A stretch of DNA of 64,000 nt from Macrostomum lignano (lineage: Eukaryota), in contig NIVC01002352.1 of assembly GCA_002269645.1 (NCBI GenBank), positions 117,747 to 181,746 of the forward strand. The letters run 5' to 3'. The notes beneath the pieces were generated by a model. It searched no databases. It saw only the letters and a program-made list of their open reading frames with translations, and was not told the DNA's origin. Positions 1-64,000 of the stretch are shown here, one piece after another. A program made the position numbers and the translations under genes. The stretch's first letter is position 1. Each line of letters begins with the position of its first letter.

Positions 1-245
1 AAGCAGCAATTCACTCACATTGCTGGGGTCCTTTTTCACTTAATCTGTCGTCTCAACGCTGCGCTCTGGAGTGTATGATTCAGTGTGCCGAGCTTATCAA
101 ACTGCAGTGGCGGAGGGCCCACCCACTGAGGCCACGGCGACATTCATATAGAGCCGTCTGCCACCTGCCTCCGCCCCTCACAGCTTTTCTTGTCTTTCTC
201 TTCATCTGATTGGACATTGGGCGGTGGAGTGCATCCTGGCAGCAG

Positions 246-362
246 GTCACTCACTCACTCACTCACTCACTCACTCACTCACTCACTCACTCACTCACTC
301 ACTCACTCACTCAATCACTCACTCAATCACTCACTCACTCACTCACTCACTCACTCACTCAC
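246..362. repeat. (TCAC)n microsatellite; reads (GTGA)n on the minus strand
   Basis: Direct inspection of the tetranucleotide run. Confidence 0.97.
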
Positions 363-514
363 TGCCCACGTGGCCACCTGCGGCAGTGGAGAAAGGTTGA
401 GGAAGGTTGCTGACGAAGTTAATTGGGTCAGCTTCCACCTCACGCGAGGATGCCATTTTGATCGCGAGCTCGTCAACTGTTGAGATGACAGTGGCTGAGG
501 ACATGGCGTGAGGC
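363..514 (-). CDS. Possible isolated coding exon (MSSATVISTVDELAIKMASSREVEADPINFVSNLPQPF...), product unknown
   Basis: Acceptor-like cgcgcag| at 517-515, an ATG at 504, an open non-repetitive frame and donor candidates running into the (GTGA)n repeat. No family motif recognised and no consistent downstream exon found. Confidence 0.25.
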
Positions 515-623
515 CTGCGCGTGGGGAAATTGTCGTGCCTGGCACTTAAAAAAAAACTTATTACTCGTAATTGCATGCAGTGCGCGATAATAAACGCCCG
601 ATCTACTAGAGGCACTTGCAGCC

Positions 624-1234
<611 letters not shown>

Positions 1235-1721
1235 AATAGAACAGTTTACAGCAAATATAGAATTCCCGGCTCCAGAAATAGCAGACGAGTGGCAGGGAAA
1301 GTGCCGGATCTGATGGCGCAGAGTCCAGTGCAGCAAATTGTGACCCGATGTGCACCAGCCAGACAGCCTGATTGCGCGGTGCGGCATAAACTGGGGTTAC
1401 GATGAGGCAGAGCATTTCAATCAGCTAATTTTTATTTGAGCAGCCCGTCCTGCTGTCAGTGAGCTGGCCGGGTTTTCTGTCAATAAATGCGACAGTTTTT
1501 TAACAGCGCAAGCTGATGGCAGAGCAGATGCGGCTGCCCAGATCCAAACTAATTTGCTCAGCTTTGCGATTGAGCAGGCATTTTAATTAGCGTTTGCTCA
1601 GCACTTTGTCTCAGATTTATTGAAAGCTGGAATGCACTGATGATGCTAAAATAACCTCCGCAGCACTTTACCGCTGCAATTACAGAAAGTTGATGATGGC
1701 GAAAGTTCTTTGAAGACCATC

Positions 1722-2450
1722 CGAGACTGGTTCACACGTTTTTGTCCGAGACTGATTCACACATTTTTCGTTTAAGACTGATTCACACTTTTTTGTCCGA
1801 GACTGATTCACGCGTTTTTGTCCGAGACTGATTCACACATTTTTCGTCCAAGACTGATTCAGACCTTTTTAGTCCGATACTGATTGACATCTTTTTTGTC
1901 CGAGACTGGTTCACACGTTTTTGTCCGAGACTGATTCACACCTTTTTTTGTCCGATACTGATTCACACGTTTTCGTCCGAGACTGATTTACACCTTTTTT
2001 GTCCGAGACTGATTCACACTTTTTTACGAGACTGATTCACACCTTTTTTGTCCGAGACTGATTCACACCTTTTTTGTCCGAGACTGATTCACACCTTTTT
2101 TGTCCGAGACTGATTCATGCGTTTTTGTCCGAGACTGATTCACACTTTTTGTCCGAGGCTGATTCATGCGTTTTTGTCCGAGACTGATTCAGACCTTTTT
2201 GTCCGAGACTGATTCACACTTTTTTGTCTAAGACTGATTCACACGTTTTTGTCCGAGACTGATTCACACCTTTTTGTCCAAGACTGATTCACACCTTTTT
2301 GTCCGAGACTGATTCACACCTTTTTGTCCGAGACTGATTCACACCTTTTTTGTCCGAGACTGATTCACACATTTTTCGTCCAAGACTGATTCAGACCTTT
2401 TTAGTCCGATACTGATTGACATCTTTTTTGTCCGAGACTGGTTCATACGT
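1722..2450. repeat. About 25-bp minisatellite (tttttgtccgagactgattcacacc)
   Basis: Roughly 28 tandem units with a variable T-run. Confidence 0.95.
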
Positions 2451-2810
2451 TTTTATTTGAAGTTGAATTACAAGTTTTAATTCCTAGATGCACATTATAG
2501 CTTTGAATTGAAAGCAACAACCTGGCCTTCATTCGCTCCTGGATGGTAATTCACAGGTGCATTTAAAAAAAATGGCTGAAGTCTGGTTTTAAAAAGAAGT
2601 TCAGTTTTGCCTGCCTGCTCTGCTTTTGCGCAGATCATCTAGCAGGCCCAGTTGCCTGTTAATTGTAATAAATTTGATGGAGCTGTCGGGCACCCTGGCG
2701 CTAAGCCTTCGGGCGACATCGTCTCAGAACCAGCCCTGAGGTGATTCTGTCCACTCCACTGACGCCTGAGCACAGATAAGCGTACTCAGGCACACGCTCA
2801 CGTATCTAAT

Positions 2811-2879
2811 CGTCTAATTCTAATTCTAATTCTAATTCTAATTCTAATTCTAATTCTAATTCTAATTCTAATTCTAATT
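2811..2879. repeat. (CTAATT)n hexanucleotide microsatellite
   Basis: Direct inspection. Confidence 0.95.
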
Positions 2880-3624
2880 CGTCAGGCCTTGGTGGGGAGA
2901 GTTGGTCCGCATTAATGTGGATCGCACGACAAATTCCAAAGCTGCACAAGAAATGAAACAGCAAAACGGCATATCGTGCATTTTTAAAGCCCTATTTTTA
3001 GTTTAGCTTAGTAGTCCCTTGAGCCACTAGGGATGCCTCCTTTTAGGGCCATAAACTTGACTATTTATAGCCGCAAAAGATTTATAGTCTTTTTTGCCGG
3101 TAACGGCCCCCCTTCCTGAAGAATGGTACAAGTTTTTATATTCTTTAAACAAATTTCGCCAGTTACAAAAGAAAAACACTGAAAAGATACCCATTTTCAA
3201 ATTTACGAAAAGCTAATTCCTACAGAAAGGCAAGCTCTGTATGTTTCATTTATACCCATCTAAAAAATTCGAAAACGAAAAACAAAATTAATTAGATTTC
3301 TGTTCATTACAAGAATGAAACTACTGTTCAAGTTCTCATCATACTACTGAAACAAGTATGTCAGTAGTAGCCTGCAATAAATACTAGCAATAAATGTAGA
3401 AAATGTCTAAACAGCCATTTTGATAAGAATATTTCTGATTCTGGGACAGGGGATTCGGGGGGTCAATAAGGCGTCCAGGGGTCGATGAGTGCAGAAGGAG
3501 GAGTAGGGAATTCGGGGGGATTAAGGGCAAACCAGCTGGATATGAAGTGGGGCATTAGTACCCAGCTTTGAAACCCGGCTGCGGCAGGCAGTCCGAAACA
3601 CAGGAGACCAGCAGGGAAGGAAGC

Positions 3625-10004
<6,380 letters not shown>

Positions 10005-10006
<2 letters not shown>

Positions 10007-12514
10007 GCAGAGCAACAACAGCTCAGCTCAACAGCAGGTGCTCAGCGCTGCGTTCTTCTACCTCAGATCGGCCTCCATTGCAGTCTCCTGTCTGGGCCTC
10101 CTAGCCGGGTCATTTTCGTTTGCAGTCCTGCTCAAGCGCTACCGATCCACCAGGGAAGCCTTCGATGTTGGACTAATCCTGCTGGAGGCCTGCCAGGTAG
10201 CCCACAGCGCCTTCTGCGTGGCCACCTTCTCCTGCGACATGGCCGCTCAGTACACGGGGATCTACAATAACCGAATCTTCTTGGATGCCTATGATGTGAG
10301 CCTGAAGTGTCCATTAGTGCTGAGTACAGTAGCTGTTATGCATTGATTACTCAGGTGGGGTAGGGGCAAGGAAAGCCGTAGCCTAGCGGTCTAATGTGCC
10401 GGTGGCCCAGGCTCGATTCCAAGTGCAGTCACATTAATGTGGGTCTAAATTGGAATCTCGGCTTGGCTCTGCTCGTGCTATTAACGCGGCCTTGAGGGCC
10501 AACCCTCAAGCCACAGTGAAGTGTACATGCTTAATAAGAAATAAAGTTAAGGCCGCTGTACACTCCTGTGTGAGTGCCTGTGCGTGTGACTGCGTACGTA
10601 TCCGCGCACTTAAAGTGCGCTTAAAGTGCGCCAGGGCCTGTATCAAAAGGGGGTGGGGGCAGAGCGGCTCTCAACGGTACAAGCATACCCAGGTTCGATT
10701 CCGCGCGGATTAGCGGAATCGGCGGCTGCCGCCTTACCCACTGTGTTCACAGACCGCACTGTAGCTAAGTCAAAAAGGTATAAAGTCAAATGCATTTGCA
10801 CACAAAACCATGCCGCAGGCAATTTACGCCATAACAACGGCGGCCCTGCTAGTGCGCAACCTGTGGACCATGTGCGTGGCCCTGTTCCGAACCCTGGCCA
10901 CCATCTGGCCCATTGCGATGCGCAGCCGGCTGACCCGGCGGGTCCAGCTGCTGGTGTTCGGCCTGGCGCTCAGCGCCTCTCTGCTCATCGGAGCTCTGTT
11001 CTTTGTGCAACGAACCGCCCAGCTGGACCAGGCCATGCTGCTTCTGTTCAGCCGAGCCCTGCAGGCCTACCTGCCAGTGCCGGTGGTGCTGGCCAGCTCC
11101 GTGGTCATGACCTGCCACCTGTGCCGCGTGAAGCCGCCGACTGTTGGAGCCGCGGCCGCCGCTGCCGCCGCATCACCCGCCACCGCCACAGCCGTGGCGG
11201 GTGCCGAGCCGAACAGAAGGGGAACAATGGCATCCAGGTAGGAATAGAGTAGAAACTTAACAACTATTGATCCACATTTGGTGGCATTGCACATAAAATT
11301 TTGAACACTTTAAAAAAGATTTTAACGTTGAGTTAACAATTACTGGGAGGTATGAAAGTTAGCCGGGGCCTCTGCCAAAACTGGTTAATTTTTACCCGAG
11401 ACAGCCCACAAATAAGCTAACGGGGCAGTAAAACAAGGGGGGTTGAAAACTAGGCAGGGCTATATCTAACGGGGTAGAAAAACAAGGGGGGTTGAAAACT
11501 AGGCAGGGCTATAGCTAACGGGGTAGAAAAACAAGGGGGGCTGAAAACTAGGCAGGGCTATAGCTAACGGGGTAGAAAAACAAAGGGGGCTGAAAACTAG
11601 GCAGGGCTATAGCTAACAGGGCAGAAAAACAAGGGGGTGTTGAAAAGTAGGCAGGGCTATAGCTAACGGGGTAGAAAAACAAGGGGGAGTGAAAACTAGG
11701 CAGGGCTATAGCTAACAGGGCAGAAAAACAGGGGGGTTGAAAAGTAGGCGGGAGAGTTAGGGAGAGAACGATAAAGCTGACAGAGGGGGTTGGAAGAGAG
11801 GTGCCGTGCAGAAATGTAATACGAGTACAAACGTAATTGTACGAAAGTGCATGGACCTGATAGATCGATATAAGCGAAATTCAGCAAATGAATTAATTCT
11901 CTTAGTAAACAGCATTGAGAGTCTGACCTACCTTTTATACTAAGAGGTATCTCGGCGCATCTTTGAACGCTCACATTCAGTCAACTTCCAATTTCCGATT
12001 TCCCATCAGAATTCTGCGCTCTTCATCTCACAGTCTCCAAATACAGCACGGCCTGCAGCACCAACAGAACTCGCGCAACTCTCGAGTAGCAACAGCCATT
12101 GTGCTCTGCTTGGCGGTCACTTTCTACCTGTTCGAGTCACCAGGAGCCGTGGCCATCATGTGCGACTGGCCCGGGGTGGGGTCGCGCATCGACTGGTTTT
12201 ACTGCCTCAACGACATCCTGGTGTCGCTGGACAGCGCCAGTAACTTTCTCATCTTCGTCTGCTTGAGTCGCAGCTTCCGATGCACCGCCCGCACCGCCCT
12301 GCTTGGTTGGTGCCGAGGCGGTGGAAGTGGAGGCCGCGCCGGAAACGGATGCGGCGGCGGCGGGCGTTTCGGAACCGCTCAGCTTCAAAATGGAATCCGT
12401 CGCGGCAAAGACGACGTCGCCATCGACCTGGAAGAGCGTCGGCGATTCGTCACCGATGGCCGACTGGTTGGACGGGGCGGCAGCGAGTCCTGCCTGTGCG
12501 ACGTCAACGTCTGA
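10005..12514 (+). CDS. Rhodopsin-like (class A) GPCR, FMRFamide/peptide-receptor-like, about 396 aa
   Basis: Exons 10005-10295, 10819-11237, 12034-12514 with phases 0 and 2. N-terminal NNS sequon and seven hydrophobic segments; TM6 TFYLFESPGA; TM7 LDSASNFLIFVCLSRSFR. Confidence 0.88.
10372..10637 (+). mobile_element. tRNA-derived SINE family A, copy 1 (GPCR intron 1)
   Basis: A-box TAGCCTAGCGG (10379) and B-box GGCTCGATTCC (10410); body homologous to 13617-13990 and 23300-26440. Confidence 0.75.
11420..11745. repeat. About 41-bp minisatellite in GPCR intron 2
   Basis: About 8 units of aaaactaggcagggctatagctaacggggtagaaaaacaagggggg. Confidence 0.93.
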
Positions 12515-13616
12515 CTGAAGGGAGACCCAGGCCGAATGCTTGACGATGTAGATAGGGCAGTAACTCCATAGCTACATGTAGTTTGCTTGTGTTTTTCTTC
12601 TTTAGCCGAACTGCGCACACAGACACATCTAATCGAACTAATTATGGGGGGCTTACAATGTCGGTCATCAGAATGTTAACCCAATTGGATAATCATTAAG
12701 CACATTTCATAATCAATAGCTGTCAGATTTTGTACTCGATTCGATCTAGTCTCGTATTCGTCAGGTAGGCGTCGTCATTCACCTGTAAATATGTTTTTGC
12801 CCCACATAATTTGTGGGTTGTTGTGCGCGCGAGCACTACAAATAATTAATATAAAATGCACCAAAACTCTCATTCAGTGGGGAAGATGTTATTAACTCAG
12901 AATGGGCCATACATGAAAAGCTTACGGAAACTCGGCTCTTGCCCTGTTATTCAAGGCAGGTGCGAACTCGGAACTCGAACTACCGTTGTGCCGCATTGAA
13001 AGTCGTGCAGTCCTAATGCAAACACGAACCCCTCCCCCCCCCGCTTGTTCACCCCCACCCTCTGTGCACCTTTAGATGGGGAATGGGCTAAATTATTAAC
13101 TACAAGCTGCAAAGGTGTCGCACATTTGAGCATGCAATAAATCACTATAGCCGAATTTTATCGCACGACATTTTATCGCACGCAGAGGCGGTGGGCAAGT
13201 GACTGATAGCAATAAATGAACAATTCTACTCTAAGGAGAATTAGAATGAGTAATGATAAAGGACATTTAGCATAGGTATACTGACTGCGATTCATTTACT
13301 CACTTTGAAATGAATAGCAACTTAAACACACATTAAAACTTTTCATTTTTTCAATTTTAATTCACTCAATCAAAGATCAGTGACAAAAACGCAGCAATTT
13401 TCAGGTGTATTTATCATTTAGAGGCCTTGATTACCACGGAAAAATAGCTGGCATAGGCCAAGTGAAACGGGTGGCTCAAAACTGGATTAAACACGCTGTA
13501 AAGAGATTAAAATATCTGACCGGAGTACGCAGTGATGCAGGACTGAAATCCGTGACGTTCTACCTTGCCTTAAAGGAACACAAAAGCAATGAGAAAAACA
13601 ATTTTAACACGCTTTT

Positions 13617-13990
13617 TATTTGAGGCAGGGGCTGCGTGCACCCTGGCGCACTTTAAGCGACATTGTCGCACAACCGGCGAGAGGCATTACTGCCCATTCC
13701 GCCGACTCCCCAGAGCAGGCACACAAGCGCGCGGATACGTACGCAGTCATACGCGTACGTACTCCCACAGGAGGCCCACACTCACACAGGTGTACAGCGG
13801 CCCTAACTTATTTATCGTTAGGCATGTACACTTTACTGTGCCTTGGGGGTTGGCCCGATCAAGGCCATTAATTGCACGACCAGAGCCAAACTGAGATCCC
13901 AATTTAGCCCCAAATGAATGTGACTGCACTTGGAATCGAGCCTGGGCCGCCAGCACATCAGAGCGCCGCACTAACAGTTGCTTACTGAAA
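13617..13990 (-). mobile_element. tRNA-derived SINE family A, copy 2 (most complete)
   Basis: Reverse complement aligns to copies 1 and 3: ggctcgattccaagtgcagtcacatt...gactgcgtacgtatccgcgc...cttaaagtgcgccaggg, then an A-rich end. Confidence 0.75.
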
Positions 13991-14023
13991 ATTATCGCGT
14001 GAGAAGCAGAAATTTTAATTACA

Positions 14024-14100
14024 AGTAGTATATCTTATGCAGTAGTATATCTTATGCAGTAGTATATCTTATGCAGTAGTATATCTTATGCAGTAGTATA
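14024..14100. repeat. 17-bp tandem repeat (gcagtagtatatcttat) x4
   Basis: Direct inspection. Confidence 0.9.
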
Positions 14101-14374
14101 AAAAGCGAATAAAACGGGACACAATTAAAAAGCATGCACTAGAAGAGATCACACAAACAAGGCAGGGCAACTGCAGCAATATTATTGCATAGCCACAGCT
14201 GTCTGATGAAAAATTGATTATAGTAAATAATAAAGCTTTGCAACAATTTTAATGCCGCTTGAAACTGCAATATAAAAAGCTGACATAAATAACAGGCAAC
14301 AATAAAACGCAGGAAAGTTCTATAAAAATGACGTGACTATTGTTATAAAATATATATTTGTGTCTTAGATTGTG

Positions 14375-14376
14375 GC

Positions 14377-14431
<55 letters not shown>

Positions 14432-14444
14432 GAGACAGACAGAC

Positions 14445-14535
<91 letters not shown>

Positions 14536-14548
14536 GAGACAGACAGAC

Positions 14549-14643
<95 letters not shown>

Positions 14644-14675
14644 GAGACAGACAGACAGAGAGACAGACAGACAGA
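14375..14675. repeat. (GACA)n microsatellite
   Basis: Direct inspection. Confidence 0.97.
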
Positions 14676-14794
14676 CGACAGAGAAGCAGAGACTGAAGTT
14701 AAGAAGCCCAAAGCTGAATAATCACAATACAACAGTCTACTACAATCGTCATGCTCTCTCCCCGCTCCAGCCAAGACTCCGGTCTTGCCCGAAC

Positions 14795-16650
<1,856 letters not shown>

Positions 16651-17751
16651 CTTTTTTTCCAAAATCTGGTAACCGAAGTTTGAAATCAGGTAATTCAATT
16701 AGCAGACCAGCCAATTTAACTGTGATATCCAGCAGGATTCTCAGGATACTAGCATACAAGGCATGTGGCTAACCTAATTATAGACAGACGGGTTACTTCT
16801 AAACAACATTATAATAAGTAATGTTTATGCTATGTAAACCATATAGCTTGGCCGAATTATTATTAATACAGAATACAATACCTTCAACTAGCAGGCATCA
16901 GTGCGCTTTGCACTATAATAAACCATTTATACAGCCTAGCTAAACAGAAAGTTAATTGCAACAATTACAACAAGTAAATTGACTATCTAGCAAACCAATG
17001 GGCCGCTACTCAAACTTGTATTTAATCTCGATAACGAAGGGCATCACTTAGATTTGAATTCGCAAAAGCCGAAGATTCCAAGTCTAATAATAGATTAAGC
17101 GCAGTTTTCAATTGCCAACAAAAGAAAATGCCGGGTTTTACTATTCTATTCTAAACAAATAATGTCTTAAAAATACTAATGATGAGACAGATTCAAGTAG
17201 TGCAAACCGAATCTGCATGCACTTCTTTATCCGGCCTATGGTGATAAAATTGAATAAAACAGAGCTAAAATGAAATTATGAAAGTTTAATTGTGCATTAA
17301 TAAGCTTTCAGATTCAATTGCTTTAGTTTTGAGGGCATACTGATAATAACTTTCCAATTTAGAATTTTAAACTACCGAGAAAGAATTGAATTGAAAAAAA
17401 CTTGTACGAGAAGGGCAAGAGGAGAAAGACAACAGCAGAGTGTCAAATATTTTAACATAAAAAACGGCTACATAATGCACACGAAATTACGAATCTATGC
17501 GGTTTACAAATCTACATTTCTAAAATTAACACACAAATAATTATCTAAAAAGCATTCATATACTACTCACGCTCATCCTAGACATGCTACTCAAAGTAGT
17601 TTAGGCTCTGTTTGCCATTGTCATCTCGCACTATCGACTGAGCCTACGATAGTGCGATTAAATCATAATTTAATAAAATCGAATGGCATTCAGGGAAACC
17701 TAAAGCAAATTGAAATCGTTGTAAGCGAAGAAATGAGAGCCTAACTAAGTC

Positions 17752-18210
<459 letters not shown>

Positions 18211-18412
18211 GCCCGTCTTCAATTGAATCAGCTCTACATCTTACATGCCCCGCTACTAAACTGAAGCAGATTAACAAAATCCAATCAACAAGAGAGAATG
18301 AGACGATGTCGCTGGGGGGGTGCAAAAATTTGCTCATAGTGGACCGATTCGCGCAAATCAATAATTATCAGTCAGATGAGAAGTCCTGCTGCTAAGCTTC
18401 AATTATCGCAGT

Positions 18413-19626
18413 CTAAGCGGCCTTGGCAACCGTGACAGTGTAACCAAAGTTAGCCTTGAGCTGCTCCAGGAACACGAAGGTGAGCACCGTGTGCGGAGCC
18501 AGACGCACAAACGCCGGCACGATGCCTTTGAAGAAGCCGAAGAACAGGAAACCGGAGGCGTAGATGTCGGCGGCGCAGGCGGAGAGACCCGTGTAGGCGC
18601 CCGGCTTGGCGTTCATCAGGCGAGTCTTCATCACGTCGAACGGCTGCGTGACCAGGGTGGCTGTGCCGCCCGCCCCGAAGCTCGCGGTGAAGTGCGTCAA
18701 CGGGTCGTCGCCGAACAAGCCGGTAGACATCAGGGCGCCCTTGAATAGGTCGTAGAAGGCCAGCTGGCCAAAGGTGACCAGGGCGGCTCGTGTGGACGTC
18801 ATTGAGACTCCGTTCATAACTTTGACGGCGCCCTCATTGCGGCACACCTGCAATGGTCATGGGGTACTCATAGACTGGTCATGGGGTGGGGCTGCCGATG
18901 CTCACAGAATGGTCATGGGTGGAGCTGCAGCTGCTCATAGACTGGTCATGGGGTGGGGCTGCCACTGCTCATAGACTGTTCAGGGTGGGGCTGTCGCTGC
19001 TCATAGACTGGTCATAGGTGGGGCTGCCACAGATCATAGCATTGGTCACAGGACCCGATAACACATGGTAGTACTGCCCTGCTCAAGAGTACATGCACTT
19101 TTAAATCCCATGCACGCAAATAAACAATTGCACAAAAGCAAAATTGGCAATATCAGGTGACTCCACCCACCTGGTAGAGCCCGTCAAACACGTGACGATA
19201 ATTCCTCCGCTGATCCAGCGGCAGTTTGACATCGTTCTGCATGCGCACGTTCACCATGTCGGCCGGGTTGCCAACCACGCCGCCAACGAAGCCGCCAATT
19301 AGGGCGACGCCGGCAGACTCGGCGAACGACATCTTGGCCTGGCCTTTTCTGCTCTTGTAGGTCTCGTAGATGGCAAATCGGGTCATGGAGTACGTCAGCT
19401 GGCGCATGATGGAAGCAGAAAGGCCATTGTACAGTCCCATAATGCCATCCCGCTTCAGCACAACGACACCCATGCGAACCAGCCCAATGTCTGCCTTCTG
19501 CTGCGTCTGCAGATGCACCTTCAGCAGGTCCAACGGATGGGTGCAGGCTGCGGCCATGGCGCTGGCGACTCCACCAAAGTACCAATAGCCCATGTGCTTC
19601 ACTTCTGGCTGCTTGTTGGATGCCAT
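18413..19626 (-). CDS. SLC25A10: Mitochondrial dicarboxylate carrier (SLC25 family), 296 aa
   Basis: Exons 19626-19171 and 18847-18413 (phase 0). DIC-typical WYFGGVASAMAAACTHPLDLLKVHLQTQQ; carrier motifs PADMVNVRMQ and PFDVMKTRLM; YNGLSASIMRQLTYSMTRF; FFKGIVPAFVRLAPHTVLTFVFLEQL. Confidence 0.93.
18855..19035. repeat. About 33-bp minisatellite in the carrier intron, abutting the 3' splice site
   Basis: catagactggtcatggggtggggctgc..ctgct units. Confidence 0.85.
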
Positions 19627-21473
19627 CTTGATGCTGTAAGTCTGAGAAATAGAGCTTGACTATGAGATACCAACTGACTCTCTGGGTAAGATTGTGAGAT
19701 ATTAACTAATTCTCTAGGTGATACCAACTATGAGACTATAATTCTTGACCTAGTTAAATAAATTTATAATAAAAATATTGAAGAGTATTGTTCATATATT
19801 TGAGATAATTATAAATAGTTATTATTTTTTATGCCAACCTTATTTAAATTTTAAAAGAAATACTTATTTTTAGAAATTTCAAGTCAATAAAATTTATATT
19901 ATTATTTGTTTTTAATTATATTTTTAATAGCATTACTACATTTTTCTATCAATATATTATCATAACAATTTCTAATAATCAAGTAGCTATTATATATTAT
20001 TAAATAATTTTAAAATTAAGCTTAACATAGGAAAATTAAAAATTATAATACTTAACTATAATAAGCATAAGGTCAAAACAACTTTAGTAGACCTAATAAA
20101 ACTTTTGCATTTCTATGACTATAAACATAGAACTAGGTCACTAGGGCCAAGGGCCTGCTGCCTATAATGAGAAACTAGGCTTTTTTGAAGGGCACCACTT
20201 TAAAATAATAAACTTAAGAAATAGTAATACAACTAGGCCCAATTTTCTTTATAACAAAACAAGATAAAATTAGATTTTTAGGGAGAGTAGGCACTTTGCA
20301 TCTTACTTAGTAACATACCATGTGCCACTAACTATGCTCTCCTACTGGAAAATTGACTTAACTTTGAGAAAATACCTACTGCCAAAGCAGCCAAACCTAG
20401 GATAATAGCATAGGTCTAGGCTATTGTAATTGTACTAGATGTCGCAGCTGAAAAATGCGCTTGGGGTTAAGGATAAGCCTTTAGTAGCTGACTATAGCCT
20501 ATGCTATGACTATGTGCAGCATGCGCCCATATTGAATTGAGATTCTATTCCTAATTCCCATGTAAAACAGAAGCAGTGCTTATGTCATTGCCAGAAAATG
20601 TGTATAGCCTTTAAGCAAAAATTGATAATAAAAAAATTCAATTAAGTTTACATAAGTTTCCTCTATTTTTAAAAAGAACTTAATGTCATCTTATTTGTTT
20701 TTTAACCTCAATTTGTTACCTAAATATTATATTAAATCGTTCATCTTGAATCGTTGCAAAAAACGAAATTAAATAATCTCTTGTAGCAGATTCTTTTAAA
20801 CATACTAAATCGGAGTTAATAAATTTCTGATGCAAAACAGTCGTTAAAGCATAAGAAACTATTTATTTATTAAAAAAACTGACTGATTTTGTTTTACTTT
20901 GCTGCGCCATGCAAACTTTCGCATTTCGGCAAATGTCCCAGGCTAATACCTTTGAAGGCGCATATTGGTGCAGAGTAGGATTGATTATTGAGAGCTGTTT
21001 AACTTAAAATCACCAGCCTTTCATCATCATGCAATTTTAATTTGCAAAGAGGCTCGTGATCAATAACATTTATATTTTGAAACTTTTTTCAGGATGATAT
21101 CAGAGTTTTTCTAAAAAGCAAGTTAGCAAATATTGTAGCTTTTCGCTAGCTCGAAGATGTTCAAGACAATTTAAAAATTTTTAAGCACTTTAGGTTTTTA
21201 TTGCAATTTTATTTTATTTCGATTTTTTTACTCTCAAGTAGAGCAGACAATACATATTTGTGTCATATCATTCCAATACAATAACAGCAGTCAGCAGATG
21301 ATTTGAACCAACAGTACATGTACGTATACATGCTTCTGTTCATGCAAACAGCAAACTTTGACAAATTTATCCGTCAATCTAGCAACAGATATCAATGTAA
21401 CAAAGATAAGAATAAATTTGCTAGTCATACGAGCTAGTATCTACTTGAAGCTAGCATTACTCGTAAGTCTCAA

Positions 21474-23055
21474 TCAGAACGTGGCGGCAGTCCACTCCTC
21501 AGCTAGGTCAACAGGGCGCGCTTTGAACACAGCGTCCCGAAGTCGTTCAATCGGTGGCGAGCCATGAGGCAACCGACCCAAAGCAAAGATGCTGAGCTTC
21601 ATCTTGGGCCGGGAGGCCCTACCATAGGCATCCTGGATGAGAAACTCACCGGGCGAAAAGTCGAATCGGGCTAGTTTGTGCGGCGACGAGTCTAGCATCG
21701 ACCAGCCGGGCGAGTCGCGCCAATCGGGAAAGTTCATGAAGAACCAGCTGGGGGTCCCGCGGTCCAGGCAGTCAGTGACTCGACGAGCTGCCTCCTCGAG
21801 GACGCTCTCGATAAATGGTGGGTTTACGGACCAGCCTCCCGTGCGCCTGGAGAAGTTCAGCAGTTGCATATTGAAATGGCACCGGATCCTCCCAGATCCT
21901 CAGACTAGATTTAGATTATCTGCAGCCCCCCTACTCCAGACTGTACTGTCACCCTTTCAACTCCTCACTAAATCCTTGAAATTCACCTGGTCAGATCAAT
22001 GTTGAAAAAGTTTCCTAAACTGCCAAACACAGAGTCTGTGTCGGGGAACAGCGAACAGAATCCAGCCTCGTCCAGTCCAAGGAATCGAGAATTCAATGGC
22101 GACGAGAAGCCTTCATAGCGGGCGCCGAAGTCGCGGTAGTAGACCCGGTGCACGCTGAGTGGGTCGCCCCACTGATAGCTTCCGCTGCCAAGAGACTCGT
22201 AGCGCAGCAGCATGCGGGCCGTGGCGGCCAGGCCGAACCGCTGAGCCAGGTAAGGCAGGCGTCGAGAAGCGGACGATTGAAACTCATGGCCAACCCGGAT
22301 GCAGCCTCGATCCTCGTCGAGCATGCGCAGCTCGATAGCCGGCTGTTCGAGGCACTTTTCCGAGTCGTGGCAGCTCCGACGGAAACGTTCGACCTCTGCC
22401 AGCATGCCGATGGCCAAATTGGTGGCCGAGCGACGCAGTCGACAAAATCCTTTATCGTAGGCGTCGGAAGCCAGCAGCTTTGTCTGACGAAAAAGGAGAA
22501 AATTTGGTCTTCGACTCAGTCATAGACGTACAAAGACAACATCAACATGCCAGTTGCTTATCACAGGTGTACAGAAAGCAGGTAAGGCCAATATAAAAGC
22601 AGAAATATAGTATGAGTCACGTCATACGCATGCAATGTTGATATACGGTATGATTATTGAGGCCTGAATAAATCAGCCTGAGGATCTGAGAGTGTGTCAG
22701 GCAATCAGACATCCAACTAAAATACGAGGTAATGTCGCAGCTTCACCTTCTGATCATCCGACCGCATGCCAATTGGGAACAGCGGCAGCTGCTTATCCAT
22801 CTTGGTGCTGCATCCTCCGTCGCTAACCGCATCAGCTTGCTGCAAGCTAAGGATCCATCGCTCAACAATATTTGTAGCCTCGCGGAGGCCGCTTCCGACG
22901 CCACGGCCGCCGCCTCGTCTACTATTGGGATTTCTCTCCTCGGAAAGTTGTAGAAATTTCTGCACCAAAGTGTCGCAGAATTGCTTTTGCCGGTACTCGA
23001 TGGCCAGGCCATTGTCAACTGATTTTTCGCTGTCAGATTTAGTGATAGAATTCAT
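21474..23055 (-). CDS. PCIF1: PCIF1/CAPAM-like cap-adjacent adenosine N6-methyltransferase, about 392 aa, no WW domain
   Basis: Exons 23055-22747, 22483-21987, 21846-21474 (phase 0,2). Motifs LLRYESLG..SYQWG.P, EGFSSPLNS, FCSLFPDTDSVFGSLG, GGWSVNPPF and WFFMNFPDW match the remembered PCIF1 core (FECFASPLNC, YCSAFPDTDGYFGSRG, GSFEANPPF, FIVFIPEW). Symbol indicates family; orthology unproven. Confidence 0.85.
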
Positions 23056-23897
23056 TCTGCTGTTATACGTTCAGTCTAAGCTAAACGTTAGAAGTTCAAT
23101 AGAAGCTTGGAATGGTGTTTTTTGTTATCGATCGACGCGATTCGCAATTTACCAAGATAGTCAATACGCTGCTTTAAATTGTCTGTGACACGACCAGATT
23201 GTGTTTTCTAGCGGTCAAATTTAGCTGTTAGTGTCGCGGATTGTCCTTCTTTGTCTATGGTCGAGTCTCAAACCCCGCCAACGGAGGCCATGAAGATGGG
23301 GGTCTAGCGCGGCGCTCTTATAGTGACCACTAGGGCTCCTCGATTCCATGTGCAGTCAAACTAATTTGGGGTTGTCTCGACTTCCTTAAGTCATTGCTTA
23401 TTTCACTTTCTCTCGTCTCTGTTTTCTCTGTTTTCTTTCCCTCTGTCTAGTTCAATCTTGATATTCTTATCTCTCTCTCCCTCGCTGCCTTCTGATTGGC
23501 TCTCCATTCTCGCCTCTTTCCTCAGTCGCGCAGTCCACCCTTCCTCTTATCTAATTGCAATCACCCCCCTAATAAATGCCTTTAAAATACTGATTATTTG
23601 GGCCCGGCGCCGCCCTTCACTGTCTGCTAATGTAATGTTTGGGCTAAATTGGAATCTCGGCTTGGCTCTAGATTAATTAAATTAATCTTAAATTAATTTA
23701 AATTGATTAACTTAAATTGGCTCTTAGATTAGTTAAATTAATTAACCGCCTTGATCGGGCAACCCCCCCCCCATGAGACAGTAAATTGTACAGGCCTAGC
23801 GATAAATAAAGTTAGGGCCACTGTACACTCCTGTGTGAGTGTGCCTGTGCGTAAGACTGCGTACGTATCCGCGCGCTTGTGTGCCTGCTCTGGGGCC

Positions 23898-26377
23898 CGT
23901 GCTATAGATTTAAGAGCAAGGGAGTAAGGAGTTAGAAGTCAGGAGTGGTCCTAGCAAAGAGTAAATCGATTTTGTGTGCTATAAAGTTCAAGAATCAAGA
24001 GTTAGGAGCTAGGAGTTGTTCCAGGGATAGGAGTGAGGACTTCTAAGGAGTGTAAGGTGATTGGCTAAGGAGTCTGCCAATCTGTGTGCTATATTAAACT
24101 CCTAAATGTATGCACCTTTAGGAGTAATTCTAGGAATTAAATAACAAGTTAAAATAAGTTTTATTACCCTGTGAAAAGCGGCTATGAGCGCGTAAAGCAA
24201 TAAAACCATTTGAGGCTAACAAGCCTGCCATTTAATTGGTGGAGGGAGCGCATTTAATTAGTTGATAGACTAAAGTAAATAAAAAATGGTTTAACTGCTA
24301 TTGTAATTAATTGCTCTCATTTGATAAACAACTAACACTCGTATAAGAAATATCGTAAAAGAAGGGTGCTATCAGAGGGTCGCTTTCACAAGCCCTAAAT
24401 TTCACAACGTCGCAAGACACAAACTTTCATAAGCTCTAAATTTCATAAACCCTAATTTTCACATCGTCGAAAAGTTGTGCACAGTATTTCATAAGCTCTA
24501 AATTTCACAAGCTCTAAATTTCACAACGTCGAAAACAAAACTTGCATCAGACTGCATAAACTATAAATTTCACAAGCCCTAAATTTCACAAGCCATACTT
24601 TTCATAAGACCTAATTTTCACAACGTCGAAAAGTTGTGCACAGAATTTCATAAGCTCTAAATTTCACAAGCTCTAAATTTCACAACGTCGAAAAACACTA
24701 TGGAGATACAATCTTTCACAAGACCTAAATTTCACAACGCCTAAAAACATGGCTTTTAAGCATTTTAAGCATGGCTTTTAAGCTTTTAAGCTTTTAAGCA
24801 TAGCTTTTAAGATACAATCTTTCACAAGACCTAAATTTCACAACGCCTAAAAACATGCCAGACACGGTAGGGTTTGGCTACACGGGGGGCAGACACGTAC
24901 CCAGATTCGATGGAAGCTTTTTAGGCGTTGTGAAATTTAGGTCTTGTGAAAGATTGTATCTCCATAGTGTTTTTAGGCGTTGTGAAATTTAGGTTAAAAC
25001 ATGTCTTTTAGACGTTGTGAAATTTAGGTCTTGTGAAAGATTGTATCTCCATAGTGTTTTTAGGCGTTGTGAAATTTAGGTCTTGTGAAAGATTGTATCT
25101 CCATAGTGTTTTTAGGCGTTGTGAAATTTAGGTCTTGTGAAAGATTGTATCTCCATAGTGTTTTTAGGCGTTGTGAAATTTAGGTCTTGTGAAAGATTGT
25201 ATCTCCATAGTGTTTTTAGGCGTTGTGAAATTTAGGTCTTGTGAAAGATTGTATCTCCATAGTGTTTTTAGGCGTTGTGAAATTTAGGTCTTGTGAAAGA
25301 TTGTATCTCCATAGTGTTTTTAGGCGTTGTGAAATTTAGGTCTTGTGAAAGATTGTATCTCCATAGTGTTTTTAGGCGTTGTGAAATTTAGGTCTTGTGA
25401 AAGATTGTATCTCCATAGTGTTTTTAGGCGTTGTGAAATTTAGGTCTTGTGAAAGATTGTATCTCCATAGTGTTTTTAGGCGTTGTGAAATTTAGGTCTT
25501 GTGAAAGATTGTATCTCCATAGTGTTTTTAGGCGTTGTGAAATTTAGGTCTTGTGAAAGATTGTATCTCCATAGTGTTTTTAGGCGTTGTGAAATTTAGA
25601 GCTTGTGAAATTTAGAGCTTCTGAAAATAGAAGCAAATTTAATTTTCGACATTGTGATATTTAGGGTTTGTGAAATTTAGGGTTTGTGAAATTTAGAGAT
25701 AGTGAAATTTAGGGCTTTTGAAATTCTGTGCATGCCTTTTAGGTGTTATGAAATTTAGGGCTTGTGAAATTTAGGTCTTGTGAAATCTGCTGCATTGCTT
25801 ATTTTCGACGTTGTGAAAATTAGGGTTTATGAAATATAGGTCTTATGAAAGGTTCTGGTTTCGACGTTGTGAAAATTAGGGTTTGTGAAACGACCCTCTA
25901 TCAGAGACCATAAAATTGGTCATTTTTGTTATTCAGCAAACGTGCCCGTTTCACTTTTTAGCACAGACATTGCGAAATCCAAGATTGTGATGTTTTAAGA
26001 TGCAACATATCTTTGTTGAAATTGGCGTTGATTCTCATTGAGCGGAAATCATGACACAGTACGAATCAGTGATGACCCACTTTTTGATTTTCGAAAAAGC
26101 TTGTCCTTTGCTTAAATTGCCTGGGTCGCCGATTGTTGGCTCCCTCATCGTCTGAGCCTAGGTCGCTATCCGAAAACATGACAAAAAAAGACACTCCTTA
26201 CTAACCTAAGAGTAAAATTTGGCCCTTGAAATCTCATCTAGGAGTTAGGAGCTAGAAATGAAATTCGCTCCTTCTATAGGACACGCACTCCTAAACTCAC
26301 TCCTAAACGGCAATTCCTAGCTCCTAGCTCCTACTCCCCGCTCCTTATTCTATAGCACGCGACAAACCTATAGCACG
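23898..26377. mobile_element. Non-autonomous TIR element with CGTGCTATAG termini and AGGAG/CTCCT subterminal motifs
   Basis: cgtgctataga at 23898 and ctatagcacg at 26350 and 26368; mirror-image AGGAG-rich and CTCCT-rich subtermini. TSD and superfamily unresolved. Confidence 0.7.
24377..25896. mobile_element. Foldback-like (MULE-type) element with long internally repetitive inverted arms
   Basis: Termini gggtcgctttcacaagccctaaatttcacaacgtcg / cgacgttgtgaaaattagggtttgtgaaacgaccc; 9-bp TSD gctatcaga (24368) / tctatcaga (25897) with one mismatch; right arm has a 52-bp unit x about 13. Confidence 0.8.
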
Positions 26378-27030
26378 CGGAATGGGCAGTAATGCCTCTC
26401 GCCGGTTGTGTGGCAATATCGCTTAAAGTGCGCTAAAAAACTGTAAAAAATAAATAAAATAAATAAATAGAATACATGCTAATAAATAAATGGACGGATA
26501 AAGGAAACCCTTTCCTAGCTATAGCTATTTTTGCCAAAAACGGTATTCGATTCTAGCACTATATATACGCGAGTGAAAATAGGCAAAAGTTGCTTAAAAA
26601 CAAAAACAGCAAGCATGTCATTGGCGTGATCTGATCCTTTATTTGTCTGTGTGCAAAGCTTATATCTGCCTAATCGCAACTCGCAAGGCATACGACGAAT
26701 AGCTTGTCAAATATAGGTTTGATCTTGTTGATCCACACATTAAAGTTGCTCGTTTCACGCCTGACCAAAGACTATTTTAGATGGCTGAACTCAAATTGTT
26801 CCCTTTTGTCTACTATGGTTCTAAGGAAAACAAAATCCCGAGTTTTGCCAATCCCGGGATTCTCGGGATGGGGATATCCCGGACTTTGCTAATCCTGGGA
26901 TACCTGGATTAAAGTTTCTAATCTTTGGTGCAATTTTGGTTTACGAAGCCATCTACATGTAACCTGATTTTAAAGGGCTTTCAAAAATAAAGTAGAACAG
27001 AAGAAAATATTTTGCTAACAAGAAACTGAC

Positions 27031-28198
27031 CAGTGTTGGGCACTTCCGTTACCGAGTAACTTGTAAATGGTAACGCAAGTTACTTTTTCGTAAAGCGTTC
27101 CTTACGCAAGTTACTTTCCTATTTTGGTAACGGAGTAACGGTAAGTTACTCAAATTTCGGAAGTCCGTTACAGTTACTTTGCAACAATCGCAATATTTAA
27201 ATTTAAAACTGATATGCTTAGCTATTACGCCAGTTGTCACATTTTTAGCATTTTTCATTCTTAAATTCAAAACTAAGTGAATAATATCATACGGTATTAC
27301 GCTGTAATTAATAAAGAAATACTTGAAACATGTTTTTACTTTGTTATTTTCGGTAAAATATTTTTGCTTTTCGTTTTTAAGTTAATAAAAATATTTTGTT
27401 TAGTTCTTAGAAACAAACAACCAAAGAAAGAAATTCATCTGTAGTCTCCACAAATCCACTCAGTGATCGACGTAGCCAGGAATTTTAATTGGGGGGGGGG
27501 GGGGGGGTTGGCCTGGCTGGCCATGCCTCATGCACCCGCCACGCCCAACCCCACCCCCCCCCCCTGGTGGGGTGTCTTGCAGGTGGGGTGAAGTTGCCGC
27601 CCCAACGATTGTTAAGGCGGCCTCCCTGGCTACACCACTAAAGTCCACTGGCACTGCACTGCACTGCACAATAATTTAATAGTAATGAATTGAAAAATAA
27701 TTGAAAAAATTGAAAAATTTTTCAAATAATTGAAAATAAAAAGACTAGTAAAGCAGACTGTAGAGTGGAGTAAAGCCAGGTACTTATTACGAGCGATGTA
27801 TTATCAAGGACAACTGAAGTTACGTTAAGTTGTCCTTGTGTATTATAACTTATAATGTTATTAAAAATTAAATTGCGTTTTGCCTTTAACGTTTCTGACC
27901 TTCAGCTTCTCTTCTTTTTACGGAAAGGGCCTAAAGTAATTAAAATTTAATACAGTTACTGAAATTTTCTTCCTTCTGGCTTTCGCGATCATTTGTGCTG
28001 TTCCAGCACATTTGCAATGTTAAAAAAGCAGAAAATTTTGTTTATAACATAGGTAACGGAAGTAAGTAACGGAAGTAACTTAAAAGTTACCGGGTTTTTG
28101 TTCAAAGTTACTAGGCTAACGTAAGTTACTTTTTAAAAAGTGGTAACTTAAGTTACAGTAACGCAAGTTACTTTTTTTGAGTAACTTGCCCAACACTG
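27031..28198. mobile_element. hAT-type non-autonomous element (CAGTGTTGGGCA TIR)
   Basis: TIRs cagtgttgggca / tgcccaacactg; perfect 8-bp TSD aaactgac (27023-27030, 28199-28206); GTAAC/GTTAC subterminal repeats. Confidence 0.88.
27461..27640. mobile_element. Small G-run MITE nested in the hAT element
   Basis: Imperfect TIRs cagtgatcgacgtagccagg / cctggctacaccacta; flanks aaatccact / aagtccact. Confidence 0.6.
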
Positions 28199-29104
28199 AA
28201 ACTGACAGTGAGTTCTGAATTGGAGTGTGATGTACGGACTGGTGTATTAGACGTGCTTTGATTGTGATGTAACCTGGGGAATGATAGCTTACAGTCAGAG
28301 CTATGGCCCGAGGTACTGATACCAGGGTAGAAGGGGATCAGACCTCACCCTCCCAGAGTCCCAGGCCCTAGAAGAAGAACTGCAGTAGCTTGGTTTGTGA
28401 TACTATGGCAAGGTCTCACTGTTCTAATCCCAACTACGGCCAAGGAGTTTTGAAGGTATGGACTGCTTAACGTACATCATGTAATTCTGCCACCGCAATT
28501 ATGCTAAGCATCTAATGGTGTCCTGACAGTGATAATAATGAGGTCTTTTGCATAGGGGGGCTTCTGATCTGTGCAAGGTCGAGCGAGCCTTTGATTTTAA
28601 CTGGGTTTGAGATAGAGGGAGAGTTCCAATGAACAATGATTTGACTCCCGTCTGGCAAACGGCAGCGCTGCGATCGGAAACAATGAGGAATTGGCTTTTA
28701 TTGCTTTAGGCTCTGTGCACAGGTTTTAGAATAATAATTACGTCGTACATTAGTCTGCGAGTACCACATGCATACAGTTGTACGTACATTATTACACCTG
28801 AAATCTTCTTACGATCTGTCAACAGCTTCAGTTTTGTATCCCTGCAGCCGTAAGTCTCGCTTCCAGTTGGCATTGGCATCACTGATCGATTTAGCGGTAT
28901 CCGCCGAAAGGGTATAGTTCATGGCAGTGACAACCCATAAAAAGCCTAGCTTAGACCCGACCGGATGGATGATCAAATGAAAACCGATTTTATACCTCAT
29001 GAAAGTTGTCCAGTTTGGACACTTTCTACAGCGCGCACAGCTATGAATGCGCCGCTGCGCTTTTAATCCTGCGAGTCTGAGTATGTCTTTGTTGTTAGTT
29101 TTTT

Positions 29105-29488
29105 ATGACCCAGCGGGGAAAGTGGGATATGGCAAGAAGGATGTTACGTCACGCTATTGGTGTGGGCAGCAAATCAGTGAAGAAGCTGGCGCATTCGTTT
29201 ACAGAGATGGCACAGGGCGATAACAATAATATCGACTGGTCCGCCTTGCTCGACGACGTCATAGTCGGGATGGCACCAACACGACCCACGTCCCCAACCG
29301 CCCCGACTTCTCCTCGTGCCATGGACAGGTCGGAGCTGGCCATGGAGATATTCTGGTCGGATGTTCCACTGGCACCCCGGATAGCAGAGGCTGTATCTGC
29401 GTCGCCAGAAGTCGCTGCGTCCGCGTCCCCAGAAGTCGCTACCGTAGCCCCTGCCTCCTCTGTGTACTCCGAGTCACCGGAGCGCTAG
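29105..29488 (+). CDS. Unknown 127-aa ORF with a Pro/Ser/Ala-rich tail
   Basis: ATG-initiated, GC-rich and non-repetitive; no motif recognised. Confidence 0.35.
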   Translation: MTQRGKWDMARRMLRHAIGVGSKSVKKLAHSFTEMAQGDNNNIDWSALLDDVIVGMAPTRPTSPTAPTSPRAMDRSELAMEIFWSDVPLAPRIAEAVSASPEVAASASPEVATVAPASSVYSESPER

Positions 29489-30011
29489 CGGGACAAGTGT
29501 CGGACTATTTTTTCGTTTGGGGGGGGGGGCGCTGGACTTATAATGAGCGAAGAATCAGACGCTGGGGTAGCATCGGCGCAGGAATGAGGACGACTTTGAG
29601 TCGCAATAGTGACATATTTCTCTTAGTGTGATTCAGATTAAGCAGATTAGCTAGACATCGCGGATGACAATTAGGCAGTGGCAATTGTCCTGGCATTCGT
29701 CTTAATTCCTGTTATAGCTTGCATCCGCAACTGGGACATAGCATCCGCAACTGACCGGCGCCAATGCCGAGCAGCTGAGGGTGCAGGAGCAACAGCGATT
29801 GTTGGCAGAACTTTGCATCAGAACTTTTTGCTATGTCGGCAGTGTATTTTCTTTGAGTGTATTTTACACTTGCTGCCGTGAAATTGGGGGTGCTTTGCTC
29901 GACTTATTGCACTGGGCAGTGGGGTACTCTCTGTGGTCGCTGGCTGTGGAAATTGATGCATCCATTTAAGCAGGTGAACTGCTAATTTTAAACTTCAAAT
30001 ATTCAATCATC

Positions 30012-32255
30012 ATGGTCCGGACTCGCCAAAATGTCGAAAAGTGCACCTTGTGCGGGCAGAAGCCTCAGCACGTAGAATGCCAGGAATGCGGCGAGCATAT
30101 GTGCAAGACGTGCAGCGGCATGGTGCACAAAAACCCGGCTCGGCGAAGCCACACAAGCCGCGGGTGGTTGCCAGGAGACCCGACGCGCCCACAGCCGGAA
30201 TTGTGGCAACGTAAGTAATTCTACGTTTAAAAACCATTTCTTCGCGTCGTTCAACATTCAACCCACCCCTTTGCTCATAGCGGTGGCAGCAGCAACCCTG
30301 CAGGTGGCAGCGGCAACCCTGCAGGTGGCAGCGGCAACCGCGCAGGTGCCGCAGGTGGCAGCGGCAACCCCGCAGGTGCCGCAGGTGGCAGCGGCGGCGA
30401 CTCCCCAGCCGGTATTGCGGCAACGTAAGTAATTCTACGTTAAAAAACCATTCCTTCGCGTCGTTCAACATTCAACCCACCCCTCCGCTCATAGCGGTGG
30501 CAGCGGCAACCCTGCAGGTGGCAGCGGCAACCCTGCAGGTGGCAGCGGAAGCGACTCCGCAGCCGGAAATGCTGCAACGTGAGTACACAATCCCTACAGC
30601 AACGGTTATTCTCAATGACTTCTCATTCACTCACCCCCTCCCCACTTAGTTCCAAGCCGGAACGACGTCGCACCGGCGAGACCTGTGCGGACGGCTCGGT
30701 TGCCAAGCGCCCGCGTAGTACCGCAGCGTCACACCTGCAGGCGTCGACAATTGCCAAGTCGGCGGTCGCGACGGCCTCTGTGGCACCATCTGCGGGTGCA
30801 AACGCTCCGCTTGCTGCGCAAGCAGGTATGCAGTACTGGCTGGTGCAGTTTGTACCCCAGCTAAATTTCAAGCTCGTATGCGAATCCCACATTGCGACAC
30901 CGATACCCGCTGGCGGCTATACTCGTTGGGCAGAGGTGTCCGTCTACTGTGCGAAGGCAATAACAAATGCCAGTGCCAAGCACAGGGCCCTGCTGTTCAA
31001 CGGGCCATTTAAGAGCTACCGGGAGGCCAAGCTTCACGAGCGGCTCTGCAAGCATCTTCCACCTGATCCCCTTGCAGTGCAGCTGCGATGTCCGCAGTGC
31101 CAGCTTCGTGATACTCAGTTGGCTGAAGCCAACGGCGCTGTGTCTGGCCTGCGAGACACTGTCAGCAAACAGCAGGCTGAGCTCGATACCTTGCGCCAGG
31201 AGCGCGATAATGCGCTCGCTCTGCAGGCCGAGACGGCTCAGGAAATAAGCAGCCTCCGCAGCACAGTCGCGCAGCTGCAGCAGGAGCGACACGCCGCCGC
31301 CGCTGAGGCGCAGTCGGTGGCTGCATCGCTGCGCTCGCTGGCGTCCCGGGTGGCCGCAGGCTCGTCTACTGCAGCCGGAATTGCCGCAACGTAAGTAATT
31401 CTACTTTACGCAACCATTCCTTCGCGTTATTCAACATTCGCCTACCCCTCCGCCTCCAGCGGCGGCAGCGGCAACCCAAGCAGCTTGCCTGCTCCTGCTG
31501 CCAATGCCATGTCCATTGAGGAGCTGTACGACATCATTCAACTGGAGCCGTCAATGCCCTGCAGCTCTCCATTGGCTAACTCCGCGCCTATGCCCGTGCC
31601 CGTACAGCAGCAACGCTCCGACTGCACGGAGCCTCTTTTTACAGGCTGCACTGTTATGGCAAGTCGTTTGATATGATTGACGTGGAGGAGATGAAAGTTG
31701 GGGAGCAATATTGCACAGTATGTACCGATATTAAACAACCGGACAAGTCCCCCCTCGTCTTCCTCTTCACAGATCGACTCAACAGCGGTAGCCATCTTGA
31801 GCGCCGCGTTGGCTGATTTCCAGCGGGAGCGCTCCGACAGCAGCCGGTTGCGCCTCATCCGGAAGCTGCTGACGGCTGTCTGCACGGAGGAGGAGCTGCG
31901 CAATTGCACCTACACTGGTCGCAGCGACGCTCCCAGACTGTCTGCCGCGAAACGCTCTGCTGTTGCCAGCTACTTGCGGACTGAGGCGAGGCTGGCCAAC
32001 AGCGAGCCGCTCGTGTCAACAGCTTTCCGGCAACTTCGGGAATTGCGCCTGCGGAAGACGCGACCGCCGCCTTCCGGCGAAAAGAAGCAAAATAAGCAGA
32101 CGGCCGGCCAGTCATCAGCCGAAGCTGTTGCCGACCCCGAAGCCGACGATGTTGAATCCGCCGACGCTGAAGCTGCTGACGCCGAAGCCGCCAACGCTGA
32201 AGCTGCTGACGCCGAAGCCGCCGGTGCTGAAGCTGGCGATGCTGAAGCCATTTGA
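30012..32255 (+). CDS. B-box-like zinc finger + G/S/A linker + coiled coil + BEN domain protein (about 633 aa after correcting one 2-nt frameshift); possibly transposon-borne or a pseudogene
   Basis: Exons 30012-30210, 30281-30424, 30495-30578, 30650-31390, 31460-31658, 31719-32255. CTLC..ECQECGEHMCKTCSGMVH..RRSH; heptad-rich 31100-31340; BEN-like LIRKLLTAVCTEEELRNCTYTGRSDAPRLSAAKRSAVASYL. Exons 2-5 join in phase 2, and the last intron is GC-AG. Confidence 0.6.
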
Positions 32256-32689
32256 CTCTTGTTTTAGTGCCACTTCGCAGGGACTGATGAGAAGGGGGGT
32301 AACAGTGGGTGATCATCCTGAAGAATCAGGGAGGGAATAACAACGGCTGATCCTGAAGAATCAGGGAGGGAATAACAGCGATTAGTACAGACGTAAATAA
32401 ATCTTTTTATGTTCCATCTGTACCTCGTAATATATGTAACTCAGTTAATTTAATTACTAACTGTTTCAAATTTACGTCACTTCCGTCTACTTGTAAAATG
32501 CTATGCAATAAAATGTAATTGCCAAATATATCTTGGTACCTGCAGAATTTTAAAGAACAAGTTTAAATAATTTTGACATAAATTTTGTTTGCCAACAAAA
32601 TCAAAGCCTTTCTGACTTTTAAGTTCCCGTTAAGTTGCCACCAGGCCGGGGCCGAACAGCTTGAAGCAGCTGCAATGCAACTAACAGTG

Positions 32690-33191
32690 ACACCTTTCGT
32701 GCCTCAAGTGCACCTTAAAAGCACCTACTATTCACCTTTCGTGCCTCAAGTGCACCTTAAATGCACCTACAATTCACCTACAGTGCAACTCCAGTGCCTC
32801 ATATGCACCTATTTACGCCGCACATGTACACCTTATGCACCTCTAATTCACCTTTCATGCGCCTTCTGCGCCCCTTCAGCACCTCCCGTGCACCTGCTGT
32901 GCCTCACTTGTGAGCCTACTCTTCACCTTTTGCGCACCTCCAGTGCCCCTTATACACCTTTACTGCCCCTACCGCCGCAACCAATCAAAATTGAGAATTC
33001 ACCTACTGCCTGACCACTTCACCGATTTTACACCTTTCATGCCTCTTTTCAAAAATATTGGTGACATTTAGGCATAAAAGGTGCACTGAGGTGCATTTCC
33101 AAAAAACACGCGAAATAGGCCACCAAAGTGCCTCTTTTGTGCACCTCGTTCACCTTTTATGCCTCTGCAGGTGCATAACTTTTCCAACGGG
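32690..33191. repeat. Dispersed TGCACC/GGTGCA motif-rich tract resembling a transposon subterminus
   Basis: Many cacct/tgcacc motifs that switch orientation near 33060, ending ggtgcataacttttccaacggg. Confidence 0.5.
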
Positions 33192-34019
33192 AATGTCGAT
33201 GGCTCAACCCGAAGGAGCCCTTGTAAATTATACGATAGAGTCTATGAGTGGTACATGTAGCTGACGCTATAAAGAAGACTAAAATGACAAAAGGGAATGG
33301 CCAACATCAATGAGTTAATCTTCCCTATGAGGAACTGGGCGGCATATCGGCGGACGAATTGAACTACGTTTGCGGCGTCTAAGTGTCGATACTGTCACTA
33401 TGAATTCCCCCATGCGCCCTCTACTGAGATTGACATTGACAGGCTGAGTTGAAAATAAACAAACTAGCCAATTGTTTTGAACAATTCTGATTCTTCACTT
33501 TGTTGTTAGATATTGTATAGTGTTGCTCCTCTTGTTAATTTTAGAGCGTCAAATTACCGGTCATTAAATGTGTTAAGTGACGTTTCGAACAATGCTAGCC
33601 AATATTATAAAGTATAGCATAGTACCAATAAGGCCGGAAAGCTTTCAAAGTGAATTTCTCAAATTTTCTTGGAAAACTATTTCGATTTTAAAAGCAAGTT
33701 TCAATAAAAATGCATCATGAATTTCAGTTCATTCAGTTGATAACTTTATTTTGCATACAAACAGATGATACACACAGATGTAGTCTCACCCAGCTAAAGC
33801 ATTCTAATGATTAATTAATAACACATTAAAAATAACAATCATTTAATCAACTACAAAATACAAAATTTAAGCGCTCACAAGGACAAAAGAGACGCCATCC
33901 AGTGTAACACTAGCATTTCGTAGAAATTAAGTTAGTGCGCATTTTATATCAACGCGAGTACACGGTCACAATAACTGCAATCTATTATCAATACAATATC
34001 AAGTAATGCTTAGGCATCA

Positions 34020-35015
34020 GGAAGTCTTCTGGGGAACTTCAGGCCTCTGAGGGGCATAAACGATAGTTTCTTCAGGCTTCTGAGGGGTGGCCTCTAGACT
34101 TCTGAGGGAACCAGTAAGGGTGTCCTCTTCAGGCTTCTAAGGGGCATAAACGGTAGTTTCTTCAGGCTTCTGAGGAAACCGGGTGAGGGTGTCCTCTTCA
34201 GGCTTCTGAGGGGCATAAACGGTAGTTTCTTCCGGCTTCTGAGGGAACCGGGTGAGGGTGTCCTCTTCAGGCTTCTGAGGGAACAGGTGGCCTCTACAGG
34301 CTTCTGAGGGAACAGGTGGCCTCTTCAGGCTTCTGAGGGAACAGGTGGCCTCTTCAGGCTTCTGAGGGAACAGGTGGCCTCTTCAGGCTTCTGAGGGAAC
34401 AGGTGGCCTCTTCAGGCTTCTGAGGGAACAGGTGGCCTCTTCAGGCTTCTGAGGGAACAGGTGGCCTCTTCAGGCTTCTGAGGGAACAGGTGGCCTCTTC
34501 AGGCTTCTGAGGGAACAGGTGGCCTCTTCAGGCTTCTGAGGGAACAGGTGGCCTCTTCAGGCTTCTGAGGGAACAGGTGGCCTCTTCAGGCTTCTGAGGG
34601 AACAGGTGGCCTCTTCAGGCTTCTGAGGGAAGAGGTGGCCTCTTCAGGCTTCTGAGGGAACAGGTGGCCTCTTCAGGCTTCTGAGGGAAGAGGTGGCCTC
34701 TTCAGGCTTCTGAGGGAACAGGTGGCCTCTTCAGGCTTCTGAGGGAACAGGTAGCCTCTTCAGGCTTCTGAGGGGCATAAGCGGTAGTTTCTTCAGGCTT
34801 CTGAGGGAACAGGTGGCCTCTTCAGGCTTCTGAGGGAACAAGTGGCCTCTTCAGGCTTCTGAGGGAACAGGTGGCCTCTTCAGGCTTCTGAGGGAACAAG
34901 TGGCCTCTTCAGGCTTCTGAGGGAACAGGTGGCCTCTTCAGGCTTCTGAGGGAACAAGTGGCCTCTTCAGGCTTCTGAGGGAACAGGTGGCCTCTTCAGG
35001 CTTCTGAGGGAACAA
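34020..35015. repeat. 29-bp minisatellite (gaacaggtggcctcttcaggcttctgagg)
   Basis: About 25 homogeneous units preceded by longer variant units. Confidence 0.96.
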
Positions 35016-35098
35016 GCAGTCTAAGGAAGCAGAGTGGAATATTTCACCTTCTAGGGGATATATTGAAATTAGGCGCTTGAATAGAATAAACATAAATA

Positions 35099-35317
35099 CT
35101 AGTCTGCAGCTTCCTCCTCAGCCACCAGTCTCTGCATGGTGCCCAGCGACACTCCAAGAATGTCCATAAACTGGTAGTGACTGTTGTACAGGGACACGTT
35201 AGTTCGTTTGATTCTACGTCTCAGCGATGGACTTTTATAAAATCCAATAGCATATGACGCATATAGAACTGGTAGGCCGACAACATTGGCAAGGAATACT
35301 TGGTTGATTGTTGGCAT
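35099..35317 (-). CDS. 72-aa single-pass membrane microprotein, weak resemblance to the CEBPZOS family
   Basis: Acceptor tttcag| 8 nt upstream of atcATG; hydrophobic VFLANVVGLPVLYASYAIGFY followed by basic KSPSLRRRIKR. Confidence 0.5.
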   Translation of the reverse strand: MPTINQVFLANVVGLPVLYASYAIGFYKSPSLRRRIKRTNVSLYNSHYQFMDILGVSLGTMQRLVAEEEAAD

Positions 35318-35572
35318 GATGGATCTGAAATGATTGCATCAGTTGGTTTTGCAACAGTATAATAGAGACATAAAAACCTCTCATGGAATCTATAGGCCTT
35401 ATGCAAACATTTTAAACCTAGGATTACTTAGAGTCTAGACACGCTATTAGCCATTGTCAAAGTCTAGAATCGAACTTAGGGTTGTGGCTCAAGAAGTGCA
35501 CATATTTACTGCAAAGTTATGCCAACCTCTTAAATAGGCCTATGCAATATAACTAAGTTAGGTTTCCATTTC

Positions 35573-35830
35573 TAGGGGTTGTAGCCTAGTGGTTAGAGCA
35601 TGACTTGAAGGTCGGTGGTTCGATTCCTGATCTCACTGGAACAATATGTGACCTTGAGCAAGACACTCAACTCTGCATTGCTTCAGTACCCATAAAATGG
35701 GTACCAGCATTAGCTGGGGTAACTCAGGGTGTTTTTGTGACTCCCTATCTTTGGATTGAACAGCAATATGCAGCTTTTGGATGTGCTACACAATAGCTGG
35801 GGCTGAGCTGTTGGTTGCATATCTGGCCCA
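35573..35830 (+). mobile_element. tRNA-derived CORE-type SINE family B, copy 1
   Basis: A-box TAGCCTAGTGG, B-box GGTTCGATTCC, CORE-like gtgaccttgagcaagacactcaactct...taaaatgggtacc. Confidence 0.8.
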
Positions 35831-37309
35831 ATTGGGTCAAGTATAATCAATTTTTTTCTTTTTTAGCACAAAAATTGTTATTGCTTTTGGTAGGAGGCTG
35901 ACCCAATGTTCATCTTTTGATACCTTACTTATGGCTCTATTAATATTCATATAACTTTTTGTTTATAAAACTAGTATTCTATGTTATTGTTAATTTTATT
36001 GCTTACATTCAATTGAACAAGTACTAGGGCCTAAAAAGCGTAAAAATGGCATAGTGTAACTCATTGATTTTATGAATCTATTTTATCATTCTTATCTTAA
36101 TGGCTACTTGTAATGGGTAGCCAATTGTGATAAGAACCTATTACAATTGGAACAAAGGTCAACAAAATCAGTTTTGTCTATCATTTTCTTGGAAAGATTG
36201 CAGTTATCTAATGTTCCAATAAAGCAAAGGAAAAATCCTAACTGGAATATATTTATCAATACTAGCAATAGTGCATAACTATTAAGTGACTTCAAAAGCC
36301 AGATTGCCAAGTCTAGGGAAACAAAATTTAAAAGTATTACAAAGAGTTGAGTGATCCAAAGTAGCATCAAACAACAGTTTGTTAAATCCTATAGATTGTA
36401 ATGGTTAAAGAAAAGTTTCTAAATCTATTTAGCTATATTATAAGAGCCCAGCTAGGCCTATTAAATGCTATAGGCCTACCTCTATTGTAGCTAAGGTCTA
36501 AACTATGCTAGATACTTACATGTTAGACCATGCAAGCATAAGTCCCAAAGATCAATGATTTTATATATACCTCATAATATCCCTACCATGTACCACTGCC
36601 ATGCTGCACCATTGCTCAATGTGTTGCACTACCACCAAACACAATGCCAACTTCCATGCACTATGCCGCTGCTAAGGACTAATTTGCATTAGATGTTGTC
36701 AATAATAATAGCCATTGGCTACAATAGGCTTATGTACAACAATTAAGGCTATTAAAACCTATAAATGAAGCAGTTGTTGCTATTTTCCATGGAAGATAAA
36801 GCAACTATAAGCAACCAATTGCATATTATCAAGTATATAAAACCTTTAAGTCAGTTCCATTCCTCTATAGTTAAGATCATTTATTAGTATATACCAAAGA
36901 AAATAATAGGCCCATATATCCTTATTTAGATGCCATGCAAGACTAAAAAATATTTTTATTATACATAGCAAAGTTATATATACTTTTTTATATTTGTATA
37001 ATATATTTTAAGGTAGGCCTATATCATTATCATATATACATATATATGTCTAGTCATATATGCCAGGATATAGGCCTATACTTGATATATACTAAAAATG
37101 GCAAGTAGCCTACCTATTGTCCCTATTGAAATAACTACCCATATAGTGTACGTCTATCTGCCACACAAAGTTGTTTAAATTTTGATATTATGCCATATTC
37201 TATACTATTGCAAAATTAGTTATGACATTTATTATACCTAAGCATAATATTTATAACCTATATTGCACATTAGCAAGATCTATTTAATGGTATTCTAATA
37301 GGGCCCATT

Positions 37310-37835
37310 GTTGTATACTAGGAAATCCAGCATAACTATGGTTTCATTTGTTATATTATTTTATTTTAAAAAGCGACAAGTTATTAGAGATTATGATAAA
37401 CCATACTCGGAAAAGTTCAGAAAAGATGACCCACCACCAAAAAAGTTCAAATTAGAGTTCAAAGTCACGAGAAAGATAATTAGAAGGGATAATGTGACAC
37501 CCAGTAGAGAAAGTTGCCAAACACATTCCGTGGATATAGATGGCACCACAGAAATTCCTGCAGATGAGTTTCGAATAGACCATCAGTCGTCCCATACATG
37601 TTGCAAAACTTCGCCTTGCAATGCGCCCACGTTCCCTTGATAGTGTTCGTATAAACTGTTGGGTCCTGGGGGTCCACCGTCCACAAAATAGAGCCGGTGG
37701 TTTACAGATGCGTGGAATGATTATCATAGGAGCCAATGGTCATCCAGCCATTTCTTTGTGTGCTGGAACAAATTTGAAACAAGAAATAATATAATGAATG
37801 AAGCCATAGTTATGCCAGAAATCCTTCTAGTATAC
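37310..37835 (-). pseudogene. Merlin / ISXO2-type (IS1595-like) transposase C-terminal relic between about 55-bp inverted repeats
   Basis: Frameshifted VNHRLYFVD-PQDPTVYTNTIKGTWAHCKAKFCNMYGTTDGLFETHLQEFLW matches the remembered Merlin motif VNH...FVDP.TG.HTQ.IE..W...K...YL.EF.W; imperfect IR at about 37312-37365 / 37781-37830. Confidence 0.7.
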
Positions 37836-38914
37836 ATGTCATGTCACCATCCAAACTATGGAGTCAGCTTTGATTCTAGGCCTTAGCCTAATAGGCAAAT
37901 GCCTATGCCTTTGCACTAAGGCCCCTATAAAGCTAGAATTTGTATCATCGATCATAGTCGTAATTATAAGCAAGAGATGACACAAACATTATGGGCCTTT
38001 AATAAACTAGTAAGCCAAGTATTTTTGAGGAAGGGATCTTGTAATACCGTATAAATGCTTTTAAAATTCTACATTTTGTTTCTTAGAAAACTTTTTTTAA
38101 ATTCGCGCAAAAATACGCTTACTTTGATTAAATGTTGTGAGTTGTGAAAATATTCTTGCGATTAATTTTGTAAAAATTTTTGCCGCATCTTAGTATAAAT
38201 AGAAGCCCTGGGTGGGCTAGGAAGACCAACTCGTTCGTGTGCTCTAGCAATAGCTAAAACTTGATAAGAAAATTGTTCAAAGTGACTCATTCATTTCTAT
38301 AGTAAAAACCCATATATTGGGAGAGTCCAAGACCGCTAAAAGCGAGAAATCGCCTCAGGGCAGTAATTGTAAATTCGCCTCAGGGCAGGAGAACCGCCTC
38401 AGAGCGAGAAGATCGCCTCAGGGCAGGGAAAATATAAGCTGTGACCCTCTGATCCCGGGAACGCCAGGACTGAGAGATATAAGAGTAGACAGTGCCAATA
38501 GACCGCTCAGGCAAAAGGTACAGTACATGTACAACCGCTACCATTTAGTTAAGTAGACGCTACCAATATAAATAGATAAGTAGACGCTACCAATATAAGT
38601 AGATAAGAAGACGCTACCAATATTAGTAGTACATTTATGCAAAAGGTACATTAAGTAGAAAGACAGAATTAACAGGCCTGCAACAACTTTGGTGGCAGCG
38701 AGTAAGGCTAAACAAAAGAATAATTAAGAGCCCTGGGACATTTAATGATATACAATGCTTTAATGAGTAGTAAATAATATTAAAACAGATATAAAAATAT
38801 ATTTTACACCAGAAATTATATTGTTTTGAGAATTCAAACATCCAAAAAATTCAATGTTTAATTTTTGCTAATGAAAATTTGGCAATCTTCTCGAATTGTT
38901 CGTTTAATTTCCGG

Positions 38915-39507
38915 GGGTGCAGCCCATTTCGGCGAAGGAATTTTCGGCGAAAGACGCTTCGACGAAAGTGAATTTTAAGTTTCAATTGATGTTACATTTC
39001 GGCGAAAGAAAGTGACCAGTTCGGCGAAAAGATGGGCTACGTATATATTGCAAATATACCAACTTTGGTGATTGAAGCTTTTAATAAATTTTCATTGCTG
39101 CAAATTATTAACAGTTAGAAAATTTAAAAACTCATGACTTAGCTCGTAGCAATGTTATGTACATGCGCGCGATATGCAGTCGATAGATTAGGGATGATGA
39201 CGGTGTGGTTTTTCAGATTATCCAGGCTCCTAAAATCGTATTTTGAAATTCCGCCGTAACGGATGGGCATCTAATAAAACAACTCAATTAAACTGCGACA
39301 AAACAAAACATGTCACGATAAAATTAGTCTTTATAAAGTTCGTCGTTTTTCTTTTTAACTTTCTTCTAAAACAAAAAACTTTTCAGCGAAGCTTGGAATA
39401 AATTTTTCGCCGAAATGGTCAGCTTTAGACGAAATGGTCATTGCGAAAGTATTTTTCGCCGTTATTGACTTTCGCCGAAAATTCTTTCGCCGAAGTAGGT
39501 TGAAACC
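38915..39507. mobile_element. Mutator-type MITE
   Basis: Imperfect GG-starting TIRs with ttcggcgaa subrepeats; perfect 9-bp TSD aatttccgg (38906-38914, 39508-39516). Confidence 0.85.
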
Positions 39508-39967
39508 AATTTCCGGAATTATTTCGCCCTCTATTCAAGGGTGGTGGGGGGTGGGGGTTGGAATTAAACGAACGATTCGAGAAGATAGCCGAAAATTTTA
39601 TTTAATTAAAGCCTTGCAACCTTTGATTTGCTTAGGTAAACCCAACCTAATTTTTACAGCACAATTTCTAAACCATCTTATGAGTTATGACAAAAGCCCA
39701 TATTTGTCATCATTAGGCCTAATGTTCTGCACTGCCTGAAAAATATGTGCAATGCCCTCGCAAAAAAAAAACAGAATCATTTCAATAGAGACAAGCAAAC
39801 AGAATGGCAAGATCTGGTTGACTTCTACTAAAAGGGACGATAGCCTATTATATTCGACAGCTTAAGACTTAAGCAACAGCAGCATTGCTTCTCTTTTTGC
39901 CGGGGTCGCGACGGGCGACGCAACTTTGAAAAATCTATGATAAATCATATAACATCAACGTAACATC

Positions 39968-40250
39968 CAGGCGTGTCGCCATAGATTTTATGGTGGGGGA
40001 CAAAAGCCAAGAATTCTACATGTACCTTATTTTCAGAATTGGTGTTATCAGCGATCATTTTAGCGCTGCAGGCACTCATTTTAGGTTTTTTCGCACTGAA
40101 GCAAAATTATTGATTTGCATACAACAGGTCAATAATAATTAAGGTGGGGTAGGGGGGGACAAAGCATTGGCATGTGTGTCCCCCCCCCCCAAAAAAAAAC
40201 TTTTACTGGCGGGACATGTCCCAACTCCCGCCTGGTGGCGACGCCCCGGT
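39968..40250 (-). mobile_element. hAT-type MITE (CAGG.GCGTCGCC termini), unexpanded copy
   Basis: Collinear with the reverse complement of 51442-52506; flanks gtaacatc / ataacatc. Confidence 0.8.
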
Positions 40251-41589
40251 ATAACATCACATGAAGTAAACTCAAGCGAATTTAATAAGTGTTGATAATA
40301 GTACATGCTCACATTCATTTTTACCTGCTGTTACTTGTTTGTTAAATCAGTGAGGTGAGACGGCTCTGCCAGGCCGCAACATTTCAGCATAGTTTTAGCG
40401 CAGCGGGTGAGATTTTTTTCAATGAGAATGGCACTCATTTTCGCTAAGGGGTCAGCTGACTCCATTGTCCTCCTCTGAATGGCTCTAATCCAGGAGTCTT
40501 GATCAACTCATACAGGTGAATTTTGCGTCCATTTACAATGTTAAAAATATGTTTCTGTTCTGTAATTTTAGGAGCTTTTGATTTTAGCTGTTCGAATATC
40601 TTATTTTTAAACCTAAAAATAAAAAATATTGAGCATTCTGGAGCAGCACTCTTCTTACTGATTAAAACCTGTTTCTGCAAATATATTTGAATTTTTTAGT
40701 TGTTTAAATCCATTGATGGTTTTCGGCCTTTCGGCCCCCTTTTGGGGAAGCCTTCGGGCCTCAGGTCTCAGAAATAAATCAATTAGAGTCCTGGCCCCCC
40801 ACTCCTGTCAGATGGTCAGCCCCATGGTAGCTTGATCGTGTGGCGAGCAGTCTAGGTCCTATAACTAAGAGAGGGACAGCGAGAGACAAGCAGGGAGGCT
40901 TTTGAAGGTAGAGATTAGCTAATCCGCAAATTAAATAACCCGCTGCCACCAGCCCGTGCGTCCTGGCTCACCAAACCGGGACTCTCGAAATCGGGCTTCC
41001 GACTAGAGGGGGCTTAGCACTTACCTGCCAACTAGTGTCTTTTTGCTGTCAATCTCGAAGTCACAGCCGATGATAAGGGACACTGCTGGGACTTGATCGC
41101 ATTGGCCATGCAGGTACAGAGGGGACTTGTGCAGGGGATTCTTGCAGTGGCGAGACTATGGGGTAGCTACATGTACTATTACATTGCTAAATACGAAGAA
41201 TTGTACTTTTGGCCTTCAACGCGCCAACTAGCCTCTCGTAGCGCTGATGATAGGCCAACTCGAACCTCAGAGACCGCATGATTCATTACCATGATGCATG
41301 ATGCATAGCAGATTCATGGTAGCAGAATAGGCCTGGAAATTGACTTACATGTATTCTATCTATTATGTACAAATCACAACAAATTTCAGAACGCAGGTTT
41401 ACAATCTACTGAATGATAGACTTTTGCAAAGAGAAAAATCTTGTAGAATCTGCTAATACTTTTCTTACTGTACATTTTGCACTAAACCAAACTTGGACGT
41501 AGTTATGTGGAATTGATTTAAAGCTTAAAGTACTAAATTTAATTCTTATCAGCATTAAGGCTGGTGGGATTTATGCTTTATGGATCAGT

Positions 41590-43020
41590 GGAGACAGGTA
41601 CCATCTATATTAAGGATCGGGGCAGACAGGTACCATCTATATTAAGGATTGGGCAGACAGGTACCATCTATATTAAGGATTGGGCAAACAGGTACCATCT
41701 ATATTAAGGATTGGGCAAACAGGTACCATCTATATTAAGGATTTGGGCAGACAGGTACCATCTATATTAAGGATTTGGGCAGACAGGTACCATCTATATT
41801 AAGGATTGGGCAAACAGGTACCATCTATATTAAGGATTTGGGCAGACAGGTACCATCTATATTAACGATCGGGGCAGACAGGTACCATCTATATTAAGGA
41901 TCGGGGCAGACAGGTACCATCTATATTAACGATCGGGGCAGACAGGTACCATCTATATTAAGGATTGGGCAAACAGGTACCATCTATATTAAGGATCGGA
42001 GCAGACAGGTACCATCTGTATTAAGGATTGGGCAGACAGGTACCATCTGTATTAAGGATCAGGGCAGACAGGTACCATCTATATTAAGGATCGGGGCAGA
42101 CAGGTTCCATCTGTATTAAGGATTGGGCAGACAGGTACCATCTGTATTAAGGATCAGGGCAGACAGGTACCATCTATATTAAGGATTGGGCAGACAGGTA
42201 CCATCTATATTAAGGATTGGGCAGACAGGTACCATCTGTATTAGGGATCAGGGCAGACAGGTACCATCTATATTAAGGATTGGGCAGACAGGTACCATCT
42301 GTATTAAGGATCAGGGCAGACAGGTACCATCTGTATTAAGGATCAGGGCAGACAGGTACCATCTATATTAAGGAACAGGGCAGACAGGTACCATCTATAT
42401 TAAGAATTGGGCAGACAGGTACCATCTATATTAAGGATCGGAGCAGACAGGTACCATCTATATTAAGAATTGGGCAGACAGGTACCATCTATATTAAGGA
42501 TTGGGCAGACAGGTACCATCTATATTAAGGATTGGGCAGACAGGTACCATCTATATTAAGGATTGGGCAGACAGGTACCATCTATATTAAGGATCGGGGC
42601 AGACAGGTACCATCTGTATTAAGGATCGGAGCAGACAGGTACCATCTATATTAAGGATCGGGGCAGACAGGTACCATCTATATTAAGGATCAGGGCAGAC
42701 AGGTACCATCTATATTAAGGATCGGGGCAGACAGGTACCATCTGTATTAAGGATCAGGGCAGACAGGTACCATCTATATTAAGGATTGGGCAGACAGGTA
42801 CCATCTGTATTAAGGATCGGAGCAGACAGGTACCATCTGTATTAAGGATCGGAGCAGACAGGTACCATCTATATTAAGGATCGGGGCAGACAGGTACCAT
42901 CTGTATTAAGGATCGGAGCAGACAGGTACCATCTGTATTAAGGATTGGGCAGACAGGTACCATCTATATTAAGGATTGGGCAGACAGGTACCATCTATAT
43001 TAAGGATCAGGGCAGACAGG
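41590..43020. repeat. 31-32-bp minisatellite (gggcagacaggtaccatctatattaaggat), same family as the terminal satellite but inverted
   Basis: About 45 units; reverse complement atccttaatatagatggtacctgtctgccc matches gatccttaat(at)agatgctacctgtctcccc. Confidence 0.96.
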
Positions 43021-43102
43021 TAGAAGGATCAAGGTAGGCAGGAAGCGACTCACTGAATAATTGGGTCCATCAGTTTCAAGTTCTATCTATACAATATATA
43101 AC

Positions 43103-44019
43103 TTAGGACTCAGAGATGATGTGAAAGTCTAGCGAAGTCTCTGGCTGAGGCTGCACCAGTAGGATCGGCAGGATGAAGGCGGCTGCCAGAGCGGCAGTCA
43201 GCGCGCTGAGCAGCAGGGAGCCGCCGGCGTACCGTCCGGCTTTGAAGGCCGTCAGGGCGGCCAGTTCGAACTCGCTGCGAGCGAAATACGAGCGAGAATA
43301 GCGGCAGCTTTGAATGGCTCGGAGCGCCAGGTTCATGCCGCAGCCCAGCTCCATGAGGAACAGGTAGGGCGCCAGCAGCAACTGCACAATGAGGCTGGCC
43401 ACGCACAGCCAGTAGTAGTCTATGGGGGGCCTGTTGGGCCCCACGTTAAACAGCCGGGCATAGGCGATTGGGCTCTTCTTTTGCGATACGTCCTCCAGAA
43501 CGTAGTCTGAGCTGGGGTCCTCGTCATCTGAGACTGTTGGGTTTGGTTGGTGTGAGTTGATTTGGGTGGATGAGTTTTAGTGAATGGTTTTGGGTGAATG
43601 AATATGGATAAATCGGTTTGGGTGAATGTGTTTGGGTGAATAACTTTTAGTGAATGGTTTTGGGTGAATGAGTTTTGGTGATTGGGTTTGGGTGATTGGG
43701 TTTGGGTGATTGGGTTTGGGTGATTGGGTTTGGGTGATTGGGTTTGGGTGATTGGGTTTGGGTGATTGGGTTTGGGTGATTGGCTTTATGTGAATAATAA
43801 GTCTGAGCTGAATACGTTCTGTAATTCATGAGTTCTTCAATTGGCAAGAACGCCGGGCCCAAACCATATGCACGCGGCGACCAGCTCACCTATGTTATTG
43901 AGCTGCACGTACTTTCCGTGCTCGGCGGCGGTCTGCCCCTCCATGCCGAATGCAGTCGCCGCAGGCGTGGCAGCCGGGGAAACTGAAGGCTCCGTTGATT
44001 CCGGCTGTTGATGACTCAT
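43103..44019 (-). CDS. CD225/dispanin (IFITM/PRRT-like) membrane protein, 184 aa
   Basis: Exons 44019-43890 and 43527-43103 (phase 1 consistent). PPIDYYWLCVASL...LALRAIQSCRYSRSYFARSEFELAALTAFKAGRY followed by a C-terminal TM helix fits the CD225 pattern. Confidence 0.65.
43560..43785. repeat. 14-bp G-tract minisatellite (ttgggtttgggtga) in the dispanin intron
   Basis: About 8 perfect units at 43675-43780 plus degenerate units. Confidence 0.92.
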
Positions 44020-44782
44020 CAATCGATGGGGACAGGGGTGACAGCTGAGCGCAATCGCTGCTTTATAGTTTAGGTGACAGGCCAAAATCTGTATTGCATA
44101 AAACGCAGGTGGCTCCAGCTTTTAAACTGCACTACAAGGTACATTAAAATATCTGTTTCATTTTTTTGCCTACGCAGTGAAATACTCATTTTGTGTTTGC
44201 AAAGGTACATAATTTTCCTGTACTGCAAAGATAAACAAACTGTGCGCTAAACCGCATGCAGGTTGGGCTACTGAGATCAAACCTATGGTGAATTCTTATC
44301 TTAGCCAGGCTGCAGCTGAAACCGCAGTTGTACAGCTCTGGTGAAATTGGCATATTTTACATGAACTTTTCAGAACTAATGAGCTACGTGTGGTGTTTAA
44401 GTAGGACTGGTACGACAGGACTGACTTGGCCGAGGAGAGAGATTCTCAGAAATGACATTCTAATTCTTATAAGGGGACCGAGGGTAGAATTCTTATCTGC
44501 GTTTGATTGTGATTTATACAGTGGATGGATTTTCTGACTAGTAAAAGACAACTCAAGTAGCAGCTAAAGGACGCTCGACACTCTACAAATTGGGCCGGCA
44601 GATTTCACTGGAGCCGCTCCAAAATGCAGTAGCAAGAAAAATTTTTTCAGTTTTTCCGTTCTAGTCTCTCAAGAATTCAGTCATCACTCCAGACTCCGTC
44701 GCCACCTTCAGCAGGTGGCTCCTGGTGTCTATGGACAATTGTGCAGGTGTAATCGATTATTGTTATTATTAAAGGGTGGATG

Positions 44783-45477
44783 CACAGAACTTACACAGAA
44801 TGCTCAATCAGCGATTTAATGAAATTAAACTGCGTAGAAAAAGGTATGCGTACAAACTACTAATCCGGTGAAGAAACATAAGTAGCCATAGACATAGCCA
44901 TCATGGAGCAAATCTTTCTTGGCAGTGACAAATCCTATTTCCAACAGAAAGGCGTTGGCAAAGACCTTCAGCGAAAATTTGCTGCAGCGAATCAGCCCGC
45001 TCTCAATCTGCACATTGAGTCCCATTCGGTAAGTTGTGCAATCAGCTTTGCAGCGCTGTATTGCCGCCTACGGCTGCACCATTGGTGCAGCAATCAACGA
45101 CGGGAAACTCAAAGGCAAAGGAAGAGGAAGCAAGTGTTCGGCGCAGACGCAGTGAGCAAGAAATTTTTGCGAATGAACGTTGGCAACTAATGGCAGTGCT
45201 TTAATGACACTTTTCCGTTTTTTATCCAACTTTTTGAGTTGCATCACTTCAAAACTTTTTGTGCTCCAGTTTAACTGGTTTCTACGTTTCACGTTTCGAT
45301 TGCTGCATGGTTTCTGGTTACTGACTTAATAAATCAGGCGGTCTTGTGCTACACACTTGAGTATTAGTCTATGGCTACTTATGTTTCTTCACCGGATTAG
45401 TAGTTTGTACGCATATCTATTTCTACGCAGTTTAATTTCATTAAATCGCTGATTGAGCATTCTGTGTAAGTTCTGTG
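44783..45477. mobile_element. Non-autonomous TIR element with 111-bp TIRs (CACAG termini), P- or hAT-type
   Basis: TIRs 44783-44893 / 45367-45477 with 2 mismatches; perfect 8-bp TSD ggtggatg (44775-44782, 45478-45485). Confidence 0.9.
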
Positions 45478-45730
45478 GGTGGATGTGCAACCAACAGCTC
45501 AGTCGCAGCTATTGCGCGGCGCATCTGAAGGCTGCGTACGGCTGTTCAGTCCAAGGACTGGGGGTCGCCACACACCCTCAATTACCCCAGCTAATGCTGG
45601 CACCCATTTTACAGCTGGGTGAACTGAAGTAATACAGAGAATTAAGTGTCTTGTTCAAGAACATAATTTGTTCCGAGTAGGTCGAGAATCGAACCCCCGA
45701 CTTTTCAGTCGTGAGTCCGACGCAGATGCG
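45478..45730 (-). mobile_element. CORE-type SINE family B, copy 2
   Basis: Reverse complement has B-box GGTTCGATTCT and ...cagctgtaaaatgggtgccagcattagctggggtaa...gagctgttggttgca as in copy 1. Confidence 0.8.
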
Positions 45731-46112
45731 ATCTCGATTCGGCAATAAGAGTTGAAACCGTTAAGTTCCCTCCTTTTTAACAAACGAAAGGATATATTTG
45801 CTGTTTAATTATCTTTTCCACAACTCGTAGTTTGCAAAAGTTGGAACAGATGTGTTTACTTATGCGTTTCCTCTTGTTGAAGCAAAGGAATCAGGGTTCC
45901 AGGGCTTTGGAATACCAGTATTACGCATAAAAACACTTAATTCGAACAAACGGAAGAAAATTTATGCATGTGCTTCATATGATTTAAGCATTGAAAATCT
46001 GAAGGGGAAACAGACTTCGTAGCAATAAGCAGTATGCTAAATAATTTTCCTGTTTTAAGGAGTCTCCATAACATCTACTTTTTGCACTTTTTTCTCCTTT
46101 TGCCAGCATCAG

Positions 46113-49100
46113 TCAGTAGTAGTTAATCAGCGCGATCAACACAGTGACAGTCACCAGGAGGCTCGCAGTCGGCAGTCTCAAGCAACCTCGTTTTTCTAGG
46201 GTTGGCGGACACTCGCTGCCGCCACCGCCGTTCTCTCGCTGCAGACCCGCGGCTTGGCAGGTCAACAAGTCGCTGTCGCAGGTCACAGGCCGGCCATCGC
46301 ACTGCGCCTGGTGCAGTAGCACGGACACCGAGTTGCTCGACTCCCAATCGGCTGCCGTCAGCGAGATCTGTTCAAGATCGATCGGGTTTTATGAGATTCC
46401 ATTTTTAAGCATTTTGAAGCTTTACACAGCCTTACCTGAAGCAGCAAAAACATTCGCTGGTCTTCGAATAGACTATCGTGTATCTCTTGCAGCTCGCACT
46501 TCACGATGTCTCCGCTGATGTAAACAGACGGTGTCGAGTAATTGAGACTGGAGTTCAGCTGGATGTTGCACACAGAGTCAGTGGACCTCAGCAATGGTTT
46601 TACGCTCAGGTAGACAGCCGTGCACTTGTCGGAGGAGCAGAAGATGCTCCGTTGCAGCAGCTCAACCTCGATAGGAATTTCGTCTCGCCTGGCGATCTCA
46701 AACTCGCAGCCGGGACCCCAGAATCCGTCCATGCAGGCGCATTCGCCACTTAGACACTGGCCTCTGCCTGAGCAGTTTGATGGGCACAGATCTTCAACCA
46801 GAGCCTCAATCTTGCTGGAGTTTCCCAGAACCACGGATGCATTGTAGGTCATCTCTGTGTAGCACATGCCCAGCATCGAGTTAAACAGGGACTGAGTCGA
46901 GTCGAATGTTCCAAGCACAGTGGCATATTGAGCACATATAAGCTTAAACTGGCTGATATAATCTGCTTGACCGGTGGGATCTTTCATTTGAGCACAGATG
47001 TCAGTGCTGACAGACCTTCTCAGCTGAAGCTGCACGAACGTGTTGCAGAACTCATCTGCCTCTTTCTGCGATATTTCTCTTTTTGGGAGTTGCTGAAAGG
47101 AAACCGCGCCTTTATTTACAGGGGCTGCTTCAGCCGTTCGTTTGTCTCTTTTGACATTATTAATTGATACGAAGCAGTTGCTCGTCAGTAATTCTTTTTT
47201 ACCACACGTGCAGATGCCAAGAATTTCAGTGGGCTGGATTCGTTTAGAATAGTCTTTAATGGCGGGCATTTGAAACTGAGAAGAGAACATGTTGTCTATA
47301 TTACTATCGATTGGGCCTCGATTTGATCCATAAATAAGTCCTTCCACCATGTTTGGTGTATCGTAAAATCCGGGCACAACCATCACATCCAGAGCGATTC
47401 GGCCATTTCCAACAGGATAAAAGCTCTTTGCACAAGAAGACGCAGCTTGCATATTTGCGTTACTCATTACAAAGTTCCCAAGGCAGTCTCTTAAAGAGCC
47501 AGTCCTGAAGCCCCACACGTAGAGAATCGTTCCATACAATTTGAAGCGGATTTTCATTGCATATCCAACGTTTTCTGCTGTCACCCCGAAAGGCAATCCG
47601 TCTCGTTCAAGTGGTAATGTCAAATTTCGGCGACTCGAATCCCGATCTCTCGGAGGAACTTTATATGTAACTTCCGGATTTTGAATAGATCCGGTTGAAC
47701 TGCTACCTCGAATCGAAATTATGTAGTACAAATAGCGCATTGATATTTCCGTTACGTACCAGCCATCCACTTTCACTTGTATCTCATAAGGGAGGATTCT
47801 GTGAGCCAATAAGCTGTAGTAGCCATTACTAATACCGAAAGTTTCCTCGGATGTGTAGGCTGACTTTGCCGTCTTCACCTGGGGATCGGTGTAAAGATGC
47901 AAATAGGTAGTGACGTCTGTCATTAATCTTGACAAGTCAACTTTCATTTCGATATTCTGGATTTTAAGAGGGAACCAAGTACCATTGCTCAAAACAGTGA
48001 AAAGACCGTCTGCCATTGAAGCGAATGAAATATTCACTTTGATAATGCTGATCTGCTGACCCTTTGTCAAACCGAGCGGGATTCGATTGTCAGGATCATG
48101 ATTGTAGAGCATCATATCGATGCACACCTTCTTGTTTTTGCGCCGGTCGTTTTTCATCGCAAATCCACAACTCAAACTTTCATTTCCATCGCGTCTTATA
48201 ATAGAAACATCAATTTGATCAGTTGAAATAATCTGCTGTCTACCCACTGAGACGAAAAACTGTACTTCTGTTAAGGCAGGAATGTTCACTGAGTCGATGC
48301 ATAGAGAAGTCGGCTCATTCGGTGTGATCACATCTCTGGCTCCTTGAAAATAGTGCTTGAAGTAAAATCCGTGACTATTCGAAACTACAGGCATGGAGTT
48401 GTACTCAGCTCCAGAGTTTCGGCATTTCGCACGACTACGACAAGTTAGTGATCCGCCATACACATTGGTTTCTCTGGCAAGTACATACTCGGACCTGCAC
48501 TCAAAAGTTCGGTTTTTGCCAACCCCAATAGAGATATTATTCGAAACGCATTTCTGAATCAGCACTGACGTTCCATTTCTAAAGTTCAGCTCAAACTCTA
48601 TCCGATAAAGCACTCCATTAGCCTCGCTTGTGTTGACTTGGAAAGAAGCAAAAACGTTGCACCTAAAAAGAGCTTTGTACTGACCATTAGGTTTCACTTC
48701 ATAATCTAAGCGCAACTGAGGCGCTAAAGCATTCTCGGTCAGCTTTGGCAGACACTGTGTTTGTCTGATACAGGGCTCGAACCCTGTGCCTTCCACGGAG
48801 ATGAGGCCAGCGTCGCAGGGTGCCTTGCTTCCTATGCAATAGTGATTAAGAAAGCTCGGTAAAGGCTGAAGGTAGTACAGAGTCAGCTCAGAGAAGCACT
48901 TCAGAATGCGCACTGGATAGCTTGTGTCGCCAGACAAAAAGCATGAGCCGGTCAGGTTAGGCCGATAGCGGTATGCCCTGGCTCTTAACAGGATTCTGTT
49001 GGCATTGTCTTCCTGTTTAATGGTTTCGTTAACAAGGAAATACGCTTGTTGACTACCGCAGGCTATGGCGCCTGTCGGACAGCCAATTACTAATTGGCCG

Positions 49101-49468
49101 CCAGCAGGAGATGCCAAACGGTACCAGTCAGCTTTAATGACAGAGAAGTCCACACACGGTAGGTCTGGCGACTCTCCACAAATCATTGCATTGCCGAGCC
49201 TGTGCACTGCTTGTGAGTCGTGAATCACCTGTTTGGATTTCCAATCGGCGCACGGGTCCGAAGTCACGAACAAAGTTTCGCATCGAATGCCGTAAGAATT
49301 AGGAGTGCAGATGCACTCATAATTAAGAGAGTCAAAAGTGCCGCCGTTCTCGCAGATGAGTGAACTGATTGATATTGAGCAGTTCAGAGCAACGACCAGA
49401 ATAGACAGGCTCAAGCTGAGCATACGCTGATGTTGCATTCTGTGGACGAAAAAAAATTGATCATACAA
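46113..49468 (-). CDS. VWDE-like secreted/surface glycoprotein (signal peptide, EGF, D8C-like module, degenerate VWD-like region, EGF, hydrophobic/GPI-like tail), about 1090 aa
   Basis: Exon 49468-46436 (true ATG may be a few codons in), 68-nt intron 46435-46368, exon 46367-46113. Signal MLSLSLSILVVALNCS; EGF CENGG..CICTPNSYGIRCE; DPC...ADWYRL..AGGQL..GC...CGS; CPSNCSGRGQCLSGECACMDGFWGPGCE; tail LPTASLLVTVTVLIALINYY. Confidence 0.8.
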
Positions 49469-51441
49469 TTAAATTCCTATAGCCAAAAGCTAGCACTCTT
49501 TCCCTATACTAAATGTACTGATCGACTACGAATTTTCAGACACTTTAGAAAGCCTGATACACTGAAAAGATCCGATGTGCATTGCTGACTTACTCTGTTG
49601 CTATCAATGTCCTTAGTTATGACCCATTTTTTGCCATCAAGCTCCACATAAAGCAGGTGGATAAGATTAACAAAAAATTTGCTTAAAACTTAATTGAACT
49701 CAAGGCCTCTCTGATATAAAACTCACACGAGAGTCGCCTGAGAGGTTTGAAGAATAATTGATTAGTTTGCAGACAGCTACATGCTGGTTTCATCTTCAGC
49801 AAGACTGAGGAAAGGCGTATCCGCAGTCTGCTGCTCCTTTTGATGCTCTGATACCCGGCCTAATAATCTACGAGCTAAGCTATAACTTGTGCTGCTTGTA
49901 CAGTATTGATGGTCCAGGATACCAGACATGTGCAACGCTGCAGTTTACTTACATGTACGCTTCAGTGGTGCTTTTTTCAGCTCCCGAGGGCTGTCGAGAA
50001 TTGTCGAAATACCTGAACACGAACTGTCTGTATACAAGCGATGTCTGCGTATTTAAGCAAGAAGTTTCTTAAAATATAGCCAGAGACGCTGATTAGAGTC
50101 CCAGGGCGTGTTTTAATACGGACTGCCGTTCCGATCTGCAAGCAGGAACAAGTCACGCGATATCAAGTCCAGACAGATAAAAAAGCGCAAGCAGACAGCT
50201 AGTCAGACTTGAGTTGAAATTACAACTGCCCGATTAAACGTTTAAAAAGCGTTTATATTGCTTTGTGCAGGTACGAGTACACTTGCACTAATGAGTGATC
50301 GCTAGCTCTCGGTCAGGTAGGGCCCGGCACTCTGATTCCTTTGGTCCAGGTGCCTGCGCTAACACCCCCTCCCCAGTCGTCTCAGCCCCCTCCAGTTATG
50401 CGCGCCAAAGTCTAACCAAGGACCACTAGAAGTTACCGTTGCATCAGGACGTAAGACTCGCAAATAGATAAGTTTCTCAATGCGTTTACATAGGCCCGTA
50501 TGTTCACTCACTTCACTCACTAGGCCCACGGCTTTTCCACGAAAATTTCTGCGGCAGTGTTCTGTTAACCCATACTACTATTAGAAGTTAAATAAATAGT
50601 ATAGCGTAGGCTAGCGTATATAGCATAGAGTAAGATAACTCTGACAGTTAATGCTTATAAAACAATATATTGATTAAACTACTTTTCTGTTTCTGTTAAA
50701 TTATTAGTTAGAAACTCTGGTCTGGCACATTTTTGCATGCTTTGTTGAATTAGTAATAGTATGTCTACATAAAATCATAGCAAGTTTTAAGCGAGTTTGC
50801 AAGTTTAAGCGAGTTAAGCCTGATTGGTTGCCCTCTCTACCCCGTCTCTAGGCTTGCGCCTTGTCGTGTTTTGGTGTTTCTTAGCCAATCATAGATACAG
50901 CCAATTGTTGCCGAGTTCGAGACCCCTTACAGAACTCTCTTCCTCTATTCATGCACATCGATTCCCATGTGCTTCAGCGAGTTAACTTCAAGCTGCATCA
51001 GCTCTATAAAGCTTTTAACTCGTAATTTCTGGCATCCTGGTATACTCGTATCTGGCAATTGAGAGAGATGATTCTTTCATTGGCTTTCGTCCAATTAATA
51101 AATGTGAAGCCTTCATAGTTTTTGCAACAAAACTATATCATTCATGCTCATTAAAAATAGTTCTCAAGAAAATCTAAGAACACAAAGAAAACCACTTGTT
51201 AGCCAAAATACCAATTGTATGCTTAATCATACTCGCGCAATGTCGTGTGGCATGACTAACGGGTCCGAAATTATCTGGAGAGATTAGATAGTTGAGCAGG
51301 CATATTTGCTGCCGAATTTTACCAACAGTGCTGATGCTAGCAAATTTAATAAGAAAATAATCACCGACTAATGAATACCTGACCCAAGTACTCAAGCAGC
51401 CTAAAATCAAGGCCTCAAATAACCTCTAAGTAAATCAATAG

Positions 51442-52506
51442 CAGGCGCGTCGGCGCCAGGGGGGACAGGGGGGACATGCCCCCCAGTAAAAGCTTTGGGG
51501 GGCATGCCAATGCTTTGTCCCCTCCACCCCACCTTGTGAGTCGTTGTGGTAATCAATAATTTTTCTTCAAGGCGCCAAAATATAGCGCTTTCGGCGCTAA
51601 AATGAGTGCCTGCGGCGCTAAAATGAGTGCCTGCGGCGCTAAAATGAGTGCCTGCGGCGCTAAAATGAGTGCCTGCGGCGCTAAAATGAGTGCCTGCCGC
51701 GCTAAAATGAGTGCCTGCGGCGCTAAAATGAGTGCCTGCGGCGCTAAAATGATTGCCTGCGGCGCTAAAATGAGTGCCTGCGGCGCTAAAATGAGTGCCT
51801 GCGGCGCTAAAATGAGTGCCAGCGGCGCTAAAATGAGTGCCTGCGGCGCTAAAATGAGTGCCTGCGGCGCTAAAATGATTGCCTGCGGCGCTAAAATGAG
51901 TGCCTGCGGCGCTAAAATGAGTGCCTGCGGCGCTAAAATGAGTGCCTGCGGCGCTAAAATGAGTGCCTGCGGCGCTAAAATGAGTGCCTGCGGCGCTAAA
52001 ATGAGTGCCTGCGGCGCTAAAATGAGTGCCTGCGGCGCTAAAATGAGTGCCTGCGGCGCTAAAATGAGTGCCTGCGGCGCTAAAATGAGTGCCTGCGGCG
52101 CTAAAATGAGTGCCTGCCGCGCTAAAATGATTGCCTGCGGCGCTAAAATGAGTGCCTGCAGCGCTAAAATGAGTGCCTGCGGCGCTAAAATGATTGCCAG
52201 CGGCGCTAAAATGAATGCCTGCGGCGCTAAAATGAATGCCTGCGGCGCTAAAATGAGTGCCTGCGGCGCTAAAATGAGTGCCTGCGGCGCTAAAATGAGT
52301 GCCAGCGGCGCTAAAATGAGTGTCTGCGGCGCTAAAATGAGTGCCTGCGGCGCTAAAATGAGTGCCTGCGGCGCTAAAATGAGTGCCAGCGGCGCTAAAA
52401 TGAGTGTCTGCGGCGCTAAAATGAATGCCAAAAGTTTGTCCTGTACATGTACATGTTGAATTCTTGGCTTTGTCCCCCCACCATAAAATCCATGGCGACG
52501 CCCCTG
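51442..52506 (+). mobile_element. hAT-type MITE carrying an internally amplified 21-bp array
   Basis: TIRs caggcgcgtcggcgcc / ggcgacgcccctg; perfect 8-bp TSD atcaatag (51434-51441, 52507-52514). Confidence 0.9.
51590..52430. repeat. 21-bp minisatellite (ctaaaatgagtgcctgcggcg) x about 40
   Basis: Direct inspection. Confidence 0.97.
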
Positions 52507-53814
52507 ATCAATAGCATGAAATATTCGTAGCTAACTTGAAATATCTGATGGTACGTACATGTGGTGTCTGATAGTATCGAGCCAGCATATGCGGTAAAAA
52601 CTATGAAGCACATGACGGCATGTCCTTGATGTCCAATCGCTCCTTCGAGTTGCAGCTCATGCTTCTGTTGTGCCCGGGTGCACTTGAGCCGATGGGCAAT
52701 CTTTGACTCTCAGTCAGATGCGCCGGGCAATATACGCTAACCCCCTCCCCCCATTCTGTCTGTCCCGACCCTCCGATTGGCTCCCCCATTATTGCAAGCC
52801 GCTTACGCGCAACTCCCTGACCCATAAGTCATCTGCGTCACCCAGTGTTACCACCAAAAACAGACAGCCAATCTGTCACTCCTGGGGGTTATACGAGGTA
52901 TATTGTATTCGTAGTAAAAGAGCGATTAGACCGCGAGAGATCAGGCCTGAGTGAATGAGGGAGCGAATGAGGGACAGTCGAGTGTTAATATCAGTAATAT
53001 AAGTTCTAACAACTGCCAACTAATTCCGTCAAGTGGGGTGGTAGAAAGAGCCTGAGCATCATCGTTTTTCATTCCGCAAAATTCAATTCCGACATTTTCC
53101 AATTGTTGGAACTGATTGACTTTTGTCGGAAATGTATGCAAAGTGTCGATTCTGAATCGCAGCTTGTCGAAACTGCTTGAACACCGAAGCTGTCTTAACC
53201 AAAAAGTGTCGGAATCAGATGCCAGAATATTAAAATTGGTTGCAGCTACTTCAAAACCTCCGCTCCAGTTCCGAAGCCGGTGTGACCGGACACTGCTCAC
53301 TGTTCACTCAAAAAAGCCTTTCAAACGCCAAGCTGATTTCAGGCAAATGGGAATTCTACACGAGGGAAACTACTGCTATAGAGAAGCTAAAAACATTGTG
53401 GAACAATGACATCTGTGCCAGTCTAAACAGCATAACATTGTTAGTGTGGTACTCAATAAAATGAATATCAATTATTGCCAATTAATTGCAGTTGGCGCAA
53501 ACAGCAGCATCAGCAACTCTGCTCTCATTGAAATCGTTAACAGAGACAGATGCGTGGATCCCAGGCTGATAAGGCTGTGAATTCAGCTCCTATATGAATG
53601 CGAGCGGCAACGCCAACAGCTCTCGAAAGTTCACACTATCACCAATTCTGACTTAATTGCAAAATCAACATTGCGAAATGGTAAGTAACCAGTATTTGTA
53701 GTTGTTTCATAGTGCCACTTCACGCATCCTGCTTAACACCGAAATTAGCATTGATGGACAGGCTATTCAAAGCTCCTGTCTGCTAACCTCCACTCGTGAT
53801 CATCTGTGAGCTGC

Positions 53815-56800
53815 TACCCGTCTCCCCCGATCCTTAATATAGATACTACCCGTCTCCCCTGATCCTTAATAGATGCTACCCGTCTCCCCCGATCCTTAAT
53901 AGATGCTACCTGTCTCCCCCGATTCTTAATAGATGCTACCCGTCTCCCCCGATCCTTAATATAGATGCTACCTGTCTCCCACGATCCTTAATATAGATGC
54001 TACCTGTCTCCCCCGATTCTTAATAGATGCTACCCGTCTCCCCCGATCCTTAATATAGATGCTACCCGTCTCCCCCGATCCTTAATATAGATGCTACCTG
54101 TCTCCCCCGATTCTTAATAGATGCTACCCGTCTCCCCCGATTCTTAATAGATGCTACCTGTCTCCCCCGATTCTTTATAGATGCTACCCGTCTCCCCCGA
54201 TCCTTAATAGATGCTACCCGTCTCCCCCGATCCTTAATATAGATGCTACCTGTCTCCCCCGATTCTTAATAGATGCTACCCGTCTCCCCCGATTCTTAAT
54301 AGATGCTACCTGTCTCCCCCGATTCTTAATAGATGCTACCTGTCTCCCCCGATCCTTAATAGATGCTACCCGTCTCCCCCGATCCTTAATATAGATGCTA
54401 CCTGTCTCCCCCGATTCTTAATAGATGCTACCCGTCTCCCCCGATTCTTAATAGATGCTACCTGTCTCCCCCGATCCTTAATAGATGCTACCTGTCTCCA
54501 CCGATCCTTAATAGATGCTACCCCTGTCTCCCCCGATCCTTAATAGACGCTACCCGTCTCCCCTGATCCTTAATAGATGCTACCCGTCTCCCCCGATCCT
54601 TAATAGATGCTACCTGTCTCCCCCGATCCTTAATAGATGCTACCCGTCTCCCCCGATCCTTAATAGATGCTACCTGTCTCCCCCGATCCTTAATAGATGC
54701 TACCTGTCTCCCCCGATCCTTAATAGATGCTACCTGTCTCCCCCGATCCTTAATAGATGCTACCGTCTCCCTGATCCTTAATAGATGCTACCTGTCTCCC
54801 CCGATCCTTAATAGATGCTACCTGTCTCCCCCGATCCTTAATATAGATGCTACCTGTCTCCCCCGATCCTTAATAGATGCTACCTGTCTCCCCCGATCCT
54901 TAATATAGATGCTACCTGTCTCCCCGATCCTTAATAGATGCTACCTGTCTCCCCCGATCCTTAATAGATGCTACCTGTCTCCCCGATCCTTAATATGATG
55001 CTACTGTCTCCCCGATCCTTAATAGATGCTACCTGTCTCCCCCGATCCTTAATATAGATGCTACCTGTCTCCCCCGATTCTTAATATATGCTACCTGTCT
55101 CCCCCGATCCTTAATAGATGCTACCTGTCTCCCCCGATTCTTAATAGATGCTACCTGTCTCCCCCGATCCTTAATATGGATGCTACCCGTCTCCCCCGAT
55201 CCTTAATAGATGCTACCCCTGTCTCCCCCGATCCTTAATAGATGCTACCTGTCTCCCCCGATCCTTCAGTGAGCCATCGCTACCTTGTCTCCCCCGATCC
55301 TTAATAGATGCTACCTGTCTCCCCCGATCCTTAATAGATGCTACCTGTCTCCCCCGATCCTTAATAGATGCTACCCGTCTCCCCCGATCCTTAATAGATG
55401 CTACCCGTCTCCCCCGATCCTTAATATAGATGCTACCTGTCTCCCCCGATCCTTAATAGATGCTACCCGTCTCCCCCGATTCTTAATAGATGCTACCTGT
55501 CTCCCCCGATTCTTAATAGATGCTACCTGTCTCCCCCGATCCTTAATAGATGCTACCCGTCTCCCCCGATCCTTAATATAGATGCTACCTGTCTCCCCCG
55601 ATTCTTAATAGATGCTACCCGTCTCCCCCGATTCTTAATAGATGCAACCTGTCTCCCCCGATCCTTAATAGATGCTACCTGTCTCCCCCGATCCTTAATA
55701 GATGCTACCCGTCTCCCCCAATCCTTAATATAGATGCTACCTGTCTCCCCCGATTCTTAATAGATGCTACCCGTCTCCCCCGATTCTTAATAGATGCTAC
55801 CTGTCTCCCCCGATCCTTAATAGATGCTACCTGTCTCCCCCGATCCTTAATAGATGCTACCTGTCTCCCCGATCCTTAAGTCTCCCCTCTCCTGCTTAAT
55901 AGATGCTACCGTCTCCCCCGATCCTTAATAGATGCTACCTGTCTCCCCGATCCTTAATAGATGCTACCGTCTCCCCCGATCCTTAATAGATGCTACCTGT
56001 CTCCCCCGATCCTTAATAGATGCTACCCGTCTCCCCCGATCCTTAATAGATGCTACCTGTCTCCCCCGATCCTTAATAGATGCTACCCGTCTCCCCTGAT
56101 CCTTAATAGATGCTACCTGTCTCCCCCGATCCTTAATAGATGCTACCTGTCTCCCCCGATCCTTAATATAGATGCTACCTGTCTCCCCCGATCCTTAATA
56201 TAGATGCTACCTGTCTCCCCCGATCCTTAATATAGATGCTACCTGTCTCCCCCGATCCTTAATAGATGCTACCTGTCTCCCCCGATCCTTAATATAGATG
56301 CTACCTGTCTCCCCCGATCCTTAATAGATGCTACCTGTCTCCCCCGATCCTTAATATAGATGCTACCTGTCTCCCCCGATCCTTAATATAGATGCTACCT
56401 GTCTCCCCCGATTCTTAATATATGCTACCCGTCTCCCCCGATCCTTAATAGATGCTACCTGTCTCCCCCGATTCTTAATAGATGCTACCTGTCTCCCCCG
56501 ATCCTTAATATGGATGCTACCCGTCTCCCCCGATCCTTAATAGATGCTACCCCTGTCTCCCCCGATCCTTAATAGATGCTACCTGTCTCCCCCGATCCTT
56601 CAGTGAGCCATCGCTACCTTGTCTCCCCCGATCCTTAATAGATGCTACCTGTCTCCCCCGATCCTTAATAGATGCTAACTGTCTCCCCCGATCCTTAATA
56701 GATGCTACCCGTCTCCCCCGATCCTGAATAGATGCTACCTGTCTCCCCCGATCCTTAATAGATGCTACCCGTCTCCCCTGATCCTTAATAGATGCTACCT

Positions 56801-59800
56801 GTCTCCCCCGATCCTTAATAGATGCTACCCGTCTCCCCCGATCCTTAATAGATGCTACCCGTCTCCCCCGATCCTTAATAGATGCTACCTGTCTCCCCCG
56901 ATCCTTAATAGATGCTACCCGTCTCCCCCGATCCTTAATAGATGCTACCTGTCTCCCCCGATCCTTAATAGATGCTACCTGTCTCCCCCGATCCTTAATA
57001 GATGCTACCTGTCTCCCCCGATCCTTAATAGATGCTACCCGTCTCCCCCGATCCTTAATAGATGCTACCTGTCTCCCCCGATCCTTAATAGATGCTACCT
57101 GTCTCCCCCGATCCTTAATAGATGCTACCTGTCTCCCCCGATCCTTAATAGATGCTACCCCTGTCTCCCCGATCCTTAATAGATGCTACCTGTCTCCCCC
57201 GATCCTTCAGTGAGCCATCGCTACCTTGTCTCCCCCGATCCTTAATAGATGCTACCTGTCTCCCCCGATCCTTAATAGATGCTACCTGTCTCCCCCGATC
57301 CTTAATAGATGCTACCGTCTCCCCCGATCCTTAATAGATGCTACCTGTCTCCCCCGATCCTTAATAGATGCTACCCGTCTCCCCTGATCCTTAATAGATG
57401 CTACCCGTCTCCCCCGATCCTTAATAGATGCTACCTGTCTCCCCCGATCCTTAATAGATGCTACCCGTCTCCCCCGATCCTTAATAGATGCTACCTGTCT
57501 CCCCCGATCCTTAATAGATGCTACCCGTCTCCCCCGATCCTTAATAGATGCTACCTGTCTCCCCCGATCCTTAATAGATGCTACCTGTCTCCCCCGATCC
57601 TTAATAGATGCTACCCGTCTCCCCCGATCCTTAATAGATGCTACCTGTCTCCCCGATCCTTAATAGATGCTACCCGTCTCCCCCGATCCTTAATAGATGC
57701 TACCTGTCTCCCCCGATTCTTAATAGATGCTACCCGTCTCCCCCGATTCTTAATAGATGCTACCTGTCTCCCCGATCCTTAATAGATGCTACCTGTCTCC
57801 CCGATCCTTAATAGATGCTACCCTGTCTCCCCGATCCTTAATAGATGCTACCCGTCTCCCTGATCCTTAATAGATGCTACCCGTCTCCCCCGATCCTTAA
57901 TAGATGCTACCTGTCTCCCCGATCCTTAATAGATGCTACCCGTCTCCCCCGATCCTTAATAGATGCTACCTGTCTCCCCCGATCCTTAATAGATGCTACC
58001 GTCTCCCCCGATCCTTAATAGATGCTACCTGTCTCCCCGATCCTTAATAGATGCTACCCGTCTCCCCCGATCCTTAATAGATGCTACCTGTCTCCCCGAT
58101 CCTTAATAGATGCTACCTGTCTCCCCCGATCCTTAATATAGATGCTACCTGTCTCCCCCGATCCTTAATAGATGCTACCTGTCTCCCCCGATCCTTAATA
58201 TAGATGCTACCTGTCTCCCCCGATCCTTAATAGATGCTACCTGTCTCCCCCGATCCTTAATAGATGCTACCTGTCTCCCCCGATCCTTAATAGATGCTAC
58301 CTGTCTCCCCGATCCTTAATAGATGCTACCTGTCTCCCCGATCCTTAATAGATGCTACCTGTCTCCCCCGATTTTAATATATGCTACCTCTCCCCCGATC
58401 CTTAATAGATGCTACCTGTCTCCCCCATTCTTAATAGATGCTACCTGTCTCCCCCGATCCTTAATAGATGCTACCCGTCTCCCCGATCCTTAATAGATGC
58501 TACCCTGTCTCCCCCGATCCTTAATAATGCTACCTGTCTCCCCGATCCTTAGTAGATCGCTACTGTCTCCCCCGATCCTTAATAGATGCTACCTGTCTCC
58601 CCCGATCCTTAATAGATGCTACCTGTCCCCCGATCCTTAATAGATGCTACCCGTCTCCCCCGATCCTTAATAGATGCTACCTTCTCCCCGATCCTTAATA
58701 GATGCTACCTGTCTCCCCCGATCCTTAATAGATGCTACCTCCCCCCGATCCTTAATAGATGCTACCTGTCTCCCCCGATCCTTAATAGATGCTACCTGTC
58801 TCCCCGATCCTTAATAGATGCTACCGTCTCCCCCGATCCTTAATAGATGCTACCTGTCTCCGATCTTAATAGATGCTACCTGTCTCCCCCGATCCTTAAT
58901 AGATGCTACCTGTCTCCCCCGATCCTTAATAGATGCTACCTGTCTCCCCGCGATCCTTAATAGATGCTACCTGTCTCCCCCGATCCTTAATAGATGCTAC
59001 CTGTCTCCCCCGATCTTAATAGATGCTACCGTCTCCCCGATCTTAATAGATGCTACCTGTCTCCCCCGATCCTTAATAGATGCTACCTGTCTCCCCCGAT
59101 CCTTAATAGATGCTACCTGTCTCCCCCGATCCTTAATAATGCTACCTGTCTCCCCGATCCTTAATAGATGCTACCTGTCTCCCCCGATCCTTAATAGATG
59201 CTACCTGTCTCCCCCGATCCTTAATAGATGCTACCCGTCTCCCCGATCCTTAATAGATGCTACCTGTCTCCCCCGATCCTTAATAGATGCTACCCGTCTC
59301 CCCGATCCTTAATAGATGCTACCTGTCTCCCCCGATCCTTAATAGATGCTACCTCTCCCCCGATCCTTAATAGATGCTACCTGTCTCCCCCGATCCTTAA
59401 TAGATGCTACCTGTCTCCCCCGATCCTTAATAGATGCTACCTGTCTCCCCCGATCCTTAATAGATGCTACCTGTCTCCCCCGATCCTTAATAGATGCTAC
59501 CGTGTCTCCCCGATCCTTAATAGATGCTACCTGTCTCCCCCGATCCTTAATAGATGCTACCTGTCTCCCCCGATCCTTAATAGATGCTACCTGTCTCCCC
59601 CGATCCTTAATATAGATGCTACCTGTCTCCCCCGATCCTTAATAGATGCTACCTGTCTCCCCCGATCCTTAATAGATGCTACCTGTCTCCCCCGATCCTT
59701 AATAGATGCTACCTGTCTCCCCCGATCCTTAATAGATGCTACCTGTCTCCCCCGATCTTAATAGATGCTACCTGTCTCCCCCGATCCTTAATAGATGCTA

Positions 59801-62800
59801 CCTGTCTCCCCCGATCCTTAATAGATGCTACCCGTCTCCCCGATCCTTAATAGATGCTACCTGTCTCCCCCGATCTTAATAGATGCTACCCGTCTCCCCC
59901 GATCCTTAATAGATGCTACCTGTCTCCCCCGATCCTTAATAGATGCTACCTGTCTCCCCCGATCCTTAATAGATGCTACCCGTCTCCCCGATCCTTAATA
60001 GATGCTACCCGTCTCCCTGATCCTTAATAGATGCTACCGTCTCCCCGATCCTTAATAGATGCTACCTGTCTCCCCCGATCCTTAATAGATGCTACCTCTC
60101 TCCCCGATCCTTAATAGATGCTACCTGTCTCCCCCGATCCTTAATAGATGCTACCGTCTCCCCCGATCCTTAATAGATGCTACCTGTCTCCCCCGATCCT
60201 TAATAGATGCTACCTGTCTCCCCCGATCCTTAATAGATGCTACCTGTCTCCCCCGATCCTTAATAGATGCTACCTGTCTCCCCCGATCCTTAATATAGAT
60301 GCTACCTGTCTCCCCCGATCCTTAATATAGATGCTACCTGTCTCCCCCGATCCTTAATAGATGCTACCTGTCTCCCCGATCCTTAATAGATGCTACCTGT
60401 CTCCCCATCCTTAATAGATGCTACCTGTCTCCCCCGATCCTTAATAGATGCTACCTGCTCCCCGATCCTTAATAGATGCTACCTGTCTCCCCCGATCCTT
60501 AATATAGATGCTACCTGTCTCCCCCGATCTTAAAGATATATGCTACCGTCTCCCCCGATCCTTAATAGATGCTACCTGTCTCCCCGATCCTTAATAGATG
60601 CTACCTGTCTCCCCCGATCCTTAATAGATGCTACCGTCTCCCCGATCCTTAATAGATGCTACCCTGTCTCCCCGATCCTTAATAGATGCTACCTGTCTCC
60701 CCCGATCCTTAATGAGATGCTACCTGTCTCCCCGATCCTTAATAGATGCTACCTGTCTCCCCCGATCCTTAATAGATGCTACTGTTCCCCCGATCCTTAA
60801 TAGATGCTACCGTCTCCCCGATCCTTAATAGATGCTACCTGTCTCCCCCGATCCTTAATAGATGCTACCCGTCTCCCCCGATCCTTAATAGATGCTACCC
60901 GTCTCCCCCGATCCTTAATAGATGCTACCGTCTCCCCGATCCTTAATAGATGCTACCCGTCTCCCCCGATCCTTAATAGATGCTACCTGTCTCCCCGATC
61001 CTTAATAGATGCTACCCGTCTCCCCCGATCCTTAATAGATGCTACCTGTCTCCCCGATCCTTAATAGATGCTACCTGTCTCCCCGATCCTTAATAGATGC
61101 TACCTGTCTCCCCCGATCCTTAATAGATGCTACCCGTCTCCCCCGATCCTTAATAGATGCTACTGTCTCCCCCGATCCTTAATAGATGCTACCTGTCTCC
61201 CCCGATCCTTAATAGATGCTACCCGTCTCCCCCGATCCTTAATAGATGCTACCCCTGTCTCCCCGATCCTTAATAGATGCTACCTGTCTCCCCCGATCCT
61301 TCAGTGACATGCTACCTGTCTCCCCCGATCCTTAATAGATGCTACCTGTCTCCCCGATCCTTAATAGATGCTACCTGTCTCCCCCGATCTTAATAGATGC
61401 TACCCGTCTCCCCCGATCCTTAATAGATGCTACCTGTCTCCCCGATCCTTAATAGATGCTACCCGTCTCCCCGATCCTTAATAGATGCTACCTGTCTCCC
61501 CGATCCTTAATAGATGCTACCTGTCTCCCCGATCCTTAATAGATGCTACCTGTCTCCCGATCCTTAATAGATGCTACCTGTCTCCCATCCTTAATAGATG
61601 CTACCCGTCTCCCCCGATCCTTAATAGATGCTACCTGTCTCCCCCGATCCTTAATAGATGCTACCGTCTCCCCGATCCTTAATAGATGCTACCTGTCTCC
61701 CGATCCTTAATAGATGCTACCCGTCTCCCGATCCTTAATAGATGCTACCTGTCTCCCCGATCCTTAATAGATGCTACCGTCTCCCCCGATCCTTAATAGA
61801 TGCTACCTGTCTCCCCGATCCTTAATAGATGCTACCTGTCTCCCCCGATTCTTAATAGATGCTACCCGTCTCCCCCGATCCTTAATAGATGCTACCTGTC
61901 TCCCCGATCCTTAATAGATGCTACCTGTCTCCCCCGATCCTTAATAGATGCTACCTGTCTCCCCCGATCCTTAATAGATGCTACCTGTCTCCCCCGATCC
62001 TTAATATAGATGCTACCTGTCTCCCCCGATCCTTAATATAGATGCTACCTGTCTCCCCGATCCTTAATAGATGCTACCGTCTCCCCCGATTTAATAGATG
62101 CTACTGTCTCCCCGATCCTTAATAGATGCTACCTGTCTCCCCCGATCCTTAATAGATGCTACCTGTCTCCCCGATCCTTAATAGATGCTACCCGTCTCCC
62201 CCGATCCTTAATAGATGCTACCTGTCTCCCCCGATCCTTAATAGATGCTACTGTCTCCCCGATCCTTAATAGATGCTACCTGTCTCCCCGATCCTTAATA
62301 GATGCTACCCGTCTCCCCCGATCCTTAATAGATGCTACTGTCTCCCCCGATCCTTAATAGATGCTACCTGTCTCCCCCGATCCTTAATAGATGCTACCCG
62401 TCTCCCCCGATCCTTAATAGATGCTACCTGTCTCCCCGATCTTAATAGATGCTACCGTCTCCCCCATCCTTAATATGCTACCTGTCTCCCCGATCTTAAT
62501 AGATGCTACCTGTCTCCCCGATTCTTAATAGATGCTACCCGTCTCCCCCATCCTTAATATGCTACCTGTCTCCCCCGATCCTTAATAGATGCTACCTGTC
62601 TCCCCGATCCTTAATAGATGCTACCTGTCTCCCCGATCCTTAATAGATGCTACCTGTCTCCCCCGATCCTTAATAGATGCTACCTGTCTCCCCCGATCCT
62701 TAAATAGATGCTACCTGTCTCCCCGATTTTAATAGATGCTACCCGTTCCCCCGATCCTTAAGATGCTACCTGTCTCCCCGATCCTTAATAGATGCTACCT

Positions 62801-64000
62801 GTCTCCCCCGATCTTAATGATGCTACCGTCTCCCCCGATCCTTAATAGATGCTACCCTGTCTCCCCGATCCTTAATAGATGCTACCTGTCTCCCCGATCC
62901 TTAATAGCATCGTACCTTCTCCCCCGATCCTTAATAGATGCTACTGTCTCCCCGATCCTAATAGATGCTAACTGTCTCCCCCGATCTTAATAGATGCTAC
63001 CCGTCTCCCCCGATCCTTAATAGATGCTACGTGTCTCCCCGATCCTTAATAGATGCTACCTGTCTCCCCGATCCTTAATAGATGCTACCGTCTCCCCCGA
63101 TCCTTAATAGATGCTACCGCGTCTCCCCCGATCCTTAATAGATGCTACCGTCTCCCCCGATCCTTAATAGATGCTACTGTCTCCCCGATCCTTAATAGAT
63201 GCTACCCGTCCCCCGATCCTTAATAGATGCTACCGTGTCTCCCCCGATCCTTAATAGATGCTACCTGTCTCCCCGATCCTTAATAGATGCTACCTCTCCC
63301 CGATCCTTAATAGATGCACCCGTCTCCCCCGATCCTTAATAGATGCTACCTGTTCCCCGATCCTTAATAGATGCTACCTGTCTCCCCGATCCTTAATAAT
63401 GCTACCCGTCTCCCCGATCCTTAATAGATGCTACCTGTCTCCCGATCCTTAATAGATGCTACCTGTCTCCCCGATCCTTCAATGAGCCATCGTACCTTGT
63501 CTCCCCCGATCTTAATAGATGCTACTGTCTCCCCCGATCCTTAATAGATGCTACTGTTCTCCCCCGATCCTTAATAGATGCTACCTTCCCCCCCGATCTT
63601 AATAGATGCTACTGTCTCCCCCATCCTTAATAGATGCTACCTGTCTCCCCTGATCCTTAATAGATGCTACGCCCGTTCCCCCGATCCTTAATAGATGCTA
63701 CCGTCTCCCCCCGATCTTAATAGATGCTATTCGTCTCCCCCGATCCTTAATAGATGCTACCTGTCTCCCCCGATCCTTAATAATGCTACCTGTCTCCCTC
63801 CCTTAATAGATGCTCTACCTGTCTCCCCCGATCCTTAATAGAATGCTACCCCGTCTCCCCCGATCCTTAATAGATGCTACCTGTCTCCCGATCCTTATAT
63901 GCTACCCGTCTCCCGATCCTTAATAGATGCTACTGTCTCCCCCGATCCTTAATAGATGCTACCGTCTCCCCGATCCTTAATAGATGCTACCTGTCTCTCC
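53815..64000. repeat. 30-bp satellite array (gatgctacctgtctcccccgatccttaata), >10 kb, runs off the window end
   Basis: Over 300 tandem units with 32-bp (+AT) variants and rare marker units. Confidence 0.99.

Follow-up and report, generated by a model that had tools for sequence, protein, structure and literature searches.

The gene and its locus

Within the window, by which we mean the whole 64-kb stretch of Macrostomum lignano DNA that was analysed, a three-exon gene with GT..AG splice sites is found on the minus strand. Its 392-aa product is 100% identical to GenBank PAA58636.1 (BOX15_Mlig008908g2, Macrostomum lignano, "hypothetical protein"), which bears out the spliced length of about 392 residues given in a preliminary description of this DNA. 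The products of the g1 and g3 copies of Mlig008908 differ from that of g2 by 1-3 residues. The features of the locus are as follows.

Exon 1: 22747..23055, minus strand; 309 nt, aa 1-103, start codon at 23055-23053; contains the two first long helices, the ERW motif E65-R66-W67 (22863-22855) and LPLFP
Intron 1: 22484..22746, minus strand; 263 nt, phase 0, GTGAAG...TTTTCGTCAG (ends TCGTCAG)
Exon 2: 21987..22483, minus strand; 497 nt, aa 104-269; completes the N-terminal helical/beta-hairpin module and encodes the methyltransferase domain's first half, with the motifs RYE..GSGSYQWGDP, EGFSSPLNS and FCSLFPDTDSVFGSLG
Intron 2: 21847..21986, minus strand; 140 nt, phase 2, GTGAAT...CTTCTCCAG (ends CTCCAG)
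Exon 3: 21474..21846, minus strand; 373 nt, aa 269-392, stop codon at 21476-21474; contains the second half of the methyltransferase domain
NPPF codons (N277-P278-P279-F280): 21813..21824, minus strand; read from the sequence
PF12237 (PCIF1_WW) span: 21663..22225, minus strand; aa 190-330, split by intron 2
N-terminal helices span: 22349..23010, minus strand; aa 16-148, split by intron 1; the module extends through a beta-hairpin at aa 153-167
Two AATAAA polyadenylation signals: 21197..21218, minus strand; 256 and 272 nt 3' of the stop codon

The GC content of intron 1 is 0.41, compared to 0.57 for the coding sequence. An in-frame TGA (23073-23071) lies 6 codons upstream of the ATG, and the positions of the AATAAA signals would imply a 3' UTR of approximately 0.28 kb. 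An alternative in-frame acceptor at 21888, which adds 14 amino acids, was rejected because the insertion is absent from the deposited model and from all relatives. Rfam families, tRNA genes and SL RNA genes were each looked for in the 64-kb window, and none was found.

Nearby lie genes for a mitochondrial carrier, a calpain and a GPCR as well as a teneurin-like gene, and this synteny is common to the homeologous NCBI locus. There are three homeologous copies, all of them on long contigs. Compared to the homeologous copy L053, the flanks are about 97.7% identical, the exons differ at 10 of 1179 positions (3 nonsynonymous, 7 synonymous), and the introns at 7 of 403 positions, 5 of which are among the 263 of intron 1. 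The GC3 of the gene (0.65) is near that of the neighbouring genes. Given its introns, its animal neighbours, and a homeologous copy with that 3 to 7 balance of nonsynonymous and synonymous differences, Mlig008908 copy g2 is a native M. lignano gene. From the same sequences, it appears to be under purifying selection.

A PCIF1/CAPAM-family methyltransferase

The 392-aa protein is a member of the PCIF1/CAPAM family with an intact catalytic motif and a predicted Rossmann-fold methyltransferase domain. It matches PF12237 with 95.6 bits (E-value 3.3e-27, for a Pfam cut-off of 31.1) in residues 190-330, and Pfam reports PF12237 as the sole domain in the g2 protein and in all M. lignano paralogues. 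A sequence search of the solved structures gives significant matches only to zebrafish CAPAM (E-value 1.5e-14) and human CAPAM (1.3e-12), and hhalign against the human CAPAM core aligns residues 187-361 with a probability of 99.9%. For the AlphaFold2 model of the whole protein (pLDDT 89.3, pTM 0.88), the Foldseek matches to the PDB ranked 1-4 are all CAPAM (E-values 1.3e-13 to 3.5e-12), and the next match has an E-value of 2.3e-3. Both profile and structure searches uphold the family membership that the preliminary description had proposed.

The motifs quoted in that description (NPPF, FSSPLN, FPDTD..FGS.G and several at the N-terminus) are all present. Those at the N-terminus are IEYRQKQFCDTLVQKFLQL (aa 19-37), NIVERWILSLQ (62-72) and LPLFP (90-94), followed later in the protein by FSSPLN (229-234), FPDTDSVFGSLG (249-260) and NPPF (277-280). 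The flatworm NPPF aligns with N553-F556 of human PCIF1. In our 58-sequence alignment (A1), N277 and P278 are invariant, P279 and R66 are at least 90% conserved, and the flatworm protein retains 11/11 invariant and 16/16 near-invariant columns.

Absence of a WW domain

The WW domain of animal PCIF1 binds the Ser5-phosphorylated Pol II CTD. No such domain is present in the 392-aa flatworm protein. Pfam finds PF00397 (WW) neither in the flatworm protein nor in 58 relatives, and a tblastn search of the 64-kb window with the human PCIF1 WW domain has a best E-value of 1.4. Upstream on the gene's strand, there is no reading frame of the form W-x(18-25)-W-x2-P except an unrelated one 7 kb off. As a control, PF12237 and PF00397 are found together in all but 2 of the 120 vertebrate PCIF1 proteins listed; these are the best 120 of 706 matches in a database search with human PCIF1, and all 120 are vertebrate. 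The supplements of the M. lignano genome paper include no PCIF1 entry. The earlier observation of a WW-less PCIF1/CAPAM-like gene is confirmed. Without a WW domain, docking to the CTD in that way is impossible, so that the protein would reach its substrates post-transcriptionally or via other partners.

The N-terminal module

In the AlphaFold2 model, the N-terminal module is predicted with confidence and has helices at residues 16-41, 53-78, 102-113 and 120-143, and strands at 153-157 and 163-167. The preliminary description took this N-terminus to be the start of the PCIF1 helical domain, which our comparisons reproduce transitively but not directly. The profile of the compact N-terminus matches that of the long eukaryote-type N-terminus (probability 80.6%), which in turn matches the start of the vertebrate helical domain (95%). 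The direct profile comparison between the compact N-terminus and the vertebrate helical-domain start is not significant (1.2%), and a single-template hhalign comparison results in an E-value of 8.8e-4 with a probability of 23%. When the N-terminal 186 residues are modelled alone (pLDDT 79), Foldseek does not recover CAPAM, the best match having an E-value of 0.35. The profiles weakly suggest that the module is homologous to the CAPAM helical domain, by way of the intermediate profile only.

The helical domain had also been described as much shortened. That is the case relative to vertebrates, where the spacing from ERW to NPPF is 318 residues in human and 211 in the flatworm protein, but not relative to chytrid and viral homologues, which have an equal spacing (190-212 residues).

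Relatives and phylogeny

Compact proteins of the giant-virus and protist type are more similar to the flatworm protein than canonical animal PCIF1 is. The flatworm protein matches proteins on giant-virus-like contigs with 131-149 bits (29-35% identity over approximately 77-80% of its length), chytrid PCIF1 with 71-80 bits, and CAPAM with 51-57 bits over about 115-120 residues (about 34% identity over about 120-130 residues). By structure, Foldseek assigns TM scores of 0.61-0.68 to proteins of CroV, Hokovirus and Pithovirus (LCPAC103), versus 0.55 to CAPAM. Structural matches in BFVD come from Bodo saltans virus, CroV, Hokovirus, Tetraselmis virus, pithovirus-like viruses and Salmon gill poxvirus. 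Three of the homologues are on dense, intronless giant-virus-like contigs, where they adjoin an intein-bearing PolB, DUF5767 and EsV_1_7_cys, and relatives are encoded at 46 IMG/VR loci, many of them on giant-virus MAGs. In all, about 2300 representatives at 50% identity match the flatworm protein. Cellular homologues are known from algae, for example C1E0K4 of Micromonas. Some relatives are fused to other domains, namely a SNF2/ResIII helicase, the N-terminus of an XRN 5'-3' exonuclease, and Exo_endo_phos.

In a neighbour-joining tree, all the M. lignano families and four further sequences are monophyletic with a bootstrap of 96/100 (89-96% across neighbour-joining trees). The four further sequences are P0002 (from a JGI contig), P0004 (SRR21676451), and P0006 and P0007 (found in UniParc only). 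This flatworm clade groups with a virus-rich compact clade, apart from a group of canonical and long eukaryote-type proteins on whose canonical side chytrid PCIF1 falls. The split from that group has a support of 68-69/100, and since the deep branching comes from neighbour-joining and long-branch effects are possible, we take it as moderate evidence. Bit scores, TM scores and tree together support placing the flatworm family nearer to the giant-virus/protist-type compact homologues than to canonical animal PCIF1, as the preliminary description had anticipated. For the related proposition that the family is not an ordinary animal PCIF1 orthologue, the sequence evidence is moderate. By its sequence and model, the flatworm protein is assigned to a compact WW-less PCIF1-like subfamily of giant viruses and some algae, which we characterise by an ERW helix motif, RYE..GxxQWGxP, PF12237 as the only domain, and a length of 300-470 aa. 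The database label 'PCIF1_WW domain-containing protein' conceals this large WW-less subfamily.

Paralogues in M. lignano

The gene is no single special case; it belongs to one of at least 5 divergent paralogue families of PCIF1-like genes in M. lignano. One paralogue lineage has GPPF in place of NPPF, and at Mlig000263 members of the family form a tandem array. In the paralogue Mlig021227, the first intron (placed by eye) is in phase 0 and 3-4 residues away from intron 1 of Mlig008908, so that the two introns may be of shared origin. The transcript RNA1509_7323, which contains PF12237, is among the M. lignano germline candidate genes (PMC5173321 supplement), where its best UniRef50 match is to Micromonas (6e-21) versus 8e-11 for human PCIF1. 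This published transcript suggests that one family member is germline-expressed. Among other sequenced flatworms, we found no named homologue of the flatworm clade.

Proposed function and alternative explanations

Taken as a whole, the locus is best explained, in our judgement probably correctly, by a native WW-less compact enzyme that writes cap m6Am and is not an orthologue of canonical PCIF1. The protein has two modules: about 170 N-terminal residues form a helical/beta-hairpin domain, and a domain of the SAM-dependent adenine-N6 methyltransferase type follows. The cap would be held where the two meet. The enzyme would most likely place a methyl group from SAM on N6 of the (2'-O-methyl)adenosine next to the cap, in capped Pol II transcripts whose first nucleotide is A, and so produce m6Am in the manner of CAPAM. 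Its substrates would be found after transcription or through other partners, and not by WW-CTD docking. As for its origin, it may derive from an old transfer between viruses or protists and the animal lineage, in either direction, or it may be an ancient paralogue that was retained. Catalytic activity, the cap-adjacent substrate, CTD independence and the direction of any transfer are inferences. The literature searched contains no biochemical data on the flatworm protein or on any member of the compact clade. Honey bee PCIF1 keeps NPPY, yet cap m6Am is undetected there (PMC9479742), and for that reason motif conservation is no guarantee of activity. The preliminary description also named spliced-leader RNA as a possible substrate. 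In the published M. lignano sequence of this RNA the first nucleotide is C (PMC8629364), so trans-spliced mRNAs (about 30% of genes) would not be substrates at position 1, and the spliced leader is disfavoured as a target. The earlier interpretation as a whole is partly supported.

Several other explanations have been considered. The gene could be a vertically inherited, ordinary PCIF1 orthologue that, in this fast-evolving flatworm lineage, shed its WW domain along with part of the helical domain and was then duplicated, its grouping with viral proteins being a long-branch artefact. Such a history is unlikely: it would agree with the deep-node support of just 68-69% and with the lack of a canonical M. 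lignano WW-PCIF1 in any of our searches, which were not designed to find one, but it leaves unexplained that the giant-virus-like similarity is far higher and covers far more length than the CAPAM similarity, that TM scores to the viral compact proteins exceed those to CAPAM, that the PCIF1 of chytrids, which are opisthokonts, sides with the canonical group and not with the flatworm clade, and that the clade has no named homologue in other sequenced flatworms. There is also a minor probability that the protein is an active adenine-N6 methyltransferase with another substrate, for which Sm-class snRNAs (at their first nucleotide), adenines inside RNAs, and DNA are candidates. The PCIF1 family derives from DNA methyltransferases (PMC4738411), the diversified paralogues could reflect different substrates, and the flatworm protein has neither the WW domain nor the vertebrate-type expansion of the helical domain, while its N-terminal module is not demonstrably a CAPAM cap-binding domain. 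Even so, CAPAM is the only significant match among solved structures, the ERW/PLxP motifs of the N-terminus are common to longer eukaryotic PCIF1 proteins, and the fusions seen in relatives involve enzymes of transcription and of the mRNA 5' end, all of which speak against another substrate. We consider it improbable that the protein is catalytically silent and acts by binding caps or RNA, in the way of Drosophila Pcif1, because the g2 copy retains NPPF and every invariant residue of the family, and the substitutions between copies are conservative; the precedent for silence is that activity has been lost and the gene kept elsewhere, as with NPPH in the fly and NPPY without detected m6Am in the bee (PMC9479742), and that one M. 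lignano paralogue lineage carries GPPF.

Gene context and introns lead us to reject the remaining readings, those of a mobile element, a contaminant and a viral insertion. PCIF1-clade methyltransferase domains do occur in DIRS1 polyproteins (PMC4738411), the M. lignano genome is repeat-rich, and the family has multiple copies, some of them arrayed in tandem at Mlig000263, so that the domain could have come from, or been carried by, a DIRS1-type retrotransposon or other mobile element. We regard this as highly improbable, given that the surroundings of the gene contain no ORF for a reverse transcriptase, RNase H or tyrosine recombinase, that in all paralogues Pfam finds PF12237 alone, that the catalytic motif is preserved, in contrast to the degeneration reported for DIRS1 copies (PMC4738411), and that the gene has spliceosomal introns and a synteny with ordinary genes that is conserved in its homeologue. 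That the locus is a contaminant of the assembly, or a giant-virus insertion that became endogenous recently, and not a functional animal gene, is extremely improbable. Although the nearest relatives outside the flatworm clade are viral, the gene has two spliceosomal introns and a host-like GC3, there are animal genes on both sides and no other viral hallmark gene in the window, and the three homeologous copies on long contigs have synonymous changes in excess.

Returning to the native cap m6Am writer, a more elaborate version of it can be proposed, which we put forward as quite speculative. The flatworm lineage would have acquired a CTD-independent cap adenosine methyltransferase of the giant-virus or alga type, and expanded it into a germline-expressed multi-gene family with a catalytically dead branch, whose present role is to mark, or to read, caps in one particular class of RNAs (transcripts that begin with A and escape trans-splicing, snRNAs, or RNAs of transposons or viruses). 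If this were true, the cap mark might serve as a self/non-self or germline regulatory signal, and the acquired family may replace a lost canonical PCIF1.

Work on cap m6Am and on PCIF1 as its writer has centred almost exclusively on vertebrates; among the usual invertebrate models, C. elegans is not known to have the gene and Drosophila carries a dead enzyme. M. lignano is amenable to RNAi and transgenesis and has a number of WW-less PCIF1-like genes that are intact, so that three questions become tractable in it: what a minimal core of helical and methyltransferase domains is capable of without docking to the Pol II CTD, what role the giant-virus homologues have, and whether such enzymes can move between viruses, protists and animals.

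Comparison with known systems

Vertebrate PCIF1/CAPAM (human Q9H4Z3, 6IRV/6IRW; zebrafish 6IRX-6IS0) shares with the flatworm protein PF12237, the Rossmann domain with NPPF, and the motifs EGF(A/S)SPLN and FCSxFPDTDxxFGSxG. The N-terminal helix pair, with its (N/E)RW and PL(L/F)P motifs, is linked to it via the intermediate profiles. Human PCIF1 has about 704 aa, compared with 392 in the flatworm protein, which has neither the WW domain nor the disordered linker and in which the distance from RW to NPPF is 211 instead of 318. The two belong to different clades.

Giant-virus compact proteins, such as those of CroV (E3T4I2), Hokovirus (A0A1V0SFI2), Bodo saltans virus (A0A2H4UTM5), Tetraselmis virus 1 (A0A2P0VNQ5) and many GVMAG contigs, have approximately 300-470 aa, no WW domain, the same two-module layout, and the ERW and RYE..G(S/Q)QWG.P motifs. 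They are matched by Foldseek with E-values of 1e-15 to 1e-9 and TM scores of up to 0.61-0.68, and form the partner clade in the tree. The literature searched describes no characterised viral member. Viral homologues are encoded without introns and reside in viral genomes, whereas the flatworm gene has introns, a host-like composition and animal neighbours, and the flatworm clade is separate (96% bootstrap), not nested in a particular viral lineage.

Chytrid and other non-animal PCIF1 proteins, annotated as 'mRNA (2'-O-methyladenosine-N(6)-)-methyltransferase' (Rhizoclosmatium and Chytriomyces are examples), have no WW domain by Pfam either, and their ERW-to-NPPF distance of about 205-211 residues is the same as in the flatworm. 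At 486-517 aa they exceed the flatworm protein in length, being extended at both the N- and the C-terminus, and fall on the canonical side of the tree. The DIRS1 methyltransferase domain is likewise a PCIF1-clade adenine methyltransferase (PMC4738411), but it is catalytically degenerate and part of a polyprotein with reverse transcriptase and tyrosine recombinase, neither of which is true of the flatworm gene. Finally, Drosophila Pcif1 (CG11399), also an invertebrate member of the PCIF1 family, is the converse case: it keeps the WW domain, has NPPH and no m6Am activity (PMC9479742), whereas the flatworm protein keeps NPPF and has no WW domain.

The gene and its catalytic core

The gene is copy g2 of Mlig008908 and lies on the minus strand. 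It was assembled from three open reading frames joined via canonical GT..AG introns of 263 and 140 nt, with the following parts.

23055-22717, 22417-21983 and 21869-21474, minus strand, open reading frame segments of the gene
23055-22747, minus strand, exon 1 after joining at the splice sites
22483-21987, minus strand, exon 2 after joining at the splice sites
21846-21474, minus strand, exon 3 after joining at the splice sites

An in-frame TGA precedes the ATG by six codons, and two AATAAA signals are found at about 260-270 nt downstream of the stop. The spliced product has the 392 aa given in the preliminary description and includes every motif quoted there. GenBank entry PAA58636.1 (BOX15_Mlig008908g2, "hypothetical protein", Macrostomum lignano) has the identical sequence (100%), so an annotation made independently arrives at the same gene model. 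The g1 and g3 copies differ from this product by 1-3 residues.

The assignment to the PCIF1/CAPAM family, made at first from the motifs, is borne out by profile and by structure. The sole Pfam match is PF12237 (PCIF1_WW), scoring 95.6 bits where the cut-off is 31.1; whatever the name implies, this model spans the methyltransferase region and not the WW domain. In the whole of the PDB only CAPAM sequences match significantly, from zebrafish (E 1.5e-14) and from human (1.3e-12), over aa 202-322. Profile comparison aligns aa 187-361 to the human core with probability 99.9%. The AlphaFold2 model, built from a 58-sequence alignment, has pLDDT 89.3 and pTM 0.88, and CAPAM entries fill ranks 1-4 of its Foldseek search against the PDB (E 1e-13 to 4e-12), with the next match at E 2e-3. 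The NPPF motif is kept at 277-280, as are all 11 invariant and all 16 near-invariant columns of the 58-sequence alignment.

Absence of a WW domain

The WW domain was reported missing from the sequence alone, and we find none in the window, in the protein or in its relatives. The human PCIF1 WW domain, used as a tblastn-type probe across the 64-kb window (probe sequence checked against PDB chains 6IRV, 6IRX and 2JX8), gives no match (best E 1.4), and no WW-like pattern occurs in the window 5' of the gene on the same strand. Pfam WW is found in 0/58 relatives; as a positive control, all but 2 among the best 120 listed vertebrate PCIF1 proteins carry both PF12237 and PF00397. The nearest relative outside M. 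lignano, on a transcript-like metagenome contig (L006), has an ORF that begins at the homologous position (MATHISPLSIEYKQ...) behind a 46-nt leader, and intronless viral homologues start at the same place. Since there is no hidden WW exon and these starts match, we take the N-terminus to be complete. Because the WW domain is missing, recruitment would be independent of the Pol II CTD, judging from the protein sequence.

The N-terminal helical module

In the AlphaFold2 model, helices 16-41, 53-78, 102-113 and 120-143 and a beta-hairpin all precede the Rossmann domain. The proposal that this region is the start of the CAPAM helical domain holds only in part, through an intermediate and not directly. 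Longer eukaryotic PCIF1 proteins provide the link: their N-termini are matched by a profile built from compact N-termini (probability 80.6%, E 1.3e-5, 82 columns including EY.., ERW and PLxP) and in turn match the region where the vertebrate helical domain begins (95%, E 3.8e-8). Compared directly with the vertebrate helical domain, the compact profile is not significant (1.2%); a single-template run gives E 8.8e-4 and probability 23%, and the N-terminal 186 aa, when modelled without the rest of the protein (pLDDT 79), give no CAPAM match in Foldseek. The description of this domain as much shortened is likewise right relative to vertebrates only: the spacing from R66 to N277 is 211 residues, against 318 for the same RW-to-NPPF spacing in human PCIF1 and 190-212 in chytrid and viral homologues.

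A family of compact genes in M. lignano

HMMER, run exhaustively over 1.84 billion representatives, gives 2300 family members (E <= 1e-3), of which the top matches are further M. lignano genes.

Other M. lignano PCIF1-like genes (gene or accession; protein; length; motif; remark)
Mlig000263; P0237; 1283 aa; NPPF in each unit; three tandem units of ~415 aa
Mlig021227; P0003; 440 aa; NPPF
Mlig030305; P0240; 361 aa; NPPF
Mlig015920; P0238; 372 aa; GPPF; catalytic Asn replaced
A0A1I8J898; P0239; 1170 aa; GPPF; 84% identical to Mlig015920

With only 28-50% identity among themselves and to the window protein, the families go back to old duplications. In the P0238/P0239 lineage the catalytic asparagine is lost and the RY..GQQWG motif is also changed, which suggests from sequence a non-catalytic branch. 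The tandem units of P0237, P0364 and P0365 (Mlig000263 g6, g4 and g2) are nearly identical, and each by itself makes up a whole compact PCIF1-like protein, NPPF included; the 1283-aa model represents either a genuine protein of tandem repeats or three tandem genes that annotation has fused.

In neighbour-joining trees (337-340 columns, 100 bootstraps), the five M. lignano families and the unplaced P0002, P0004, P0006 and P0007 are monophyletic with 96% bootstrap (89% in an earlier, smaller sampling). The neighbour of this group in the tree is the virus-rich compact clade, and the two split from canonical vertebrate, chytrid and other long eukaryotic PCIF1 with 68-69% support. The window protein model reaches TM 0.61-0.68 to viral compact proteins and 0.55 to CAPAM. 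Both results favour the suggested closeness to giant-virus-type homologues over canonical PCIF1. No named homologue from other flatworms was found in a profile search with the M. lignano clade.

Viral and other relatives

The best matches outside M. lignano are metagenome proteins of 300-470 aa. The three contigs inspected are dense, intronless and giant-virus-like: P0021 adjoins a family-B DNA polymerase with an intein and DUF5767, P0018 is on a 453-kb contig that carries an EsV_1_7_cys protein, and P0017 has Gad2 and glycosyltransferase domains as neighbours. A scan of IMG/VR gives 46 viral loci with relatives, many on giant-virus MAGs. Viral structure matches include Bodo saltans virus, Cafeteria roenbergensis virus, Hokovirus, Tetraselmis virus 1, pithovirus-like MAGs and Salmon gill poxvirus. 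The poxvirus protein, A0A0H4XWM9 (315 aa, "uncharacterized protein"), has a compact PCIF1-like fold (Foldseek E 4e-9, BFVD) that its annotation does not mention.

On giant-virus contigs (L020, IMGVR_UViG_3300042867_001974; L012-L017; L037, IMGVR_UViG_3300048924_000446), the compact module is fused to an SNF2/ResIII-Helicase_C helicase, either between both helicase lobes (1033- and 1280-aa ORFs) or behind a complete helicase (806 aa, NPPF degenerate). Three metagenome/Logan proteins (P0235, P0057, P0229) show other fusions: an XRN 5'-3' exonuclease N-terminus or glycosyltransferase family 8 before the PCIF1-like module, and Exo_endo_phos nuclease/phosphatase after it. The helicase, XRN and Exo_endo_phos fusions point to transcription and mRNA-end metabolism.

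The window protein is already in databases under automatic names, and automatic annotation has likewise labelled WW-less PCIF1-domain proteins of several giant viruses, including one mentioned for Kaumoebavirus (PMC7909422). Iyer et al. describe the PCIF1 clade as usually WW-fused, with inactive DIRS1 copies (PMC4738411). We found no paper on flatworm PCIF1, nor any linking giant viruses with m6Am. Three points appear to be new: that an animal has a clade of compact PCIF1-like genes, WW-less and mostly with NPPF intact; that this clade has expanded to several families; and that it has affinity to the viral subfamily.

Genomic setting

The window gene is a native animal gene. Neighbouring ORFs are the following.

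6142-6684, minus strand, calpain protease
11963-12514, plus strand, Srw-type GPCR fragment
19153-19626, minus strand, mitochondrial carrier, downstream of the gene on the same strand
46358-49468, minus strand, 1036-aa ORF with a teneurin-like EGF repeat

The homeologous g1 locus (L053, NIVC01001446.1) has an equal gene span with the carrier gene likewise downstream. The two copies differ at 10/1179 exon positions (3 nonsynonymous, 7 synonymous) and 7/403 intron positions, with flanks ~97.7% identical, a pattern that would fit purifying selection, the sample being small. The CDS has GC 0.57 and GC3 0.65, near the neighbours' values, with introns at 0.41-0.46. No reverse transcriptase or recombinase ORF was found near the gene, and no SL RNA gene, Rfam family or tRNA in the window.

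Satellites and microsatellites are abundant throughout. A satellite made of about 342 copies of a 30-bp unit (TGCTACCTGTCTCCCCCGATCCTTAATAGA) occupies 10 kb at 53812-63997, reaching the window end, and is the cause of the strong GC skew in that part. At 41578-43022, 32-bp units form a 1.4-kb array that looks like a reverse-oriented member of the same family. Unusually dense are tetranucleotide microsatellites (247-363, 624-1234, 5611-6126, 14376-14682, 17764-18211) and minisatellites with 21-58 bp units (1720-2454, 3983-4368, 8695-9813, 25006-25610, 34099-35014, 51592-52429). Several mechanically called long ORFs are translated repeats only. Strings of the GAGGATCTG(G/A)GAG type occur in both introns of the gene (intron 2, 21890-21905; intron 1, 22660-22690); they resemble the 32-bp minisatellite unit at 16009-16116 and may be dispersed-repeat fragments.

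Expression, substrate and comparison with CAPAM

Among M. lignano germline candidate genes, RNA1509_7323 carries PF12237; its human PCIF1 match has e=8e-11 and its best UniRef50 match, a Micromonas protein, e=6e-21 (Grudniewska et al. 2016 supplement, PMC5173321). The best UniRef50 match of an M. lignano PCIF1-like transcript is Micromonas sp. RCC299 C1E0K4 (PMC5173321 Figure 3-source data 1), so the compact subfamily also occurs in a green-alga genome, as a cellular or an integrated viral gene.

Spliced-leader RNA had been proposed as a possible target. The published M. lignano leader, CGGTCTCTTACTGCGAAGACTCAATTTATTGCATG (PMC8629364), argues against it: provided that this sequence has its full 5' end, trans-spliced mRNAs carry C next to the cap. 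By analogy with CAPAM, the window protein is probably an active adenine-N6 methyltransferase, and we lean very slightly towards a cap-adjacent adenosine as the substrate. Candidate RNAs would be A-initiated mRNAs without trans-splicing and Sm-class snRNAs.

In CAPAM, the helical and methyltransferase domains are enough for catalysis and grip the cap between them, NPPF is catalytic, and the WW domain is dispensable for methylation, with Pol II CTD binding as its only role (PMC8287941). A counterpart of the cap-holding half of CAPAM in the window protein is plausible but unproven; its catalytic half is present beyond reasonable doubt.
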